NCBI GenBank assembly: GCA_037444165.1
Contig: JBBIMX010000004.1
Location: 19 to 64,018, forward strand
Reading direction: 5' to 3'
DNA from: Deltaproteobacteria bacterium
GTDB lineage: Bacteria > Desulfobacterota > BSN033 > UBA1163
DNA length: 64,000 nucleotides
In this document: in pieces, positions 1 to 64,000 of the stretch
Layout: each line of letters starts with the position of its first letter
How positions within the stretch are numbered: the first letter of the stretch is position 1
Notes under the pieces: model-generated
Told to the model about the DNA's origin: nothing
Database searches by the model: none
What the model saw: only the letters and a program-made list of their open reading frames with translations
Position numbers and translations under genes: made by a program

Positions 1-68
1 TGACTGTTTGCGAGATTATAATAAAATATAAAATCAATCCCTGAAACGAAGGAGCAGAAAAAAAACAG

Positions 69-1091
69 ATGGAAGATAGAATCCTAATCGTCGATGATGA
101 AGAAGTGGTCTGCCATATTTTAGACAAAAGACTGACCATGGAAGGCTACCTCTGTACCACTTCCAACAATGGAAAGGAAGCCCTCACTCACTTCTATAAA
201 GAATCTTTTTCCATTATTATCTCGGACATCAAAATGCCCGAGATGAACGGAATAGAGCTTCTAAAAAGGGTCAAGGCCATCCATCCCAGGATGAAGATGA
301 TCATGGTCACCGCTTATCCAGATATAGATATGGCCGTGGAGGCCATGCGGCTGGGGGCCTACGACTTTCTCATCAAACCAGTGGATTTAGAACTGGTCGT
401 TCTCAGCGTAAAGAGGGCTCTGGAGAGTAAGCGTCTTGAGGAAGAAATCGAATCCTATCACAATCGATTGGAGGAGTTAGTCGAGGAGAGGACGGCAAAA
501 CTCCAGCAGGCCTATCGGGTTCTTAAAAAAGCCCATCTCGATTCGGTAAAGGTTCTTGCCGAGGCCATTGATGCAAAGGATCCCTATACTCGAGGACATT
601 CCGATCGGGTAAAACGAATGAGTTTAAGTATCGCTCGGGGATTGGGATTTTCAGAAGAAAGATTGGAAGCCCTTGAATATGGCGCCTTACTTCATGATAT
701 CGGAAAGATAGGGATCAAAGACGAAATCCTTCAAAAGCAAGGGCCTCTGAGCCCTGAGGAGTATCGAATCATTCAGGCCCATCCCCTCATAGGAGAAAAG
801 ATTGTGGAGGGGGTCGAATTTTTTCGAGACAAGATCCCTATGATTCGTCATCATCACGAACATTATGATGGGAATGGATATCCGGATGGACTGGCCGGAG
901 AGCAGATTCCTCTCGAAGCCAGAATCATCACCGTGCCCGATGCCTTTGACGCGATGACCAGTATTAGACCTCATCGAAAGGCAAGGCCTCTGCAGGAAGT
1001 TTTGGAGGAGCTGGAGAAGTTTAAAGGGACCCAATTTGACCCTCAAATTCTCGATTATTTTATAAAGGAAAAGGTTTATAAACTCTTATAA
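69..1091 (+). CDS. Two-component response regulator with an N-terminal receiver (REC) domain and a C-terminal HD-GYP phosphodiesterase domain
   Basis: The N-terminus (ILIVDDEEVV...DIKMPEMNG) is a CheY-like receiver. The C-terminus carries HD-GYP motifs (HDIGK, HHHEHYDGNGYP). A coiled-coil linker joins them. Confidence 0.8.
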   Translation: MEDRILIVDDEEVVCHILDKRLTMEGYLCTTSNNGKEALTHFYKESFSIIISDIKMPEMNGIELLKRVKAIHPRMKMIMVTAYPDIDMAVEAMRLGAYDFLIKPVDLELVVLSVKRALESKRLEEEIESYHNRLEELVEERTAKLQQAYRVLKKAHLDSVKVLAEAIDAKDPYTRGHSDRVKRMSLSIARGLGFSEERLEALEYGALLHDIGKIGIKDEILQKQGPLSPEEYRIIQAHPLIGEKIVEGVEFFRDKIPMIRHHHEHYDGNGYPDGLAGEQIPLEARIITVPDAFDAMTSIRPHRKARPLQEVLEELEKFKGTQFDPQILDYFIKEKVYKLL

Positions 1092-1100
1092 CGATAAGAG

Positions 1101-2087
1101 ATGCCTGCCAATTTAACCCCAGAATATTTAGAAGCTGAGGCCAAATTTAAACAGGCAAAGACCATTCCAGATAAAATCAAAGCTCTGGAAGTCATGCTGG
1201 CGGTCATCCCGAAACACAAGGGAACCGAAAAGATGCGGGCTCAACTCAGGAGCAGGATGGCTAAGCTGAAAGAAGAGCTCCATCGAAAACCTACCATTTC
1301 CCGGGCAGAACAGGCTTTTAATATCAAGAAAGAAGGGGCGGGGCAGGTGATTCTATTGGGTCTCCCTAATGCAGGGAAGTCGAGCCTTTTTTCGAAGGTG
1401 ACCAATGCCCCCTCCGAAATAGGGGATTATCCCTTTACGACTCAAAAACCGATCCCAGGAATGATGCGATTCGAAAATATTCAGATTCAATTGGTAGATA
1501 CCCCTCCCCTTCAATTGGATCATATCGAACCTGGATTCCCAAACCTCATTCGGAATGGAGATGCCCTTCTCATTGTGTTAGATCTTGGAGACGACCCTCT
1601 TTTCCAGATGGAGGTTTTAACGGAAATCTTAAAGGAGATGAAGATAAAGATGATTGGAAGAGAACAGGCCTCCCCACCAGAGGTAGGATGGGTCTGTAAA
1701 AAAAGTCTTCTCATCGGGAATAAATGTGATCTTCCAGAGGGGATGAGAGAATACAGAAAGCTGGAAGAGCAGGTGAATGGAATCTTTCCCCTCCTCCCCA
1801 TCTCCACTCGAGGGGAGATGAATTTCGAAGAGATGAAGAGAGAGATCTATCTCCTTCTCGATATTATTCGGGTTTATACAAAAGCCCCTGGCAAGGAACC
1901 CGATTACACTGAACCCGTCATCCTAAAAAAAGGGAGCACGGTAGAAGACGTGGCCCTCTCCATCCATAAGGAGTTTGCTCAAAAACTTCGCTATGCGAGA
2001 ATATGGGGATCCGGAAAGTTTGGTGGCCAGATGGTGAAGCGGGATTTCCCCGTCCAAGAAGGAGACGTGGTGGAGCTCCATATCTAA
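1101..2087 (+). CDS. DRG/Obg-related GTPase with a C-terminal TGS domain (COG1163-like)
   Basis: G1 motif GLPNAGKSSLFS, DxxG motif LVDTPP and NKxD motif GNKCDL are present. The C-terminus is a TGS-like beta-grasp (VILKKGSTVEDVALSIHKEF...). The N-terminus is the helical DRG type. Confidence 0.7.
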   Translation: MPANLTPEYLEAEAKFKQAKTIPDKIKALEVMLAVIPKHKGTEKMRAQLRSRMAKLKEELHRKPTISRAEQAFNIKKEGAGQVILLGLPNAGKSSLFSKVTNAPSEIGDYPFTTQKPIPGMMRFENIQIQLVDTPPLQLDHIEPGFPNLIRNGDALLIVLDLGDDPLFQMEVLTEILKEMKIKMIGREQASPPEVGWVCKKSLLIGNKCDLPEGMREYRKLEEQVNGIFPLLPISTRGEMNFEEMKREIYLLLDIIRVYTKAPGKEPDYTEPVILKKGSTVEDVALSIHKEFAQKLRYARIWGSGKFGGQMVKRDFPVQEGDVVELHI

Positions 2088-2974
2088 TGCCGAAAGAAAA
2101 GCACCTCATTAACTCTTTTACGAGAAGAATTTTTTTGCGATGGATTTTAGGTCTCTCCCTTCTTCCTTTCTTGCCTCTCCATTTCTCTGAAATCGGGGCG
2201 AATCCCTATTCTTCCTTAAGAGGAGAACGCCTCTCCATAGGAAGGTTTTTCAATGGAGAGGAGTTAAGCTATGAGATTGGATTTTGGTTATTTACTCGAG
2301 CAGCCGTAGGAAAGCTCTCCTTTAGAGAGATGGAACAGAAAGGTCACTATCTCTCCACCCTTCAGGGTGAAACCCTGGGTGTCCTGGGATTTATCTCTCG
2401 ATATCGAGTGGATACCTACCGGGCAATGATGATGGAGGTGGAAGATGGGAATCGACTTCGCCCCCTTCGATTTGAAGAGGAGATAAAAATTGGAGATAGG
2501 TTTAGGAGAAGAACCTATCTCTTCGATTATCAAAAAATGAAGATGATTCGATTGAGGCAGAGAAAGGATGGGACCATAGAAAGAAGAGAGGAAGGGATTC
2601 CTCAGGGAAGAATCTATGATGATTTTCTTACGGCCTCGTATAATTTTCGCTATGGGGTCTATGGAGAGATCGAAAGGGGAAGAACCTATAAGATCCCAAC
2701 TTTCCCTAAAAAGGGACAGTTTCATTATGAAGTAAGGATAGGTTCTAAGGAAGAGGAAGAGAAGAAAAGGGGGGCTAAGAAAGAGAAAGGAGAAAGGGAA
2801 TATTATGTGACCCTTTACTTAGACCCCGAGATTACCCATTCAAAAGAGGGGCTCATTGAAGGATGGCTATCAAAAGAACTCATCCCGGTGGAAGGCAGAA
2901 TTCCAGATGTCATCCTCTTTGGAGATGTAAAAGGAAGACTCGTAGAGGCCAACACGTCTATGGGGACAAGGTAG
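2087..2974 (+). CDS. Hypothetical exported or membrane-anchored protein, possibly DUF3108-like, with an E/K-rich insert
   Basis: The ORF-track start at 2003 overlaps the upstream GTPase. An ATG at 2087 overlaps the upstream TAA as TAATG and gives an N-terminal hydrophobic segment (FLRWILGLSLLPFLPL). No catalytic motif was recognised. Confidence 0.45.
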   Translation: MPKEKHLINSFTRRIFLRWILGLSLLPFLPLHFSEIGANPYSSLRGERLSIGRFFNGEELSYEIGFWLFTRAAVGKLSFREMEQKGHYLSTLQGETLGVLGFISRYRVDTYRAMMMEVEDGNRLRPLRFEEEIKIGDRFRRRTYLFDYQKMKMIRLRQRKDGTIERREEGIPQGRIYDDFLTASYNFRYGVYGEIERGRTYKIPTFPKKGQFHYEVRIGSKEEEEKKRGAKKEKGEREYYVTLYLDPEITHSKEGLIEGWLSKELIPVEGRIPDVILFGDVKGRLVEANTSMGTR

Positions 2975-3196
2975 ATGGATACCCGCTCTCTCTTTTTAAG
3001 AGTTCCGAGGAAGGAGATTGCCTATCTTAAATTTATTATAGAATCCTATGAAGGGATGGCCGTGATAAGGACGAAAGACCCCTGTCAAGCGATTGTGGAA
3101 TTGATGATTGCACCGGGTTGGGAGAAAGAGGTGGAGGCCCTCTTAGAAGACCTCCAAAAAGAGATTCCGATGGAGAGAGTGGAGGGGGAGGAATAG
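2975..3196 (+). CDS. Small conserved hypothetical protein of 73 aa
   Basis: It is tightly packed with a 0 bp gap after the upstream gene and before tldD. It has no anomalous composition. Its function is unknown. Confidence 0.4.
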   Translation: MDTRSLFLRVPRKEIAYLKFIIESYEGMAVIRTKDPCQAIVELMIAPGWEKEVEALLEDLQKEIPMERVEGEE

Positions 3197-4618
3197 ATGA
3201 AAACGGATCTTAACTTTCAGAAGATCCTGAAAGAGGCCTTGAGAGAGGGTGGAGAATTTTCAGACCTTTACCTTGAAGAGACCCACTCCACATTCATTGT
3301 GTGTGAAGAGGATCGAATCGAGAAGATGATCTCTGGCCAGGACCTGGGGGCAGGACTTCGTGTGATCCATCAAGGAAGGACCTTTTATAGTTTTACGAAT
3401 CGAATCACGGAAAAGGATCTCCTTCAATTGGGAGATCTCCTCTGCCATTCCATTAGGGAAGAAAAAGGAGAGGAGGAGGTTTTTATCCATTCCCCAATTC
3501 CCTTTCCTCAACCCCTCGTCCTTCCTTCCCCCTCTCTCATTGAGAGGGATCCCGATGGAATTTCAATTCATGAAAAAGTGTCGATGGTGAAAAGGGCAAA
3601 TGATTTAGCCCGAAGGCTGGATCCTCGTATTCAACAAGTAAAAGTCCTTTATCGGGACTATACCCAGAGCCTCGCGATTATCAATTCAGAGGGGAAATGG
3701 GTGGAAGGAATAAGAAAGGGAATCCTTTTCTCTGTCCAGATCGTCTCAAAAAAAGACGATCTCATTCAAACTGGATATGAGCCTGTTGGAGGAACCATGG
3801 GGTTTGAGCTCTTCGACCTTTATTCTCCCGAGGAAGTGGCAGAGGTAGCGGCTAAAAGATCCCTTCTGATGTTATCGGCAAGGTTGGCTCCAATGGGGAG
3901 AATGACCGTCGTCCTTTCGAGTGAAGCAGGAGGAACCATGATTCATGAAGCGGTAGGACACGGTCTTGAGGCAGATCTGGCTCAACAGGGACTTTCGGTT
4001 TATTCCAATAGAATTGGTGAAAAGGTTGCCTCTTCATTGATTACGGTTGTGGATGATCCTACATTGCCAAACAAGAGGGGTTCTTACGGATTTGATGATG
4101 AAGGAGTTCCTTCCCAAAGGACCATCTTGGTCGAAGAAGGAATTCTAAAAGGGTATCTCTATGACCGCCTGACTGCCCTTAAGGCAGGGGTGTCTTCCAC
4201 GGGAAATGGAAGAAGAGAATCTTATCATCATAAGCCTATTCCGAGGATGAGCAACACCTTGATTCTACCCGGGAAGATGAAGCCCGAAGAGATTGTTCAT
4301 TCTGTGGAGAAAGGACTATGGGTGAAGAAGATGGGAGGAGGGCAGGTCAACACGGTTAACGGGGATTTTGTCTTTGAAGTCAACGAAGGATACTTGATCG
4401 AGAAAGGAGAGATTGGAGAACCTGTTCGTGGAGCCATTCTCATTGGAAATGGTCCCCAGATCCTTAAAGAGATTGATATGGTGGGAGAGGATCTTGGATT
4501 CGGGATAGGGACATGCGGCAAAGAGGGTCAAGGGGTTCCTGTTTCAGATGCTCAGCCCACGATCAGGATTCCAGAAATCATTGTGGGTGGCCGGGAATCC
4601 TCCGATTCATTAAATTGA
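3197..4618 (+). CDS. tldD: Metalloprotease TldD (TldD/PmbA family)
   Basis: The HEAVGHGLE zinc motif is present. Length and N-terminus match TldD, and similarity runs the full length. Confidence 0.8.
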   Translation: MKTDLNFQKILKEALREGGEFSDLYLEETHSTFIVCEEDRIEKMISGQDLGAGLRVIHQGRTFYSFTNRITEKDLLQLGDLLCHSIREEKGEEEVFIHSPIPFPQPLVLPSPSLIERDPDGISIHEKVSMVKRANDLARRLDPRIQQVKVLYRDYTQSLAIINSEGKWVEGIRKGILFSVQIVSKKDDLIQTGYEPVGGTMGFELFDLYSPEEVAEVAAKRSLLMLSARLAPMGRMTVVLSSEAGGTMIHEAVGHGLEADLAQQGLSVYSNRIGEKVASSLITVVDDPTLPNKRGSYGFDDEGVPSQRTILVEEGILKGYLYDRLTALKAGVSSTGNGRRESYHHKPIPRMSNTLILPGKMKPEEIVHSVEKGLWVKKMGGGQVNTVNGDFVFEVNEGYLIEKGEIGEPVRGAILIGNGPQILKEIDMVGEDLGFGIGTCGKEGQGVPVSDAQPTIRIPEIIVGGRESSDSLN

Positions 4619-4627
4619 AATGAGGAC

Positions 4628-5968
4628 CTATTCTTTTAGGGTGACTTTTTCTGAGATGTCTGCTTTCACCTTCGAGATTCTTTGTCCAAACATTTCTACA
4701 ATCTGAAGTCTTTTGCCCTCCACCTCCACGGTATCACCTACCTGGGGAATCTTCTGCAACATGGTCATTAGGAATCCCCCCAGGGTCTCATATTCAGGAG
4801 ACTCAGGAAGAGAGATATGATAATCCTCTTTTAAATCCCTGAGGGCGATCGATGCATCAATTAAAAAGGTCCCATCTTTGAGTTGGATGACCGGGCTTTC
4901 GATATCGTATTCGTCCCGAATCTCACCCACCAATTCTTCAAGAAGATCCTCGATCGTCACCAGACCTGAGATCCCTCCGTATTCATCCACCAGGAAGGCC
5001 ATGTGGGTTCTTCGCCTCTGCATCTCTCCTAAGAGGAGGCTCAATCTCATCGTCTCTGGAATAAAAAAGGGAGGTTTCATCAATTTTCGAATATCCACCT
5101 GAGGGGTTTTTGTAAGGAGGGTCAAAAAATCTTTCGCATGGAGAACCCCTCGAATATCTTGAAGGTCTTTTCCATAGATAGGATAACGAGAAAACTGTTC
5201 CTCTTCGATCATCATTCTAATCTCCTCGGGAGATTTATCGATCTGAATCCCTACGATTTGGGTGATGGGAACCATCACCTCCTTGGCAGACATATCTGTA
5301 AATTCAAACACACTTTGAAGAATCTTCTCCTCTGTGGGATCGAATACCCCGTGCTTCCCACCCTCTTTGATGAGCATCCTCACCTCCTCTTCGGTAATAT
5401 AGGCCCTTTCTGTAAAGGGTTTTCTTCCGAAGGGACTGAGCACAATGGAGGTGCTCAGCGTCAATAACTTTACAAATAGGAAGGCCATCTTAGAGAAGGC
5501 CTCGATGGTTCTTGCCGTAAAGAGCCCAATGGTTTCAGGATGTCTCAGGGCAATCGATTTTGGGACGAGCTCTCCGAAAATCACGGAAAAATAGGTGATC
5601 GCAAGAACCACCATTCCAATCGCAATCGGTTCTGCTCCCAATGAGACCATTTTTATAGGAACGAGCTGAAGAGCAGGTTTAAGGATTTTGATTGCAGCCG
5701 CCCCTCCAACAGCAGAGGCGAGGGCACTGACGGCCGTGATTCCAATCTGGATGGTGGCCAAGAAACGGTCAGGTTCCTCCTTGAGCTTGAGAAAGATCTT
5801 TGCATTCCTATTCCCCGTTTCCACCAATTTCTGAATACGACTTTTCCTCGCCGTGACCACGGCGATTTCTGTTCCTGCCAAATAGCCATTTAAAAGGATA
5901 AGGAGACCAATGAGCAATATCTCCTCAACGAGTTCTTCCATAAAACCCTCCACATTTTCTTTGAGCAA
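4628..5968 (-). CDS. CNNM/HlyC-CorC family transporter (DUF21 transmembrane domain, CBS pair and CorC_HlyC domain)
   Basis: An N-terminal 4-TM DUF21 domain is followed by tandem CBS domains and a C-terminal CorC/HlyC transporter-associated domain. Confidence 0.75.
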   Translation of the reverse strand: MLKENVEGFMEELVEEILLIGLLILLNGYLAGTEIAVVTARKSRIQKLVETGNRNAKIFLKLKEEPDRFLATIQIGITAVSALASAVGGAAAIKILKPALQLVPIKMVSLGAEPIAIGMVVLAITYFSVIFGELVPKSIALRHPETIGLFTARTIEAFSKMAFLFVKLLTLSTSIVLSPFGRKPFTERAYITEEEVRMLIKEGGKHGVFDPTEEKILQSVFEFTDMSAKEVMVPITQIVGIQIDKSPEEIRMMIEEEQFSRYPIYGKDLQDIRGVLHAKDFLTLLTKTPQVDIRKLMKPPFFIPETMRLSLLLGEMQRRRTHMAFLVDEYGGISGLVTIEDLLEELVGEIRDEYDIESPVIQLKDGTFLIDASIALRDLKEDYHISLPESPEYETLGGFLMTMLQKIPQVGDTVEVEGKRLQIVEMFGQRISKVKADISEKVTLKE

Positions 5969-6021
5969 GAAGAAAGGCTTGAAGCCTTAAAGGGTGGTTC
6001 GATCGAGAAGATGAAGCGGCT

Positions 6022-7188
6022 TTAAAATTCGATTTTTTTGAGTCGTTCAATGGCTTCCCTCAATCTCGATTCATCTACCGTAAGGGCCATTCGAATATAC
6101 CCTTCCCCAGCCTCTCCAAATCCATTCCCAGGAGTGACCACGATTCCTGCTTTTTCAAGAAGCAAGCTTGAAAATTGGGCTGAGCTATATCCCTTTGGGA
6201 TCGGAACCCATAGGTAGAAGGTGGCCTTAGGGATTTCTACTTCCAATCCAATCTCTCTAAGCCCTCCAACCATCAGGTCTCTTCGTCTTTGATAAATTTG
6301 GGTCGTTTCAGGGATGGGAGTATCGAAGTGGGTGAGGGCCAGAACGCCTGCCTCCTGGATCGCCTGAAAGAGTCCAGAATCGATATTGGTCTTTACTCTT
6401 CCCAGCCCAGCGATGATTTGAGCATTTCCAACGGCAAAACCAATTCTCCAGCCCGTCATATTGAAGGTTTTTGATAGGCTATGAAATTCAATTCCTAATT
6501 CCTTTGCCCCTTCAACCTCAAAAAAGCTTAGAGGACGATATCCATCAAAAGCCAATTCAGAATAGGCAGCATCATGACACACAATGACCTGGTATCGGCG
6601 TGCGAAGGTGACCACCTCTTCAAAGAAGGCCCTCTCGGCAATCGCTGAGGTGGGATTGTTGGGATAGTTAATGAAAAGAAGCTTTGTTTTCTCTGCTACC
6701 TCTTTTGGAACGTCTGAAAGTTTCGGAAGAAAGCCGTTCTCTTTGAGAAGGGGGAGAAAGTAAGGGATTCCCCCTGCAAAGAGAGTAGAAACCCGATAGA
6801 CCGGATATCCCGGGCTGGGAACAAGGACATAATCCCCTGGATTGACAAAAGCCAGTGGAATATGGGCAATCCCTTCTTTGGATCCGATGAGCGTCAGAAT
6901 TTCGGTCTCGGGATCAAAGGTGAGATGAAACCTCTTCTCGAACCATTGGGCTACGGCTCTCCGAAATTCAATCATTCCCTCGTAGGAAGGATAGCGATGA
7001 TTCTTCGGATCTTCAGAAGCTTTTTTGAGTTGGTCGATGATGGGTTTGGGAGTGGGAAGATCGGGGTCGCCCACTCCGAGATCAATAAGGTCCACTCCCT
7101 TTTTTTTCATCTCGGCTTTCTTCTTATCGATTTCGGCAAAGAGATAGGGAGGAATTTGATGAATTCGCTCTGCATATTCAATTTTCAT
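6022..7188 (-). CDS. dapL: LL-diaminopimelate aminotransferase-like class I aminotransferase
   Basis: The N-terminus (YLFAEIDKKKAEMKKKGVDLIDLGVGDPDLPTP) is DapL-like. The PLP-lysine region (SLSKTFNMTGWRIG) is present. Length is about 388 aa. Confidence 0.65.
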   Translation of the reverse strand: MKIEYAERIHQIPPYLFAEIDKKKAEMKKKGVDLIDLGVGDPDLPTPKPIIDQLKKASEDPKNHRYPSYEGMIEFRRAVAQWFEKRFHLTFDPETEILTLIGSKEGIAHIPLAFVNPGDYVLVPSPGYPVYRVSTLFAGGIPYFLPLLKENGFLPKLSDVPKEVAEKTKLLFINYPNNPTSAIAERAFFEEVVTFARRYQVIVCHDAAYSELAFDGYRPLSFFEVEGAKELGIEFHSLSKTFNMTGWRIGFAVGNAQIIAGLGRVKTNIDSGLFQAIQEAGVLALTHFDTPIPETTQIYQRRRDLMVGGLREIGLEVEIPKATFYLWVPIPKGYSSAQFSSLLLEKAGIVVTPGNGFGEAGEGYIRMALTVDESRLREAIERLKKIEF

Positions 7189-7405
7189 CTCTCTTCCTTT
7201 CTTTAATTTTTAATCTCTTTCGATCCCTCACCCTTCTCCCCATCCCGTGGGAGAGAGGATCGAGTAGAATTAACCCTAAAATGTTTATCGAGAATATATC
7301 TTATGGGTTTTTAGGCAGAAATTCAAGGGAAACCATTTTACTCAATACCCCTCTCGGGCTTATTCCCCATCTGAGTGAGGGGTTACCAAGAGAGATATGT
7401 TTATA

Positions 7406-7434
7406 TTGACATCATTCCTTCTTCCTATCATAAT
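7406..7434 (+). promoter_or_regulatory. Sigma70-type promoter: TTGACA at 7406-7411, a 17 nt spacer, and CATAAT at 7429-7434
   Basis: A consensus -35 hexamer with optimal spacing to a near-consensus -10 hexamer lies 28 nt upstream of the 7463 start. Confidence 0.5.
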
Positions 7435-7462
7435 TTAGAAGCCATTCTGTAAAAATGATGGT

Positions 7463-9001
7463 ATGAAAAAGAGAGCTTTTCTAATCCCTTTTTTAATCCC
7501 TTCGATCTTTTTTCTCTTTTTTGGATGTGCCGGAAAGGAGAAAGAGATCAAAACCATAAAAGGAGATCCTGAACTCCTTTACAAGCAGGGTTTGGTTCAG
7601 TTCAATAAAAGAAATTACACCGAGGCCTTAAAAATATTCGAGCAAATCAAATCGACCTTTCCGGACAGTCCCCCCTACAGCCTCTGGGCTGAATTAAAGA
7701 TCGGAGACTGTCATTTCTTTAAAGAGGAATATGTAGAAGCGATAGCGGCCTATGAAGAATTTAAGAAGGCTCACCCGACTCATGAGGAGATTCCTTACGT
7801 CTATTATCAAATCGGAATGGCCTACTTTCTTCAAATGCGAAGCGAAGATCGGGATCAGACAAACACCCGAAAGGCCCTCTCTACTTTTGAATATCTCATC
7901 CATAATTTCCCGCCAAGCCTCTTTACCGAGAAGGCCCAGGAGAAGGTAAGGGTCTGCAGAAGGCAACTGGCCGATCATGAATTCTATATCGGGAACTTCT
8001 ACTATAAAGAACGCAAATATCAAGCCGCCGCAGCACGATTTGAGGGATTGCTCGAAAAGTTTCCAGAAAAAGACGGACAGGATAGGACGCTCTATCTCTT
8101 AGGGAAATGTTATCTTGAACTTCATCAACCGGAGAAAGCCAGGGAGGCTTTTCAGAAGATTGTTGAGGGATACCCGAAGAGTGCCTATTTCAAAGAAGCT
8201 AAAGCGATTCTGGATCAGGGAGTTCAAGAGAGGAAGCCTTCTCCAAGAACTAAGTCCATAGACCCCAAACAGAGGGTGGAGGAAAGCAAGGGACCTTTCC
8301 TCGTCCGATTTGAAGAGGAAGGAAGAAGACTCCTCTCCTTTCGAGAGGAAAGGCATGATCGATCTCCTCAAAGCCCCCCTGTGGAGGGGGAGTTAAAACC
8401 AGAAGAAGAGAAGAGGGCGCTCCTTCTGTCCAAGACTTCGGTTGAAAGAGAAGAAAGGAAATCTCAAGGAAACCCATTCATGGATATGGAGGCTCCGAAG
8501 AGAGAAGAACCTATAAGAGAGAAAAAAGAAGAGAAATCTCCAAGAGAAAAGGTCTTAAGAGAGACAGAAAGAGTGGAGGCTCGGGATTTTGAATACCCCA
8601 TCGATATTACTTCTGATAGGGTGGAGGGCTATTTAAAAGAAAATCTAATCATCTTTAAAGGGAATGTCATCGCCCGGCAAAAAGAGATAGTCCTCTACTG
8701 TGATGCTCTGGAGGCAATCCTTGGAGAGGATGGAAAGGGCATCGAAAGGGTGATTGCAAGTGGAAATGTTAAGATCCAGCAAGGGGCTCGTGTAGCCAGT
8801 AGTGAAAAAGCAATATTCTATAATCGTGAGCAAAAGATCATCCTCACAGGGAATCCTAAAATCTCCGAGGATGAGAATCTGGTCTCTGGAGAAGAAATTC
8901 TTGTTGACCTTGAAAAGAATCGAGTGGAGGTAAAGGGGGGATCAGATAGGAGAGGGAAGGTAAAGGTCATTCCAAAAGAGGAATCAGAAAAAACCAGATG
9001 A
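7463..9001 (+). CDS. BamD-like TPR lipoprotein fused through an E/K/R-rich linker to a C-terminal LptA/OstA-like domain
   Basis: A lipobox (FFLFFGCAG) is followed by BamD/YfiO-like TPR repeats and then a low-complexity linker of about 130 aa. The C-terminal 125 aa match the OstA_N/LptA beta-jellyroll (ITSDRVEGY...GNVIARQ...ASGNVKIQQG...ILTGNPKI). Confidence 0.6.
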   Translation: MKKRAFLIPFLIPSIFFLFFGCAGKEKEIKTIKGDPELLYKQGLVQFNKRNYTEALKIFEQIKSTFPDSPPYSLWAELKIGDCHFFKEEYVEAIAAYEEFKKAHPTHEEIPYVYYQIGMAYFLQMRSEDRDQTNTRKALSTFEYLIHNFPPSLFTEKAQEKVRVCRRQLADHEFYIGNFYYKERKYQAAAARFEGLLEKFPEKDGQDRTLYLLGKCYLELHQPEKAREAFQKIVEGYPKSAYFKEAKAILDQGVQERKPSPRTKSIDPKQRVEESKGPFLVRFEEEGRRLLSFREERHDRSPQSPPVEGELKPEEEKRALLLSKTSVEREERKSQGNPFMDMEAPKREEPIREKKEEKSPREKVLRETERVEARDFEYPIDITSDRVEGYLKENLIIFKGNVIARQKEIVLYCDALEAILGEDGKGIERVIASGNVKIQQGARVASSEKAIFYNREQKIILTGNPKISEDENLVSGEEILVDLEKNRVEVKGGSDRRGKVKVIPKEESEKTR

Positions 9002-9073
9002 GGGGCGATTCAGGCTGTTTGACAAATTTAAAAAAATCTAATAATATAAATAACTTGTAACTTAAAAAAATTT

Positions 9074-10420
9074 ATGTTTGAAAACCTGTCTGCCAAATTA
9101 GACTCTATTTTTAAGAGATTAAGGGGCCATGGAAAATTAACGGAAGACAATATCCAAGAGGCCTTAAAGGAGGTCAGGATTGCTCTCCTTGAGGCCGATG
9201 TCCATTTTAAAATTGTCAAGGACTTCATCCAGTCGGTTCAGCAAAGGGCGATAGGTCAGGAAGTGATGGGGAGTCTTACCCCTGCCCAACAACTCATCAA
9301 GATCGTCAAGGAGGAATTGACCTCCCTGATGGGTGGTGAGGAACAGAAGATCAATCTTTCTGGAAGTCCACCCGTCCCCATTATGCTGGTAGGCCTTCAT
9401 GGCTCCGGAAAGACGACCACCGCGGCCAAACTTGCCCGATACTTTCAAGAAAGAAAGAGACGACCTTACCTCGTCCCTGCAGACGTTTACCGTCCAGCGG
9501 CCATCGAACAGCTTCAGAAATTAGGAAAAGAGTTGAGGGTTGATTTTTACCAACCCACCCCGGAGCAGAGTCCCCTGGAGATTTGTCTTAAAGCGAAAGA
9601 GATCGCTTTAAAGGGAGGGTATGACCTATTTTTGATTGATACCGCTGGAAGACTCCATATCGATGAAGCTCTCATGCTTGAGCTTCGAGAGATTAAATCT
9701 CATCTTCAGCCCAGAGAAGTTCTTTTAGTCGCAGATGCTATGACCGGACAGGATGCTGTCAATATCGCTAAGAGTTTTAATGAACGTTTAGGAATTGACG
9801 GAGTGATCCTTACCAAGATGGATGGAGATGCGCGGGGAGGAGCCGCCCTTTCCATTCGTGCGGTGACCCAAAAACCAATCAAGTTCATCGGGGTGGGAGA
9901 AAAGTTGGACGCCCTGGAGGTTTTCCATCCCGACCGGATGGCCTCAAGAATCTTAGGAATGGGCGATGTATTAAGTTTGATTGAGAAAGCAGAAGCCCTT
10001 TATGACGAAAAGAAAGCAAAAGAACTTGAGCGAAAGATTCGAAAGGATTCTTTTACCCTGGAGGATTTTCGGGATCAACTCCGTCAGGTTCGGAAGATGG
10101 GTTCCCTGGAGTCCATTCTGAGCATGATCCCTGGAATGTCAAAAAGGGTGAAAGGAATGGCAGACCTGGAATTGGATGAGAAAAAGTTGATCAGGGTCGA
10201 AGCGATCATTAACTCAATGACCCCTCAGGAACGGGCCAATGTCTCCATCCTCAATGGAAGCAGAAGGCTAAGAATTGCGAAAGGAAGTGGCACGACTGTT
10301 CAAGAAGTGAATCAACTCTTAAAACAATATCTTCAGGCCAAGAAGATGATGAAACGTTTTGCTCAACTGGAGAAGAAGAGGATCCGTGGTGGAAGAATGC
10401 CTTCCTTCTTAGGATCCTAA
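9074..10420 (+). CDS. ffh: Signal recognition particle protein Ffh
   Basis: An N domain, a G domain (GLHGSGKTTT, DTAGR, TKMDGD) and a methionine-rich M domain are all present. Confidence 0.95.
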   Translation: MFENLSAKLDSIFKRLRGHGKLTEDNIQEALKEVRIALLEADVHFKIVKDFIQSVQQRAIGQEVMGSLTPAQQLIKIVKEELTSLMGGEEQKINLSGSPPVPIMLVGLHGSGKTTTAAKLARYFQERKRRPYLVPADVYRPAAIEQLQKLGKELRVDFYQPTPEQSPLEICLKAKEIALKGGYDLFLIDTAGRLHIDEALMLELREIKSHLQPREVLLVADAMTGQDAVNIAKSFNERLGIDGVILTKMDGDARGGAALSIRAVTQKPIKFIGVGEKLDALEVFHPDRMASRILGMGDVLSLIEKAEALYDEKKAKELERKIRKDSFTLEDFRDQLRQVRKMGSLESILSMIPGMSKRVKGMADLELDEKKLIRVEAIINSMTPQERANVSILNGSRRLRIAKGSGTTVQEVNQLLKQYLQAKKMMKRFAQLEKKRIRGGRMPSFLGS

Positions 10421-10465
10421 ATGGAAACGGATGAATTGAGACAAAGGAGGTGTATCAGAGCGATC

Positions 10466-10729
10466 ATGGCCGTATCAATGAGATTGATGAGATTTGGAGA
10501 AAAGAAGAGACCTTTTTATCGAATCGTTGTTTCGGATTGCCGCTCCCCAAGGGATGGACGATTTATTGAGCAGATAGGGGTATACGACCCCCATCGGAAT
10601 CCTGCAGAGGTGCGTTTTAAAGAAGAAAGAACGATCGATTGGTTAAAAAAAGGGGCTCAGCCGACTCAAACCGTTCGTCAGCTTTTGATTCGATCGGGAA
10701 TCTATAAAAAGTGGGCTGAAGGCCAATAG
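10466..10729 (+). CDS. rpsP: 30S ribosomal protein S16
   Basis: The MAVSMRLMRFGEKKRPFYRIVV start matches S16. The ORF-track start at 10421 is probably an upstream in-frame extension. Confidence 0.85.
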   Translation: MAVSMRLMRFGEKKRPFYRIVVSDCRSPRDGRFIEQIGVYDPHRNPAEVRFKEERTIDWLKKGAQPTQTVRQLLIRSGIYKKWAEGQ

Positions 10730-10811
10730 GTGAAAGGACCTTTTCCCATTGGTTCATTTTAGGTTGACTTTTAGGAATCTCATTCAGAGAGATTGCTTTA
10801 AGTGGAGGTGG

Positions 10812-11051
10812 ATGATGACAACGAAAGAATTAATCGAGTATATTGCGAAGGCCCTGGTAGATCATCCAGAACAGGTAAGGGTTTCTGAGATTGAAGGGGA
10901 GAAGACCTCTGTCATCGAACTCTCGGTGGCGAAAGAAGACTTGGGAAAAGTGATCGGGAAACAGGGTAGGACCGCAAGGGCGATTCGAGTGATCCTGGGA
11001 GCGGCTTCTGCCAATTTAGGAAAACATTCGGTGTTAGAGATCATCGAATAG
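10812..11051 (+). CDS. KH-domain RNA-binding protein (UPF0109/YlqC-like)
   Basis: [14 protein letters not shown] motif is present. The gene sits in the conserved position between rpsP and rimM. The start is taken at MMTTKE. Confidence 0.75.
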
Positions 11052-11130
11052 CAAGCCCCTGATTCTCATATCAAGAAATTCAAAAAAGAAAATAACTCCT
11101 CTGACCCCAGGAGAGGGAAGTGGATTTCTC

Positions 11131-11661
11131 ATGGGCGAAACCGATTTTTGCCTGATCGGAAAAGTGATAAAACCTCATGGAGTCAGAGGGAAGATGAAAG
11201 TTGAATATTTTGGAGAAAGCCTCGATGGGTTTTCTTCCTATCGAATTGTCTATGTCCAGATAGAGCCTGGCAAATGGAAACCCTACGAGGTTGTAAAGAT
11301 TTTCCCTCAGCCACCTCGTCTTATTATTCAATTAAAAGGGGTTGAAAGGAGAGAAGAAACGGATCCTCTGATCGGGAAGGACATCTATGTCAAAAAGGAG
11401 GAGATGCCCAAATTAAGGGAAGGAGAATATTACTGGTTTGAGATCTTAGGATTAGAGGTAAAGACAAAAGAGGGGAGAACCCTTGGAAGGATAAAGGAAA
11501 TCTTTCCCACCGGCGCCAATGATGTTTATGTGGTCAAAGGAAAACGTAGAGAGATCTTTCTTCCCGCTATTGAAAAAGTGATTGAAAAGGTGGACCTTGA
11601 GAGAGGAATAATGGAGGTGGCCTGGATGGAAGGTCTTTGGGAGAAAGAGGATGAAATTTGA
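11131..11661 (+). CDS. rimM: 16S rRNA processing protein RimM
   Basis: The N-terminus ([16 protein letters not shown]) and a PRC-barrel C-terminus match RimM. It lies in the rpsP-rimM-trmD context. Confidence 0.85.
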
Positions 11662-12397
11662 TATCCTAACCCTCTTTCCAAACCTGTTTTCCTCTCCTTT
11701 TCAGGAGAGCATCCTTGGAAAGGCTCTCGCCAAAGGGCTCATCCAGATTCGGGTGATCAATATTCGGGATTTCAGTCTTGATCCCCATCGAGAAGTAGAC
11801 GATGCCCCTTATGGAGGGGGAGCAGGAATGGTCATGAAAGTCGAACCCATTGCTCGAGCCATTGAGTGGATCAAATCAGAAAACCCCTCTGCATGGACGA
11901 TTTACCTCACCCCCCAGGGGAAAACTCTGAACCAGGAGATCGCTCGAGAACTTTCCACTCGATCTCACCTCGTTCTCCTCTGTGGTCGATATGAAGGAGT
12001 CGATGAGAGAGTGAGGGAACTTTTTGTGGATCAAGAGATCTCTATAGGAGACTATGTGTTAACAGGTGGAGAGTTTGCTGCAATGGTTCTGGTCGATGTC
12101 GTATCAAGACTTCTCCCGGGGGTATTAGGCTCAGATCGTTCAGCCCTTGAGGATTCTTTCTCCCAATCCCTTTTAGAGTATCCCCAGTATACTCGACCCG
12201 CCAACTTCAGGGGACACCTTGTCCCAGAAATCCTTCTTTCAGGTAATCACTCTGCTATCTCTCGATGGAGGAGGAAAGAAGCACTCAAACGGACTTATTT
12301 AAGAAGGCCCGACCTTCTGGAGAAGGCCAATCTTTCTCAGGAAGATTGGGTTCTCCTCGAAGAGATTCAAAAAGAAGGGGTAAAAGAAAAGAGATGA
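11651..12397 (+). CDS. trmD: tRNA (guanine37-N1)-methyltransferase TrmD
   Basis: The SPOUT TrmD start ([10 protein letters not shown]) and SAM-loop motifs ([21 protein letters not shown]) are present. Confidence 0.9.
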
Positions 12398-13002
12398 AGG
12401 GGAAAAGGAATCTCTATATCGGGTTGGTCCATTATCCTGTCTACAACAGGAGAAGGGAGATTGCCGCCACCGCTGTGACCAATCTGGATATTCATGATTT
12501 AGCCCGCTGTGCCAGAACTTTTGATCTACCCGGCTTTTTCGTTGTGACCCCACTGGAGAGTCAGATTCAATTAGTTCAAAGAATCATTCGCCATTGGTTA
12601 GAAGGGGAAGGGGCGATCTATAATCCCACTCGAAAGGAGGCCCTCTCTTTGATTCAGGTGTCTCGAAGTATTGAAGAAGCAGAACAGAGGATCTTTCACC
12701 TATGGGAAAAGAGACCTAAACGAATTGTTACCGGGGCTTCTCCTTCACCTTCAGCCATTGATTATGAGGAGGCCAGAAGGCTGTTAAAAGACCAAGAGAC
12801 GCCCTACTTTCTTCTTTTCGGCACAGGATGGGGATTGGTCCAGGAAGTGAAAGACCATTCCGATTATGTATTGGCACCTATCGAAGGAAAAGGTTATAAT
12901 CATCTGTCCGTTCGGACAGCTGCGGCGATCATCCTTGATCGGCTATTAAGGGATCGTAAGGAAAAGAAGGGAGAAGAAGATGGATCCATTGGAGAGGGTT
13001 GA
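12394..13002 (+). CDS. Conserved hypothetical protein, possibly a SPOUT-like RNA methyltransferase (Methyltrn_RNA_4/DUF2168-like)
   Basis: An ATGA start/stop overlap with trmD puts the start at 12394. The C-terminus ([19 protein letters not shown]) resembles a SPOUT terminal motif. The gene sits between trmD and rplS. Confidence 0.4.
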
Positions 13003-13333
13003 AAGAGAATATCTAAGAACAGACTTGCCTGACTTCAGGGTGGGCGACACCGTTCGTGTCCATGTAAAGATTATTGAGGGAGACAAAGAAAGGATCCAAC
13101 CTTTTGAAGGGGTGGTCATTCAGAAAAAGGGAGGTGGGGTTCGCTCTACCTTCACGGTAAGAAAGATCTCCTATGGGATTGGTGTGGAGAGAATCTTCCC
13201 TCTTCACTCCCCTCGAATTGACCGAATCGATATCATTAGTCGCGGGAAAGTAAGACGGGCCAAACTGTTCTATTTGAGGAACCTGAAAGGGAAGGCAGCC
13301 CGGATTCGAGGAGAGAAAAAACAGGAAGCCTGA
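12980..13333 (+). CDS. rplS: 50S ribosomal protein L19
   Basis: The sequence [29 protein letters not shown] is typical of L19. Confidence 0.9.
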
Positions 13334-13345
13334 TCGATCGAGGGA

Positions 13346-13948
13346 ATGGACTATTTTGAAACGCGTTATACTCAGGAAGGGTATGTTCGGATTGCCGGGG
13401 TGGATGAAGCAGGAAGAGGGCCCCTCGCCGGACCGGTCGTAGCTGCCGCTATTATTCTTCCTCCCGAAGGAGTGGGAGAACCCCTCTTCGATTCCAAAAA
13501 GCTCTCTCCCAAAAAGAGAGAAAGACTCTACGACATCCTCTGCTCGAAAGCCCTTGCCATTGGGATTGGGATCGTCTCTTCAGAAGAGATTGACTCTCTC
13601 AATATTCTTCAGGCCACTCTAAAGGCAATGACCCAAGCCGTTGAGCATCTCTCTATTTCTCCCGACCTCCTCCTCATCGATGGACCCCATGGCCTCCCTC
13701 TTTCGATTCCTCAAAAGGCGATCCCTAAAGGAGATCAACTCTCTAATTCCATCGCTGCCGCATCCATTATAGCCAAAGTCACTCGAGATCGATTGATGCT
13801 CCAGTTTCATCAAAAGTATCCTCAATATAATTTTGCCAGACACAAAGGCTATGGAACTCTGGAACACCGGAAGGCGATCGAACAGTTTGGAATCTGTGAC
13901 ATTCACCGAAAAACCTTTCGAGGGGTAAGGGAATTCTTCGATCGATAA
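13346..13948 (+). CDS. rnhB: Ribonuclease HII
   Basis: The catalytic N-terminus (IAGVDEAGRGPLAGPVVAAAI) matches RNase HII. Confidence 0.9.
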   Translation: MDYFETRYTQEGYVRIAGVDEAGRGPLAGPVVAAAIILPPEGVGEPLFDSKKLSPKKRERLYDILCSKALAIGIGIVSSEEIDSLNILQATLKAMTQAVEHLSISPDLLLIDGPHGLPLSIPQKAIPKGDQLSNSIAAASIIAKVTRDRLMLQFHQKYPQYNFARHKGYGTLEHRKAIEQFGICDIHRKTFRGVREFFDR

Positions 13949-13976
13949 ACCCTTCGGAAAGGATCGTCTTATTAAG

Positions 13977-14357
13977 TTGAAGGAACCTTCCATTGATAAG
14001 AAGAGGATTGGGAGACGAGGGGAAGAAGTAGCCCTTCGTTTTTTAAGAAAGAATGGATATCGTATCCTTGAAAAAAATTATCTCTGTAAAATGGGTGAGG
14101 TGGATATCGTTGCAAAAGAAAAGGATACCCTCGCCTTCATCGAGGTGAAGACAAGAACCTCCACCGAATTTGGTCCCCCTCAGCTGGCTGTGGACACGGC
14201 CAAACAGAGACAGCTCTCAAAAGTGGCTCTCCATTATTTGAAGGAGAAACGTCTCGAAGAGGTCAAAGCAAGATTCGATGTCGTCTCCGTGATTTTGGGA
14301 TCGAGAGGAGAAGAGATCGAACTCATTCGAGACGCCTTTGAACTCCAATATCCCTAA
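13977..14357 (+). CDS. YraN/UPF0102 family endonuclease
   Basis: An RRGEEVALRFL...GEVDIVAKE...IEVKTR core is present, in the conserved position after rnhB. Confidence 0.8.
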   Translation: MKEPSIDKKRIGRRGEEVALRFLRKNGYRILEKNYLCKMGEVDIVAKEKDTLAFIEVKTRTSTEFGPPQLAVDTAKQRQLSKVALHYLKEKRLEEVKARFDVVSVILGSRGEEIELIRDAFELQYP

Positions 14358-14454
14358 ATCTCTTTTCATGATAAATTTCGGGGAGTAACCCATCACCGAA
14401 GGGTGGAAATAAAATTAAGCCTGAGTGAGGGGTTTTTCGGGAAAACCCTTATCA

Positions 14455-14484
14455 TTGACAAACTGAAAAAATTTATTTTATATT
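14455..14484 (+). promoter_or_regulatory. Sigma70-type promoter: TTGACA at 14455-14460, an 18 nt spacer, and TATATT at 14479-14484
   Basis: Consensus -35 and a near-consensus -10 lie immediately upstream of the TPP aptamer. Confidence 0.45.
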
Positions 14485-14489
14485 TTAAT

Positions 14490-14585
14490 CAACGCTAGGG
14501 GAGCTCAAAAGGCTGAGAGTCCCCACGCCAAAGTGGGGAGACCCTTTGAACCTGTTTGGGTAATTCCAGCGAAGGGAAGCGGAAA
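14490..14585 (+). ncRNA. TPP (thiamine pyrophosphate) riboswitch aptamer (THI element)
   Basis: The aptamer core signatures are GGGGAGC...CTGAGA...ACCCTTTGAACCTG...GGGTAAT.CCAGCG.AGGGAA. It lies directly upstream of thi4-thiDN-thiC. Confidence 0.85.
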
Positions 14586-14595
14586 CGAATTGAAG

Positions 14596-14636
14596 AAGCC
14601 GTAATACCTCCAATGGAATTACGGCTTTTTTATTTC
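14596..14636 (+). terminator. Rho-independent terminator or attenuator (riboswitch expression platform)
   Basis: A perfect 10 bp stem (AAGCCGTAAT at 14596-14605 pairs with ATTACGGCTT at 14618-14627) has a 12 nt loop and is followed by TTTTTATTT. Confidence 0.7.
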
Positions 14637-14644
14637 CAGAATCG

Positions 14645-15445
14645 TTGAAGAGGGGGAAAATCTCAATGGATGAAAGGATCATCACTCAGGCCATCATTGA
14701 TCGGTATTTTCAGAAGTTAAAAGAGAATCTTTCCGTGGATGTGGCTGTGGTTGGAGGGGGACCTTCTGGTCTGGTCTGTTCCTATTTCCTTTCCAAGAAT
14801 GGATACAAAGTGGCCCTTTTTGAAAGAAAGCTATCCATTGGAGGAGGAATGTGGGGAGGAGGAATGATGTTTAATGAGATCGTCGTTCAGGAGGAAGGAA
14901 AAAGGATTCTTGATGAGTTTGAGATTCGTTCTCGTCCTTACTGCGAAGGCTACTACACTGCCGATTCTATCGAAGCCATCTCGACCCTCTGTTCAAAAAC
15001 AATAAAGGCCGGGGTTAGCATCTTTAATCTAATCAGTGCTGAAGATCTTATTGTGCGAGAGAATCGAGTCAATGGTTTAGTTCTTAATTGGACAGCCGTG
15101 GAGATGGCCCACCTCCATGTAGATCCATTAACCATTCATTCTAAATTTGTTGTGGACGCAACGGGTCACGCCACCGAGGTCGTCGCCATTCTTCAGAGGA
15201 AGAACGATGTTCGTCTGTCCACCGAGACCGGGAAGATTGTGGGAGAGAGATCCCTATGGGCGGAGGCAGCCGAAAGGGATACTCTTCTCAATACAAGAGA
15301 AGTCTATCCAGGACTCTATGTAACAGGAATGGCCGCCAACGCCACGTTCGGTTCCTATCGGATGGGACCTGTCTTTGGAGGAATGCTTCTCTCAGGAGAA
15401 AAAGCAGCCTCTTTGATCACCCAGGAGTTAAAAAGATGGAAGTAA
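14645..15445 (+). CDS. thi4: Thiazole synthase, Thi4 family
   Basis: A GxGxxG FAD/NAD fold ([11 protein letters not shown]) and the [12 protein letters not shown] motif typical of Thi4/THI1 are present. The true start may be MDERI at 14666. Confidence 0.8.
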
Positions 15446-16770
15446 AGCGAATTCTCACCATTGCAGGATCCGATTCTGGAGGAGGGGCAGGGATTCAGGC
15501 AGATCTAAAGGCCATCACCCTTCTGGATGGTTACGGGATGAGTGTGGTGACCGCCCTTACAGCCCAGAATACCCTTGGCGTTCAGGCCATTCAAGAAATC
15601 TCTGCCTCTTTTGTGGCCAAACAGATCGATTCCGTTCTCTCTGATATCGGTGCAGATGCCATCAAGACAGGAATGCTTCCCAACCGTGAGATCATTGAGG
15701 TCGTGGCGAAAAAGATTAAACAGTATGGAATCGAAACCGTGGTAGTGGACCCGGTCATGGTCTCTAAAAATGGAGTCCCTCTCATTCGAAAAGACGCTCA
15801 GGAGGCCTTGATCAGAAGATTGATCCCTCTCTCTTTGATGGTGACACCCAATCTTTACGAGGCCTCCATCCTTACGGGACTAAAAGTGAATTCCATTGAC
15901 GGAATGCGAAAGGCAGCGGTTCGACTGTGGGAGCTTGGAGCCAAGAACGTCCTCATCAAAGGGGGGCACCTGAGAGGAATGGCTATTGATATTCTTTTTG
16001 ATGGAAATAATTATGCGGAGATTTCAGCTCCGAGGATAAAGACAAAGAATACCCATGGCACCGGCTGTACCCTTGCCTCCGCTATTGCTACCCTTTTAGC
16101 CAAGGGGGAATCTATCCCTGAAGCAGTGAGAAAGGCCAAGCTATTCATCAACCTTGCTATTCAAGCCGGTCTCCCTATTGGAAAGGGGAATGGTCCAACC
16201 AATCCTTCTGCTTACATCCTGAAAGAAATGGAACGCTATCCTGTTCTTCAAGAGTTAAAGAGAGCGATAAGGGTATTAAAAGAAAACCAGATCGGCCCTC
16301 TTATCCCAGAGGTCTCTTCCAATTTAGGTTACGCCCTTCCTTTTGCCGAAGGAATAGGGGATGTGGCTGCCTTTCCGGGAAGAATCATTCGAGTCGGAGA
16401 GACCATCGCTGTGCTCGGGGACCCGGAGTTTGGCGTCTCCCAACATGTGGCCCGAATCATTCTCACCGTGATGAAATGGAATCCAGAGTATTGCTCCGCC
16501 ATGAATATAAGATACTCTAAAGAAAATGTGGCAAGGCTCGAGGGAAAAGGGTTTACGGGAGGCCATTTTGAGAGAAGGCTCGAACCTAAAGAGATTAAAG
16601 CAACGGAGGGGTCATCTCTTGAATGGGGGGTTCAAGAGGTTCTGAAAAAGAAAAGAAGTGTCCCCGATTTTATCTACGATGAAGGAGAGGTAGGGAAAGA
16701 GCCAATGATTCGTATTTTAGGAAGAAACCCGATGGATGTGGTCAATAAGATTCTAAAGGCCTTCAAATAA
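15436..16770 (+). CDS. thiDN: Bifunctional ThiD-ThiN: hydroxymethylpyrimidine/phosphomethylpyrimidine kinase fused to a C-terminal ThiN-type thiamine-phosphate synthase domain
   Basis: The ATG at 15436 overlaps the thi4 stop. The N-terminus ([20 protein letters not shown]) matches ThiD. The C-terminal 170 aa match the ThiN domain. The first 60 codons of the ORF-track frame are rejected because they overlap thi4. Confidence 0.75.
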
Positions 16771-16802
16771 TCGATCTCCCAAGGAAGGAGGAAGAGAATT
16801 CC

Positions 16803-18092
16803 ATGACACAGAGGATTCAGGCACAAAAAGGAAATATCACAGAAGAGATGAGGAGGGTTGCTCAAGAGGAAGGGGTCTCTCCGGAGTGGCTTCGGGAGAA
16901 GATGGCTTCAGGGCGTATCGTCATCCTCGCGAATCGAAATCATAAAGGAGTCAAACCGGTCGGTGTTGGAGAGGGCCTTCGAATTAAAGTCAATACCAAC
17001 ATTGGAACGTCCTCCGATCATATCGATTTAGAAGAAGAATTGAAAAAACTGGAGGTGGCTATTCAGGCAGGGACCGATACGGTGATGGACCTGAGTACGG
17101 GTGGAGACATCGATACGATTCGAAAAGAGATCATTCGAAACTCTCCCATTCCGGTAGGGACAGTGCCAATCTATGAGGCCGCCGTAAGAGCAGCGAGAGA
17201 AAGAAAGGCCTTGGCCCATATGAGGGTCCAGGACCTTTTTGAGGTCATTGAACGACAGGCTGAAGAAGGAGTCGACTTTATGACCCTCCACTGTGGAGTC
17301 ACTCGCCATGCCGTAGAACGTCTAAGAAAGGCAAAAAGATTCTTAGGAGTGGTTAGCCGAGGAGGCTCTTTTTTGATCGAATGGATGATTTATAACGGCC
17401 AGGAGAATCCGTTGTATGAGTATTATGATCGACTCTTGGAGATTGCAAAGTCCTATGACGTGACCCTAAGTTTGGGGGATGGGTTAAGACCAGGATGTTT
17501 AGCGGATGCTACCGATCGACCTCAGGTGGAGGAGACCATCCTTCTTGGAGAGTTGACCGAAAGGGCATGGGCAGAAGGGGTCCAAGTGATGATTGAGGGA
17601 CCTGGCCATGTTCCCCTTGACCAGATTGAGGCGAATATCCTCTTAGAAAAAAGATTATGCAAAGGGGCTCCCTTCTATGTATTAGGTCCGTTAGTCACAG
17701 ATATCACTCCTGGTTACGATCACATCACCTGTGCGATTGGGGGGGCCATTGCAGGGAAGGCAGGGGCAGACTTCCTCTGCTATGTCACTCCATCAGAACA
17801 TCTTAAACTCCCCTCTGTAGAAGATGTTCGAGAAGGAGTGATCGCTACGAGAATTGCAGGTCATGCGGCTGATATTGCAAGGGGAAATAGAAAAGCCCTT
17901 GAGCGGGACTTAGAGATGTCAATAGCGCGCAGGGAATTTAACTGGGAGAGGCAGATCGAACTCTCCATCGATCCGGAAAAGGCCCGACGCTATCATGATG
18001 AAGGAAAGTCTACCACAAAGGATGTCTGTACCATGTGTGGAGAGTTCTGTGCCATCAAGAGGGTAAAAGATTTTTTTGAAAGTGAATCCTAA
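16803..18092 (+). CDS. thiC: Phosphomethylpyrimidine synthase ThiC
   Basis: Similarity runs the full length, and the C-terminal Fe-S motif CTMCGEFC is present. Confidence 0.9.
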   Translation: MTQRIQAQKGNITEEMRRVAQEEGVSPEWLREKMASGRIVILANRNHKGVKPVGVGEGLRIKVNTNIGTSSDHIDLEEELKKLEVAIQAGTDTVMDLSTGGDIDTIRKEIIRNSPIPVGTVPIYEAAVRAARERKALAHMRVQDLFEVIERQAEEGVDFMTLHCGVTRHAVERLRKAKRFLGVVSRGGSFLIEWMIYNGQENPLYEYYDRLLEIAKSYDVTLSLGDGLRPGCLADATDRPQVEETILLGELTERAWAEGVQVMIEGPGHVPLDQIEANILLEKRLCKGAPFYVLGPLVTDITPGYDHITCAIGGAIAGKAGADFLCYVTPSEHLKLPSVEDVREGVIATRIAGHAADIARGNRKALERDLEMSIARREFNWERQIELSIDPEKARRYHDEGKSTTKDVCTMCGEFCAIKRVKDFFESES

Positions 18093-18100
18093 GGTGTCCT

Positions 18101-18128
18101 CTCAGAAAATACCCTTCATCTTTCTGAG
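18101..18128. terminator. Hairpin downstream of thiC (possible bidirectional terminator)
   Basis: An 8 bp stem (CTCAGAAA pairs with TTTCTGAG) has a 12 nt loop and is followed by AAAACGTTTT. The U-tract is weak. Confidence 0.3.
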
Positions 18129-18221
18129 AAAACGTTTTAGCAGTAAGAGTGAGGTAAGCTCAACTTTCAATTTTACCAATGACATTTGGATCTTAAGATT
18201 TTTCATTTCCTTCTACTCAAT

Positions 18222-18416
18222 TTATTCATTTGAGAAAGACTGATTCCCCTGTAAAAACCGATAAAGTTCTGATTGAAGGATTCGCCATCCTTTCCCAGCT
18301 TTAATGGCTTTGATCTTTCCCATATGGATATATTTAAGAAAGGTTGGTTTAGAAATCTTCAAATATCGGATGGCTTCATTTGTTGTCAACACGATATCTT
18401 TTTCTACCATTGACAT
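18222..18416 (-). CDS. Small excisionase/AlpA-family helix-turn-helix DNA-binding protein
   Basis: The sequence MSMVEKDIVLTTNEAIRYLKISKPTFLKYIHMGKIKAIKAGKGWRI fits the HTH_17/excisionase family. It is isolated within a 500 bp AT-rich intergenic islet. Confidence 0.55.
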   Translation of the reverse strand: MSMVEKDIVLTTNEAIRYLKISKPTFLKYIHMGKIKAIKAGKGWRILQSELYRFLQGNQSFSNE

Positions 18417-18606
18417 AGAAATTCTCCTAATTATACAATTTTTAATTAATTTTAGCAAAATTTATGCCCAAAAAGCTTGATTTTGCATTTCTGTAATTAT
18501 CTGTTTTTATTTATGAATTTTTAAATCCCTTAAAAAGGGAATAATATTGGGGTGACTTTTTGTCAAAAATGCGCAATCCCTGGTTAAAAAGGAAACAGGG
18601 GTGGGT

Positions 18607-19320
18607 TTATGTCTCTCCGAGGTAGGCTTTCCGGACCATTTCATTTCGCTGTAAATTTTTTGCTGTATCTGTGAGAACGATTACCCCAGACTGCAGGACA
18701 TATCCCCGACTTGCAACTTCGAGGGCCTTTCGTGCATTCTGTTCTACCAGAAGAATCGTGGTTCCTTCGGCATGGAGTTGTCGTATAGTATCAAAGATAT
18801 TGTCTACCAAAACTGGGGCCAATCCCATTGAGGGTTCATCCATTAAAAGGACACGGGGATTTGCCATTAAAGCTCGACCTGTGGCAAGCATTTGTTGTTC
18901 TCCACCACTGAGTGTTCCTGCAACCTGTTTTTGACGTTCTTTGAGTCGAGGGAAAAGATTGAAAACCCTTTCAAAGTTTGCCTCGATGCTTTTTGGATCG
19001 GATATGGCAAAAGCCCCCATTTCGAGGTTTTCCCTTACCGTAAGACGCCCAAAAACCCGCCGTCCTTCGGGTACCTGAACCACCCCTTTGGCCACAATTT
19101 CATGGGGACGGTAACCAGTGAGCTCTTCACCTTCAAAACGGATGGATCCATGCCGAGGGGAAAGAATGCCGCTGGTGGTCTTTAACAGAGTACTCTTTCC
19201 AGCCCCATTTGCACCGATTAAGGTAACAATCTCTCCTTTTTCTACATGGAGAGATACTCCCTTGAGGGCATGGATGTGACTATAATAGGTATGGATCTCT
19301 TCGATCTCAAGAAAAGCCAT
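18607..19320 (-). CDS. livF: Branched-chain amino acid ABC transporter ATP-binding protein LivF
   Basis: Walker A (GANGAGKST), the ABC signature (LSGGEQQ) and Walker B are present, in liv operon context. Confidence 0.85.
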   Translation of the reverse strand: MAFLEIEEIHTYYSHIHALKGVSLHVEKGEIVTLIGANGAGKSTLLKTTSGILSPRHGSIRFEGEELTGYRPHEIVAKGVVQVPEGRRVFGRLTVRENLEMGAFAISDPKSIEANFERVFNLFPRLKERQKQVAGTLSGGEQQMLATGRALMANPRVLLMDEPSMGLAPVLVDNIFDTIRQLHAEGTTILLVEQNARKALEVASRGYVLQSGVIVLTDTAKNLQRNEMVRKAYLGET

Positions 19321-19344
19321 CCCATCCTCTTTTCATAAATCCTT

Positions 19345-20142
19345 TTAGGCTGCAGTAGCCTCTTCAACACTTCCTCGTCCTAAATAGGCTTCGATGACTC
19401 TTGGATTCCTCTGGATCTCGACCGGAGGCCCTTCAGCAATCTTCTCTCCATAATCAAGAACAGTCACGATCTCAGAGATCCCCATCACCACCCTCATCTG
19501 ATGCTCGATGAGGAGGATGGTGATTCCCAGTTCATCCCTGAGTCGTTGAATAAACTCCATCATATCCTGTGTTTCCTTTGGGTTCATCCCAGCGGTGGGT
19601 TCGTCAAGCAGTAAAAGTTTGGGTTTGGAGGCAAGCGCCCTTGCGATCTCGAGTTTTCTTTGATCTCCATAAGGAAGATTCTTGGCCAAAAAATCCCCTT
19701 TGCCTGAGAGACTCACAAATCTGAGAAGTTTTCGGGCCTCCTCAGCTGCCTCCGCCTCCTCCTTTCGGGTTGAAGAAGAGCCTATCACAATGCCAAAAAA
19801 ATTTGCCTTCAGATGCCCATGAAGACCGACCAAAACATTTTCCATGGCAGTCAGATTGGGAAAGAGTCGAATGTTTTGGTACGTTCTTGAGATTCCTAAA
19901 CGGACAATCTTATCTGGAAGAAGTCCAACAAGAGAGTGATGATTGAAGAGAATCTCTCCCTCCTCGGGTCGATAAAAACCGGTAACGCAATTGAAGAAGG
20001 TGGTCTTCCCTGCCCCATTCGGGCCAATAATACTATGGATACTCTTCTCCTGAATTTCCAAATCTAACCGGTCTACCGCGACCAATCCACCAAATCGTTT
20101 CGTCACTTTTTTTGCAATAAGAATTGCCATTCCTTTCCCCAT
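19345..20142 (-). CDS. livG: Branched-chain amino acid ABC transporter ATP-binding protein LivG
   Basis: Walker A (GPNGAGKTT), LivG-type C-terminal extension. The start overlaps the livM stop. An alternative start lies at 20130. Confidence 0.85.
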   Translation of the reverse strand: MGKGMAILIAKKVTKRFGGLVAVDRLDLEIQEKSIHSIIGPNGAGKTTFFNCVTGFYRPEEGEILFNHHSLVGLLPDKIVRLGISRTYQNIRLFPNLTAMENVLVGLHGHLKANFFGIVIGSSSTRKEEAEAAEEARKLLRFVSLSGKGDFLAKNLPYGDQRKLEIARALASKPKLLLLDEPTAGMNPKETQDMMEFIQRLRDELGITILLIEHQMRVVMGISEIVTVLDYGEKIAEGPPVEIQRNPRVIEAYLGRGSVEEATAA

Positions 20143-21854
20143 TAAACAGATGTTTCTTCTGTTGGCTGACTTGAGGTCTTCTCCTCCGATTCCTCATGTA
20201 ATTCCCTTCGCCGAATGGCTTCAGGCCATAGACCCTCGGGCTTCAACAACATCATCGCGACCAATGCAGCCCCATATACCAAAAGGCGATATTCGGCAAA
20301 TTCACGGAGTAACTCTGGAAGACCAACCAGGGCGAAGGCTCCCACCATGACCCCTGGAATACTCCCCATCCCCCCGACAATAATGAGGCAGACCACATTG
20401 ATGGAAATCATCACATTGAAGCTATGAGGATAAACAGAACCCAATTTACTTGCAAAAATGGCTCCACTGAGAGCGGAGAAACCCGCTCCTGTAGCAAAGG
20501 CTAATAATTTTGTAGAAACAAGATTAATCCCCATGGCTTGAGCCACATCTTCATCCTCTCGCATCGCCATCCATGCTCGGCCTATCCGTGAATCTTTCAG
20601 GCGTAGGGAAATAAAGACTACTAAAAGACATCCTGCAAGAATGAGATAGTAGATATCTTGAGGGCGGGCGAATTCGAAGCTTCCGATCGTCGCCTTCGGA
20701 ATTTTCCCTATCCCTTGGGCACCTCCTAACCAGGGCCTTAAAAAGTCCGAAAGAACAAGGATTCGAATAATCTCTCCAAATCCCAATGTGGCAATAGCAA
20801 GATAATCTCCACGCATCTTGAGGACAGGAATGCCGAGCAGCACTCCCGAAAAGATTCCCATCAGAATGGCGATGGGAAGGGCAGACCAGAAGGAAAGATG
20901 GAAGAAGCCCAGTTCCGGAGAGGTCAAGATTGCCGTGGTATAGGCTCCGATAGCGAAGAAGGCCACATAACCGAGATCTAAAAGGCCTGCATATCCAACC
21001 ACGATATTGAGTCCTAATCCAAGAAGAATATAAAGCCCAACAATGGTGAGAACTTCACTTAAAAAAAGACCTAAAAGGTGGGGAAGGATGAGCAAGAGAA
21101 AGATGAGGATAAGGAACCCACTATAGGTGATGATCCTTCTTTTTCTAAGAGAAAGATTTTTTATTCCCTTTTGGATACCCTTTCCTTTGGAGGACCAGAA
21201 ATGACTCCCTATTCCGATAAATATGGTTAAAGTGATTGCGCCGGATAATGAGAGGCCATTCGCCGTAAAGAGCCAATCACTGAGTTTAGAAAGGGGTCCC
21301 CAGGCCGAGAGAGTAGGCCGAAGTAAATCTTGAAGCACTCCGGCGAGTAATACACTGCTTAGAGGAAGAACAATGGCCTTTCTTATTCTTACCGGAAAGA
21401 GATATAGGGTTCCCGAAAAAAGACCGATTAAGGCTCCGATCAAGATAAGAAGAAGGGATCCTTTCTCTATGCCTTGTCCCAAAAGGATGAGATTAAAGAG
21501 TACGGGAGAGGCATTGATAAAGACGGATCGGAGATTGACAAAGTGTCCCAAAACGACAAGGAGAATTAAGGATACACTGCTTAGGATTCCAGCAATAAGA
21601 CTATTAATAAGGATTAGGGATTTTTTCTCCGATAAGGTCCTTTTGGCCGAAAAATAGGCAATGAAGCATCCTGCAAGGAGGAGTAAGGCATGACCCATGG
21701 AAATAACTTCATAGATGATCTCCCTCTGACTGAAGGCTTCCACCATTCCAATTAAAGAGAGAAGAACCGTGAGGATGGCTCCAATGAGTCCAGTCTTTAA
21801 CCCCACAATTAAGGAGGAAATAGGAGCAAACTGATTTTGATTTTTACGCTTCAT
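20142..21854 (-). CDS. livM: Branched-chain amino acid ABC transporter permease LivM with an N-terminal transmembrane extension of about 250 aa
   Basis: The C-terminal 320 aa form the LivM permease core. The N-terminal half contains additional predicted TM helices. Confidence 0.75.
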   Translation of the reverse strand: MKRKNQNQFAPISSLIVGLKTGLIGAILTVLLSLIGMVEAFSQREIIYEVISMGHALLLLAGCFIAYFSAKRTLSEKKSLILINSLIAGILSSVSLILLVVLGHFVNLRSVFINASPVLFNLILLGQGIEKGSLLLILIGALIGLFSGTLYLFPVRIRKAIVLPLSSVLLAGVLQDLLRPTLSAWGPLSKLSDWLFTANGLSLSGAITLTIFIGIGSHFWSSKGKGIQKGIKNLSLRKRRIITYSGFLILIFLLLILPHLLGLFLSEVLTIVGLYILLGLGLNIVVGYAGLLDLGYVAFFAIGAYTTAILTSPELGFFHLSFWSALPIAILMGIFSGVLLGIPVLKMRGDYLAIATLGFGEIIRILVLSDFLRPWLGGAQGIGKIPKATIGSFEFARPQDIYYLILAGCLLVVFISLRLKDSRIGRAWMAMREDEDVAQAMGINLVSTKLLAFATGAGFSALSGAIFASKLGSVYPHSFNVMISINVVCLIIVGGMGSIPGVMVGAFALVGLPELLREFAEYRLLVYGAALVAMMLLKPEGLWPEAIRRRELHEESEEKTSSQPTEETSV

Positions 21855-21872
21855 CGATCTTTCTCTATCTTT

Positions 21873-22943
21873 TCATGCCTTCTTTACAGCCAGACGTTCT
21901 CCTAAAATCCCTGTGGGTCTAAAGATCAATACGAGAACAAGCATGGTAAAAGCAATGGCATCTTTGAGTTGATAAGGAGCAATAATGCCCAGGCCATCTA
22001 AAAATAAACTTGGTCCTATGGATTCAATCAGACCTAAAAAGATTCCTCCTAACATCGCTCCCGGGATGTTTCCGATTCCCCCAAGCACGGCTGCAGTAAA
22101 GGCCTTAATCCCTGGAATAAACCCCATGAAAAAATGGACCTGTTTAAACATTAAGGCATAGAGGACCCCTGCGGCTCCGGCCGCCATTCCGCCGATGACA
22201 AAGGTGGTCGAAATCATTCGATCCACATCGATTCCCATCAAATAGGCTGTCTCCTTATCCTCGGAGACGGCACGGATCGCTTTCCCAACTTTGGTTTGTT
22301 GAATAAAGGAATAAAGGGCGGCCAATAGCAAGGCTGCAGCAAGAATGACGATGACTTGAAATTTCAAGAGTCGAAACTCCCCGAAGGTCCATTCCCCCTC
22401 GAGAATCCTAACGACTGGATAGGCCTGGAAACCAGAACCAAAAAGACCTCGAAAGACATACTGGAGAAAGAAAGAGGCGCCAATCGCCGTGATGAGAGGG
22501 ATAAGGCGAGGGGCCGTTCGTAAGGGTCGGTATGCGACTCGTTCGAGGAGAAAGGCAATGCCACTGGAGGTGATCATGGCCACTACGAAAATGACGATTA
22601 AACAGAGGATCGGGTATCGATCTAAAAGGCCGGAGGAGTAGAAGGCTGCAGCAACGTAATAGGCCGTATAAGGACCACTCATAAAGACTTCACTATGGGC
22701 GAAGTTAATCATTCTCAGCACCCCATAGACCATCGTATAACCCATCGCAATGAGGGCGTAGATACTTCCCTGAGCCAAACCAAAAATAATGAAGTCGAAC
22801 CAATGATGGAGGGTGTAAGTTCCAGCCTTGATCGTGGCAATGGATCCCCAGGTCATCATGGCGAGCAGAACCGCCCCGATCACCCACATAATCATATCTG
22901 TAAGAGTTAACCTTTCCCTGATTCTTTGAAGCATTAGATTCAA
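21873..22943 (-). CDS. livH: Branched-chain amino acid ABC transporter permease LivH
   Basis: Polytopic membrane protein of the LivH/BPD-2 family, adjacent to livM. Confidence 0.8.
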   Translation of the reverse strand: MNLMLQRIRERLTLTDMIMWVIGAVLLAMMTWGSIATIKAGTYTLHHWFDFIIFGLAQGSIYALIAMGYTMVYGVLRMINFAHSEVFMSGPYTAYYVAAAFYSSGLLDRYPILCLIVIFVVAMITSSGIAFLLERVAYRPLRTAPRLIPLITAIGASFFLQYVFRGLFGSGFQAYPVVRILEGEWTFGEFRLLKFQVIVILAAALLLAALYSFIQQTKVGKAIRAVSEDKETAYLMGIDVDRMISTTFVIGGMAAGAAGVLYALMFKQVHFFMGFIPGIKAFTAAVLGGIGNIPGAMLGGIFLGLIESIGPSLFLDGLGIIAPYQLKDAIAFTMLVLVLIFRPTGILGERLAVKKA

Positions 22944-23067
22944 ACTTCTTTTGAAAATTTATTTAATGAAAGGCTAAAAGGATTGATCATTTAGATCTCC
23001 CTTTCCCCTCTTAAATAAAAAGAGGATGGGTCAAACCACAAAAATCGTCGGACCCATCCCCCCTCTA

Positions 23068-24315
23068 TTAATAAGGTTTCCAGATTGGTTTGTCTGGCAT
23101 GACCAATTTTTTTACATTCTCAGCAGTCGTCTTATAGACCCCGATCTTTGGATCAGCGCAATCCCCATATTTATCGCAGCTTAGAGTCCCTGTGAGTCCC
23201 TTAAAATTTTTCGTTGCATAGAGCGCGTCCCGAAGTGCCTTTCTTCCAATATAGAGCGTTCCATCGGGAGCTCTTTTGGCAACCTTCTCAATCGCTGCAA
23301 AGACCATCATCGCGGCATCGTAGGCATGGGCATGGAAGGGAGCAAGAGGTTTCTCTCCGTATTTTTTCTGATGTTTTTCGAGGAAGCTCTTATACCCTTC
23401 TGCAAAAGCGGAGAAGTCAGGACTGGAATGGTACATGCCAATAGCAGCTTCGCCCGCAGCCTTATAGAAGTCAGGAGAAAAAATTCCATCTGCTCCCATT
23501 AAGGCCACCTTCTCTAATCCTTTGATCTCTTTCGCCTGACGGGTGATATGACCCCCTGCTGCAATAAAGATAGGATAATAGATGAATTCAGGTTTACCTG
23601 TTGCAATCTTGGTCAGTACAGGTCGCATATCCGTATCTGTAGGAGCAACCGCCTCTTGGGCGGTAATGGTTCCCCCAAGTTTTTTAAAGGTTTCAGCAAA
23701 TACAGCAGCTAATTGTTCAGCATAAACGCTTCCGTCATGAATGGTCGCTGCCTTTTTCACCTTCAACTGTTTGATAGCAAATTCTGCAGCCACAGCTCCC
23801 TGAACCTTATCATTGTGACAAGTTCGTAGGTAACCATCGTATTCAGGGCCTCGTTTAGGGTCTGTTAAATAGGGTGCTGTGTTGGAGGGAGAAACCGTGG
23901 GGATCCCTGCCTTCCAAAGAATAGGAGCTCCTGGTTTAGCCTCACTGGAACAGTTGGATCCAATCGCCGCAACAACGGTTGGATCAGCCGCAATCTTGGT
24001 CGCAGCCGCCTGTCCTCCCTCTGCATTACACCCCGTATCCTGGAAGCTCAATTTTATGGGATGACCAAGAAGCTTTCCTCCCTTATCATCCACAGCGATC
24101 TCCACTCCTCGTTTTGTGTCTGTTCCTAAAGAGGCATCCGGACCGGCAATGACAAACCAACAGGCGATATGGATGGGCTCCCCTTTCTTAATCTTAACTA
24201 CCCCAATGGGGTCTTCATATTTAAATTCACCCGGTTTCGCCTTTTGCTGAGCTTCTGAAATGGAAAAAATTCCCACTAATCCCATGATTAAAATGAAGAT
24301 AAAGATTTTTTTCAT
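23068..24315 (-). CDS. livK: Periplasmic branched-chain amino acid binding protein (LivK/LivJ family)
   Basis: A signal peptide (MKKIFIFILIMGLVGIFSISEA) and a type I periplasmic binding fold are present. An AGGAGG sequence lies 6 nt upstream of the ATG at 24315. Confidence 0.8.
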   Translation of the reverse strand: MKKIFIFILIMGLVGIFSISEAQQKAKPGEFKYEDPIGVVKIKKGEPIHIACWFVIAGPDASLGTDTKRGVEIAVDDKGGKLLGHPIKLSFQDTGCNAEGGQAAATKIAADPTVVAAIGSNCSSEAKPGAPILWKAGIPTVSPSNTAPYLTDPKRGPEYDGYLRTCHNDKVQGAVAAEFAIKQLKVKKAATIHDGSVYAEQLAAVFAETFKKLGGTITAQEAVAPTDTDMRPVLTKIATGKPEFIYYPIFIAAGGHITRQAKEIKGLEKVALMGADGIFSPDFYKAAGEAAIGMYHSSPDFSAFAEGYKSFLEKHQKKYGEKPLAPFHAHAYDAAMMVFAAIEKVAKRAPDGTLYIGRKALRDALYATKNFKGLTGTLSCDKYGDCADPKIGVYKTTAENVKKLVMPDKPIWKPY

Positions 24316-24475
24316 AACTCTCCTCCTTTCCAATAAATAGATTTACAGTCATCAATCAGGTGCCTATCCTCCCACAGGCCCCATCACCTCCTTTTTAACT
24401 TAGGGATTAGGATAGGATTTCTGAGTTAATGCCCAATTAAATACATAAAAATGGAGTTTGTCAAGGGGTTAAATT

Positions 24476-27445
24476 TCAAAATCTTAAGGGTTTTTGCCAG
24501 GCCTCTTTAAGATCATAAATATTAGTGTCAATGATCATTTCTCCTTTTAGACCGATCACCCGAAACCTCTCGGATTCGATTACCCTTCCAATCTCTCCAT
24601 AGATTACCTCTCCAAGAAGTTTTTCAAAGGCCGCTTTTTTATAGGGATCGATTGTGGCAATAAAACGGCTCTGAGACTCTGAAAAGAGGAGAAAATCATT
24701 CCGATTCACTCCCGACCGAGGAACCTTTCTTAAATCGATTTCCATCCCCAATCCCCCTGCAAAGGCCGTCTCAGCCAAGGCCACTCCTAATCCCCCATCT
24801 GAACAGTCATGACAGGAGTGAATGAGCCCCTGCTGGATTGCTTGAAAAACTCGTTGATAGAGAGTCTTAGCCCGATTGACATTGACCGTAGGCACCCGGT
24901 TTCCAATAAAGCCCTTTGAGGCAAAATATTCTGAACCTCCTAATTCCTCCAGGGTCTCACCAAGGATGTAGACCAAATCTCCTGGCTTTTTAGCATCCAT
25001 GGTGACTGCTTTTCGAACATCATTCATTTTTCCAAGGGCAGAAATGAGAACCGTTGGAGGGATAGAGATCTTAATTCCCCCTATCATCGCATCATTCTTC
25101 ATACTATCTTTACCTGAAATCAGGGGCATCCCAAAGCCTTTACAATACTCATAGAGGGCTTGATTGGCTCTGACAAGTTGAGCCAGTTTATATTCCCCGT
25201 CAGGGGTCTTTTCCGATTGAACAGGATCAGGCCAACAGAAATTATCGAGCCCGGCAATCCGATCGGGATCCCCTCCCACCGCCACATTGTTCCGAATGGC
25301 TTCATCGATGGCACAGGCCACCATATGGTAGGTGTCAATGTCGCTGTAGCGGGGACAGATCCCATTGGAGACCACGACCCCTTCCATGGATGTGAGAATA
25401 GGACGAATCACGGCCGCATCGCTGGGACCATCATTGAATCGTCCAGTCAAAGGCTTGATGACGACCCCTCCTTGAACCTCATGGTCATACTGACGAATGA
25501 TCGATTCTTTGCTTGCAATATTGAGTCGGGAGAGCATGGAGAGCAGGGTAAAGGTCAAATCCTCAGGTTCTGGAAAGTCGGGCTCAGGATGGGAGGGCCT
25601 CTTCCACCTGGCTCGGAGCTCCATTTTAGGAAGACCGTAATGGAAAAACTCCATGTCCAGATAAGCCACAGTCTTTCCCCGATAGAGGACGTGAAACTTT
25701 TTTGAATCCGTAAATTTTCCAAGAACCGTTGCCTCGACATCCATCTTTTTGGCCAGTTCAAGGAATTCATCAATCTTCTCAGGAGAGACAGCGAGTGTCA
25801 TTCTCTCCTGGGCCTCCGAAAGAAGGATCTCCCAGGGATCCAGACCCGGATACTTCAGAGGCGCTCTATCGAGGTGAAGTTCACACCCAATCTCCCGAGC
25901 CATCTCTCCTACCGAGGAGGAGAGTCCTCCTGCCCCGTTATCCGTGATCGACTGATAGAGACCTCGATCACGGGCAAGAAGCAAAAAATCGGTCATCTTC
26001 TTCTGTGTAATGGGGTCACCAATTTGAACGGCAGTAGCAGGAGAGTCTTCCCTCAACTCTTCAGAAGAGAAGGTAGCTCCATGGATTCCATCTTTTCCGA
26101 TTCGACCCCCGGTCATCACAATAAAATCTCCTGGTGAGGCTTTCTTCAGATGGGAAGGTTCTCCTAAAATCTCTCTCGGCATAATTCCTGCTGTTCCACA
26201 ATAGACCAAAGGCTTTCCAAGGTATCGGTCATCGAAGACGACCCCTCCATTGACGGTGGGAATTCCGCTCTTATTTCCTCCGTGTTCGACCCCTTCCCTC
26301 ACTCCCTCGTATACCCTTTTGGGATGAAAAAGGGGCGCAGGGACAGGCCCCTCATAGTAAGGGGAAGCAAAACAGAAGGTATCTACATTGAAAATCAGTT
26401 TTGCTCCCTTTCCTGTCCCAAACGGATCTCTGTTCACCCCTACAATCCCGGTCAGGGCTCCTCCATAAGGATCGAGAGCGCACGGGGTATTATGAGTCTC
26501 GACCTTAAAGACCAGGTTGTATTGGTCATTGAATTGAATAACCCCTGCATTGTCGTCAAAGACCGAGACACACCAATCCTTCTCTCCTAAGGAGAGACGA
26601 ATCTCTTCGGTCACCCTTCGAATATAGGTCTTAAAGAGACTGTCAATCACGAGACACTCTCCATCTTCATCCCAGTATTCGATCTTGGCATTGAAGATCT
26701 TATGCTTACAGTGTTCGGACCAGGTCTGGGCAATGGCCTCCAGTTCCACATCCGTAATCTTTTTTCCCAACCCCACCCGAGTTCGATGTTTGATCACTTT
26801 TGGATCGTTCAAATACTTCTGAATGGCCTTCATTTCTCTCAGATCCAGGGCCAAAAGACGTTTTTGGCTTAATTCCATTAAGGCTTCATCACTAAGTTCA
26901 AGATCTATCTCCTCAACCCTTCCTCCCCCCTCCATCACCACTTTCGGAACCTTCGGCTCAATCCTTCCTCTCCACTGATCTCGGCTCCAGACATCGAACC
27001 TCTGGATAAGGGGATTCCCCAAAAGGCCCACACAGATTCGTTCTACATCCTCCCGCCTGAAGTTTCCTTTCAGAAGATATTGAGTGGAGGTATAGACCTT
27101 CTCTTCGTCACTCAATCTTCTGCCAAGCCTCCACTCAATGGCCTCTTTGGCAGTCTTTCCCACATTATCTGTGACCCCGGGCTTAAAACTCACTTCCACC
27201 AGCCAATCAAAATCTCGAGCCAGCGATTCGTCAATTCGGTACTCTTGAATAATGGGGTCAAGAAAAGGATCCGAGGCGATCGTTTCTAACTCCTCTCGGG
27301 AGAGATCGATATCAAGAGTATAGACGGAAATCGTTTTGACCGATTCGATTGGAAGTCCAAGGTCGTTTTGAATTCTCCTTTTGACCTTCTCTCCCAAGGC
27401 ATCTCGAATCCCTTCTTTTAATCCGATCTCAATACGGTGAGGCAC
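24476..27445 (-). CDS. purL: Phosphoribosylformylglycinamidine synthase PurL fused to two N-terminal PurS-like domains (PurSL)
   Basis: Two PurS-like repeats occupy the N-terminal 160 aa. They are followed by the FGAM synthetase AIRS and AIRS_C domains (HNTPCALDPYGGALTG, ATP-grasp-like). Length is 989 aa. Confidence 0.8.
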   Translation of the reverse strand: MPHRIEIGLKEGIRDALGEKVKRRIQNDLGLPIESVKTISVYTLDIDLSREELETIASDPFLDPIIQEYRIDESLARDFDWLVEVSFKPGVTDNVGKTAKEAIEWRLGRRLSDEEKVYTSTQYLLKGNFRREDVERICVGLLGNPLIQRFDVWSRDQWRGRIEPKVPKVVMEGGGRVEEIDLELSDEALMELSQKRLLALDLREMKAIQKYLNDPKVIKHRTRVGLGKKITDVELEAIAQTWSEHCKHKIFNAKIEYWDEDGECLVIDSLFKTYIRRVTEEIRLSLGEKDWCVSVFDDNAGVIQFNDQYNLVFKVETHNTPCALDPYGGALTGIVGVNRDPFGTGKGAKLIFNVDTFCFASPYYEGPVPAPLFHPKRVYEGVREGVEHGGNKSGIPTVNGGVVFDDRYLGKPLVYCGTAGIMPREILGEPSHLKKASPGDFIVMTGGRIGKDGIHGATFSSEELREDSPATAVQIGDPITQKKMTDFLLLARDRGLYQSITDNGAGGLSSSVGEMAREIGCELHLDRAPLKYPGLDPWEILLSEAQERMTLAVSPEKIDEFLELAKKMDVEATVLGKFTDSKKFHVLYRGKTVAYLDMEFFHYGLPKMELRARWKRPSHPEPDFPEPEDLTFTLLSMLSRLNIASKESIIRQYDHEVQGGVVIKPLTGRFNDGPSDAAVIRPILTSMEGVVVSNGICPRYSDIDTYHMVACAIDEAIRNNVAVGGDPDRIAGLDNFCWPDPVQSEKTPDGEYKLAQLVRANQALYEYCKGFGMPLISGKDSMKNDAMIGGIKISIPPTVLISALGKMNDVRKAVTMDAKKPGDLVYILGETLEELGGSEYFASKGFIGNRVPTVNVNRAKTLYQRVFQAIQQGLIHSCHDCSDGGLGVALAETAFAGGLGMEIDLRKVPRSGVNRNDFLLFSESQSRFIATIDPYKKAAFEKLLGEVIYGEIGRVIESERFRVIGLKGEMIIDTNIYDLKEAWQKPLRF

Positions 27446-27464
27446 AAAACCTCCTTCCCTTGGG

Positions 27465-28241
27465 TTAAAATTTATAGATCGAGAGGAATTTCTCTGCCGC
27501 TTTCATTCCCCTCCAGAGATGATCTTCCTGATGGGGTTCGATGGTAAAGAGAGGACGGAGTTTTTCCCGGGAGAGGATTCGGAAGAATCCTTCCACATCG
27601 ATACTCCCTTCTCCCAGAGGGAGATGTTCATCTCTTTGCTGGCGATTATCATGAAGATGGATCTCGACCAGATAGGTCTTTAAGCTCTGGATCCATTCCG
27701 AAAAGTGGGTTTTTGAAAACAGATGATGATGGCCTGTGTCAAAACAGAACCTAAAGCAAGGCGAACCCACACGTTCAAGAAGTTGAGAAAGGGGGGTCGG
27801 GTCCTCTTCAAAGACATTTTCAATGGCAAGGGTCAACCCCCTTCTCTCCGCCTCCTCGACCAAAGGTTTCCACGTTTCCAGGCTGCTTTTAAGCCATAGA
27901 GAGACATCCCCATCGAACTTCCATTTTTCATAACCAGGGTGAAAGACAATGGTCTTGGGACGAAAAAAGTGGGCGAGTTCGATCGTCTTTCGAAACCGCT
28001 CTTGGGTCACCTCTTTGACCTTTCGGTCCACCCCCCCGGGGCTGAGATCCATAAAAGGCCCATGGATCGTGACCTCCAACCCATGGCGATGAAGGGCCTG
28101 GGACAAATTTTCTATTTCTTCCTCTTGGGTTTCGTCCAGATCCTCTGCGTTGAAATAGATTTCTGGATGGATCCGGTGCTCGATGGCAAAATCGATCCGC
28201 TGAAGAAGCATCCTATAGGGAACATTGACGTGGATAATGGT
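27465..28241 (-). CDS. Sugar phosphate isomerase/epimerase (xylose isomerase-like TIM barrel, AP_endonuc_2 family)
   Basis: TIM-barrel metal-site motifs (IHLHD, GPFMD) are present. A GAGGGAGG sequence lies upstream of the ATG at 28241. Confidence 0.65.
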   Translation of the reverse strand, partial: TIIHVNVPYRMLLQRIDFAIEHRIHPEIYFNAEDLDETQEEEIENLSQALHRHGLEVTIHGPFMDLSPGGVDRKVKEVTQERFRKTIELAHFFRPKTIVFHPGYEKWKFDGDVSLWLKSSLETWKPLVEEAERRGLTLAIENVFEEDPTPLSQLLERVGSPCFRFCFDTGHHHLFSKTHFSEWIQSLKTYLVEIHLHDNRQQRDEHLPLGEGSIDVEGFFRILSREKLRPLFTIEPHQEDHLWRGMKAAEKFLSIYKF

Positions 28242-28310
28242 CATCCCCTCCCTCACTCTCTTCTTGCTCCTTCCCTTGACCTTTTTCTCACTCACGAACC
28301 ATGAAAATCC

Positions 28311-28353
28311 CCCCTCACCTTAATCCACTCCCCTCCGGGGAAGGGGTGAGGGG
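28311..28353 (-). terminator. GC-rich hairpin downstream of the kefB-like gene
   Basis: A 9 bp stem (CCCCTCACC pairs with GGTGAGGGG) encloses a nested inner hairpin. On the minus strand it is followed by GATTTTCAT. Confidence 0.3.
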
Positions 28354-28403
28354 TAAAAATCATGTTGAAGGTAAATCTTTTATAGCATTCCATCCCTTAA
28401 ATC

Positions 28404-30398
28404 TCAATGTTGAGGGGGTGGGGACTCTAAAAGTTGAATGGTCTCCAGGATCGCTTCCTTCTTTCCGATAAGATAGAGGAGATCCCCTCCCTCGAAAATA
28501 AAATTAGGTTCCGGATTGGGAAAGATCTCCTCTCCTCTTTTTACAGCGATCACGGTGACTCCTGCTCGAGAACGAATCTGAAGATCTTTAATGGAGCGAC
28601 CCTGAATTGGAGCGTCTTTATTGATCAGATAGGTCTCCACCTCTATATCCGAAATCACCTCGCACTTCTCCGGAAGGCTTCTCGGCGGAAGCTCCACTCT
28701 TCGCAACACCTCATAACTTCCTTTTCGGATATTCTCGATCTGCTCCATGAGAAGATTTCTTGGGACCTGGTAATGATGAAGCACTTTAGCAAAGATTTCG
28801 ATCGAGGTCTCAAATTCTTCTGGTATCACTTCATTGGCGCCCATGGCAAGGAGCTCTTCCACCTCAGAAGCATACCTTGTTCTGACAATGAGATAGAGCC
28901 TCGGATTCTCCTTTCTCGCGACGGCCACAATTCTTCGGGTTGAGGCAGGATCGGAGATGGCGACGACAAGCAAACGAGCTGTGGAGATTCCTAATTTGTG
29001 AAGAATTTCAGGGCTCGTTCCATCTCCATAGAAAATGGGCTCCCCTCTCTTTCTCATCTCAAGGACTGTCTCGTTGTTCAAGTCGAGGATGACATAAGGG
29101 ATAGACGTCGCTTTTAAGACCTCCGCAAGGTTTCTTCCATTGAGACCGAAGCCGACAATGATCACATGATCTTCTCTTCTGAATGGATACCCCTCTTGAT
29201 TTGCCCTCCTTCTCATTCGATCCAATCGTTCCACCAATCGTTTTGAAGTAACCCAGGCAGAAAGGCTTGGAGAGGCCCTCAGGATAAAAGGGGTAAAGAA
29301 CATCGTCAAGATCGACGCAGAGAGGAAGACCTGGTAATGAATATCTGAAATGAGGTTTGCCGATTTTCCAGCCGTTGCAAGGATGAAAGAAAATTCTCCA
29401 ATTTGAGAGAGGTGAAGCCCCGTCTGGAGAGAGATCCGAAGGGGATGCCCAATGAGATGAACCGAGAGGCCTGCGAGAGTCGTCTTTAAACATAGAATGA
29501 CGAGCGCCCCACCAAAGAGCAGAGCAAGATGTTGGTAAAGAAATCGGAGATCCATGAGCATTCCAATGGAAACAAAGAAGAGTCCGTTGAAACTTTCTTT
29601 GAAAGGGAGAATGTCAGAGATGGCCTGATAAGCATATTCGGATTCCGAGATAACGAGGCCTGCAAGGAAGGCCCCTAAGGCCAAGGAGAGACCGAATGAA
29701 GAGGTCATCAGTGCTGTCCCGAGACAGAGTAAGATGAGGGTGATAATGAATAACTCCCGGCTTCGTGTGCGGACGATCTGATGGAGGATATTGGGGACCA
29801 ACCATCTCGCCCCAAAGATGATGATAAAAAGAAGGACGCCAGATTTCAGAAGGGTCCATAGGAACTCGAAGGGGCTGCCTTTTGTTCCGGAGAGGATAGG
29901 GATGAAGAGCATGAGAGGTACCACGCAGAGATCCTGAAAAATGAGGATTCCAATTGAAAGTCGGCCATGAGGGGAGTCGATCTCTCCCCGATCAAAGAGA
30001 ATCTTCATGACGATCGCCGTGCTGCTCAGGGCTACAAGGAATCCTGAAAATAGGGCCTTGTTCCATTGACGGAGAAAGGGATAGGTGAGGAGAGAAGTGG
30101 CGATGATTGTGAGAAGGACTTGAGCGATTCCTCCGCCGAAGATGGAGGAACGGACTTTCTTTAGATTTTTCAAAGAGATTTCAAGCCCCACCATGAAGAG
30201 GAGAAGGATGACCCCTATCTCTGCAAGGAGTTCCACCTCCCGAATATTTCTTATTAGCCCAAATCCATGAGGACCAACAAGGACCCCAGCGATGAGAAAT
30301 CCAACAAGAGGAGGAATCCTTACCTTATGAAGGAGGAAGATGACAGAGGCCGACACTCCAAATAGGAGGACCAGGGTGTTTAAAAATTCGATTCCCAT
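28404..30398 (-). CDS. CPA2 family K+/H+ antiporter (KefB/KefC-like) with two C-terminal RCK/TrkA domains
   Basis: An N-terminal Na_H_Exchanger membrane domain of about 380 aa is followed by TrkA_N (VIIVGFGLNG) and TrkA_C domains. Confidence 0.8.
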   Translation of the reverse strand: MGIEFLNTLVLLFGVSASVIFLLHKVRIPPLVGFLIAGVLVGPHGFGLIRNIREVELLAEIGVILLLFMVGLEISLKNLKKVRSSIFGGGIAQVLLTIIATSLLTYPFLRQWNKALFSGFLVALSSTAIVMKILFDRGEIDSPHGRLSIGILIFQDLCVVPLMLFIPILSGTKGSPFEFLWTLLKSGVLLFIIIFGARWLVPNILHQIVRTRSRELFIITLILLCLGTALMTSSFGLSLALGAFLAGLVISESEYAYQAISDILPFKESFNGLFFVSIGMLMDLRFLYQHLALLFGGALVILCLKTTLAGLSVHLIGHPLRISLQTGLHLSQIGEFSFILATAGKSANLISDIHYQVFLSASILTMFFTPFILRASPSLSAWVTSKRLVERLDRMRRRANQEGYPFRREDHVIIVGFGLNGRNLAEVLKATSIPYVILDLNNETVLEMRKRGEPIFYGDGTSPEILHKLGISTARLLVVAISDPASTRRIVAVARKENPRLYLIVRTRYASEVEELLAMGANEVIPEEFETSIEIFAKVLHHYQVPRNLLMEQIENIRKGSYEVLRRVELPPRSLPEKCEVISDIEVETYLINKDAPIQGRSIKDLQIRSRAGVTVIAVKRGEEIFPNPEPNFIFEGGDLLYLIGKKEAILETIQLLESPPPQH

Positions 30399-30469
30399 CT
30401 TGGTGGCTTCAGGATAAAAGATTTAGCCTCCTATTGCAAGGTAGAGAGAAATTATGATATAAAATTTTC

Positions 30470-30838
30470 ATGTTTAATATTGGGCTTCCAGAATTACTCA
30501 TCATCTTAGCCATCGCTCTTATCGTCTTCGGTCCTAATAAACTTCCAGAACTGGCCAGGGCTTTTGGGCGAGCCATGAGAGAATTTAAGAAGGCGACCGA
30601 AGAGGTGAAGGAGAGCTTTGAGGCCGAAACGAGAGACCTTGAAGAGATCAAATCTGAACTCACCCAGGGCCATCTTTTGACCGACTTAACCCAGGAACTT
30701 TCTTCTGAGGAAGAAGTCCTCAGGGAATCTCAGGCTGAAGCCGTGCAGGCCGCTGAAGCCATTTTGCCCCAAAGGGAAGACACCGATGAGGTGAAAAAGG
30801 AAGAGGGACCGAAAGAGGAGTTTCCTTCTCATGGATGA
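30470..30838 (+). CDS. tatA: Twin-arginine translocase subunit TatA/TatB family (TatB-like, acidic C-terminal tail)
   Basis: The TM and amphipathic helix motif [33 protein letters not shown] is present. Confidence 0.85.
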
Positions 30839-31595
30839 GAAGAAACTACCGCTCACGGCCCATCTTCAAGAGTTAAGATCGAGGCTCATCGCCTCCTTCA
30901 TCGCCATCGGGATTGGCTTTATTGTTTGTTATACCTTCTCTCAAACCCTCTTCGATATTCTTGCCAAACCCCTTTTTAAGCTTCTTCCTCAGGGAGGTTC
31001 ACTGATCTTTACCAGTGTAGCGGAGGCCTTCTTTACCTATATGAAGGTGGCCTTCATCGGAGGGCTCATCCTCGCCTCTCCTTTTGTTCTCTACCAGATC
31101 TGGGCTTTTGTGGCTCCAGGACTCTATCGGCATGAAAAACGATATGTCCTGCCTTTACTTTTTGGAGGATCCTTCTTCTTTCTCTTAGGAATTCTCTTTG
31201 GATATTTCATTGCCATCCCCGTTGGGTTTAAGTTTCTCTTGGGATATGCCGCAGACCTGATCAAACCCATGCCCAGCATGAAGGAGTATCTCTCCTTCTC
31301 TATCAAATTTTTATTGGCCTTCGGTCTCGTCTTTGAATTTCCTGTGGTCTTAGTGATGTTGGCGAGGATAGGTATCATTGATGCTCGAATGATGGCTAAA
31401 CAGAGAAAGTATGCCATCCTTCTCATTTTTATATTTGCAGCCGTCCTGACTCCGCCCGACCTCATCTCCCAGCTTATCATGGCCTTCCCGCTGATCGGAC
31501 TTTATGAATGGAGTATCCTTCTTGCAAAAATCTTCGGGAAGAAAACGAAACCAGGAACAAAAATCGAATCCCAAGAAGGCGTCCATACGCACTGA
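30831..31595 (+). CDS. tatC: Twin-arginine translocase subunit TatC
   Basis: A six-TM TatC with the [13 protein letters not shown]-terminal motif. Confidence 0.9.
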
Positions 31596-31629
31596 GAGAT
31601 GGAGGGGGAGGACAAAGTGATCGATCCCT

Positions 31630-32784
31630 ATGCGGGTCTTCGTTACAGATGGACACTTCAGGAAAACACTGGCCCTCGTTCGATCCCTTGGGGAAAAAAG
31701 GGTTTCGGTCACAGTGGGTGAGAGAACCTTTCTCAATACCTCCTTTTTCTCAAAGTACTGTTCAAATCGAGTCGTCTACCCCTCTCCCCGACGATATCCC
31801 CAACGATTTATTGAATATCTATTAACGGAAATTAGAACACATCACTATGACTGCCTCTTTCCGATGGAAGAGGAAACCCTTATCTTGATTGCAAAATATC
31901 AATCTGAGATTTCGAAACATACCTATCTCCTCATTCCTGAGCTCGAAAAGATTGAGTTTGTCCGTGATAAAGGAAAACTGATCCAATTTGCAGAAACTCA
32001 TGGGATTCCAGTGCCAAAAACTTACCCGTCCTTTTCCTCTCCTCCCCCCTCCCTTCCCATTCCAGCCGTGATCAAGCCCCGGATCAGCTCCGGTTCCTTT
32101 GGAATTCTCTATGTGAAAAAAAGGGAAGAACTTCACCCTTCCTATCAAAAGGTCCATGAGCGTTATCCATTCCCTTTGATCCAGGAATATATCCCAGACG
32201 GAGGAGGAACCTTTGGCCTCTCTGCCCTCTTTGATGAGGCCTCAAAGGTGAAGGCTGCCTTCGTTCATAAGAAGTTAAGGATGTATCCTGTTCAAGGAGG
32301 ACCAAGTACGCTGAGGGAGAGTGTAAACCATCCCCAGATTATGGAGATGGGGCTCTCCCTATTAAAAGCATTGAATTGGGTTGGGGTGGCGATGGTCGAA
32401 TTTAAGGTGGATCCAAGAGATGGGCTGCCGAAACTCATGGAGGTCAATCCCAGATTCTGGGGTTCTTTACAATTAGCCATCCTCTCCGGGATAGACTTTC
32501 CCTATTTGATTCTAAGAATGGCAAAAGGGGAAAAGATTGAGCCGGTTCTTCATTACGAAGTGGGAAGACGGTGCCGGTGGCTTCTGCTTGGGGATGTCCT
32601 TCATTTTTTAAAGAATCCCAATCGATTCAAGCTTAACCCTTCTTTCTTTCGCTTCTTTGATCCCAATACCTCTGACGATATCCTTTCAAAAAAGGACCCT
32701 TTTGCCGTCTTAGGGGCCATGGCCACCTTCCTTACCTTCCTTTATGATCCCGAAATGAAACGCTTTCTTGAAAGAAGGGGATAG
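31630..32784 (+). CDS. ATP-grasp superfamily enzyme (COG3919-like predicted carboxylate-amine ligase)
   Basis: An N-terminal pre-ATP-grasp domain and a central ATP-grasp fold (EYIPDGGG..., MVEFKVD) are present. Confidence 0.6.
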   Translation: MRVFVTDGHFRKTLALVRSLGEKRVSVTVGERTFLNTSFFSKYCSNRVVYPSPRRYPQRFIEYLLTEIRTHHYDCLFPMEEETLILIAKYQSEISKHTYLLIPELEKIEFVRDKGKLIQFAETHGIPVPKTYPSFSSPPPSLPIPAVIKPRISSGSFGILYVKKREELHPSYQKVHERYPFPLIQEYIPDGGGTFGLSALFDEASKVKAAFVHKKLRMYPVQGGPSTLRESVNHPQIMEMGLSLLKALNWVGVAMVEFKVDPRDGLPKLMEVNPRFWGSLQLAILSGIDFPYLILRMAKGEKIEPVLHYEVGRRCRWLLLGDVLHFLKNPNRFKLNPSFFRFFDPNTSDDILSKKDPFAVLGAMATFLTFLYDPEMKRFLERRG

Positions 32785-32851
32785 AAGAGATTCGATTCCC
32801 CTTGAAATTGAAGCTCGAAATAAAGAAAATGATAGAAAATGAAAAGGAACG

Positions 32852-33544
32852 GTGATGATGATCTCCAAAGAAAAAATCTGTATCCTCATCCCTGCCTATA
32901 ATGCTCAGAACACGATTGGACCTGTCCTGGAGAAAGCCTGTTCCTTGGGGTTAGATACCCTTGTCGTCAACGATGGGTCCACGGATGGGACTTCAGCAAT
33001 AGTCCAAAGCTATGGGGTGAAGCTCTTGGAACATCCCAAGAATCTTGGAAAAGGGGCATCTCTTCGGACTGGATTTCAATATCTCCTTGAGAAGAATTAT
33101 GAGTTAGTCATTACGCTCGATGCGGATGGTCAACACGATCCCTTAGAAATTCCCCTCCTTCTTAAAGCCTTTGATCGGGCGGAACCTGATCTTCTCATTG
33201 GTTCGAGAGCTGCAGAATTCGGGCAGATGCCTTTTCTTCGCCGGTTCTGGAATCGATTGGGAGTGAGGGCAGTCAGTCGCCTCTGTCACGCCGATATTAC
33301 GGATAGTCAATCAGGATTTCGAGTGATGCGAACAGAGCTGTTACGAAGGATTTCTCTCACCACAAAGGGATTTGACACCGAATTGGAACTTTTGATCAAA
33401 GCTTGCAAAATGGGGTTTCGTGTGTTATCCATTCCTGTACATTCTCAAAAATTTAATGGCCCATTTCCCAGTCATTTTAAACCCGTCAAAGACACATGGT
33501 TGGTTTGTAAATTATTTCTCAGGAGTCTCTTTTGGAAGGCATAG
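32852..33544 (+). CDS. Family 2 glycosyltransferase (DPM1-like)
   Basis: The GT-A fold motifs ILIPAYNAQNTIG, VNDGSTDGT and a DAD-type DxD motif are present. Confidence 0.8.
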   Translation: MMMISKEKICILIPAYNAQNTIGPVLEKACSLGLDTLVVNDGSTDGTSAIVQSYGVKLLEHPKNLGKGASLRTGFQYLLEKNYELVITLDADGQHDPLEIPLLLKAFDRAEPDLLIGSRAAEFGQMPFLRRFWNRLGVRAVSRLCHADITDSQSGFRVMRTELLRRISLTTKGFDTELELLIKACKMGFRVLSIPVHSQKFNGPFPSHFKPVKDTWLVCKLFLRSLFWKA

Positions 33545-33549
33545 AATAA

Positions 33550-34947
33550 ATGGATATTTATCAAAAGGCTAAACACTATTCGATCGAAAAATTTACCGTC
33601 AGTGCCTTATCCCTTCTGTCCAATGCGTCAGAGGAGCATTTGATTCGATTGACCATTCTGGCCGAAAAGATTCCCCAGAAAGAATCCTATCGGGAAAAGA
33701 TTCGCTGGATTCGAACCCTCTTTGAAACCCATCATCCTGGATTGACCTTGGCTAAAAGAGTTCTCAGCCAAACCCATCCCCTTCATCGACATAAACTGAT
33801 CTCAAACTTCATCATCAATCAACTCCTCGTGGGAACGAATCAACGAAAAGCCTTTGCGGAAAAAAGCGGGTTCTACCCACCCGATGCCATGCTCCTCAGT
33901 CCCACGATGAGATGTAACCTCCGATGTTATGGTTGTTATGCAGGGTCCTATTCAAAGCAAGAGGATCTCCCCTTGGAGATTATTGATCGACTGATAGAAG
34001 AATGCAAAGGGATGGGAATCTATTTGGTTCTGATGACCGGAGGGGAACCCTTTCTGAGGGAAGACCTTTTTGATCTCTTCGAGAAGCATGGGGACTGTCT
34101 CTTCCAAATTTATACCAATGCCACTCTTATCGATGAGAGGATGATCGAACGATTGGTTTCTCTGGGAAACGTGGTTCCAGCGATCAGCCTCGAAGGGTTC
34201 CGAGAGGAGACCGATGAAAGAAGGGGAAAAGGGCGATTTGATCAAATCCTTAAGGTGATGGATGGGCTAAGGAGGGCCGGCCTCTTCTTCGCTGTCTCCA
34301 CCACTCAGACCTCGAAAAATACAGAGGTATTGGGCAGCGAGGCTTTCGTTGACTTTTTGATTGAGAAGGGATGCATCCTCCTCTGGAATTTTCATTATGT
34401 TCCCATTGGAAAGGACCCGGATCTCAGTTTGATGGCCACCCCGGAACAGAGACAGAAGATCAGGCAACGCTTTGCGTATTTTCGGGCGACTAAACCCATG
34501 CTCTTTGTGGACTTCTGGAATGATGGTTGTCTGACCGGGGGGTGTATCGCAGCTGGGAGAAAGTACTTCCACGTCAATGCAAGAGGGGATGTTGAACCCT
34601 GTGTGTTCTGTCATTTCGCCTCGGATAATATCAAAGAAACGACCCTTTTCGAAGCCCTCAACTCACCCCTCTTCAAAGAGATCCGTAAAAGACAGCCCTT
34701 CTCGGAGAACCTCTATCGTCCCTGTCTTTTGATTGATCATCCGGAACAAGGAAGAGAGATTGCCTTAAAGCATGCCCGATACTTCACCCACCCCCAAGCC
34801 GAACAATTCTTTACCGAATTCTCTCAGGCCATTGATGCCTACGCGAAACGGTATGGTGAGATTGCCGAGAGGGCTTGGCAAGAACAGAAACAACTGAAAA
34901 ACCAACAAAGGGGTCATGGCCAAAAGGTTGCGGGTAGACATGGATGA
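33550..34947 (+). CDS. Radical SAM enzyme with a SPASM/twitch-like C-terminal Fe-S domain and an N-terminal extension of about 100 aa
   Basis: A CxxxCxxC motif (CNLRCYGCYAG) is followed by GGEPF. The C-terminal cysteine cluster GGCIAAG...CVFCHF is SPASM-like. Confidence 0.7.
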   Translation: MDIYQKAKHYSIEKFTVSALSLLSNASEEHLIRLTILAEKIPQKESYREKIRWIRTLFETHHPGLTLAKRVLSQTHPLHRHKLISNFIINQLLVGTNQRKAFAEKSGFYPPDAMLLSPTMRCNLRCYGCYAGSYSKQEDLPLEIIDRLIEECKGMGIYLVLMTGGEPFLREDLFDLFEKHGDCLFQIYTNATLIDERMIERLVSLGNVVPAISLEGFREETDERRGKGRFDQILKVMDGLRRAGLFFAVSTTQTSKNTEVLGSEAFVDFLIEKGCILLWNFHYVPIGKDPDLSLMATPEQRQKIRQRFAYFRATKPMLFVDFWNDGCLTGGCIAAGRKYFHVNARGDVEPCVFCHFASDNIKETTLFEALNSPLFKEIRKRQPFSENLYRPCLLIDHPEQGREIALKHARYFTHPQAEQFFTEFSQAIDAYAKRYGEIAERAWQEQKQLKNQQRGHGQKVAGRHG

Positions 34948-36044
34948 AAGTTACCTTTCCTCATCTTGGCACCATGCATATCTTCTGCAAGGCCATTGCA
35001 GAGACCTCCCACATCCCTTATGTCGTTCCTCCTGAGACCAGTCGCAGAACCCTTACCTTAGGCGTTCAACATTCAAACGAATGTATCTGTCTTCCTTTTA
35101 AAATCATCCTGGGGAATTTCATCGAGGCCCTGGAACGGGGGGCAGATACGATTGTCATGGTTGGAAGTGGTCCTCCCTGTCGACTGGGACTCTATGATCT
35201 GGTTCACAAAGTCATTCTCGAAGACCTTGGGCTTCCTTTTCGATGGCTGACGATCCCTCCTCGATTGACCTGGCAGGCCTTCTGGAAAAACTATGAAGAG
35301 ACAAAGGAGCTCAAAAAAGAGTTGACCTGGAAAAATATTCTTCTTTTCCCTTATGGACTCTATATGGGATGGAAGAAGATGATGGCCTGTGAGACCCTCG
35401 AGAAGCTGGCGATGAAGGTCAGGCCAAAAGAGATCCGAAAGGGAGAGACTCAGAAAAGATTAAAGAAGGCCCTCGATTGGGTGGATAAAGCTCAAACGCC
35501 AAAAAAAGTGGAGGAAGCCCTGAAGGGGGGAGAAAAACTCCTTCTAAACACGGAACAGGATCCTTCTCGAGCCGTTCTTAAAATTGCCATCGTAGGGGAA
35601 CTCTATACGGTGATGGATCCCCATATCAATCGAGGAGTCGAACAGAAATTAGGAGAATTGGGAGCAGAGGTCACCCGTTCTTCCTGGTTTTCCACCCATA
35701 TCCTCAGAAGTCTGAGAAAAAATAAAGCCAATCGACTCTCGGAGAGGATTCAGTTCCTCGAGGCTTCAAAGCTTTATCTGGGTTATGACGTGGGAGCGGA
35801 GTGTAATGTCTCGATAGGAGAAGCGATCTTAAGATCCAGAGAGGGGTATGATGGGGTCGTCCATCTCATGCCCTTTGCCTGTATGCCTGAGACTACCGCT
35901 TCCGGGATTTTAACCCGGGTGGGGAAGGATTGGAACATCCCCATCCTGACCCTTCTTCTGGATGAACAGGAAATCGAGGGCCGGATTCAAACTCTCCTTG
36001 AGGCCTTTGTGGAGATGTTGCAGTGGAAGAGAAAGGGGTCATAG
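34944..36044 (+). CDS. 2-hydroxyacyl-CoA dehydratase-like / activase-associated protein (DUF2229-type domain)
   Basis: The conserved cysteines (ECICLPF, GPPCRLG) resemble the C-terminal modules of fused CoA-substrate-specific enzyme activase proteins. The start overlaps the upstream stop as ATGA. Confidence 0.45.
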   Translation: MKVTFPHLGTMHIFCKAIAETSHIPYVVPPETSRRTLTLGVQHSNECICLPFKIILGNFIEALERGADTIVMVGSGPPCRLGLYDLVHKVILEDLGLPFRWLTIPPRLTWQAFWKNYEETKELKKELTWKNILLFPYGLYMGWKKMMACETLEKLAMKVRPKEIRKGETQKRLKKALDWVDKAQTPKKVEEALKGGEKLLLNTEQDPSRAVLKIAIVGELYTVMDPHINRGVEQKLGELGAEVTRSSWFSTHILRSLRKNKANRLSERIQFLEASKLYLGYDVGAECNVSIGEAILRSREGYDGVVHLMPFACMPETTASGILTRVGKDWNIPILTLLLDEQEIEGRIQTLLEAFVEMLQWKRKGS

Positions 36045-37042
36045 GAATTCCAAGGGCATTGATGTTTTATCGATATTTCCCCCTCTGGAGGAGTTTCTTC
36101 GAGGAGTTGGGTTGGAAGGTCCTCACCTCGGAGGAGTTAGGGAAAAGGGGAAGGCTTATCTATTTTGAGGACAGTTGCCTTCCCATGAAACTTTTAGTCA
36201 CCCATTCCCTCTCTTTAAAGGAAAGGGTCGACTTCCTATTCATTCCCCGCTTGGTCAGCCTCGATCGAGATTATATCATGTGCCCTAAGTTTCGAGGGGC
36301 TCCAGACATTGCTCGATTAGCCATGGAGGGATCCCCTCCAATACTGGATGAAACCATCGATGGACGAACGAAAGGATTTTCCTGGGAGGACGCCTTTTTA
36401 AGGATTGGAAAGAGATTGGGGGCTCAAAGAAAGGACATTCAAAAGGCTATCAAGAAGGCCTGGACTTTTTATTTCAATTTCATGAAGGGATGGGAAGAAC
36501 GGATCAATACCCTTCCTTTGAATCAACTTTGGGAATTTGAAATCCCTCCCGAGACCTCACAAAGAAAGGAGGAGCAATCCTATCGCGTAGCCTTAATAGG
36601 ACATCCTTACAATCTTTATGATAGGGATATCAGTAAAGATCTCCTCTCCTTTATTCGAAAGCTTGGGATGAGAATCACCACCTCGGATTCCCTTTCAAAA
36701 AAAGAGGTGGAGCAGGAGGTCTCAGGTCTTTCAAAAGAGATCTACTGGTCCTCAGGAAGAGAGATAGTCGGCTCTCTGTTTCACTTTCTCTCCAGCTCCC
36801 TTGATGGGGTGATTTTTCTTACCTCTTTCAAATGCGGGATCGATGCCCTCCTTCAGGAATTTGTCAAAAGAAGATTAAAGTGGATGGGAGAAAGCAAGAA
36901 GCCTCTCCTCATCCTCACCCTCGATGAGCATTCAGGAAGGGAGGGGTTGATGACACGGCTTGAAGCCTTCAGGGATGTGTTGGAACAAAAGAAGATTCAA
37001 AATCCGATCCATGAGGGTCAAAACCCTCTCACGGATGGTTAA
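36023..37042 (+). CDS. 2-hydroxyglutaryl-CoA dehydratase D-component-like protein (HGD-D family)
   Basis: The N-terminus (IGIPRALMFYRYFPLWRSFFEELGWKVLTS) is the HGD-D hallmark. It has a translationally coupled overlap with the upstream gene. Confidence 0.55.
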   Translation: MEEKGVIGIPRALMFYRYFPLWRSFFEELGWKVLTSEELGKRGRLIYFEDSCLPMKLLVTHSLSLKERVDFLFIPRLVSLDRDYIMCPKFRGAPDIARLAMEGSPPILDETIDGRTKGFSWEDAFLRIGKRLGAQRKDIQKAIKKAWTFYFNFMKGWEERINTLPLNQLWEFEIPPETSQRKEEQSYRVALIGHPYNLYDRDISKDLLSFIRKLGMRITTSDSLSKKEVEQEVSGLSKEIYWSSGREIVGSLFHFLSSSLDGVIFLTSFKCGIDALLQEFVKRRLKWMGESKKPLLILTLDEHSGREGLMTRLEAFRDVLEQKKIQNPIHEGQNPLTDG

Positions 37043-37044
37043 CG

Positions 37045-37986
37045 ATGGGACTTTATTTAGGAATTGATGTAGGGTCGATCACCACAAAAATGGCCGTCCT
37101 CAATGAGCAGGATGAGGTTTTAGCCCATGTCTATCTTCGAAACAATGGCCGACCCCTTGAAGCGATAAAGAAGGGACTCGAGCAGATTGAGTCTCAACTG
37201 GGAGTCCTTTCAGGGGTGGAGGGGGTGGCCACCACTGGCAGTGCTCGACATCTTGCAGCCTATCTGATCGGGGCCGATCTGATCAAGAATGAAATTACCG
37301 CCCATGCCATCGCTGTGATTGAATCTTTTCCAGAAGCCAAAACGATCATGGAGATTGGAGGACAGGATTCGAAGGTCATCCTCTTGAGGGAAGGGGTGGT
37401 GGTTGACTTTGCAATGAATACGGTCTGCGCGGCAGGGACAGGTTCGTTCCTGGATCAACAGGCCTCCCGGTTAGGAATTTCTATCGAAGAATTTGGCCGT
37501 TTAGCTCTTCGGGCAAAACACCCTGTCCGGATTGCAGGGCGATGTACGGTCTTTGCGGAAACCGATATGATTCACAAACAGCAGATCGGCCATGCGATGG
37601 AGGATATCCTCGCAGGACTGTGTGACTCTCTGGTGAAGAACTATTTGAATAATGTGTGTCGAGGAAAGGAGATCCTCCCTCCTGTGGTCTTTCAGGGAGG
37701 GGTAGCGGCGAATCCCGGGATACGCCAAGCCCTTGAGAAAGAACTGGGATTTGAACTGATCCTTCCAGAGTATTATGGGGTCATGGGAGCCATTGGAGCG
37801 GCCAAGCTCGTCAAACGGAGCAAACCCCAAAAGACACGATTCAAAGGATTTGAATGGTCTCGAAAACCCTGTCAAACTCGGGGCTTTGAATGTAACGAAT
37901 GCGGAAATCAGTGCGAGGTCATCCAACTCTGGGTGGACGATGAAGTGGTCGCCTCCTGGGGCGATCTCTGTGAGAGATATCGATGA
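37045..37986 (+). CDS. CoA-substrate-specific enzyme activase (BadF/BadG/BcrA/BcrD ATPase family, HgdC-like)
   Basis: The ASKHA fold N-terminus (LGIDVGSITTKMAV) and the AMNTVCAAGTGSFLD motif, with the cluster-bridging Cys, are present. The C-terminus is Cys-rich. Confidence 0.75.
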   Translation: MGLYLGIDVGSITTKMAVLNEQDEVLAHVYLRNNGRPLEAIKKGLEQIESQLGVLSGVEGVATTGSARHLAAYLIGADLIKNEITAHAIAVIESFPEAKTIMEIGGQDSKVILLREGVVVDFAMNTVCAAGTGSFLDQQASRLGISIEEFGRLALRAKHPVRIAGRCTVFAETDMIHKQQIGHAMEDILAGLCDSLVKNYLNNVCRGKEILPPVVFQGGVAANPGIRQALEKELGFELILPEYYGVMGAIGAAKLVKRSKPQKTRFKGFEWSRKPCQTRGFECNECGNQCEVIQLWVDDEVVASWGDLCERYR

Positions 37987-39353
37987 AGATTCTGATGATT
38001 AATCCCGCGCCCATCGGAACATTGAAAGCAACGGGTGTGCTCTTTCCACCCCTTGGTCTTCTTTACGTCGCTGCCGTTGCTGAAAAAGAAGGCCATGAGG
38101 TGGAGGTCGTGGATCTGGCTCTTCAAAAGAAGGGAGAAAAGATTGATTTTAAAAGGTATGAGATTGTAGGAATCTCTACGGACACGACCCGGCATCGCCA
38201 GGCTCTCCAATTGGCTAAGAGGGCGAAAAGAGAAGGCTGCACGGTAATCATGGGAGGCCCTCACCCGACCTATGTGGACAAAGAGATTCTCTCCACCGAA
38301 ATGGTCGATTTTATTGTTCGAGGAGAGGGAGAAGTCACTTTCTCGGAATTGATTTCAACTTTAAATCGGGAAAAGGGCAAGTTGGATTCCGTACAGGGGA
38401 TCAGTTTTTTATCCAAAGGCGAAATCCTTCGAACCCCCAGCCGCCCCTTTATTGAGAATCTCGATGAACTCCCCTTCCCTGCCAGGCATCTGGTTCCGAT
38501 GGAGAAGTACCGGCGAACAAAAATGGGAGACCGGGAGGTCACTCCTATCCTGACCAGTCGGGGGTGTCCATTTCAGTGCACCTTTTGTGCCTCATCCCAT
38601 TTTTTTGGAACGAAGGTCAGGCTTCGGAGTCCTGCATCGGTATTAAAGGAGCTCGAAGAACTCTATCATCGATACTCCTTTCAGGCCGTTGCCTTTGTGG
38701 ATGATACCTTCACTCTCTTTCCGGATAGGGTGATCGAAATTGGTAAAGGAATTCTGGAAAGAGGGATGAACCTCTGGTGGTGGTGTCTTTCGAGAGCGGA
38801 CCTTCTCATTCGAAACGAAGAGATGATTCAATGGATGGTTCGGTCAGGGGCGAAATCGGTCTTCATTGGAGTTGAGTCGGCCAATCCAAAGACCCTTGAG
38901 AGTCTGAAAAAAAGGATCGATCGAAACACCACGACTCGGGCTGTTGAAATGCTGAAACGATATGGCCTCGAGATCCATGCCTCTTATATCTTAGGCGGAC
39001 TCGATGAGACGGCTCGGGCAATTCATGAAACGATCCGATTGGCAAAAGAACTGGACACGAATGTGGCCCAATTTTCCATCCTTACCCCCTATCCAGGGAC
39101 CCTCCTCTATGAGCAGTTGAAGGATCGGATCTTCAGGTGGAGAGCTCCATGGTCATTTTTCGACATGCAACATCTGGTCTTCAAACACGACCATCTCTCC
39201 TTCATTCGGATGGAATGGCTTTTGATGAAGGCTCATCTTCTCTACTATCTGCGATCAAAGAAAGGGATTCGTGATCTCTGGCATCATATTAAAAAACACC
39301 GGATTACCCTTCGAACCTTCTTTCAATTTCTTAAAGAATACTTCTGGGGATAA
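37983..39353 (+). CDS. Cobalamin-binding (class B) radical SAM enzyme, paralog 1
   Basis: An N-terminal B12-binding Rossmann domain (MKILMINPAP...GHEVEVVDLA) is followed by a radical SAM core (RGCPFQCTFCAS). Confidence 0.8.
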   Translation: MKILMINPAPIGTLKATGVLFPPLGLLYVAAVAEKEGHEVEVVDLALQKKGEKIDFKRYEIVGISTDTTRHRQALQLAKRAKREGCTVIMGGPHPTYVDKEILSTEMVDFIVRGEGEVTFSELISTLNREKGKLDSVQGISFLSKGEILRTPSRPFIENLDELPFPARHLVPMEKYRRTKMGDREVTPILTSRGCPFQCTFCASSHFFGTKVRLRSPASVLKELEELYHRYSFQAVAFVDDTFTLFPDRVIEIGKGILERGMNLWWWCLSRADLLIRNEEMIQWMVRSGAKSVFIGVESANPKTLESLKKRIDRNTTTRAVEMLKRYGLEIHASYILGGLDETARAIHETIRLAKELDTNVAQFSILTPYPGTLLYEQLKDRIFRWRAPWSFFDMQHLVFKHDHLSFIRMEWLLMKAHLLYYLRSKKGIRDLWHHIKKHRITLRTFFQFLKEYFWG

Positions 39354-39355
39354 AG

Positions 39356-40270
39356 ATGGAGAATCGAGATCGTCTCTCTACCTACCGATTTCTCTCCCTC
39401 TTTCTCTTCCAATTCTTCTCTACCCTTATCCCCCGTTCCATGCAGAAGTTCTTCAGTGTCGTCGTAGGAGATCTCTTCTATTTATTGATGCCCAAGACAA
39501 GGACTTCTGTTCGAAAGAATATCGAAGGGATCAGCCAAGGAAGATGGGCGAAAGGAAAGATTGAAACCTATACCCGTAAAACTTTTCAGAACTATGGACA
39601 GTATCTCTTAGATTATATGGTCATGCATCGACTCTCTCCTTCTCATAAAGACCGGTGGGTGGAAGAAGAGATTGGAGGTCACTATATGATAGAAGCCCTC
39701 CAGAGAGGAAAAGGGGTGATCTGTATCACTCCTCATCTTGGAAACTGGGAGCTGGGAGGACTCCTCTTTTCCTTTAAAGGAGGAAAACTCAATGTCCTTA
39801 CCCTGGACGAAGAAGATCGAGGAATTAAATCTTATCGTGAAGAGATGCGAAGAAGATGGGGGATTCGAAACATCTATATTCACCCCGGAGACGATTCTCC
39901 TCTGGCCACCCTCGAAGCGGTTCAAGCATTGAGGCGAAATGAGATTGTGGCCATGTTGGGAGATCGGATCGAAACTCAGAGGACGATGGAGTTGGATTTC
40001 TTTGGTAAGAAAACCCCTTTCCCCATTGGAGCAGCCTTGATGGCCATGACCACAGGGGCTGCGGTCCTCCCGGTCTTTGTCGTCATGGAAAGGAATCGAA
40101 AATATCGAGGGATCATCGAATCCCCTGTCTATTTTGATTCCTCTTCTCGAGAGGAACGCGAATCCATCCTGAGAAAAGGGATGGAAGAGATCGTGAAAAA
40201 ATTTGAATCCTATATCGAAAAATATCCTGATCAATGGTATAATTTTTATTCTTATTGGAACGATTCCTGA
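39356..40270 (+). CDS. LpxL/HtrB-family lysophospholipid (lipid A-type) acyltransferase
   Basis: The HX4D-type motif ITPHLGNWELGG is present, with an N-terminal TM anchor. It is in the LPLAT_LABLAT-like family. Confidence 0.75.
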   Translation: MENRDRLSTYRFLSLFLFQFFSTLIPRSMQKFFSVVVGDLFYLLMPKTRTSVRKNIEGISQGRWAKGKIETYTRKTFQNYGQYLLDYMVMHRLSPSHKDRWVEEEIGGHYMIEALQRGKGVICITPHLGNWELGGLLFSFKGGKLNVLTLDEEDRGIKSYREEMRRRWGIRNIYIHPGDDSPLATLEAVQALRRNEIVAMLGDRIETQRTMELDFFGKKTPFPIGAALMAMTTGAAVLPVFVVMERNRKYRGIIESPVYFDSSSREERESILRKGMEEIVKKFESYIEKYPDQWYNFYSYWNDS

Positions 40271-40295
40271 GATCGATAAAAAGAGGGAGTTTCCA

Positions 40296-40565
40296 ATGAC
40301 ACCAAAGGATGAGATGATCGAAAAGATGAAACGACTCATTATTACGAGGTTAAAGCTGGTGGAGATGACCCCCGAAATGATTGACCCAGAGGCTCCCCTC
40401 TTCGGAGAGGGACTTGGACTGGATTCCATCGATGCCCTTGAGTTGGTATTAGGTTTGGAAAAAGAGTTTGGTGTCATGATCCCGGATGCGGAGGTGGGTA
40501 AAAAGGTCTTCCAATCGGTAAGAACGATGGCCGAGTATGTTTTAGACCATCAGCTCAAAGGTTAA
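40296..40565 (+). CDS. Acyl carrier protein
   Basis: The phosphopantetheine attachment motif GLGLDSIDALELV is present in a helical bundle of about 90 aa. The start is taken at MTPKDE. Confidence 0.8.
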   Translation: MTPKDEMIEKMKRLIITRLKLVEMTPEMIDPEAPLFGEGLGLDSIDALELVLGLEKEFGVMIPDAEVGKKVFQSVRTMAEYVLDHQLKG

Positions 40566-40569
40566 AGAG

Positions 40570-41502
40570 ATGGAAGCCAAAAACAAAATTGCCTTCTGTT
40601 TCCCAGGACAAATTCAGGAAAGACCCATTCTTTCGAAGTACCACCCCCTCTCTGAAGACCCTTTCTTCCGAGATTGGGTAGATCGGGCAGAGAAGGAAAC
40701 TGGAATAGAATTATGGAAATTTATGAACGAGGAGACGGAGGGAGAGCAAGTCCCTCTCAAATTACAGCTCACCACCTATCTCTTCTCGGTGATCTATTTT
40801 CAACGACTTTTAGAGAAAGGATGGACTCCTGAAATCCTCACCGAACATAGCATGGGAATCTATGCAGCGCTCACCGCTTCCGAGGCCATCACCTTTGAAG
40901 AAGGACTCTTTATCACCCATTCCATTGGGAGACTTCTCGAGGAAGAAGGGGCTCTCTGCCCCGGGATGATGGCAAGCATCATCGGTCTTCCTCTTGAAGA
41001 AATCCAGAAGATTATCAGTACCCTTGATGGATATCGCTTAGCCATTGCCAATTACAATGGATCAATGCATTTTGTGATTTCAGGAGAGGAGGAGGGGGTT
41101 CAAAAAGCGATGGAGCTTGCCCTGGCCCGGAAGGCCCTTTCAGTGAGTAAACTTTCTTTCAACACGGCTCTTCACTCTCCTCCCCTGAGCCATCTCAGGG
41201 GAAAGATCCGGGATCTGTTGAGGGAGATTGAAGTCCGTCCATTCCGGTATCCTATTCTTAATCACTGGACCATCCAACCACTCAACCGGGGGGAAGTGAA
41301 AGACTTTCTTTCCGAAGAGATTGCCCGCCCGGTTTACTGGGTTCGATGTGTGGAGAAATGTATTCAGGAAGGGGTTCGTCAGTTCGTCGAAGTCGGCAAA
41401 GAATCGACCCTGACGAAACTGATTCGTTGGATTGATCGGGAGGTCGAGGCCCTCTCGGCTGAGGAACTCCTCTTCTCGGGGGGACGAGATGGGATCCTAT
41501 GA
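40570..41502 (+). CDS. ACP S-malonyltransferase-like acyltransferase (FabD family)
   Basis: The sequences IAFCFPGQ and the nucleophile motif EHSMGIYAAL (GHSxG-like) are present. Length is 310 aa. Confidence 0.7.
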   Translation: MEAKNKIAFCFPGQIQERPILSKYHPLSEDPFFRDWVDRAEKETGIELWKFMNEETEGEQVPLKLQLTTYLFSVIYFQRLLEKGWTPEILTEHSMGIYAALTASEAITFEEGLFITHSIGRLLEEEGALCPGMMASIIGLPLEEIQKIISTLDGYRLAIANYNGSMHFVISGEEEGVQKAMELALARKALSVSKLSFNTALHSPPLSHLRGKIRDLLREIEVRPFRYPILNHWTIQPLNRGEVKDFLSEEIARPVYWVRCVEKCIQEGVRQFVEVGKESTLTKLIRWIDREVEALSAEELLFSGGRDGIL

Positions 41503-41911
41503 AACTCGATTCCGGGTTCGTTTTCATGAGGTCGATGCTTATGGAATGGTCTGGCATGGTCATTTTGTGGCCTGGTTTGAAATGGGTCGAAATGAATTGA
41601 CTGAAAAATTTGGCTTGGGCCCCTTTCAACTCAAGGGAAGAGGGCTCTTGGCTCCGGTGGTCCATCTTTCCTGTGAATTCAAACAACCTGCTCGGTTCGG
41701 AGAGACCCTTCTCCTTCAAACGAGTATGGAAAGGACGGAAGTGGCCAAGTTAATCTTTCATTATCGAATCCTCCACCAAGGAGAAGAAAAGATAGTGGCG
41801 ACAGGATCGACGACCCATGTGTTGACCGATCTCAATGGAAATCTCCTTTACCGGATCCCTCCCGACCTCCTTAAAAAGATAGAAGAGATGATGAAATTTT
41901 TAGGGGTATAG
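41489..41911 (+). CDS. Hotdog-fold acyl-CoA/acyl-ACP thioesterase (4HBT/YbgC family)
   Basis: The sequence VRFHEVDAYGMVWHGHFVAWFEMGRNE is typical of 4HBT. The start overlaps the upstream stop. Confidence 0.7.
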   Translation: MGSYETRFRVRFHEVDAYGMVWHGHFVAWFEMGRNELTEKFGLGPFQLKGRGLLAPVVHLSCEFKQPARFGETLLLQTSMERTEVAKLIFHYRILHQGEEKIVATGSTTHVLTDLNGNLLYRIPPDLLKKIEEMMKFLGV

Positions 41912-41912
41912 G

Positions 41913-43349
41913 ATGAAGGTTTTATTGATCGATCCTCCCCATCGAATCTTCCCTGGGTTAAGAATGTGGGCTCCTTCCTTTGGTCTTCTCCAACTCTCCG
42001 CCTATCTGGAAGCCGAGGGAGTGAGCGTTCAAATCATAGATGGAACCACTCTTCGAGAACCCTGGAAAGAGCTTCAAGAACAGATCGTCTCCTCAAAAGC
42101 CGATGTGATTGGAATCACCTGTACAGCTACCTGTCTATCTCCCGAAGCGATTCAGACGATTTATCTTTCACGAAGACTTTCTCCTCGATCCATCCTCGTG
42201 GGAGGAGGAAGTCACTTCACCCTGATGGCCAAAACCATTCTCGAGGAGGTTCCCGATCTGGACTACATTGTTCTGGGGGAAGGAGAGATCGCCTTTCTTC
42301 AACTTCTCAAAAGCCTTTCCAATGGAAAAAATGGAAGAGAGGTGAGGGGAATCGCCTATCGGGAAGATGGAAGGGTGATTCTCAATGAAAGACAGCCATT
42401 GATTACTCCTCTGGATGGTCTTCCTCTTCCAGCCTATCATCTCATCGATGTCGAGAGCGAAGCCTACTACTGGCATGGAATGGGTCGAAGGGCCTTTGGA
42501 GTGTCCACCAGTCGGGGATGTGGGGATCACTGTAGCTACTGTTCCGAGACAAAATTTTGGGAAGGGGTCTGGAGGGGAAGAAGCGGGAAGAAGGTCGTCG
42601 AGGAGATCTCCTTCCTTTATCGAAAATATGGAAAAAGTCTCTTTGTCTTTAATGAAAACGCCTTCAATTGGAGTCGGAAACGGCTGGAGGAGTTTCTCGA
42701 AGAGTTAGGAAAATCAGGGCTCCGGATTCATTTCTGGTTCCAATCTCGAGTGAAAGATATCCTGAGGGACGAAGATCTCCTTCCGGAAATGAAGCGCCTC
42801 GGCCTTTATGAGGTGATGTTAGGGATTGAGAGCATTCAACCCGACGTCCTACAGCGATATGAAAAAGACCAGTCTCGGGAGTTGGCTGAGAAGGCGATTG
42901 AGCTCCTTCGTCGAAATGGGATCATGGTCATGGCTAACGTCATGTTTGGGGATTGGAATGATTCGGAGGCCAATCTGAAAGAGATCTTTCGTTTTGTGAA
43001 AAAAAAGAGCGATTTCTTAGTCCTCACCATCACCACTCCTCTCCCTGGGACAAAATACTTCGAAGAGGCGGAGCGTCTGGGAAGGATAAGGGAAAAGGAC
43101 TTTGGAAAATACGACTTTATGCATCCCGTCATGGATACAAAATTTCTCTCCGCTCCTGAGGTAGAGCGACTTCAAAAGGCTTACCTTAAAAAGTATTATA
43201 CCCAACCGAGGATTCTGCTCGGAGCCTTCTTTAACCCAAACCCTTTTAAGAGAATGGCCTACCGACTCATCTTAAGATACGTCTGGGAGAATGCCACAAA
43301 GAGACCCTGGAAGCAACCCAATTGGAAAGATGACAGGCAAGAGGGATAG
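41913..43349 (+). CDS. Cobalamin-binding (class B) radical SAM enzyme, paralog 2
   Basis: B12-binding N-terminus (MKVLLIDPPHR...GVSVQIIDG). The radical SAM motif is RGCGDHCSYCSE. Confidence 0.8.
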   Translation: MKVLLIDPPHRIFPGLRMWAPSFGLLQLSAYLEAEGVSVQIIDGTTLREPWKELQEQIVSSKADVIGITCTATCLSPEAIQTIYLSRRLSPRSILVGGGSHFTLMAKTILEEVPDLDYIVLGEGEIAFLQLLKSLSNGKNGREVRGIAYREDGRVILNERQPLITPLDGLPLPAYHLIDVESEAYYWHGMGRRAFGVSTSRGCGDHCSYCSETKFWEGVWRGRSGKKVVEEISFLYRKYGKSLFVFNENAFNWSRKRLEEFLEELGKSGLRIHFWFQSRVKDILRDEDLLPEMKRLGLYEVMLGIESIQPDVLQRYEKDQSRELAEKAIELLRRNGIMVMANVMFGDWNDSEANLKEIFRFVKKKSDFLVLTITTPLPGTKYFEEAERLGRIREKDFGKYDFMHPVMDTKFLSAPEVERLQKAYLKKYYTQPRILLGAFFNPNPFKRMAYRLILRYVWENATKRPWKQPNWKDDRQEG

Positions 43350-43352
43350 AGA

Positions 43353-44696
43353 TTGAAATCAAAATCCACTCCCCACTCTCCGAATTCGAAAAAGGTCCTT
43401 CTTATCTTTCCGAGGGAGAAGGGGATCAAATTTTCAAACGATACCTTCTATCCCTTTCCCATGATTGGCCTTCCTCTTCTGGCCGCCTATTTTCCCAACA
43501 CCTACGAGGTCAAAATTCTAAACGAAGCCATCGAACCGATCGATTTCGATACGGAAGTGGATCTGGTCGGAATCACTGCCCTTACCTGTATAGCGCACCG
43601 GGCCTATGAAGTGGCGGATCGGTTCCGAAGAAGAGGGGTAAAGGTCATTTTAGGAGGGGTTCACCCAAGCATTCAACCTGAGGAGGCAAAGGAACACGCC
43701 GATTCTGTGGTGATTGGGGAAGCAGAAGGGGTCCTTGGAGAGATCCTCAAAGACTTTGAAGCCGGGGCCCTTAAACCTTTTTATCAGAATCATTCCCTGT
43801 GTGACTTAAGAGGACTCCCCTTGCCGAGAAGGGATCTTCTGAGTAAACGGTACAGCCCCTTGTTTAAGGCGATCGAAACCACCCGGGGCTGTCCCCATCG
43901 ATGCGAATTCTGTTCGGTCCCCATTCTCAATGGGAGAAGGTATCGGATGCGACCCCTCGAGGAGGTCGATCGGGAACTCTCCCTGATCATCAAAAAGCCA
44001 AAGGAGTATCTCTTTGTTACCGATGACAACATCGTCGCCATCGAGGATTATGCCCTCGGCCTCTTTGACATCTTTAAACGGCATCAGGTGAGATGGATGG
44101 GGTTTTCTACCCTTCAGATTGCAACCAATGAGACACTTCTGCGGAAAGCGAGCGAGAGTGGGTGTCTCTCTCTCTTTATCGGATTCGAATCCCTCCTTCA
44201 AGAGAATCTCAATCACGTCTCAAAGTCCTTTGTTCACACCGAACTTCTTCCGGAGTGGATTAGGAGCATTCATGGCTATGGAATTGGCATCCATGGTTCT
44301 TTCATCTTTGGCTTTGATGGGGATGATTCAACGATCTTTCGGAAAACCGTTGAGTTTGTTCAAAAGAATCGAATCGATCTTCCCTCTTTTTCTATCCTCA
44401 CCCCTTTTCCGGGGACTCGACTCTATCAGCGGTTAGAAGAGGAAGGCCGGATCATTGACCGCAATTGGTCCCATTACGATATGAGCCATGTCGTCTTTCA
44501 ACCCAAGCAGATGACGGTCAGACAGCTTCAAGAGGGATATCTCTGGGCTCAACAGTATAGCTGTTCTCCTCGTTCGATCTTCCAACGCCTCCTCTGGAGG
44601 TGGAGAAATCACTTTTTCTTTTTTTTAATGTCAAATTTTGTCCTCCGGGGAGCCCAAATGGATGTGATTCGAAGAATAAGAAAAAGGCCCCAATAA
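43353..44696 (+). CDS. Cobalamin-binding (class B) radical SAM enzyme, paralog 3
   Basis: B12-binding N-terminus (VLLIFPREKG...). The radical SAM motif is RGCPHRCEFCSVP. Confidence 0.8.
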   Translation: MKSKSTPHSPNSKKVLLIFPREKGIKFSNDTFYPFPMIGLPLLAAYFPNTYEVKILNEAIEPIDFDTEVDLVGITALTCIAHRAYEVADRFRRRGVKVILGGVHPSIQPEEAKEHADSVVIGEAEGVLGEILKDFEAGALKPFYQNHSLCDLRGLPLPRRDLLSKRYSPLFKAIETTRGCPHRCEFCSVPILNGRRYRMRPLEEVDRELSLIIKKPKEYLFVTDDNIVAIEDYALGLFDIFKRHQVRWMGFSTLQIATNETLLRKASESGCLSLFIGFESLLQENLNHVSKSFVHTELLPEWIRSIHGYGIGIHGSFIFGFDGDDSTIFRKTVEFVQKNRIDLPSFSILTPFPGTRLYQRLEEEGRIIDRNWSHYDMSHVVFQPKQMTVRQLQEGYLWAQQYSCSPRSIFQRLLWRWRNHFFFFLMSNFVLRGAQMDVIRRIRKRPQ

Positions 44697-44700
44697 AAGG

Positions 44701-46110
44701 ATGAAGATTCTACTGATCTCTATCAATCGGGAACGAATGCCGGCTCCTGTTTTTCCTCTGGGGCTGGCCTATATCGCCCGAGCTTTAAAAGAGAGGGGAC
44801 ATCGGATAGAAGTATCGGATCTCTGTTTTTCTCAAGATCCCTCTCACGAGGTTCAAGAGGTCCTCTTTCGATTTCAACCGGATCTCATAGGACTCTCCCT
44901 GAGAAATCTTGACAATCTGACCTATCCCCACTCTCTCTCTTATCTTGATGAACTCAAAGAGGTGATCTCCATCTGTCGTCAACTCCCCTCATCAAAATTA
45001 GTCCTCGGTGGCTCAGGGTTCTCCCTCGCACCTAAGGAACTCTTCAATGAACTGGATGTGGATTTTGGGATTATTGGAGAGGGGGAGGAGATCATGGTGA
45101 AACTGGTGGAATCTCTCGAAAGGAAGGAACCCCTCCCTTTCCTCCCCTCTCTTCTCATCAAAGGGGAACCGATCCCCTCTAAAATCGAAGGGGCCAGAGC
45201 CCCGTTGAGTTTTACCCCGGAACGCTCTTTCTTCAAGAGTGAGCGTTATCTCAGGGAAGGGGGAATGCTTAATCTTCAAACCAAACGGGGTTGCCCTTTC
45301 TCTTGTATCTACTGCACGTACCCTCTTCTGGAAGGCAAAGAGGTGAGACTCCGGCAGATAGAGGAAGTCATCGAAGAGATCCGACACCTCATCCAAGACG
45401 AGGGAGCGGATTATCTCTATTTCGTTGACGACCTCTTCAATTATCCCTCTTCCTATGCCGAGCAGTTATGTCGAAAGATGGTTCGGGAAGGACTGAAGGT
45501 TCGGTGGAGCGCCTTTATCCATCCTCGCTTTCTTTCCAAAGAACTCTTAAAATGGATGAAAGAGGCGGGATGTGTGGGGATTGAATTTGGAACCGACTCG
45601 GGTTCACCCAGAATGCTTAAACAGTATCGAAAAGCCTTTTCTCAAGAAGAGATCGTCCGCTCTTCCCGAATCTGTGAGGAACTCGGGATGAATTACTGTC
45701 ATTATCTTCTGCTGGGAGGACCTGGAGAGGATGAGGAAACCATCGAAGAATCCTTTCAATTGATGGATCGGCTCAATCCGACTGCAGTCATTGCTATGTT
45801 AGGGATCCGTATCTATCCGGGAACAGAACTCCATCGACTCGCTCTTCTCGAAGGGAGGATCCAGAAAGGGACTAATCTCGCCTATCCCATTTTTTATCTC
45901 TCTCCGAAACTTGAAGGAAGATTAGAAGAGATCCTTCGTGAAAAGGCCATGGAGCGAAGACAGTGGATCGTTCCAGGTCTCGAGATCAATCTCTCCAATA
46001 CCCTGATGGAACAGATTCGACAATTTCAGATTCGAGGTCCCCTGTGGGACCTTGTAGGCAGAATGAAACGGCCAAGAATAAGACCCTTAAAAAATGACGG
46101 AAGTCATTAA
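44701..46110 (+). CDS. Cobalamin-binding (class B) radical SAM enzyme, paralog 4
   Basis: B12-binding N-terminus (MKILLISINRERMPAP...GHRIEVSDL). The radical SAM motif is RGCPFSCIYCTYP. Confidence 0.8.
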   Translation: MKILLISINRERMPAPVFPLGLAYIARALKERGHRIEVSDLCFSQDPSHEVQEVLFRFQPDLIGLSLRNLDNLTYPHSLSYLDELKEVISICRQLPSSKLVLGGSGFSLAPKELFNELDVDFGIIGEGEEIMVKLVESLERKEPLPFLPSLLIKGEPIPSKIEGARAPLSFTPERSFFKSERYLREGGMLNLQTKRGCPFSCIYCTYPLLEGKEVRLRQIEEVIEEIRHLIQDEGADYLYFVDDLFNYPSSYAEQLCRKMVREGLKVRWSAFIHPRFLSKELLKWMKEAGCVGIEFGTDSGSPRMLKQYRKAFSQEEIVRSSRICEELGMNYCHYLLLGGPGEDEETIEESFQLMDRLNPTAVIAMLGIRIYPGTELHRLALLEGRIQKGTNLAYPIFYLSPKLEGRLEEILREKAMERRQWIVPGLEINLSNTLMEQIRQFQIRGPLWDLVGRMKRPRIRPLKNDGSH

Positions 46111-46125
46111 ATCGATTGTGGGAGG

Positions 46126-46872
46126 TTGACCATGTTACTTCAAGATAAGGTGGCAATTGTGACCGGGGGAACTCGAGGGATTGGAAGGGCCATCTCTCTC
46201 CTCTTCGCAGAGGAGGGGGCAAGGGTCGTGGCTAACTTTTCGAAAAACGTGGAGGCTGCAGAGTCCTTAATTGAAGAAGCTCGGAGCAAAAAATTGACAT
46301 TAGGGCTCTTTAAGGCCGATGTGACCCAATTTGATCAAGTCAAGGAGATGGTGGAGGAGGTCTTCAGAGGATACGGAAGAATCGATATTTTAGTGAATAA
46401 TGTGGGACTCGTCCGAGACAATTTTCTGATGCTCATGAGTGATGAAGATTGGGACTCCCTCCTCAAGGCAAATCTTACAAGTCTTTTTTATTGCTGTAGG
46501 GCTGTCATTCGGAAGATGATTCCGGAGCGAAGAGGGAAAATTGTCAATCTCTCTTCCATCAGTGGTATCCTTGGAACTTCTGGTCAAACCAACTATGCAG
46601 CGACCAAAGGAGGAGTGATCGGTTTTACCAAATCCCTGGCTCGAGAATTAGGACCCTTCAATATTCAGGTCAATGCGGTGGCTCCAGGATTGATTGAATC
46701 TGAGGTGGTCTCAAAAATGCCAAAAGAAAGGGTAGAGGCCATTATTAAATCCTCAAGCCTGGGAAGGATGGGGAAACCTGAGGAAGTGGCCCAGGCGGTC
46801 CTCTTCTTGGCCTCAGATCGTTCAAGTTATATCACCGGCCAAACCCTCATCGTCGATGGGGGAATCTTATAG
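46126..46872 (+). CDS. fabG: 3-oxoacyl-ACP reductase (SDR family, FabG-like)
   Basis: The cofactor-binding motif [11 protein letters not shown] and the catalytic motifs S...NYAATK are present, with similarity over the full length. Confidence 0.85.
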
Positions 46873-46877
46873 GGAAA

Positions 46878-48095
46878 ATGAAGAGAGTGGTGGTGACAGG
46901 ATTGGGTGTTTTTTGTTCGATAGGGAAAAATGTGGAGGAGTTTTTCCGATCCTTAAGAGAGGGCCACTCAGGAATCGGCCCGATCACCCTCTTTGATCCC
47001 TCGAAATATCCTTCGAAGATTGGAGCCGAAGTGAGGGATTATTTCCCGGAAAGATATTTTGAAAAGAAGGAACTTAAGAGGCTTTCGAGGACGGACCAGA
47101 TGGCCCTTATTGCGGCTGAAGAAGCAGTCCGATCCTCTAAATTTGAAACCTATAAGCCCGAAGAAGTAGGGGTCTGCATGGGTGCGGGTGCTGGCGGAAT
47201 GTTTGAAGCAGAAGGCTATCACCGGCAAGTGCTTCTCAAGGGAAAATCCCGCCCTTCTTTGATTCTTCCTTTTATCCCAAGCTATACTACAAACCGAATC
47301 ACAGAACGATTTGGACTTTCAGGGCCCAAAATGACCATTACTACTGCCTGCAGTTCATCGGCCACGGCCATCGGTTATGGGGCTGATCTGATTCGAAGGG
47401 GAAAATGCAAAGCCGTCTTATGTGGAGGAAGTGAGGCGTTGTGTGAACTCACTTTTGGGGGATTTAACTCCCTTAAAGCCATGGATCCCTCTCCCTGCAA
47501 ACCTTTCGATCGAAGGAGGGCTGGAATGTCATTGGGAGAAGGAGCAGCCATCTTGATCTTAGAAGATGAGGAGGAAGCAATAAAAAGGGGAGCGAGGATT
47601 TATGCGGAATGTTTAGGCTATGGAATCGGGGGAGAGGCTTACCATATTACAGCACCAGAACCCAATGGATTCATTGAGGCTCAAATCATGAGGCAAGCCC
47701 TTAAAGAGGGAAGAGTATCTCCAGAGCAGGTCGATTATATCAACGCCCATGGAACAGCGACACCTCTGAATGATAAAGTGGAAAGCCTGGCTATTAAAAG
47801 AGTGTTTGGTGAAAGGGCTTACCAGATTCCTGTAAGTTCGATCAAGTCAATGGTGGGTCATTGTCTGGGAGCGGCAGGGGCGATCGAGGCGGTCGCATCG
47901 ATTCTTTCCATCTTTTATCAATTTATCCCACCCACCCTAAACTTCGAGCAGGGAGATGAGGACTGCGATCTTGATTATGTTCCCAAGATGGCCCGAGAGA
48001 AAGAGGTCCAAGTGGTGCTTTCCAACTCCTTCGCCTTCGGCGGAAACTGTACCTCCCTTGCCTTCGGCAAGATAGATGGATCCTTTATTAGTTAA
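46878..48095 (+). CDS. Beta-ketoacyl-ACP synthase (KAS I/II, FabF-like)
   Basis: The Cys-His-His triad is present (TTACSSS, HGTATPLND, GHCLGAAG). Length is 405 aa. Confidence 0.85.
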   Translation: MKRVVVTGLGVFCSIGKNVEEFFRSLREGHSGIGPITLFDPSKYPSKIGAEVRDYFPERYFEKKELKRLSRTDQMALIAAEEAVRSSKFETYKPEEVGVCMGAGAGGMFEAEGYHRQVLLKGKSRPSLILPFIPSYTTNRITERFGLSGPKMTITTACSSSATAIGYGADLIRRGKCKAVLCGGSEALCELTFGGFNSLKAMDPSPCKPFDRRRAGMSLGEGAAILILEDEEEAIKRGARIYAECLGYGIGGEAYHITAPEPNGFIEAQIMRQALKEGRVSPEQVDYINAHGTATPLNDKVESLAIKRVFGERAYQIPVSSIKSMVGHCLGAAGAIEAVASILSIFYQFIPPTLNFEQGDEDCDLDYVPKMAREKEVQVVLSNSFAFGGNCTSLAFGKIDGSFIS

Positions 48096-48107
48096 AAAAA
48101 TTCTTTT

Positions 48108-48136
48108 TTGACAATCAAGACCAATTTTTATATATA
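48108..48136 (+). promoter_or_regulatory. Sigma70-type promoter: TTGACA, a 17 nt spacer, and TATATA
   Basis: Consensus hexamers lie upstream of tctC. A strong AGGAGGAGG RBS precedes the ATG at 48173. Confidence 0.5.
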
Positions 48137-48172
48137 AAAAAGAGAAATATATTATAGGAGGAGGTAAAAATC

Positions 48173-49138
48173 ATGAAAAAATTTTTCTGGCTACTCTTTG
48201 TTGTGTTCACATTGATAGGAGCAATCTGGAGCAAGGCTGAGGCGACCTATCCCGAGAGGGCGATTGAAATCATTGTCCCATTTGGGGTGGGTGGAGGAAG
48301 TGATACAGCAGCGAGGGCTGTAGCGGAAGGACTGAAACCGTTGCTTCCCGTTCCTCTGGTGATTACCAATATGCCAGGGGGTGGAGCAACAAAGGGGATG
48401 CTCCATGTCGCCCAGCAACCCGCAGATGGTTATACCATTCTCGCGGTCACCACTTCCCACCTCATCGATGCCGTAAAGCCCAAAACCCGAGCCCATATCC
48501 TAAGAGATTTTGATCCCATTATGAGAATCCAGTGGGACACCACCACCGTTTTTGTTTCTGGAGAGTCCAAATTTAAAACCCTTTCTGATCTGATTGAATA
48601 CGGGAAGAAACATCCAAGGATGCTCAAATTTGCAGGGACCTCTCCTGGAGGGTGGTCTGAGATCCAGACCGTGGCCTTCTTTAAAAAAGTAGGTATAGAA
48701 GTCACCTTCGTTCCATTTGAGTCAGGAGCAGAAATCAAGGCCGCTATCCTTGGAGGTCACATCCACGGAGCCATGGAGGAACTTGCCGAAACCTTGCCTC
48801 TCGTTAAGGCAGGAAAGTTGAGGGCTTTGGCCGTATTGATGGAAAAGAGGCATCCAGCTCTTCCCGATGTACCATGTACTCCAGAATTAGGAATCGATTA
48901 TACCCATGGATTGATGAGGGCCTGGGCTGTCCGAAAAGGGACTCCCCCGGATCGGATTAAATATCTTCACGATGTGATAAAAAAAGCGCTTGAAACCCCA
49001 GTGTATAAGAAGTTTGAACAGGATAACCATCTCTATGCCCGACCCGGTTACCTTGGGCCTGAAGAGACAAGAAAGTACTGGGAAGACCAGGTGAAATTTT
49101 TTACCGAAGTATTGAGGGATCTGGGTTATATAAAGTAA
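48173..49138 (+). CDS. tctC: Tripartite tricarboxylate transporter substrate-binding protein (TctC/Bug family)
   Basis: A signal peptide and a Bug/TctC periplasmic binding fold are present, followed by tctB and tctA. Confidence 0.8.
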   Translation: MKKFFWLLFVVFTLIGAIWSKAEATYPERAIEIIVPFGVGGGSDTAARAVAEGLKPLLPVPLVITNMPGGGATKGMLHVAQQPADGYTILAVTTSHLIDAVKPKTRAHILRDFDPIMRIQWDTTTVFVSGESKFKTLSDLIEYGKKHPRMLKFAGTSPGGWSEIQTVAFFKKVGIEVTFVPFESGAEIKAAILGGHIHGAMEELAETLPLVKAGKLRALAVLMEKRHPALPDVPCTPELGIDYTHGLMRAWAVRKGTPPDRIKYLHDVIKKALETPVYKKFEQDNHLYARPGYLGPEETRKYWEDQVKFFTEVLRDLGYIK

Positions 49139-49159
49139 CCCATAGTCTCACGGAGAGAC

Positions 49160-49657
49160 ATGAAAAAAACTCATTTAATTGCAAATGGAGCCGTATTTGT
49201 TTTTTTTCTTTTCATGCTGATCCATGCTTTTGGTTTGCATGAGATTAGGCGTTTTGGTGAAGTAGGAAGTGGATTCTGGCCTTTACTCGTCCTCTCCTCT
49301 GCGACCATTCTGAGCTTCATTTTATGGATTAGAGAATGGAGATCAAAAGTGAGAGAGAAGGAAGAACAGCCAGAGGGAAATGAAGGAGATTCTGGTGGGA
49401 ACAGAATCAAGGTTTTTGGGAGCATCCTTTGTCTCCTTTTCTATGTCATAGGAATGCCCTTTATTGGATTTATTCTTTCTACCTTTATTTTTATTTTACT
49501 CTTTATTTTTGTTCTTGGAGAGAGGAGAAAGTGGATTTTAGCGCTTTCTCCTCCTTTGGTGACAGGATTGATCGTTTTGGTTTTTGGAAAATTGATTTCA
49601 ATGCCTCTTCCCAAAGGAGTGGGTATTTTTGCTGACTTCAGTCGTCTTTTTTACTGA
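49160..49657 (+). CDS. tctB: Tripartite tricarboxylate transporter small permease TctB
   Basis: Small 4-TM protein located between tctC and tctA. Confidence 0.7.
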   Translation: MKKTHLIANGAVFVFFLFMLIHAFGLHEIRRFGEVGSGFWPLLVLSSATILSFILWIREWRSKVREKEEQPEGNEGDSGGNRIKVFGSILCLLFYVIGMPFIGFILSTFIFILLFIFVLGERRKWILALSPPLVTGLIVLVFGKLISMPLPKGVGIFADFSRLFY

Positions 49658-49666
49658 GCCATTTTC

Positions 49667-51157
49667 ATGATTGAACACTATCTCACTGCCTTTTCGACTA
49701 TTTTTCTCCCACAAAACCTTTTGGCCATCTGTTTAGGTGGATTATGGGGCCTGATGGCAGGAGCCCTTCCAGGAATCAGCACTTCAATGGGAGTCGTCCT
49801 TCTTCTCCCTTTCACTTATGCCATGTCTCCCATTACCGCTTTTACGATCCTGGTAAGTGCCTATTGTGGAGGAATCACTGGAGGATCGATCACCTCTATC
49901 CTCTTCGGAATTCCAGGGGAACCTTCTTCTGTTCCCACCGTCATTGAAGGCCATTCATTGGCTAAACAAGGGAGAGCCGCTTATGCCCTCTGGGTATTTC
50001 TCTTATGCTCCATTGGAGGAGGCCTCTTTAGTGTGTTTGTGATGATGGGAGCCACTCCCCTGATTGCCAACTTTGCCCTTCGATTTGGCCCTCCTGAATA
50101 CTTCGCTCTCACCATTCTCGGTCTAAGCGTTGTTTCCGGACTTTCTGGAGGTTCCATTTTAAAAGGTGTGATTTCGGCTCTTTTTGGATTATTTTTAGCC
50201 ATGGTTGGAACGGATGGAATTACAGGAGTGGAGAGATTTACCTTTGGAACAAGTATTCTTCTCGGGGGAGTAAGTTTTGTTACAGCCATGGTTGGACTTC
50301 TTGCCGTTTCAGAGATATTGATCGAGGCCGAAGAACCCTTCAAGGAGTATAAAGAGGCATCCGGTTATAAAGGGATGAGAAAAGAATTCCCGAAACTTTC
50401 GGATTTCAGAAAGAACCTCACCAATCTCATCCGTTCTCCCATCATTGGAACCATTGTAGGCGCTTTGCCCGGGGCAGGGGCCACCATTGCGGCCTTTCTT
50501 GCCTACGGGGAGGCTGCAAGAACCTCAAAAAATCCAGAGAAGTTTGGGAAAGGAGCAGTGGATGGTTTGATGGCCGCGGAATGTGCCAACAATGCTTCCA
50601 CAGGAGGATCCATGACGATTCTCCTCTCCTTAGGAATCCCTGGAAGCAATACCACAGCGATGTTGATTGCCGCTTTTATGATCCACGGACTTCAACCTGG
50701 CCCTCTCCTTCTGAGTCAGAAGCCAGATATCATTTATGGGATCTTTGTGGCGATGCTCATGGCCAATCTCTTTCTCCTTGGATTGACGATTATTGGAATT
50801 CGGGTCTTTCTTCAGTTGACCAGGCTTCCCTATTCTGTCTTTTCAGCAGCCATCCTCATTCTTTGTGTCATCGGGGCCTTCGGTTTGAACAATAATGTGG
50901 ATGATCTTTATGTGATGTTTACCTTTGGTCTCATCGGTTATTTTATGAGAAAACAGGGCTTCCCCATTGCACCGGCTGTGCTGGGTCTTGTTCTTGGAGA
51001 CCTTGCGGAACTCTCCTTAAGAAGATCCCTTCTCCTCTCCCTGGGTAACCCATTGATCCTTATTTCTCGCCCGATCAGTCTCCTCCTGCTTTGTGGGGCT
51101 GGATTCTCCATCATATATCCTCTCATTAAAAAACCAAAAGCATTGAAAGGGGTTTGA
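49667..51157 (+). CDS. tctA: Tripartite tricarboxylate transporter large permease TctA
   Basis: Polytopic protein of about 500 aa in the TctA family. Confidence 0.85.
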   Translation: MIEHYLTAFSTIFLPQNLLAICLGGLWGLMAGALPGISTSMGVVLLLPFTYAMSPITAFTILVSAYCGGITGGSITSILFGIPGEPSSVPTVIEGHSLAKQGRAAYALWVFLLCSIGGGLFSVFVMMGATPLIANFALRFGPPEYFALTILGLSVVSGLSGGSILKGVISALFGLFLAMVGTDGITGVERFTFGTSILLGGVSFVTAMVGLLAVSEILIEAEEPFKEYKEASGYKGMRKEFPKLSDFRKNLTNLIRSPIIGTIVGALPGAGATIAAFLAYGEAARTSKNPEKFGKGAVDGLMAAECANNASTGGSMTILLSLGIPGSNTTAMLIAAFMIHGLQPGPLLLSQKPDIIYGIFVAMLMANLFLLGLTIIGIRVFLQLTRLPYSVFSAAILILCVIGAFGLNNNVDDLYVMFTFGLIGYFMRKQGFPIAPAVLGLVLGDLAELSLRRSLLLSLGNPLILISRPISLLLLCGAGFSIIYPLIKKPKALKGV

Positions 51158-51161
51158 TCCG

Positions 51162-52523
51162 ATGGAGTCTCCCACACGAGCCTTGGCACGATTCTCCTCC
51201 AATCTTCGATTTGAAGATTTGGACTTAAATCTTATCGAAAGCTTTAAAAAATATCTTCTTGACGGGATCGGTTGCGGGATCTTTGGAAAAAAGCAACCCT
51301 GGGTCCGAATCGTAAATCAGATGATTAAAGAAGGGAGAGGACGAAGAGAATCGACCCTCTGGCTGGAACGATTTAAAGGCCCGGCTCCTCACATCGCCCT
51401 TGGATTAGGAGTCATGATTCATAGCTTCGATTTCGATGATTATCATAATGCTAAAATTCACCCTGGAGCCGTGGTCATTCCGGCAGTGATCTCCATGGGG
51501 GAAAGATTAAATGCCCCGGGAAGAAAGATCATCCAGGCGATGGCGGCAGGCTATGAGACTATGGTCAGGGTGGCTCTTGCTACAGGACCCAATTCTTCCC
51601 GATTAAGAGGATGGCACCTGACAGGAACCACCGGGACATTTGGTTCTGCTTCAGCTTCAGGCAATCTTCTTGGACTGGATGAGGAAAAGATGACCAGTGC
51701 TCTGGGGTTGGCAGGTACTCAATCCGCAGGCCTTTGGGCTTTTAATGTGGATGGGGCCATGAGCAAACGATTTCATCCTGGAAGATCGAGCCAGAGCGGT
51801 ATCATGGCAAGTCTTCTTGCTTCAAAAGGATTTAAGGGACCTTCTCAGATTCTTGAGGCCGAGGATGGAGGATTCTTTAAAGCCACCTCTGACGAGGCCA
51901 ATCCCTCATTCGTCTTTGAAGGTTTAGGAGAGAAGTTTTTTAGCCTTGAAACCAATATCAAACCTTATGCTTGTTGTGCAAGCATTCACTCCTCCATTGA
52001 TGGAATTCTTAACCTTAAGAAGACCTATGGCTTTACCCCTTCAGAAGTGGAGAAGATCAGAGTGGGCACAGCTCATGGAGTGATCCTTCAGTGTGGTTTT
52101 CCATACCAACCTAAAAGTGTCCTTCAGGCCCAGATGAGCCTCCAATACTGTATCGCTGTCTCCTTGCTCGAGGGAAAGGCCCTGATCGAACAATTTTCCG
52201 AAAAGAAGATCTCTGACCCAGAAATCTTACACCTTGCTGAGCGTATCGAAGTTCACTTAGATCCCGAGATCGATAGGCTTTATCCAGAAAGATTTGCAAA
52301 CAAGGTGGAAGTCACTTTGAACAATGGGAAAAGATTGGAGATAAAAGTCGACTCACCATTAGGTTCTTTTGAAAAACCAATGACCATTGAAGAGGTAGCC
52401 CAGAAATTCAGAAGTTTAACCCAAGGTATAATCCACGAGGAAAAATCTCAGGCAATCATTGAGAAAATCAAAAAAATAGAGGAGATCAAAGAAATTCAAG
52501 AACTCACCAAACTTTTAACATAA
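51162..52523 (+). CDS. MmgE/PrpD family protein (2-methylcitrate dehydratase / cis-aconitate decarboxylase-like)
   Basis: Similarity to the PrpD fold runs the full length (for example GCGIFG...HSFDFDDYH). Length is 453 aa. Confidence 0.75.
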   Translation: MESPTRALARFSSNLRFEDLDLNLIESFKKYLLDGIGCGIFGKKQPWVRIVNQMIKEGRGRRESTLWLERFKGPAPHIALGLGVMIHSFDFDDYHNAKIHPGAVVIPAVISMGERLNAPGRKIIQAMAAGYETMVRVALATGPNSSRLRGWHLTGTTGTFGSASASGNLLGLDEEKMTSALGLAGTQSAGLWAFNVDGAMSKRFHPGRSSQSGIMASLLASKGFKGPSQILEAEDGGFFKATSDEANPSFVFEGLGEKFFSLETNIKPYACCASIHSSIDGILNLKKTYGFTPSEVEKIRVGTAHGVILQCGFPYQPKSVLQAQMSLQYCIAVSLLEGKALIEQFSEKKISDPEILHLAERIEVHLDPEIDRLYPERFANKVEVTLNNGKRLEIKVDSPLGSFEKPMTIEEVAQKFRSLTQGIIHEEKSQAIIEKIKKIEEIKEIQELTKLLT

Positions 52524-52537
52524 AAAGGGAGTCCGCG

Positions 52538-53683
52538 ATGAGAAGGAAAACGGTGTTTCCGTGTACGATTATGAGAGGGGGGACAAGCAAAGGGGTTTTC
52601 CTTATGGAGCAGGACCTTCCTAAAGATCCTAAATTAAGGGATCGAATTATTTTAGCCATTTTTGGAAGTCCGGATATTCGCCAGATCGATGGTCTGGGGG
52701 GAGCAGATTCTTTGACCAGTAAACTGGCTATCATTTCTAAGGCGGATGATCCAAAGATTGATGTCTACTATACCTTCGGAGCCGTGGGCATTGATAAACC
52801 CTTTGTGGACTACTCCGCCAATTGCGGAAATATCAGCTCTGCTGTGGGCCCTTTTGCCATTGACAAAGGTCTGGTTCATGGAGAAGAGCCTTTTACCCTG
52901 GTTAAAATCTTTAATACCAATACACGAAAGATGATTCATGCAAGGGTCCCCGTAAAGAAGGGAAAAGTCGTAACGGATGGGGATTATGCCATTGATGGAG
53001 TTCCTGGGACAGGAGCAAGAATTGATCTCAGTTTTTTTGATCCCGCAGGAGTCACGACAGGGCGCCTTCTTCCCACAGGAAAGGTCGTGGATCAGGTGAC
53101 CCTTGAAACGGGTAAGACGATTTCCCTTACCATTGTGGATGCAGGAAATCCTACGGCTTTCATTCCTGCAGAAGATCTGGGGCTTCGGGGTACGGAACTT
53201 CCGCCGGAGTTCGATCAAAACTTAGAGATGAGAGAAAGACTCGAATCGATTAGGAAGAAGGTGGCTGAACGGATGGGAATCCCTCTCCATCCTTCCATTC
53301 CCAAAGTTGCTTTTGTGGCCCCTTGCCAGAGTTATGAAACGATTAATCGGACTGAAGTGAAGGCGGATGAGATCGATTTTGTGGCACGGGCGATGGCGAT
53401 GGGAAAGATGCACAAGGTATTTCCTATTACGGGTGGAATTCCGGCAGCCATTGCCGCCGTGATTCCAGGATCGACCGTTAATAAAATAGTAGGCAAAAAA
53501 GAAGAAGGCCTCCTAAAGAGAAGATTCCATATTGGCCATCCTTCAGGAATTCTTGATGTGGAGGTGGAGGCCAAGATAAGGGGAAAGGAGATTCAGATCA
53601 TTCAATGTACCATCGGAAGGACAGCCCGCAAGATTATGGAGGGACGAGTGTACATCTCAGAAAGGGTATATCACTCAGGTTAA
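52538..53683 (+). CDS. PrpF/AcnD-accessory family isomerase (3-methylitaconate isomerase / 2-methylaconitate isomerase-like)
   Basis: The N-terminus (RGGTSKGVFL) and the sequence ANCGNISSAVGPFAID, with the catalytic Cys region of the PrpF/DUF453 family, are present. Confidence 0.75.
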   Translation: MRRKTVFPCTIMRGGTSKGVFLMEQDLPKDPKLRDRIILAIFGSPDIRQIDGLGGADSLTSKLAIISKADDPKIDVYYTFGAVGIDKPFVDYSANCGNISSAVGPFAIDKGLVHGEEPFTLVKIFNTNTRKMIHARVPVKKGKVVTDGDYAIDGVPGTGARIDLSFFDPAGVTTGRLLPTGKVVDQVTLETGKTISLTIVDAGNPTAFIPAEDLGLRGTELPPEFDQNLEMRERLESIRKKVAERMGIPLHPSIPKVAFVAPCQSYETINRTEVKADEIDFVARAMAMGKMHKVFPITGGIPAAIAAVIPGSTVNKIVGKKEEGLLKRRFHIGHPSGILDVEVEAKIRGKEIQIIQCTIGRTARKIMEGRVYISERVYHSG

Positions 53684-53747
53684 GCCCTCCTTGACTCTCC
53701 CCATCTATCTCTTTTATGAAAAAAGAAGATCAGGAGTTTAACGAACG

Positions 53748-55376
53748 ATGTCAGCTTATCCAGAGAGTATGCAGGCTTCCATTCGGAAGGTGGAGGAGAC
53801 CAGGCTCTCTCGAGCGAAAGAAGAGTTTCCTAAACTTTCATTAAAAGAACGTCAAGAACTCCTCCAGCAATTTCATCCTGATTATCGGGAGGGTGGAAGA
53901 CGGGAGTTAAAGGTTGGAGTCAACAGGGGACAAAGGGTACCCAATGAACTCGCCGATCTCTTCGAAGGGTTAAGCCTCATTCGCCCCCACGAGATAGATC
54001 TTCATCGAATCCAAAGGGAGGTCGATGTGTTGGTCATAGGGGGAGGAGGGGGAGGGGCCTGTGCGGCCATCTTTGCTTCGGAGCGGGGTGCCCGAACACT
54101 TCTGACCACCAAGCTTCGATTTGGGGATTCCAATACCCTTATGGCCGAAGGCGGGATTCAGGCAGCCGTAGGACCTTACGATTCTCCAGCCCTTCATTAT
54201 CTCGATACAATGGGTGGTGGCGGATTTGAAAACCTCCCCCACCTTGTTCAGGCACTGGTGGAAGACGCCCCATTGATTCTTGAATGGCTTGCCCGCCTTG
54301 GGGTGATGTTTGACCGAAAAGAGGATGGGGATCTTCTGGCCTCTTTTGCAGGAGGACAATGTCGAAGGAGAGTCCATTCCGCAGCCGATTATACAGGAAT
54401 GGAGATGATGAGGGTGATGAAGGATGAGATCTACAGCCGTGGGATAGAAGTGATTGAATTCTGTCCTGCTGTAGAATTACTTTTAGATGAAAAGGGAAGG
54501 TGCGGAGGGGCCATCTTCATCAATCTCGATACGAAAGAACGTTTCGTCATTCGTTCAAAGACAACCATTTTAGCCACAGGAGGAATTGGACGACTCCATA
54601 TTCAGGGATTTCCTACCACGAATCACTATGGGGCGACAGCCGATGGCCTGGTCATTGCCAATCGGGCAGGGGCAAAGATCATCTTCATGGATGCGATCCA
54701 GTTTCATCCCACAGGAACGGCCTACCCGGAGCAGTTGGTAGGACTTTTGGTCTCGGAGGCCTTCCGGGGGTGGAGTGCCCAACTGGTCAATTGCGAGGGA
54801 AAGCGATTTATCAATGAGTTGGAGACAAGGGATGTCACTTCCTCAGCTACCATCAGGGAGGTAGTGGAGCGGAAGAAAGGGGTCTCTACTCCCACCGGGA
54901 TGCAGGGGGTCTGGTTAGATACCCCTCTTGTAGAATTGAACAAGGGAAAAGGAACGATTCATCGAATCTTTCCTCATCTGTTTCACCGATTTCATACCTT
55001 CGGGATCGATATTACCAAGGAACCTATTCTTGTCTATCCCACCCAGCATTATCAGAACGGAGGGCTTCTTATCGATGAGAACGGAGAAACGACCGTTCCA
55101 AATCTCTTTGCTGCTGGAGAGGTTTCAGGAGGAGTTCATGGAAGGAATCGGTTGGGTGGAAACTCTCTTCTTGATATCTTTGTTTTTGGTCGCCGGGCAG
55201 GAATACTTGCAGCCGAGCGATCCAGGGAGATAAAGGTGGGGAAGCTTTCGTTAAACCATATCATCGAATATGAAAGAGAACTGGAGAGAGAAGGAATTAT
55301 AAAAAAAGAGATCAAATCTCCGATCCTTTTCCCGGATTATCGATATGAAAGAGCGCTTCCCCAAACCCACCAGTAA
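53748..55376 (+). CDS. Fumarate reductase/succinate dehydrogenase flavoprotein subunit-like (non-covalent FAD type) with an N-terminal extension of about 97 aa
   Basis: A GxGxxG motif (VLVIGGGGGGACAA) is present, and the FRD/SDH FAD and capping domains follow. At the covalent-FAD histidine position the sequence is SNTLMAEGG rather than RSHT. An internal AGGGAGG-N5-GTG lies at about 54040. Confidence 0.7.
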   Translation: MSAYPESMQASIRKVEETRLSRAKEEFPKLSLKERQELLQQFHPDYREGGRRELKVGVNRGQRVPNELADLFEGLSLIRPHEIDLHRIQREVDVLVIGGGGGGACAAIFASERGARTLLTTKLRFGDSNTLMAEGGIQAAVGPYDSPALHYLDTMGGGGFENLPHLVQALVEDAPLILEWLARLGVMFDRKEDGDLLASFAGGQCRRRVHSAADYTGMEMMRVMKDEIYSRGIEVIEFCPAVELLLDEKGRCGGAIFINLDTKERFVIRSKTTILATGGIGRLHIQGFPTTNHYGATADGLVIANRAGAKIIFMDAIQFHPTGTAYPEQLVGLLVSEAFRGWSAQLVNCEGKRFINELETRDVTSSATIREVVERKKGVSTPTGMQGVWLDTPLVELNKGKGTIHRIFPHLFHRFHTFGIDITKEPILVYPTQHYQNGGLLIDENGETTVPNLFAAGEVSGGVHGRNRLGGNSLLDIFVFGRRAGILAAERSREIKVGKLSLNHIIEYERELEREGIIKKEIKSPILFPDYRYERALPQTHQ

Positions 55377-55385
55377 GAAGAACCT

Positions 55386-56141
55386 ATGGAGAGAAAAGAG
55401 AGGAGATTGATTCCTATCCATATCTTTGGGAAACGGTACGAGGTTCCTGAGGGGCTAACTATTCAGAAAGCGATGGAATATTCGGGCTATCAATTCATTC
55501 GTTCCTGCGGATGTCGAGGAGGAATCTGCGGAGCATGTCTTACGGAATACCGAACTCCCAAGGATTATAAAATCAAAATGGTCCTGGCCTGTCAATCCTT
55601 AGTAGAACCGGAGATGCAGATTACCCAGTCCCCCTTTATCCCGATGAACCGGGCTCAATACGAACTTGAAAAACTCAGGGCTCAACCTGATATTTTAGGG
55701 AGGATTTATCCAGAGATCTTTCGTTGTCTTCAATGTAATACCTGCACCCGGGTCTGCCCCATGGAGATTCCCGTGATGGAATATATCGCCTGTGCGATAA
55801 GAGGGGAGATTGAGAGGGTGGCTCACCTCTCCTTTCCCTGTGTGATGTGTGGAGCCTGCGCCTCGAAGTGCCCTGCCGAGATCTCTCAACCCAATGTGGC
55901 CCTTTTAGCCAGGCGAATCTATGGAAGGCACATGCTTCCCCTCCCCCAGCGTCTTTATCAGAGAATGGAGGAGATCAAGCAAGGAAAGTATGAATGGGTT
56001 CTTGGAAGGTTGGCCGAGCTTCCTACCTCTAAATTAATAGACCTCTACACCCAGAGGGAACAGGAGCCTCAGGAGAGTAACCATTGGGTTCCGAAGGAGA
56101 TCGATTTCCCGGAGAATCGTTTGAGGGAGGAGAGAGAATAA
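55386..56141 (+). CDS. Fumarate reductase/succinate dehydrogenase iron-sulfur subunit
   Basis: The 2Fe-2S motif CGCRGGICGAC, the 4Fe-4S motif CLQCNTCTRVCP and the 3Fe-4S motif CVMCGACASKCP are present. Confidence 0.8.
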   Translation: MERKERRLIPIHIFGKRYEVPEGLTIQKAMEYSGYQFIRSCGCRGGICGACLTEYRTPKDYKIKMVLACQSLVEPEMQITQSPFIPMNRAQYELEKLRAQPDILGRIYPEIFRCLQCNTCTRVCPMEIPVMEYIACAIRGEIERVAHLSFPCVMCGACASKCPAEISQPNVALLARRIYGRHMLPLPQRLYQRMEEIKQGKYEWVLGRLAELPTSKLIDLYTQREQEPQESNHWVPKEIDFPENRLREERE

Positions 56142-58069
56142 TGGGAGAGAATCTATTTGAAAAGATCGTCCGATCCCATCTCGTCGAGGGAAGGGTTCAG
56201 CCTGGAGAAATGATAGCCCTTTCCGTAGACCAAACCCTTTTTCATGATGCCACGGGAACGATGGCTGCGCTCCAGTTCGAAGCCCTTTCCATTCCTCGAG
56301 TCAAGACGAGATTATCCGTAGCCTATATTGATCACAATACCCTTCAGATTGGATTTGAGAATGCCGACGATCATCTCTTTCTTCAAAGTTTTTCTGCAAA
56401 ATATGGGCTCTATTTCTCAAGGCCTGGAAATGGAATCTGCCATCAGGTTCATCTGGAGAGGTTTTCGGTCCCAGGCCAGTTTCTATTAGGGGCAGACAGC
56501 CACACCCCCACTTGTGGGGGGATGGGAATGCTTGCCATTGGGGCGGGCGGATTGGATGTAGCCTTAGCCATGGCGGGAGAACCTTTCTATTTGAAAGTGC
56601 CAAAAGTGGTTTTGGTGAAACTGATGGGGCAACTCTCTCCGTGGGTGAGTGCCAAGGATATGATTCTTGAAATGTTAAGAAGACTCACTGTAAAAGGAGG
56701 GGTGGGAAAGATATTTGAATATGGAGGGCCGGGAGTAAGGAGTCTCAGCGTCCCTGAGAGGGCCACCATCACCAATATGGGAGCAGAATTAGGAGCTACC
56801 ACCTCCATTTTCCCAAGTGATGAGATGACCCTTACCTTTCTCAAGGCACAGAGAAGAGAGAAGGATTGGGTTCCCCTCGCTCCAGATCCCGATGCCCGTT
56901 ATGATGAAGAGATCGAGATAGATTTAGGGGCTCTTGAACCGATGGTCGCTTGTCCCCATAGTCCTGACCGTGTTTTCCCGGTCAAAGAATTGGAAGGACT
57001 CAAAATCGATCAGATAGCCATAGGAAGTTGTACGAACTCCTCTTATAAAGACCTAATGACAGTGGCTTCCATTCTTAAGGGAAAGACCATCCCTCCTCAT
57101 GTAAGTCTTGTCATCTCTCCTGGCTCGAGGCAGGTTCTAAAGATGCTGGCTTCCAATGGGGCCCTCGGGGATTTAATCGAATCCGGCGCAAGGATTCTCG
57201 AGAGTGTATGCGGTCCTTGTATTGGGATGGGTCAGGCTCCTAAAACGAACGGGGTTTCCATTCGAACGTTTAATCGAAATTTTAAGGGGCGATCGGGAAC
57301 AGAAACGGCCGAGGTCTACCTTGTGAGTCCTGAGGTCGCTGCAGCCTCCGCTATCCGGGGAGTCCTGACGGACCCGAGACGTCTCGGTGCCCCTCCAGTC
57401 ATCGAACTTCCTCACTCCTTTCCGGTTGAAGACAATATGATTCAGCCCCCTCTTCCTCCTCAGGAGGCGGAGAAGGTTCAGCTCCTTCGAGGCCCTAACA
57501 TTAAACCTCTCCCCAAAAAGGATCCTCTTCCTTCGACCCTTTCGGGTATCATTCTTCTCAAGACATCAGACAATATTACTACGGATGATATTCTTCCCGG
57601 AGGAGCAAAGGTTCTTCCCTTAAGATCTAATATCCCGGCGATCGCCGAATATACATTTGAAAGGATGGATCCTTCCTTTGTAAAGAGAGCCAAGGAATTT
57701 AAAGGGGGATTTATAGTCGGTGGAAGCAATTACGGTCAAGGTTCGAGTCGTGAACATGCCGCTCTTGCCCCCATGTTTTTAGGAGTCAAGGCCGTGATCG
57801 CCAAATCCTTTGCAAGGATTCACTTAGCCAATCTTATCAATTTTGGAATCCTCCCTCTCCTTTTCCAAAAGGAGGAGGATTACGAGGCTCTCTCTCAAGG
57901 GGATGAGATCGAACTGGAGGTGGGCGATCTCACAGGCAATGAGATCCCCCTTACCAACAAGACGAGTGGAAAAAGAATCCTTCTCTCCATTCCTCTTAAC
58001 GAAAGAGAAAGAAAGATTGTGAGGGCTGGAGGGACTCTGGCCTTTGTCAGGGAAAAGAGAAGACAGTAG
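56141..58069 (+). CDS. Aconitate hydratase (short Aquifex-type, about 640 aa)
   Basis: The aconitase catalytic domain Cys ligands ([15 protein letters not shown]) and a C-terminal swivel domain are present. A TAATG overlap with the upstream stop puts the start at 56141. Confidence 0.8.
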
Positions 58070-58080
58070 AGGAGAAGACC

Positions 58081-59295
58081 ATGGGTGAACTCATCGAGAT
58101 TCAAGAAGATGGAACTCTGTCCGTCCCAGATCATCCTGTGATTCCTTTTATCGAAGGGGATGGAGTAGGTCCGGATATCTGGAGGGCCTCGGTCCGGGTG
58201 TTTGACGAAGCAGTAGAAAAATGCTACGGAGGACGGAGAAAGATTGATTGGGTAGAGGTTTATGCAGGGGAAAAAGCCTTTCGAATGAAAGGAGATTGGG
58301 CTCCCGAAGAAACGATCGAAGCCATTCGAAAATATAAAGTGGGGATTAAAGGGCCTTTGACCACTCCTGTGGGAGAAGGGATTCGAAGTATCAATGTCCT
58401 GTTAAGGCAGCGGCTCGATCTTTATGCCTGTATCCGTCCTGTAAAATATATTTCGGGAACTCCCAGTCCTCTAAAACATCCCGAGAAAGTGGATATGGTG
58501 GTTTTCAGAGAGAATACCGAGGATGTCTATGCGGGGATCGAGTGGCAGGCCGAGACCCCTGAGGCCCTTCGAGTCAGGGAATTCCTTGACAAAGAGATGG
58601 GGAAGAAGATCCGAGAGGATTCAGGGATTGGAATCAAACCCATCAGTCGTTTCGGGACCAAGCGGCTCGTTCGGAAGGCTATCCAATATGCCCTCGCACA
58701 TGGCCGAAAAAGTGTCACCCTTGTCCATAAGGGAAACATCATGAAATTCACGGAAGGGGCTTTTCAGAAATGGGGATATGAATTAGCCAGAGAGGAGTTT
58801 CAAGATCGAGTGATTTTAGAAAGTGAATTCTTGGGTCAGAAGATGAAGAGTCTTCCTGAGGGAAAGATTGTTCTGAAGGATCGAATTGCCGATGCGATGT
58901 TTCAGCAGATTCTTTTAAGACCCGAGGAGTATGAGGTTCTGGCCATGCCCAATCTGAACGGGGATTATATGTCGGATGCACTGGCCGCTCAGGTGGGAGG
59001 GCTCGGAATGGCCCCGGGAGCCAACATTGGGGATCGAGCGGCTGTCTTTGAGGCAACCCATGGCTCAGCCCCTAAATATGCCAATCAGGATGTGATTAAT
59101 CCCGGGTCCCTTCTTCTCTCCGGAGCCATGATGTTTGAATTTATTGGATGGAAGGAGGTTGGAGAAAGGATCAAGAAGGCTTTGGAAAAGACGATCTCAC
59201 AGAAGATAGTGACCTACGATCTGGCACGCCAGATGAGAGGGGCAAAGAAAGTGAAGTGTTCTGAATTTGCCTCTGCGATCATCGAAAATCTTTGA
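58081..59295 (+). CDS. icd: Isocitrate dehydrogenase (NADP-dependent, homodimeric prokaryotic type)
   Basis: The N-terminus ([13 protein letters not shown]) and the sequences [17 protein letters not shown] and GSAPKYA are present. Length is 404 aa. Confidence 0.85.
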
Positions 59296-59321
59296 CAAAC
59301 CCTTTTGGGTTCATTTATAAA
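59292..59321 (+). promoter_or_regulatory. Sigma70-type promoter: TTGACA, a 17 nt spacer, and TTATAAAT
   Basis: Consensus hexamers lie between icd and korD. The spacer contains the small hairpin AACCCTTTTGGGTT. Confidence 0.4.
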
Positions 59322-59358
59322 TAGTTCAGAAATTTAAAGTAATAAGCGAGAAAGTTTA

Positions 59359-59685
59359 ATGCTTTCAGAGAAGGTCGAGCCGAAGAAAAAGAAGGAAGTC
59401 CCGAGGATTGATATTTATCGAGCGTGGTGCAAGGCCTGTGGGATCTGTGTCGCCTTCTGTCCCACTGGGGTCTTAGAGATGGATGAAGCCGGATATCCTT
59501 TTGTGAAGGAGATTGGGAAGTGTATCAATTGTGGGTGGTGTGAGATCCGCTGTCCGGATTTTGCGATTACTGTAAGGCCGGGTTTAAAGGAGAAAAAGAG
59601 GGCCGAAGTCAAACATGGAGAAGAAGAAAGGGAACCAAAGGAAGAAGAGGTCCTCCCGGAGAGAGTTGCTGCTCCAGGGAAATGA
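59359..59685 (+). CDS. korD: 2-oxoacid:ferredoxin oxidoreductase delta subunit (2x[4Fe-4S] ferredoxin)
   Basis: The ferredoxin motifs CKACGICVAFCP and CINCGWCEIRCP are present, with an E/K-rich tail. Confidence 0.75.
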   Translation: MLSEKVEPKKKKEVPRIDIYRAWCKACGICVAFCPTGVLEMDEAGYPFVKEIGKCINCGWCEIRCPDFAITVRPGLKEKKRAEVKHGEEEREPKEEEVLPERVAAPGK

Positions 59686-60784
59686 AGCCGTTGCAGAGGG
59701 GGCGCTGAGAGCAGGCTGTCGTTTCTTTGCGGGCTATCCTATTACACCTGCCACAGAGATCTCAGAGATCCTATCGGTCAGGCTTCCCCAGGTGGATGGG
59801 ACCTTTATTCAGATGGAGGACGAGATTGCAAGCCTTGGGGCAGTGATTGGGGCTTCTCTGGCCGGGGTGAAGGCCATGACAGCGACCAGTGGCCCGGGGT
59901 TCTCCTTAATGCAGGAGAACCTTGGATTTGCCATTATTGCGGAGATCCCTTGTGTCATTGTGAATGTGATGAGAGGGGGGCCGAGTACAGGGCTTCCGAC
60001 GTTTCCTGCCCAGGGGGATGTGATGCAGGCCCGATGGGGGACCCATGGGGATCATCCCATTATTGTTCTTTCTGCTTCCACGGTGCGGGAATGTTATGAT
60101 ATGACGATTCGAGCTTTTAATCTCTCTGAGCGGTTTCGGATTCCTGTCATTCTTTTGATTGATGAGGTGGTCGCTCATATGCGAGAGAAGGTCGTCTTTT
60201 TTGAAGACGAGAAAATAGAGATTTTTAACCGGGTCAAACCCACAATGCCTCCTGAGTGGTATATCCCCTATGAGGACACTCCCAGTGGAATTCCACCCAT
60301 GGCCAATTTTGGGGAGGGTTATCGGTACCATGTCACGGGGCTTACCCATGACATTCGGGGCTTTCCGACCTCAAGACCTGATGAGATCGGTCCCTTTATT
60401 GCCCGACTTCATCGAAAGATTAGTTCCCATTTTTCTGAGATTCAGATGGCGGAGTTCTTTCTTACGGAGGACGCAGAAATTACAATCATTGCCTATGGAT
60501 GTGTGGCTCGATCGGCGAAGCGAGCGGTCATTGAAGCAAGGGAGAAGGGCCATAAGGTAGGTCTCCTTAAGCTAATGACCCTTTGGCCCTTTATGAGGAA
60601 TGCAATCGAGAAGGTGCTTCAGACTTCTAAGGTTCTTTTGGTTCCTGAGATGAATATGGGTCAGATCTCCCGGGAGGTCAAGAGGGTCAATCAGGGGGTG
60701 GCCAAGGTCCTGACCCTCAACAAAGTGGACGGAACGATCATCACCCCTTCGGAGATTTTGAGTCGTATGGAGGAGGCTCTCTGA
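59615..60784 (+). CDS. korA: 2-oxoacid:ferredoxin oxidoreductase alpha subunit
   Basis: The sequence LLQGNEAVAEGALRAGCRFFAGYPITPATEI matches the alpha subunit. The ATG at 59615 overlaps korD by 70 nt, so the true start may be TTG at about 59666. Confidence 0.8.
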   Translation: MEKKKGNQRKKRSSRRELLLQGNEAVAEGALRAGCRFFAGYPITPATEISEILSVRLPQVDGTFIQMEDEIASLGAVIGASLAGVKAMTATSGPGFSLMQENLGFAIIAEIPCVIVNVMRGGPSTGLPTFPAQGDVMQARWGTHGDHPIIVLSASTVRECYDMTIRAFNLSERFRIPVILLIDEVVAHMREKVVFFEDEKIEIFNRVKPTMPPEWYIPYEDTPSGIPPMANFGEGYRYHVTGLTHDIRGFPTSRPDEIGPFIARLHRKISSHFSEIQMAEFFLTEDAEITIIAYGCVARSAKRAVIEAREKGHKVGLLKLMTLWPFMRNAIEKVLQTSKVLLVPEMNMGQISREVKRVNQGVAKVLTLNKVDGTIITPSEILSRMEEAL

Positions 60785-61623
60785 TGCCTGAGATTACGAA
60801 ACTGATCCATCATTATCTTCGTCACGACAAAAAGTTTCCTCATGTATGGTGTCCTGGTTGTGGGATCGGGATTATGTTAGGGGCTTTGATTCGGGCCATT
60901 GATCGGATTGGTTATGAGAAGGACGAGGTGGTGCTGGTTTCAGGGATTGGTTGTTCGGGGAGGCTTCCGGTCTATGTCGATTTTAATACCCTTCATACGA
61001 CCCATGGACGGGCTTTGACTTTTGCGACCGGGATTAAATTGGCCAAGCCTCAGTTGAAGGTCATTGTGATCATGGGGGATGGGGATGCGGTCGCGATAGG
61101 AGGGAATCATTTTATTCATGCAGCACGAAGAAACATCGATGTGACCGCGATCATTCTCAACAATAGCATCTATGGGATGACGGGGGGTCAGAGTTCTCCT
61201 ACGACCCCTTATGGAATGAAGTCGACCACCACGGTCTATTCCAATATCGAACATGCCTTCAAGATCTCCGAGCTGGCTGTGACTGCAGGGGCAGTCTTTG
61301 TGGGAAGGGGAACTGTCTATCATGCCAAACTTTTAGACAGCCTGATGGAGAAGGCCTTCTTGAAACAGGGTTTTTCAGTGGTGGAGGTCATTTCCCATTG
61401 TCATACCCAGTATGGAAGGCAGAACCGTCTGGGTTCGGCCGTGGAGATGATGAAGTGGCAGAGGGACAATGCGATTCCGGTGGAGCAATCCTTGAAGATG
61501 AAGCCTGAGGAGCTGGAGGGGAAGATTCTGATCGGGGTGTTGGTCGATCGGGATTTGCCCATCTACCAGGAGGAGTATGAAAAGATTCGGGAGCGGGCGA
61601 AGGCTTCGGCAGAACGAGGATAG
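60784..61623 (+). CDS. korB: 2-oxoacid:ferredoxin oxidoreductase beta subunit (TPP-binding)
   Basis: The TPP and Fe-S motifs WCPGCG, GIGCSGR and GDGD...N are present. Confidence 0.85.
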   Translation: MPEITKLIHHYLRHDKKFPHVWCPGCGIGIMLGALIRAIDRIGYEKDEVVLVSGIGCSGRLPVYVDFNTLHTTHGRALTFATGIKLAKPQLKVIVIMGDGDAVAIGGNHFIHAARRNIDVTAIILNNSIYGMTGGQSSPTTPYGMKSTTTVYSNIEHAFKISELAVTAGAVFVGRGTVYHAKLLDSLMEKAFLKQGFSVVEVISHCHTQYGRQNRLGSAVEMMKWQRDNAIPVEQSLKMKPEELEGKILIGVLVDRDLPIYQEEYEKIRERAKASAERG

Positions 61624-61640
61624 ACGGAGAAGAATCAAAG

Positions 61641-62243
61641 ATGGGTTCAAGGTATGAGATTCGGTTGGGAGGATCTGGAGGACAGGGAATCATCCTGATG
61701 GGGATTATTCTGGCTGAGGCCATTGGGATTTACGATGGGAAGTGGGTGGCCCAGACCCAGAGTTATGGCCCCGAGGCAAGAGGAGGCTCCAGTAAATCCG
61801 AGGTGATCGTCAGTGACGAAGAGATAGACTATCCAAAGGCCATGAGGCCGGATCTTCTTCTGGCAATGAACCAGAAGTCCTGCGATGAGTTCTACCCTGA
61901 TCTTAAGCCGGATGGGATTCTGATTGTGGACTCTACCTTTGTGACCCAGGTTCCAACCCCCCGTGCTTATCAGATCCCTTTTACTCGGATTGCTCGAGAG
62001 AGGTTTAAAAGGGAAGTGGTGGCCAATATCATTGCCTTAGGAGCCCTGTCTCAGTTGAGTCCGATGGTGAGTGCGAAGGCGATTGAGGAGGCGGTGTTGA
62101 AGCGTGTCCCTAAAGGGACGGAGAAATTGAATCGAGAGGCCTTAAGAGCCGGGATCGCCGCGGCGAGAAAAGCCATAAGGGAGATGGCCAAGATAGACAT
62201 TCCTCCCGAGAATCCCAAGGAAGACCTTTTTGATTCCTATTGA
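61641..62243 (+). CDS. korG: 2-oxoacid:ferredoxin oxidoreductase gamma subunit
   Basis: The POR/KOR gamma domain is present (LGGSGGQGIILMG...SYGPEARGG). Confidence 0.8.
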   Translation: MGSRYEIRLGGSGGQGIILMGIILAEAIGIYDGKWVAQTQSYGPEARGGSSKSEVIVSDEEIDYPKAMRPDLLLAMNQKSCDEFYPDLKPDGILIVDSTFVTQVPTPRAYQIPFTRIARERFKREVVANIIALGALSQLSPMVSAKAIEEAVLKRVPKGTEKLNREALRAGIAAARKAIREMAKIDIPPENPKEDLFDSY

Positions 62244-62266
62244 AGTAGCCATCTCTAACCTATAAG

Positions 62267-62881
62267 ATGGGAAGGAATCCTCTGGTCTATTCCATTACCA
62301 AAAAGATTGCCCATTTCGTATTTTCTCTCCTCTATCGAATTAAGATCCACGGATCTTCTATTCTTCCTAAAGAAGGACCCCTTATTATTCTTCCTAAACA
62401 TCAGTACTGGACGGATATCCCGATTATAAGCCTGGCCTTCAAACCCCTTCTCTATTTCGTTGCTAAAAAGGAACTCTTCCATTGTCCCATCGTCCGAAAG
62501 TATCTCTCTCTTCTGGGTGGAATTCCTGTGGATCGCCAAAAGACTCTCCGCACCTTGGATTCCTTCAGGTATCTTGTCACCTTGTTGAAATCGGGTGAAA
62601 AAATCGTTATCTTTCCTGAGGGAACCTATTATCGAGAGGGAGTCGGCCCAGGGAAGAGTCGGCTACTTCAGATGATTCTAAAGATCCAGGAAGAATTGGA
62701 TCAGAATGTTCCTTTCTTACCTGTTGGGATTCGCTACGGGGAAAGAAGAGGATGGAGAAGAGAGGTGGAGGTTCATATTGGTTCTCCACTCTACGGGAAA
62801 GGAGAAAGGAATGCCTCTGCCTTAACCCATCGAGTGATGGAAGAGATTAGCCATTTGTCTAAGATGCCGAGACTTCATTAA
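62267..62881 (+). CDS. plsC: 1-acyl-sn-glycerol-3-phosphate acyltransferase (PlsC family)
   Basis: The HX4D-like region (KHQYWTD) and the FPEGT motif are present. Length is 204 aa. Confidence 0.7.
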   Translation: MGRNPLVYSITKKIAHFVFSLLYRIKIHGSSILPKEGPLIILPKHQYWTDIPIISLAFKPLLYFVAKKELFHCPIVRKYLSLLGGIPVDRQKTLRTLDSFRYLVTLLKSGEKIVIFPEGTYYREGVGPGKSRLLQMILKIQEELDQNVPFLPVGIRYGERRGWRREVEVHIGSPLYGKGERNASALTHRVMEEISHLSKMPRLH

Positions 62882-62898
62882 AAAGGAGAAGAGAAAAA

Positions 62899-63108
62899 AT
62901 GCCCAGGAGAGAAAGGGATCGAGAACTGGCAAGAAGAAGAAAAAGAAGGGAGAAGAGAAAGAAACTTCGTGCTAAGGGACTTTTACCCCCTTCCGCTACC
63001 ACTCAAGGGGTGAAAGGAGGAGTGGAGAAAAAACCGGAAAAGGCTTTGGAGGAATCACCCACGAAAGCTCCTAAGGTGGAGGGAGAACCCTTGGCGTCGG
63101 AAGGCTAA
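62899..63108 (+). CDS. Small, highly basic hypothetical protein of 69 aa
   Basis: An AGGAGAAGAG RBS-like sequence lies upstream. The N-terminus is RRKRREKRKK. Coding status is uncertain. Confidence 0.25.
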   Translation: MPRRERDRELARRRKRREKRKKLRAKGLLPPSATTQGVKGGVEKKPEKALEESPTKAPKVEGEPLASEG

Positions 63109-63136
63109 TGGGTTCCAGAATGGAGGGCCGGGCCGT

Positions 63137-63772
63137 TCATTTGGATTTCTTTGGGATAAAGTACCACGTCCCCTTCTTCATCTGCTCGATCTCCCGAACC
63201 AATTGAGTAAAATCTTCTTTTCGATTCACGAAGTCAATCTCACTGGTATCGATGACCAGAAGGGGAGATCGATCGTAATGGAAGAAATAGTAATTATAGG
63301 CTTCCACTAATTCCTGAAGATAGTTTAGGTCGATCTCTTTCTCGTAAGGGATATTTCGAGTTTTAATTCGGTGAAGAAGAATCTCGGCTTTGGCTTGAAG
63401 AAAGACGACCAGATCAGGGGTTGGAATCTGGTCACTGAGAAGGTCGTAGAGTTGTTCGTATAAAGCCAACTCATCATGGCTTAAATTGAGGGAAGCAAAG
63501 ATTCGATCTTTTGCAAAAAGATAATCAGTCAGGGTCACCTGATTGAAAAGATCGAGCTGGGCAATCTCCTTCTGCTGCTGAAAACGGCTGAGAAGGAAGA
63601 AGACCTGCGTTTGAAAGGCATACGATTTACGATCCCGATAGAATTGGGGGAGAAAAGGGTTCTCTTCCGGTTTTTCCAGAATTAATCTTGCCTTTAATTC
63701 TTTGGCCAATAAGGTGGCAAGGCTTGTTTTACCCACCCCGATGGGGCCTTCGATAGCGATATATCGAAACAT
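63137..63772 (-). CDS. Deoxynucleoside kinase (dAK/dGK/dCK family)
   Basis: The P-loop (IEGPIGVGKTS), the ERS-like region and the dNK fold are present. Length is 211 aa. Confidence 0.75.
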   Translation of the reverse strand: MFRYIAIEGPIGVGKTSLATLLAKELKARLILEKPEENPFLPQFYRDRKSYAFQTQVFFLLSRFQQQKEIAQLDLFNQVTLTDYLFAKDRIFASLNLSHDELALYEQLYDLLSDQIPTPDLVVFLQAKAEILLHRIKTRNIPYEKEIDLNYLQELVEAYNYYFFHYDRSPLLVIDTSEIDFVNRKEDFTQLVREIEQMKKGTWYFIPKKSK

Positions 63773-63819
63773 TTACCTCCCTGGTAAACCCCTGACCCCT
63801 CCAGGCGATTTATTTGGGA

Positions 63820-64000
63820 TTAAGGCATGGTAAATTTTTTCCCTGGAAGTCTGATGGTCATGACCGGATAAGGAGAATTTCGGACTACTTTTTCGGCCGT
63901 GCTCCCGAAAAGGATATAGTCCACTCCGGTCCTTCCATGAGTCCCCATGACGATCAGATCCACCTTCTCTTTTTTTGCCGTCTGAATAATTTCGTAAAAG
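63820..64000 (-). CDS. Universal stress protein UspA family, truncated at the 5' end by the window edge
   Basis: The minus-strand translation ends ...VDLIVMGTHGRTGVDYILFGSTAEKVVRNSPYPVMTIRLPGKKFTMP*, and the stop is at 63820. Confidence 0.65.
   Translation of the reverse strand, partial: FYEIIQTAKKEKVDLIVMGTHGRTGVDYILFGSTAEKVVRNSPYPVMTIRLPGKKFTMP

What the first reader, a model, noticed from the sequence alone, without database searches (positions are those of the whole stretch)
33550..34947. Radical SAM/SPASM-type enzyme with an uncharacterised 100 aa N-terminal domain leading the lipid operon
What the sequence shows:
- The radical SAM cluster motif is CNLRCYGCYAG.
- A C-terminal auxiliary cysteine cluster (GGCIAAG...CVFCHF) resembles the SPASM/twitch domains that carry extra Fe-S clusters.
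- About 100 N-terminal residues have no recognisable motif.

Established knowledge: SPASM rSAMs commonly form cross-links such as thioethers or C-C bonds. The tetraether and membrane-spanning lipid synthases are also multi-cluster radical SAM enzymes.

Inference: within a lipid operon this enzyme is a candidate for C-C coupling or cyclisation of acyl chains rather than peptide maturation. No precursor-peptide-like small ORF lies nearby.
Basis: partly seen in the sequence, partly recalled or inferred. Interest (0 to 1): 0.55.

Follow-up and report, generated by a model that had tools for sequence, protein, structure and literature searches.

The report
Bacterial membrane-spanning lipid synthase homolog
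This gene encodes a radical SAM enzyme of the recently described Mss family, which welds two fatty-acid tails together to make membrane-spanning lipids, and here it sits in one operon with ether-bond-forming, B12-radical-SAM and fatty-acid-synthesis genes in an anaerobic Syntrophaceae bacterium.

Summary
The ORF (33550-34947, +, 465 aa) is real and the quoted motifs are present. It is a radical SAM enzyme with a twitch-type (half-SPASM) auxiliary-cluster domain, not a full SPASM. Its conserved N-terminal ~106 residues are predicted to form a five-helix bundle.

It belongs to the bacterial membrane-spanning lipid synthase (Mss) family of Sahonero-Canavesi et al. 2022:
- It is 37% identical (E=2e-103) to T. 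maritima TM0824/AGL49750.1, which I infer to be Mss Tmari_0825.
- Six Clostridium members of the same family are listed by accession as Mss homologs in a 2026 supplement.

It is not a close Tes/GDGT-MAS relative. Nothing supports RiPP maturation: there is no precursor gene and no RRE.

It does not lead the operon, because ATP-grasp and GT2 genes precede it. Its stop overlaps a split PlsA/Ger-like ether-forming system. Four B12-rSAM genes, an LpxL-like acyltransferase, ACP, FabD, a thioesterase, FabG and FabF follow.

I class the enzyme as a new member of a known kind. The operon is a plausible but unproven candidate pathway for branched, ether-linked membrane-spanning lipids in anaerobes.

The parts
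33550..34947 (+). Target gene: Mss-family radical SAM enzyme, 465 aa
   Evidence: ORF. Pfam Radical_SAM and SPASM hits. 37% identity and E=2e-103 to T. maritima TM0824/AGL49750.1. Family members are listed as Mss homologs in the PMC13274423 supplement.
33550..33867 (+). N-terminal domain (residues 1-106), predicted five-helix bundle, family-specific
   Evidence: AF2 model has pLDDT 92.3 with helices 3-23, 28-39, 45-59, 63-74 and 77-106. No Pfam, NCBIfam or PDB sequence match. Residues ~44-106 align to T. maritima Mss. N86 is invariant and N90 is conserved in 10 of the 12 subgroup representatives.
33913..33936 (+). CxxxCxxC radical SAM cluster motif (C122, C126, C129)
   Evidence: Read directly from the sequence. 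Invariant in all 12 subgroup representatives. GGE SAM-binding motif at G164-E166 is invariant.
34543..34725 (+). Twitch-like auxiliary [4Fe-4S] domain (residues 332-392): C332-X13-G-X4-C351 plus C392, with clade-specific C354
   Evidence: Invariant cysteines. Pfam SPASM 32.3 bits. TIGR04085 reaches only 14.1 of 27 bits and matches the first half of the profile. SkfB (twitch) is the best PDB profile hit, E=9e-29.
31630..32784 (+). ATP-grasp ligase, first conserved gene of the cluster in the Syntrophaceae-type loci
   Evidence: Pfam ATPgrasp_Ter and ATP-grasp_3. Conserved upstream in most Syntrophaceae-type loci.
32852..33544 (+). GT2 glycosyltransferase (DPM1/PpgS/AglJ-like), 5 bp upstream of the target
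   Evidence: Pfam Glycos_transf_2, E=3.9e-27. NCBIfam similarity to AglJ and PpgS, below cut-off. Adjacent to the target in nearly all 78 genome loci. The Geobacter copy is 47% identical.
34944..36044 (+). PlsR/Ger-like subunit (DUF2229 + HGD-D); start overlaps the target's stop by 4 bp
   Evidence: Pfam PF09989 and PF06050. Overlap. These domain types define Ger (PMC13159169).
36023..37042 (+). Second DUF2229/HGD-D subunit of the split PlsA/Ger-like system
   Evidence: Pfam DUF2229 E=4.2e-40, weak HGD-D.
37045..37986 (+). BcrAD_BadFG-type ATP-dependent activase (single 'B' domain)
   Evidence: Pfam E=2.4e-47. TIGR00241 acyl-CoA dehydratase activase scores 196.6 bits, above its 125.4 cut-off.
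37983..39353 (+). B12-binding radical SAM protein 1
   Evidence: Pfam B12-binding plus Radical_SAM. Below cut-off for BchE, HpnJ, HpnR and TIGR04072.
39356..40270 (+). LpxL/PatA-type lipid acyltransferase
   Evidence: Pfam Lip_A_acyltrans E=3.5e-31. Conserved with the target in the Syntrophaceae, the Geobacteraceae, L077 and L087.
40296..40565 (+). Acyl carrier protein
   Evidence: Pfam PP-binding E=2.4e-11. Conserved in synteny.
40570..41502 (+). FabD-like acyltransferase
   Evidence: Pfam Acyl_transf_1. TIGR00128 fabD at 146 bits, below its 260.9 cut-off.
41489..41911 (+). Hotdog-fold thioesterase
   Evidence: Pfam 4HBT_2 and 4HBT.
41913..46110 (+). Three further B12-binding radical SAM genes (41913-43349, 43353-44696, 44701-46110)
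   Evidence: Pfam B12-binding plus Radical_SAM.
46126..48095 (+). FabG-like ketoreductase (46126-46872) and FabF-like ketosynthase (46878-48095), end of the operon
   Evidence: Pfam adh_short_C2 and ketoacyl-synt. An unrelated TctC gene follows after a 77-bp gap.

Best explanation
The gene encodes a member of the bacterial membrane-spanning lipid synthase (Mss) family.

Shown:
- It has a radical SAM core with the CxxxCxxC motif and a GGE SAM-binding motif.
- It has one twitch-type auxiliary Fe-S site built from three invariant cysteines (C332, C351, C392), plus a clade-specific C354.
- A family-specific N-terminal helical bundle and a long C-terminal helix flank the core.

Inferred mechanism, by analogy with validated Mss and with the Tes mechanism that a 2026 review postulates for Mss:
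1. The radical SAM cluster cleaves SAM to give a 5'-deoxyadenosyl radical.
2. That radical abstracts a hydrogen from the omega or omega-1 carbon of one lipid acyl or alkyl tail.
3. The substrate radical is parked on, or stabilised by, the auxiliary cluster.
4. A second SAM is cleaved and activates the tail of a second lipid.
5. The two carbons are joined in a Csp3-Csp3 bond, giving a membrane-spanning di-acid or di-alkyl chain.

Inferred pathway in this operon: the coupling is likely combined with ester-to-(vinyl)ether conversion by the translationally coupled split PlsA/Ger-like system (two DUF2229/HGD-D proteins and one activase). The four B12-radical SAM enzymes would methylate or cyclise the chain. 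A dedicated ACP, FabD, FabF, FabG and thioesterase set would build the chain. The LpxL-like acyltransferase, the GT2 and the ATP-grasp enzyme would transfer the acyl group and decorate the head group.
For: Family identity:
- The T. maritima MSB8 protein AAD35906.1/AGL49750.1 (482 aa) is in the same family. It aligns to the target at 37% identity over 404 residues with one gap, E=2e-103. That passes the published homolog criteria of E<=1e-50 and identity >=30% (PMC13159169), and length >=400 aa (bioRxiv 10.1101/2023.10.20.563219).
- Six Clostridium members of the family appear by accession in the Mss-homolog column of supplement file 3 of PMC13274423. They are the sole Mss hit listed for C. carboxidivorans and C. 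amazonitimonense.
- The family's taxa (Thermotogae, Clostridia, gamma and delta proteobacteria, Atribacteria, Humimicrobiia, Planctomycetota) match the published Mss distribution.
- C122, C126, C129, C332, C351, C392, H341 and D321 are invariant across 12 subgroups, including T. maritima Mss.

Context:
- The target's stop overlaps a gene carrying the domains that define Ger.
- Mss-like/Ger-like adjacency recurs in L077 and L079 (L026 by tblastn only) and in about 20 Syntrophaceae-type loci.
- DegV fatty-acid-binding genes lie next to or one gene from distant family members.
- Mss and Ger homologs are reported to co-occur in 34 Desulfobacterota MAGs (PMC11868695).
- An auxiliary-cluster coupling mechanism is postulated for Mss (PMC13459092).
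Against: - No biochemical data exist for this clade.
- The family is star-like, with about 33-49% identity between the subgroups outside the target's own clade. The target is no closer to validated Mss than to uncharacterised subgroups, so its function could have diverged.
- The identification of Tmari_0825 with AGL49750.1/TM0824 is inferred. It rests on the source annotation, neighbour counting from memory and the >=400 aa criterion. I never obtained the T. ethanolicus Mss sequence.
- In T. maritima, mss is not clustered with FAS, GT2 or B12-rSAM genes. Validated Mss acts on bulk phospholipids. The obligate pairing here with a GT2, an LpxL-like acyltransferase and a private ACP system suggests a specialised substrate.
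- The Geobacteraceae carry the cluster without the Ger-like genes. To my knowledge, which I did not check, they are not reported to make membrane-spanning lipids.
Confidence: 0.6

Rival explanations
1. The protein is in the Mss family but does different lipid chemistry. This clade would act on a specialised ACP-derived acyl chain or acylated glycolipid made by its own operon. It would form an intramolecular C-C bond (ring or cross-link between two chains of one molecule) rather than dimerise two membrane lipids. This is the chemistry long proposed for 'ladderane-type' FAS + radical SAM clusters.
For: - The clade is always flanked by a GT2, an LpxL-like acyltransferase, ACP, FabD-like, thioesterase, FabG, FabF and B12-rSAM genes. 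Validated T. maritima mss is not.
- L087 shows the same core next to phytoene-desaturase-like genes, as in the Desulfotalea and Kuenenia clusters (PMC2649909).
- C354 is a clade-specific extra cysteine.
- B12-rSAM hits to TIGR04072 'lipid biosynthesis B12-binding/radical SAM protein' (model name rSAM_ladder_B12) reach 84-118 bits, below the cut-off.
- 'Ladderane' BGC calls in non-anammox phyla have unknown products (PMC9902471).
Against: - The catalytic residues and all cluster ligands are the same as in validated Mss.
- No family member is known to do cyclisation.
- The Ger-like partner fits glycerolipid substrates.
Confidence: 0.25
2. The enzyme is a head-group or sugar-modifying radical SAM. 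It would modify the sugar, or the polyprenyl-phosphate sugar, made by the adjacent DPM1/PpgS-like GT2. Twitch enzymes such as BtrN and BlsE, and the lipid head-group enzyme Cds, act in this way.
For: - The GT2 lies 5 bp upstream and is adjacent in nearly all 78 loci.
- One distant member sits in an operon with a cis-prenyltransferase, a methyltransferase and a GT2.
- Another has ArnA/ArnD-like neighbours.
Against: - The GT2 partners in different subfamilies are not orthologous: 25% identity over 94 residues.
- Many family members have no GT2 nearby.
- The only experimentally characterised members couple acyl tails.
Confidence: 0.07
3. The enzyme is a RiPP maturase of the SPASM/twitch class that cross-links a precursor peptide.
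Against: - No precursor-sized ORF fits in gaps of -22 to +67 bp.
- The N-terminal domain is all-helical, not an RRE/PqqD-like fold.
- The neighbours are lipid genes in three or more lineages.
- No NCBIfam maturase model reaches its cut-off for any of 47 family members.
Confidence: 0.02
4. The enzyme is a bacterial Tes/GDGT-MAS orthologue.
Against: - A single-sequence search finds no GDGT-MAS hit at E<=0.01.
- The profile match covers only core residues 115-220.
- There is no full SPASM and no sign of a rubredoxin-like site: apart from the twitch cysteines, no cysteine is conserved across the family.
- The authors state that Mss is only remotely related to Tes.
Confidence: 0.02

Closest known systems
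Mss, bacterial membrane-spanning lipid synthase (T. maritima Tmari_0825; T. ethanolicus WP_129545148.1; Sahonero-Canavesi et al. 2022, PMC13159169)
   Same: - Same protein family and length class, with the same invariant radical SAM and auxiliary cysteines.
- 37% identity and E=2e-103 to the T. maritima protein.
- Anaerobic host.
- Co-occurs with a Ger/PlsA-like system.
   Different: - About 35% identity, so it is a separate clade.
- It is embedded in a 16-gene operon with a GT2, an ATP-grasp, four B12-rSAM genes, a private ACP/FAS set and an LpxL-like acyltransferase. It is physically coupled to Ger-like genes. In T. maritima, mss (Tmari_0825) and ger (Tmari_0479) lie far apart.
- It has an extra clade-specific Cys354.
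- Its activity is untested.
Ger / PlsA-PlsR (glycerol ester reductase / plasmalogen synthase), for the neighbouring genes at 34944-37986
   Same: The same three Pfam domains that define Ger are present: BcrAD_BadFG, DUF2229 and HGD-D.
   Different: The system is split into three polypeptides with a single activase domain per chain. Ger is one fused BBDHDDH protein. A fused 1407-aa version lies beside the cluster in L079. Sequence alone cannot tell alkyl-ether from vinyl-ether formation.
Tes / GDGT-MAS (archaeal tetraether synthase, PDB 7TOL/7TOM)
   Same: Radical SAM enzyme with auxiliary Fe-S chemistry that couples two lipid tails. It is the mechanistic template postulated for Mss.
   Different: The homology is only remote. 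Tes is a full SPASM enzyme with three clusters plus a rubredoxin-like iron, features not found here.
SkfB and other twitch-domain radical SAM enzymes (PDB 6EFN)
   Different: SkfB is a peptide thioether maturase with a peptide-binding N-terminus. The target has a helical N-terminal bundle and a lipid gene context.
'Ladderane-type' extended FASII + radical SAM clusters (Rattray et al. 2009, PMC2649909; antiSMASH 'ladderane' calls, PMC9902471)
   Same: FabF, FabG and ACP occur with several radical SAM/B12 genes and a glycosyltransferase. Rattray et al. noted such clusters in Geobacter, Pelobacter and Desulfotalea.
   Different: No ladderane lipids are known outside anammox bacteria. Those papers did not assign the twitch radical SAM gene to the Mss family. 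I did not compare directly with the Kuenenia genes.

Membership tests
Radical SAM superfamily (PF04055) | CxxxCxxC cluster motif and a Pfam score above the gathering threshold | tested here: met
   C122/C126/C129 are present. PF04055 scores 85.4 bits against a cut-off of 29.5. The motif is invariant across the family.
Radical SAM superfamily (PF04055) | GGE-type SAM-binding motif | tested here: met
   G164, G165 and E166 are invariant in 47 sequences.
SPASM domain (TIGR04085 / seven-Cys motif, two auxiliary clusters) | CX9-15GX4C ... CX2CX5CX3C ... C motif and a TIGR04085 score above cut-off | tested here: not met
   Only C332-X13-G-X4-C351 and C392 are conserved, and there is no CX2CX5CX3C block. 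TIGR04085 scores 14.1 bits against 27 and matches profile positions 3-50 of 93 only. Pfam SPASM passes at 32.3 against 21.5, but that reflects the first half only.
Twitch domain radical SAM | Truncated SPASM that binds one auxiliary cluster | tested here: met
   The three-Cys pattern above. The best PDB profile hit is the twitch enzyme SkfB. The beta-hairpin at 339-349 comes after the core in the AF2 model. Cluster content itself cannot be tested here.
Mss (bacterial membrane-spanning lipid synthase) | Homology to a validated Mss at E<=1e-50 and identity >=30% (PMC13159169) | tested here: met
   37% identity over 404 aa, E=2e-103, to T. maritima AAD35906.1/AGL49750.1. Caveat: equating this protein with Tmari_0825 is inferred.
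Mss (bacterial membrane-spanning lipid synthase) | Length >=400 aa (criterion of Garcia et al.) | tested here: met
   465 aa. Criterion quoted.
Mss (bacterial membrane-spanning lipid synthase) | Same family as proteins that the authors themselves list as Mss homologs | tested here: met
   Clostridium family members WP_012104062.1, WP_013236887.1, WP_023162539.1, WP_027623630.1, WP_007064237.1 and WP_032121266.1 are in the Mss column of PMC13274423 supplement file 3. The representative of that Clostridium subgroup, P0147, matches the target at E=9e-99, and the six listed proteins are 59-63% identical to P0147.
Mss (bacterial membrane-spanning lipid synthase) | Direct similarity to T. ethanolicus Mss WP_129545148.1 | not tested
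   The sequence could not be obtained with the tools. No supplements are held for PMC13159169.
Mss (bacterial membrane-spanning lipid synthase) | Forms diabolic or iso-diabolic-type diacids when expressed anaerobically | not testable with these tools
   Requires heterologous expression and GC-MS, as in PMC13159169.
Tes / GDGT-MAS | Close sequence or fold relationship to archaeal Tes | tested here: not met
RiPP-maturing radical SAM/SPASM enzymes | N-terminal RRE (PqqD-like, with a beta-sheet) and a neighbouring precursor peptide gene | tested here: not met
   The N-terminal domain is all-helical. No small ORF lies in the operon. The neighbours are lipid genes.
Ger / PlsA-PlsR (for genes 34944-37986) | BcrAD_BadFG activation, DUF2229 and HGD-D domains | tested here: met
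   All three Pfam domains are present across the three genes.
Ger / PlsA-PlsR (for genes 34944-37986) | Two fused activation domains followed by one reduction domain (BBD), conserved in confirmed alkyl-ether producers | tested here: not met
   There is a single activase domain on its own 313-aa polypeptide. It may act as a homodimer, which is an inference. Fused BBD proteins occur beside the cluster in L079.

The most novel reading that the evidence does not exclude
The 16-gene operon (31630-48095) would be a self-contained pathway for methyl-branched or cyclised, ether-linked, membrane-spanning lipids (brGDGT-like or 'overly branched' GDGT-like) in strictly anaerobic Syntrophaceae.

In this reading:
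- The Mss-like enzyme makes the tail-to-tail bond.
- The split Ger-like system makes the ether bonds.
- The four B12-radical SAM enzymes install the extra methyl groups or rings, whose enzymes are still unknown.

By extension, many 'ladderane' BGC calls in Desulfobacterota and Geobacteraceae would be membrane-spanning-lipid clusters.
Probability: 0.3. Interest if true: 0.75.

Novelty: new member of a known kind. Interest (0 to 1): 0.45.

Why it matters
Branched GDGTs are widely used palaeoclimate proxies. Their anaerobic producers, and the enzymes that add their extra methyl groups and rings, are still unknown.

So far Mss and Ger have been linked only by co-occurrence in the same genomes. Here an Mss-family gene is translationally coupled to Ger-like genes and co-transcribed with four B12-radical SAM genes and a private fatty-acid synthase set. 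The arrangement recurs in about 20 MAGs from peat, soil and aquifers.

A Ger-less version of the cluster exists in cultured Geobacteraceae, so the hypothesis can be tested directly by lipidomics and genetics. The result also gives a concrete functional proposal for 'ladderane-type' clusters in non-anammox bacteria.

Tried and rejected
- No supplements are held for the Sci Adv Mss paper. Neither the bioRxiv version, the FEMS paper nor the Black Sea paper gives a T. maritima Mss accession.
- Searching for Tmari_082x annotations found nothing new. Tmari-to-TM numbering offsets vary, so locus numbering alone could not fix which T. maritima gene is Tmari_0825. This was resolved indirectly through the >=400 aa criterion and the Clostridium accession lists.
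- The Geobacter and Pelobacter genome papers say nothing about the cluster.
- Promoter and terminator scans were at chance level.
- The RiPP maturase reading was rejected.
- Tes orthology was rejected.
- The idea that GT2 pairing is family-wide was rejected. It is clade-specific and the GT2 partners are not orthologous.
- No NCBIfam equivalog claims any of 47 family members.
Full report
**Observation.**
The ORF at 33550-34947 (+) exists, starts with ATG and encodes 465 aa. The quoted strings are present: CNLRCYGCYAG at residues 122-132, GGCIAAG at 330-336 and CVFCHF at 351-356. Pfam finds Radical_SAM (117-246, E=6.8e-24) and SPASM (332-392, E=1.3e-7). The first ~110 residues match no Pfam or NCBIfam family and no PDB sequence. 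The gene is strongly conserved. There are 4627 homologs, and the top 120 clusters are at least 74% identical over nearly the full length. At 50% clustering there are 650 representatives below E=1e-30, and many align from residues 5-40 onward. The nearest genome record is a Syntrophaceae MAG at 97% identity.

**Anatomy.**
A 47-sequence alignment and a 12-subgroup alignment show which residues are invariant. These are C122/C126/C129, the G164-G165-E166 SAM motif, and three downstream cysteines (C332, C351, C392), plus H341 and D321. The spacing is C332-X13-G-X4-C351. There is no CX2CX5CX3C block. The auxiliary domain is therefore twitch-like, predicted to hold one cluster. C354, the second Cys of 'CVFCHF', is conserved only in the target's own clade. 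AlphaFold2 gives a confident model (pLDDT 92.3, pTM 0.90). It shows five N-terminal helices (3-106), the radical SAM barrel, a beta-hairpin twitch region and a long C-terminal helix at 425-455. The N-terminal domain has no beta-strands, so it is not a RiPP recognition element.

**Relation to solved structures.**

**Context in the window.**
The gene is third in a very compact same-strand array, with gaps of -22 to +67 bp. The order is:
- ATP-grasp
- GT2 (DPM1/PpgS-like)
- the target
- two DUF2229/HGD-D proteins
- a BcrAD_BadFG activase
- a B12-rSAM
- an LpxL/PatA-like acyltransferase
- ACP
- a FabD-like protein
- a hotdog thioesterase
- three more B12-rSAM genes
- FabG
- FabF

Unrelated Tct transporter and TCA genes follow. 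No small ORF could encode a precursor peptide. Promoter and terminator scans were at chance level.

**Context elsewhere.**
In 78 genome loci the GT2-target pair is almost always adjacent.
- Syntrophaceae-type loci keep the whole order.
- The Geobacteraceae, including cultured G. argillaceus, O. japonica, T. thiogenes and G. luticola, keep the GT2, target, acyltransferase, ACP, B12-rSAM, FabD, thioesterase, FabG and FabF genes but lack the three Ger-like genes.
- A third group shares only the ATP-grasp, GT2, target and first HGD-D genes.

More distant members (33-48% identical) show other lipid-related neighbours:
- GT, B12-rSAM and LpxL-like genes precede the rSAM, next to phytoene-desaturase-like and lipid A/BamA genes, in L087.
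- DegV fatty-acid-binding genes lie close upstream in L082/L083 and L085.
- L082 has a cis-prenyltransferase, methyltransferase, GT2 and patatin operon.
- Others stand alone.

**Identification as Mss family.**
Sahonero-Canavesi et al. (PMC13159169) showed that Mss from T. maritima (Tmari_0825) and T. ethanolicus (WP_129545148.1) is a radical SAM enzyme. It couples two fatty-acid tails to form diabolic or iso-diabolic acids, works only anaerobically, and is only remotely related to Tes. The links to the target's family are as follows.
- The family includes Thermosipho (P0164) and Humimicrobiaceae proteins.
- It includes all sampled Thermotogales genera, among them T. maritima MSB8 AAD35906.1/AGL49750.1, annotated 'AstB/chuR-related', 482 aa.
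- The target aligns to that protein at 37% identity over 404 residues with one gap, E=2e-103. That passes the published homolog thresholds.
- A second, 323-aa rSAM/SPASM gene lies next to it in Thermotoga. It is only 26% identical over the core. It is also excluded by the >=400 aa criterion that Garcia et al. used for Mss homologs. Those authors note that bacterial gms genes cluster with mss.
- Independently, six Clostridium members of the family are listed by accession in the Mss-homolog column of the PMC13274423 supplement, beside Ger homologs. For two species they are the only Mss hit.

The equation of Tmari_0825 with AGL49750.1 remains an inference, and I could not obtain the T. ethanolicus sequence. 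Family identity itself is well supported.

**The neighbours as a Ger-like system.**
Ger is defined by BcrAD_BadFG (B), DUF2229 (D) and HGD-D (H) domains in the order BBDHDDH. Genes 34944-37986 carry these three domains as separate polypeptides, and the first overlaps the target's stop codon. In L077 the rSAM is followed by an activase and four DUF2229/HGD-D proteins. In L079 a fused 1407-aa BBD protein lies divergently beside the cluster. The literature I could search reports only genome-level co-occurrence of Mss and Ger, for example in 34 Desulfobacterota MAGs. It does not report operonic linkage.

**Mechanism.**
The cluster-binding residues and the fold are shown. The rest is inferred. SAM cleavage at the radical SAM cluster would abstract a hydrogen from a tail carbon. 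The auxiliary cluster would stabilise the first radical. A second SAM would activate the second tail, and a Csp3-Csp3 bond would form. This is demonstrated for Tes and postulated for Mss. The helical N- and C-terminal elements probably form the lipid-binding cap, which is also an inference. The operon suggests that the substrate is a specialised lipid, built on a private ACP, methylated or cyclised by B12-rSAM enzymes, transferred by an LpxL-like acyltransferase, glycosylated, and converted to an ether.

**Rivals.**
- The same family could perform a different reaction, such as an intramolecular ring or cross-link as proposed for 'ladderane-type' clusters. This cannot be excluded, because the family is star-like at roughly 33-49% identity between subgroups outside the target's own clade, and this clade has a distinctive context.
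- Head-group modification is suggested by the GT2 pairing. That pairing is clade-specific, and the GT2 partners are not orthologous across subfamilies.
- RiPP maturation and Tes orthology are not supported.

**Verdict.**
The enzyme is a new member of the known Mss family. The operon is the more interesting object, because it physically couples Mss-like, Ger-like, B12-rSAM and FAS genes and has cultured carriers among the Geobacteraceae.

Noticed in passing
L089 4949-5920 (Thermotoga sp. Mc24, JSFH01000011.1): A 323-aa radical SAM/SPASM gene lies about 80 bp upstream of the Thermotoga Mss-family gene (6001-7449), with a TetR gene directly downstream. It may be a Gms-like bridging enzyme, because bacterial gms genes are reported to cluster with mss.
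   Followed up: partly
Proteins P0460-P0495: Mss-family homologs 46-49% identical to the Thermosipho member (P0164, itself ~73% identical to T. maritima Mss) occur in gamma-proteobacteria, including an Escherichia albertii plasmid, Klebsiella, Salmonella, E. coli, Edwardsiella and Photobacterium. Membrane-spanning lipids are not expected in these organisms.
   Followed up: no
L082 6475-12383, L083, and L085 2808-5022: DegV (fatty-acid-binding) genes lie close upstream of distant Mss-family genes in two separate subgroups: directly adjacent in L085, and separated by one unannotated 222-aa gene in L082/L083. In L082 the rSAM overlaps a UppS-like cis-prenyltransferase gene and is followed by a methyltransferase, a GT2 and a patatin lipase.
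   Followed up: partly
L087 1-17389 (JGI 3300010413 contig): A variant cluster has two phytoene-desaturase-like amine oxidases, DUF4410, a fused GT4/GT2, a B12-rSAM, an LpxL-like gene and the Mss-like gene. A HemN-like rSAM follows, then BamA, OmpH, LpxD, FabZ and LpxA. This is the Desulfotalea/Kuenenia 'ladderane-like' flavour, placed next to outer-membrane lipid genes.
   Followed up: partly
L028 12497-13765: This ORF combines an N-terminal HGD-D segment (residues 11-161) with a glutamine synthetase catalytic domain (200-418). It is either a real fusion or two genes merged by ORF calling.
   Followed up: no
L028 5826-6755, L086 7008-7934, L089 2989-3948: A PfkB-family sugar kinase recurs within a few kb of Mss-family genes in three unrelated lineages. 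This may be coincidence.
   Followed up: no
L004 (CAWGWZ010000015.1), between the activase and the first B12-rSAM gene: tblastn shows a second match to the target (80% identity) after the activase gene, which suggests a duplicated or partial extra copy of the rSAM in this MAG.
   Followed up: no
window 30470-31595: TatA/B and TatC genes lie on the same strand directly upstream, with only 34 bp between TatC and the ATP-grasp gene. They may be co-transcribed with the lipid operon.
   Followed up: no
window 48173-60784: Downstream of the operon lie a TctCBA tricarboxylate transporter, PrpD/MmgE, PrpF, an FAD oxidoreductase, a ferredoxin-like protein, aconitase, isocitrate dehydrogenase and a 2-oxoacid:ferredoxin oxidoreductase. 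This looks like an ordinary organic-acid metabolism block.
   Followed up: no

Follow-up and report, generated by a model that had tools for sequence, protein, structure and literature searches.

Clusters of lipid genes in which fatty acid synthase-like enzymes sit beside radical SAM proteins have been reported before. In a bioinformatic study, Rattray (2009) described similar clusters in Kuenenia, Desulfotalea, Geobacter, and Pelobacter, and antiSMASH-based surveys list the family as "ladderane". Reviews still name an anammox B12 radical SAM enzyme as a candidate for cyclobutane formation. Desulfotalea psychrophila has a related cluster, yet no ladderanes were found in this bacterium, and when the anammox homologs were expressed heterologously, no new lipid was formed and the enzymes were mostly insoluble. 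A second related system is the aryl-polyene (APE) cluster; APE clusters make outer-membrane lipids, and an export set moves the lipid to the outer membrane (PMC8253772). For the radical SAM enzymes themselves, TsrM, a tryptophan 2-C-methyltransferase, is informative: its Arg69 is positioned beneath the cobalt, and its Glu273 prevents SAM from binding to the cluster. A solved structure of CysS holds a pantetheinylated substrate, a precedent showing that a B12 radical SAM enzyme can act on a substrate linked to pantetheine.

Here, we describe a 16-gene operon at positions 31630–48095 of a 64-kb stretch of DNA (the window) from an uncultured anaerobe of the Thermodesulfobacteriota. The genes are real, and the operon represents a Syntrophales-type version of an orphan family that is already known, the widespread TIGR04072 or "ladderane-like" family of specialised-lipid clusters. 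In our best reading, which we consider probable, four distinct B12-domain radical SAM enzymes tailor an ACP-bound chain in this operon.

The operon and its lipid scaffold

All 16 genes lie on the forward strand, and from the family-2 glycosyltransferase (GT2) through the ketosynthase (KS) they overlap or are separated by gaps of ≤25 bp, which is operon packing. An ATP-grasp gene (31630–32784; Pfam ATPgrasp_Ter and ATP-grasp_3) is probably the first of the cluster; the gap to GT2 is 67 bp, and the gene has an equivalent position upstream of GT2 in the related locus L084. GT2 (32852–33544; PF00535, 95.7 bits) resembles polyprenyl-phosphate sugar synthases, with AglJ and PpgS as its top NCBIfam models, both below cutoff, and is conserved at 43–50% in Geobacterales-type clusters. 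An LpxL/PatA-like lysophospholipid-type acyltransferase (39356–40270; PF03279, 109 bits) is likewise present in both Syntrophales-type and Geobacterales-type clusters.

The original prediction placed the radical SAM genes next to an ACP, a KS, and a ketoreductase (KR), and all three are found. The dedicated ACP (40296–40565; NF006617, 71.9 against a cutoff of 70) has the serine motif LGLDSID. It is followed by a FabD-like acyltransferase (AT) of the malonyl-CoA:ACP type (40570–41502; PF00698, 51 bits; active-site motif EHSMG), which scores 146.5 against TIGR00128 FabD, below the cutoff of 260.9, and by a 4HBT/YbgC-type thioesterase (41489–41911; PF13279 and PF03061; TIGR00051, 74.5 against 68.7), for which the ATG at 41489 gives a 140-aa form matching the calls in relatives. 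The FabG-type 3-oxoacyl-ACP reductase, KR (46126–46872; PF13561, 224 bits; NF009466 FabG, 266.5 against 222), precedes the FabF-type KS (46878–48095; PF00109 and PF02801; NF005589, 435 against 387), in which the Cys-His-His triad is intact (TACSSS, HGTATP, GHCLGAAG). No cluster-encoded dehydratase, chain-length factor (CLF), or exporter occurs within the window, nor does a cobalamin riboswitch or any cobalamin gene; photosynthesis and tetrapyrrole genes are absent across its 64 kb.

Four additional genes, which had not been part of the original prediction, encode further radical and redox proteins. The first, the fifth radical SAM gene of the operon (33550–34947; PF04055, 85.4 bits; PF13186, 32.3 bits; CNLRCYGC at residue 122), has a SPASM domain and no B12 domain, reaches the cutoff of no NCBIfam model, and is conserved alongside GT2 in both cluster types. 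Two DUF2229/HGD-D-like subunits follow. Subunit A (34944–36044; PF09989, 45.9 bits; PF06050, 25.5 bits, below cutoff) has six cysteines that are invariant among orthologs (Cys15, 49, 79, 149, 287, and 313); these orthologs are 79–86% identical in close Syntrophales-type loci and 68% identical in the most distant, L015. Subunit B (36023–37042; PF09989, 138 bits) has only three cysteines (52, 87, and 271), invariant across 12 sequences, and matches no solved structure by sequence. The last is an HgdC/BcrAD-type ATP-dependent activase (37045–37986; PF01869, 162 bits; TIGR00241 "acyl-CoA dehydratase activase", 196.6 against 125.4), with invariant Cys128 and Cys167 and a conserved, Cys-rich C-terminal tail.

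Four diverged B12-domain radical SAM proteins

Four open reading frames of 447–478 aa had been predicted to combine an N-terminal B12-binding domain with a CxxxCxxC radical SAM core. All four were found, and all exceed the Pfam cutoffs for PF02310 (B12-binding, 32.1 bits) and PF04055 (Radical_SAM, 29.5 bits): R1 (37983–39353; 456 aa; 74.7 and 84.3 bits, respectively; CPFQCTFC at residue 195), R2 (41913–43349; 478 aa; 69.9 and 52.8 bits; CGDHCSYC at residue 203), R3 (43353–44696; 447 aa; 48.2 and 57.4 bits; CPHRCEFC at residue 180), and R4 (44701–46110; 469 aa; 62.1 and 77.2 bits; CPFSCIYC at residue 198). R2, R3, and R4 are directly tandem, as predicted, with 3–4 bp between them. R3 has a DUF4070 tail and a TTG start. 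Automatic gene calls begin R3 at ATG 43461 (411 aa); however, homologs align from residue 11–14 of the long form, which contains the β1 strand KKVLLIFP, and an AGAGGGA-like ribosome-binding site lies just 5′ of TTG 43353, so the longer coordinates are better.

Pairwise identity among R1–R4 is only 25–30%. Each belongs to a separate orthogroup that is conserved across taxa, so that they are ancient, non-redundant paralogs; non-redundancy had already been proposed from their divergent N-termini. Their orthologs in other genomes keep an identical gene order at 57–97% identity, which speaks against a chance arrangement. By sequence, R1–R4 are anciently diverged proteins of the class B radical SAM type in an ACP/KS/KR context. 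The background invoked for this class, namely, the hopanoid methylases HpnP and HpnR, the Fom3/GenK-type methyltransferases, and the archaeal GDGT ring synthases, agrees with reviews.

Two refutation criteria came with the original prediction, and both are ill-suited to the question. The first concerned cobalamin-binding residues: on motif inspection, DxHxxG is missing from R1–R4, but this is uninformative, because in structurally characterized cobalamin radical SAM enzymes the cofactor is held base-off and has no His ligand. The second concerned clustering with BchE-type enzymes. Among NCBIfam models, R1 (208 bits) and R2 (251 bits) both score highest with BchE, an enzyme that shares their two-domain layout, and JGI auto-annotation labels R2 orthologs BchE; yet both scores are far below the cutoff of 481 and the genes lie in a lipid operon, and the resemblance is at the family level and not one of BchE function. 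The nearest solved structures to R1 are AprD4, best by sequence (87.5 bits), and MgmA; for R3, MgmA comes first by sequence and AprD4 second (46 bits), and the top NCBIfam model is HpnJ (97 bits, cutoff 578).

Related operons are present in at least 579 species and come in two forms, found in Syntrophales-like MAGs and in Geobacterales, respectively. Synteny is also kept in cultured Geobacterales (Oryzomonas japonica, Geobacter argillaceus, Geobacter sp. AOG1, and Geomonas sp. Red32). The related clusters carry between two and five B12 radical SAM genes on an otherwise constant scaffold, the pattern expected for tailoring enzymes. Five B12 radical SAM orthogroups were delineated among 80 loci: R4 (77 loci), R3 (66), R1 (16), R2 (12), and a fifth (7). 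R4 is the core, signature enzyme of the family. KR adjoins it in nearly all loci that reach past R4, and the R4-KR pair is retained even in the divergent locus L019. R3 is near-core and often duplicated, with 90 copies over its 66 loci. R1 is accessory: it occurs in both cluster types, invariably between the SPASM/activase genes and the LpxL-like gene, and is missing from L001, L002, L014, and L016. The R2 orthogroup is restricted to Syntrophales-type clusters, where orthologs are 76–97% identical, and it is found only with the HgdAB-like/activase genes wherever loci cover that region. Geobacterales-type relatives additionally encode a CLF-like KS, a FabA-like dehydratase (DH), LolA-like and LolB-like proteins, and an MMPL exporter. 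Domain content, orthogroup structure, and synteny are directly established.

Candidate chemistries

Membership of R4 in the NCBI curated family TIGR04072 ("rSAM_ladder_B12", "lipid biosynthesis B12-binding/radical SAM protein") is also established directly, with a score of 402.8 against a cutoff of 360. R4 has >6000 homologs. Its nearest solved structure is TsrM, both by sequence (124 bits) and by fold (Foldseek E = 5e-23), and it also matches the AprD4 structure by sequence (86 bits); the AF2 model of R4 is of only moderate quality (pLDDT 64.8). In HMM, sequence, and fold comparisons, the characterized proteins nearest to R4 are TsrM and BzaD, both cobalamin radical SAM methyltransferases, but identity is only ~24%, the scores against the BzaD and TsrM models (229 and 148 bits) are far below the cutoffs of 450 and 500, respectively, and the context is an ACP-bound chain rather than an aromatic ring substrate. 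The R4 motif S-x-R68-N-x-D-N-x-T is invariant, with Arg68, aligned to TsrM Arg69, present in 77/77 sequences. The position of TsrM Glu273 is occupied by Ile, Leu, or Val; therefore, R4 probably binds SAM to its cluster normally and is probably a normal radical-generating enzyme. Judged from these sequence features, R4 is most likely a methylcobalamin-dependent C-methyltransferase, and the set most likely carries out C-methylation of an ACP-bound chain.

The operon might work as follows. The FabD-like AT would load the dedicated ACP, the FabF-like KS would extend the chain, and the FabG-like KR would reduce it; dehydration and enoyl reduction may be taken from housekeeping FAS II or bypassed. 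The radical SAM set would then tailor the ACP-bound chain, with R4 acting as C-methyltransferase, R3 as its near-universal partner, and R1 and R2 as optional extras altering further positions. The SPASM enzyme could contribute another radical step, and the two DUF2229/HgdAB-like Fe-S proteins with the HgdC-type ATPase could provide ATP-driven one-electron (ketyl-type) chemistry. Finally, the thioesterase may work with the LpxL-like acyltransferase and GT2 to transfer the product to a glycolipid anchor, a step also proposed for aryl-polyene lipids. In this scheme, we infer the substrate, the methylation, the sequence of steps, and what becomes of the product. The original prediction is partly supported: its iterative action, its methyl branching or ring formation, and acyl-ACP as substrate are hypothetical.

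It is unlikely, in our estimation, that some of the paralogs, especially R1 and R3, are instead non-cobalamin enzymes like AprD4, carrying out radical dehydration or deoxygenation with the SDR reductase in place of the missing dehydratase. AprD4 and AprD3 form a dehydratase-reductase pair, which the near-universal R4-KR adjacency recalls. The sequence matches of R1, R3, and R4 to the solved AprD4 structure fit this proposal, but the AprD4 family model gives only 42–110 bits against a cutoff of 500. A review puts AprD4, a non-cobalamin dehydratase, and ArsL outside the B12-dependent group, whereas R1–R4 all exceed the Pfam B12-binding cutoff and R4 retains the TsrM-type Arg under the cobalt site. 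KS and KR but no hot-dog dehydratase are encoded in the window cluster, whereas a FabA-like ORF is present in the Geobacterales type; there, however, the FabA-like DH coexists with R3/R4.

We think it quite improbable that at least one of the B12-type radical SAM enzymes catalyzes ring closure or C-C cross-linking instead of methylation; if it did, these anaerobes would make an unrecognized cyclic or bridged lipid. R4 belongs to a family named after ladderane clusters, and an anammox enzyme remains the reviews' cyclobutane candidate, but most of the at least 579 species that carry the family are non-anammox, and D. psychrophila has its related cluster without detected ladderanes. The archaeal GDGT ring synthases are B12 radical SAM enzymes according to reviews, R1 and R2 are closer to the ring-forming BchE, a cyclase and no methylase, than to any methylase model, and the constant SPASM partner is of a type often used in cross-links. 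By contrast, the nearest characterized relatives of R4 are methyltransferases, and the phytoene-desaturase-like gene, FabZ, and CLF of the anammox clusters are lacking from the window.

That the substrate is not a lipid at all, with R1 and R2 as BchE-type tetrapyrrole cyclases, or with the set modifying a peptide (RiPP) or cofactor and the FAS-like genes merely adjacent, is very improbable: the top BchE scores of R1 and R2, the BchE label of R2 orthologs, and partial scores with the models for ApyD (RiPP) and BzaD (cobamide lower ligand) point that way, but R1 and R2 score below about half of the BchE cutoff, the window has no photosynthesis or tetrapyrrole genes, the radical SAM genes overlap or abut ACP, AT, TE, KR, and KS in a single operon, and the linkage to FAS-like genes is kept across orders.

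Comparison with known systems

Tailoring of an ACP-bound chain, the reading that we prefer, can be set against three described systems. First, the activase and its neighbors resemble the HgdAB + HgdC "archerase" systems: the activase scores above the TIGR00241 cutoff and retains both cluster cysteines, and subunits A and B, with their invariant Cys sets, show weak similarity to HGD-D and to double-cubane cluster proteins (6eno). In the divergent locus L019, a canonical HGD-D pair adjoins R4-KR. Unlike in 2-hydroxyacyl-CoA dehydratase systems, the partners here are DUF2229 proteins that fall below the HGD-D cutoff and have no solved homolog, and the thioester carrier would be ACP rather than CoA.

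Second, the operon scaffold is homologous, judged by sequence identity, to APE clusters such as apeA-R of E. coli CFT073, and this homology is directly established. ACP is 49% identical to ApeE, TE 30% to ApeK, KR 35% to ApeQ, and KS 33% to both ApeO and ApeR; the N-terminal half of ApeJ matches GT2 (27.5% identity), and its C-terminal half matches the LpxL-like acyltransferase (23.8% identity over 277 aa). An aryl starter module is absent, with no match to ApeH. The APE analogy is incomplete here because the window lacks the dehydratases, CLF, and exporter; by contrast, the CLF/DH/LolA/LolB/MMPL additions of the Geobacterales-type relatives match the APE export set (PMC8253772). Conversely, the window has five radical SAM enzymes, whereas APE clusters have none.

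Third, the operon falls within the catalogued TIGR04072/"ladderane-like" family (Rattray 2009), an assignment that goes beyond the original prediction. Like the clusters of Kuenenia stuttgartiensis (kuste3335–3352), Desulfotalea (DP1853/DP1855), Geobacter, and Pelobacter, it contains genes for a glycosyltransferase, ACP, FabG, FabF, and several radical SAM enzymes, and the gene table of Kuenenia includes an rSAM-rSAM-FabG run that resembles R3-R4-KR. Compared with ladderane-type clusters, the window lacks the phytoene-desaturase-like gene, FabZ, the SAM methylase, the phenylacetyl-CoA ligase, and the second KS/CLF, and adds two DUF2229/HgdAB-like proteins, the HgdC-type activase, and the R2 orthogroup.

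Operon layout and surroundings

The four B12-binding-domain radical SAM proteins, which we refer to as R1, R2, R3 and R4, are encoded in a compact operon on the forward strand, with gaps between −71 and +25 bp from the family-2 glycosyltransferase gene (GT2) to the ketosynthase gene (KS). The operon begins with an ATP-grasp gene (31630–32784), followed by GT2 (32852–33544), a radical SAM gene of the SPASM type without a B12 domain (33550–34947), two genes for DUF2229/HGD-D-like proteins (34944–36044 and 36023–37042), and an HgdC/BcrAD-type activase gene (37045–37986; over the TIGR00241 cutoff). R1 (37983–39353) comes next, then an LpxL-like acyltransferase (39356–40270), ACP (40296–40565), a FabD-like AT (40570–41502), and a 4HBT thioesterase (TE, 41489–41911). 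The operon ends with R2, R3 and R4 (41913–46110), a FabG-like ketoreductase (KR, 46126–46872), and a FabF-like KS whose Cys-His-His triad is intact (46878–48095).

All four ORFs named in the original prediction are present: R1 (456 aa), R2 (41913–43349; 478 aa), R3 (43353–44696; 447 aa, with a TTG start) and R4 (44701–46110; 469 aa). As had been stated, three of them are directly tandem, with R2, R3 and R4 spaced by 3–4 bp. Each protein exceeds the Pfam cutoffs for both the B12-binding (PF02310) and Radical_SAM (PF04055) domains and carries the CxxxCxxC motif quoted for it, i.e., all four have the class B-type layout of an N-terminal Rossmann-type B12-binding domain and a CxxxCxxC radical SAM core. 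Gene callers on two near-identical contigs (L081 and L082) start the R3 ortholog at a later ATG (43461 in the window), giving a 411-aa protein that lacks the first beta strand of the B12 domain. Because homologs align from residue 11–14 of the long form, and because an RBS-like AGAGGGA lies upstream of the TTG, the start at 43353 is preferable.

The flanking genes are housekeeping genes, with TatAC upstream and TctCBA and tricarboxylate metabolism downstream. The stretch immediately after the operon (48173–59295, forward strand) encodes the TctCBA transporter, PrpD-like and PrpF-like proteins, a fumarate-reductase-type flavoprotein, a ferredoxin-like protein, aconitase and isocitrate dehydrogenase. 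Its gene order is the same in the 94%-related contig L082, and it is probably a tricarboxylate-utilisation unit unrelated to the lipid operon. A scan for promoters and terminators across 30000–49500 gave counts equal to those of shuffled controls and is therefore uninformative on operon boundaries. We set aside control of the operon by a cobalamin riboswitch, since none occurs in the 64-kb window. A TPP riboswitch (RF00059, 65.5 bits) lies at 14487–14594 on the forward strand, upstream of a thiamine operon (14645–18092) encoding a Thi4-type thiazole synthase, a ThiD-ThiN fusion and ThiC. Further upstream, a single 512-aa protein (7463–9001, forward strand) has a BamD/YfiO lipoprotein region together with TPR repeats, and its C-terminal part is an LptA/LptD_N domain. 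Modules for outer-membrane protein assembly and for LPS transport are unusual to find fused in one protein, and the presence of this protein shows that the host organism is diderm.

Family assignment and predicted chemistry

Judged from their sequences, R1–R4 are ancient, distinct paralogs. R4 is the only one of the four that belongs to a curated NCBIfam family, TIGR04072 (“rSAM_ladder_B12”; “lipid biosynthesis B12-binding/radical SAM protein”), scoring 402.8 bits against a cutoff of 360 and covering model positions 1–440 of 443. The corresponding scores of R1, R2 and R3 are 118, 98 and 84 bits, so none of these is a member. No protein of the four reaches the HpnR or HpnJ cutoff (650 and 578 bits), with the top scores (171 and 179, respectively) both belonging to R1. 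Among solved structures, the closest by sequence is the methyltransferase TsrM for R4 (124 bits), AprD4 for R1, and the MCR glutamine methylase MgmA for R2 and R3, with AprD4 next; TokK is a weaker match for R1 and R2. All of these matches are remote.

Clustering with BchE-type enzymes had been named as a reason to abandon the lipid reading. Among curated models, R1 and R2 are indeed most BchE-like, and BchE (TIGR02026) is the top NCBIfam model for both; for R3 the top model is HpnJ, at 97 bits against the cutoff of 578. However, the BchE scores of R1–R4 (208, 251, 75 and 79 bits) all fall short of the cutoff of 481. Since R1 and R2 score at or below about half the cutoff and lie in a lipid operon, the BchE label is better seen as over-annotation than as a sign of tetrapyrrole chemistry. 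JGI pipelines name orthologs of R2 (P0126, P0140–P0143 and others) [quoted passage not shown]; these orthologs score far under the cutoff and lie in lipid operons of organisms that are not phototrophic, and the name is probably an annotation error that has spread between databases.

Loss of cobalamin-binding residues was the other reason given. The DxHxxG motif is indeed absent from all four proteins, but its absence is the norm for cobalamin radical SAM enzymes: class B enzymes bind cobalamin base-off, with no His ligand. The class B reading is therefore not refuted on this ground. AprD4 illustrates that a Rossmann-type domain by itself is no proof of cobalamin binding. A lower-face residue can be identified in only one of the four proteins, R4, in which Arg68 aligns with Arg69 of TsrM (HMMER alignment). 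In TsrM, this arginine lies in the loop after strand 3, beneath the cobalt, and stabilises the reduced cofactor. Around it, the motif S-x-R-N-x-D-N-x-T shows no variation across the 77 R4-family sequences, whose identity to R4 of the window is 48% to 70%. This conservation is the best sequence evidence available for cobalamin binding by R4 and for cycling of the cofactor as a methyl carrier.

In TsrM, Glu273 ligates the unique iron, blocks SAM binding there, and prevents radical generation. The arginine is kept in R4, but the position aligned with Glu273 is Ile, Leu or Val in 77 of 77 sequences, which does not fit a TsrM-type non-radical methylase; for this reason, R4 is probably a conventional 5′-deoxyadenosyl-radical enzyme. 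Besides TIGR04072, the curated models closest to R4 are BzaD and TsrM. Together with the residues at the Arg68 and Glu273 positions, these models make cobalamin-dependent C-methylation the most likely reaction of R4. TsrM is also the nearest fold to R4 by Foldseek (TM ~0.35), with an AF2 model that was built from a 19-sequence alignment and has a pLDDT of 64.8 and disordered cofactor loops.

The two DUF2229 proteins (HgdA-like subunit A and HgdB-like subunit B) and the activase form an HgdAB-like module. The activase scores 196.6 against the TIGR00241 cutoff of 125.4 and retains Cys128 and Cys167, which we take to be the counterparts of the two HgdC cluster ligands. At its C-terminus (37870–37986), outside the Pfam BcrAD_BadFG match (residues 5–253), an extra Cys-rich tail (Cys276, 283, 286, 290 and 309) is kept in orthologs and may be an added metal site. 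Both partner proteins exceed the DUF2229 cutoff; against HGD-D, for which the cutoff is 28.4, they score 25.5 and 18.3. Six cysteines are invariant in subunit A, whose matches to solved structures are only marginal (E ~0.02–0.04) and are all to double-cubane cluster proteins; subunit B contains a total of three cysteines, each of them invariant, and has no match among solved structures. These features look like those of a working ATP-driven electron-injection system, for which ketyl-type dehydration of a hydroxyacyl thioester and reductive activation linked to R2 are both possible roles.

Distribution and gene order of related loci

The protein collection contains >6000 homologs of R4, led by one with 94% identity; many proteins at ~70% from Thermodesulfobacteriota MAGs follow, and NCBI already names the near homologs “lipid biosynthesis B12-binding/radical SAM protein”. 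A scan with one genome per species found a relative in at least 579 species. In the window and in its relatives, R4 lies in a lipid-type neighbourhood that includes genes for ACP, ketosynthase and ketoreductase as well as more radical SAM genes.

Mapping the window proteins onto the best 80 loci of the scan (tblastn) revealed two cluster types. In the Syntrophales-like type, which includes the window, the order is (ATP-grasp), GT2, SPASM, HgdA-like, HgdB-like, activase, (R1), LpxL-like, ACP, AT, TE, R2, R3, R4, KR, KS, with optional members in parentheses. In the Geobacterales/Desulfuromonadales type, the order is GT2, SPASM, (R1), LpxL-like, ACP, one or two R3-like genes, (a fifth B12 radical SAM type), AT, TE, R4, KR, KS, and KS is followed by a second KS that resembles a chain-length factor (CLF), a FabA-like hot-dog protein, LolA-like and LolB-like proteins and an MMPL exporter. 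Cultured carriers of the latter type include Oryzomonas japonica, Geobacter argillaceus, Geobacter sp. AOG1 and Geomonas sp. Red32.

Clustering of all B12 radical SAM genes in the best 80 loci gave five orthogroups, with two to five such genes per fully covered cluster. The R4 orthogroup, the query family, occurs in 77 of the 80 loci and that of R3 in 66 (90 copies). R1 is found in 16 loci of both cluster types, R2 in 12, all of the Syntrophales type, and the fifth orthogroup (“R5”), which has no member in the window, in seven. In the same 80 loci, R2 occurs only where HgdAB-like and activase genes are also present. A constant core with optional extras fits tailoring enzymes that have separate jobs; this pattern and the pairwise identities of 25–30% among R1–R4 support the proposal that the four copies are not redundant. 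The four-gene feature is real and its genes are non-redundant, and tailoring of an acyl chain by R1–R4, as originally proposed, is a reasonable hypothesis.

R4 and KR are adjacent nearly everywhere among the best 80 loci, even at the divergent locus L019 (Deltaproteobacteria bin116 chromosome CP070817, 6642–13672), where the two orthologs are 57% and 61% identical, respectively. ACP and KS are missing at this locus, and the neighbouring genes encode two canonical HGD-D dehydratase subunits together with an FMN reductase, an enoyl-CoA hydratase and a Memo-like protein, a setting that suggests an additional use of R4-KR in a CoA-thioester pathway.

Orthologs of R4 that are 48–57% identical also occur beyond Thermodesulfobacteriota, in two Holophagales MAGs (L077 and L080), a genome labelled Pedobacter (L073) and a member of Pseudomonadota (L018). 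An R3-like gene adjoins the ortholog in L077, L080 and L018; L073 has TE only. Some Syntrophales-type loci carry an IS200-like Y1 transposase between TE and R2. On the opposite strand, just past KR, they have an additional B12 radical SAM gene with ~43% identity to R3, accompanied by SAM methyltransferases; these features lie at 9386–9910 and 15785–18120 in L083 and at 13197–14561 in L004.

Relation to aryl-polyene and ladderane clusters

We compared the E. coli CFT073 ape cluster, an aryl-polyene (APE) cluster, with window or Geobacter proteins by blastp. Homologs of the ApeD/J acyl-/glycosyl-transferases, ApeE, ApeK, ApeQ and ApeO/R are present, with 24–49% identity and E-values from 1e-10 to 1e-67. 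In the window, GT2 and the LpxL-like acyltransferase match the N-terminal (27.5%) and C-terminal (23.8%) halves of ApeJ, and ACP matches ApeE (49%), TE ApeK (30%), KR ApeQ (35%) and KS ApeO/ApeR (33%). No window protein matches ApeH (aryl starter activation), ApeI/P (dehydratases) or ApeL/M/N (LolA/LolB/RND export), and the window contains no CLF or dehydratase homolog. By contrast, Geobacterales-type relatives have an APE-like export set and a FabA-like dehydratase (the Geobacter FabA-like ORF is 30% identical to ApeP, and MMPL 22% to ApeM). The genes missing from the window variant may be encoded elsewhere in the genome, or the pathway may do without them. In APE clusters, the proposed roles of these proteins are chain release, attachment of the chain to a glycolipid anchor, and its export to the outer membrane. 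Because of this homologous scaffold, the family looks like an APE-type accessory-lipid pathway, one in which, as far as sequence comparison goes, radical SAM tailoring looks to have replaced the aryl starter and the polyene dehydratases. Synthesis of brGDGTs or other membrane-spanning lipids was set aside, as the SPASM enzyme has no match to tetraether synthase structures at E < 1e-4 and the scaffold is APE-like.

Polyunsaturated hydrocarbons of Desulfotalea are usually credited to the Pfa/Ole pathways. Rattray's proposal that they are the product of such clusters was set aside in favour of this attribution. Rattray et al. (2009) described FAS-like clusters in Kuenenia stuttgartiensis, in which several radical SAM genes accompany a glycosyltransferase and FabF paralogs, and similar clusters in Desulfotalea psychrophila, Geobacter and Pelobacter; ladderanes were not found in Desulfotalea. 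An antiSMASH-based survey reported “ladderane” clusters in Desulfobacterota and other phyla, expressed and of unknown function. The cluster family is therefore already known as a bioinformatic entity, and the operon is a Syntrophales-type variant of this long-noted, functionally orphan “ladderane-like” (TIGR04072) lipid family rather than something new in kind. We found no characterisation of this cluster type in the literature on ladderanes, Geobacter and antiSMASH, on TIGR04072, or on B12 radical SAM enzymes with methyl-branched fatty acids as substrates, and no description of the variant with the HgdAB-like/activase module and R2.

The window adds one more Syntrophales-type instance and no new principle. 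Reviews from 2023–2026 continue to describe the ladderane B12 radical SAM enzyme as uncharacterised, and a 2026 review gives ladderanes and jawsamycin as the only proposed cases of radical SAM modification of fatty-acyl lipids. Unlike that of isoprenoid lipids, such modification has hardly been explored. Anammox bacteria lack a genetic system, and ladderane enzymes express poorly. The present family, found in at least 579 species with numerous uncultured MAGs from anaerobic lineages among them, is expressed in nature. Its constant R4-KR core, the optional R1, R2, R3 and “R5”, the APE-like anchoring and export scaffold, and the cultured Geobacterales carriers offer handles on product and chemistry, and this comparative picture could aid the stalled ladderane problem. 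On the most far-reaching reading, which we consider improbable, non-anammox anaerobes (Syntrophales-like, Geobacterales and some Holophagales) would build an undetected envelope lipid, with up to five cobalamin radical SAM enzymes, plus the SPASM enzyme, cyclising, cross-linking or heavily C-methylating its chain at unactivated carbons, and with ATP-driven HgdAB-like electron injection on the ACP-bound lipid in the window variant. If this were true, the elementary step with which anammox ladderane formation begins would be the one catalysed by the R4 family, and it could be studied in cultivable Geobacterales carriers.

The anammox ladderane clusters themselves (kuste3603–3608 and kuste3335–3352) differ from the window operon in having a phytoene-desaturase-like enzyme, a dedicated FabZ, and a FabF2/FabFmut KS/CLF pair, none of which is among the Pfam matches of the window operon. 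In the Kuenenia gene table, kuste3335 is a glycosyltransferase, and kuste3343 and kuste3342 (radical SAM), kuste3341 (FabG) and kuste3340 (ACP) are adjacent. The order kuste3343-kuste3342-kuste3341 is that of R3-R4-KR in the window, a likeness in gene order only.
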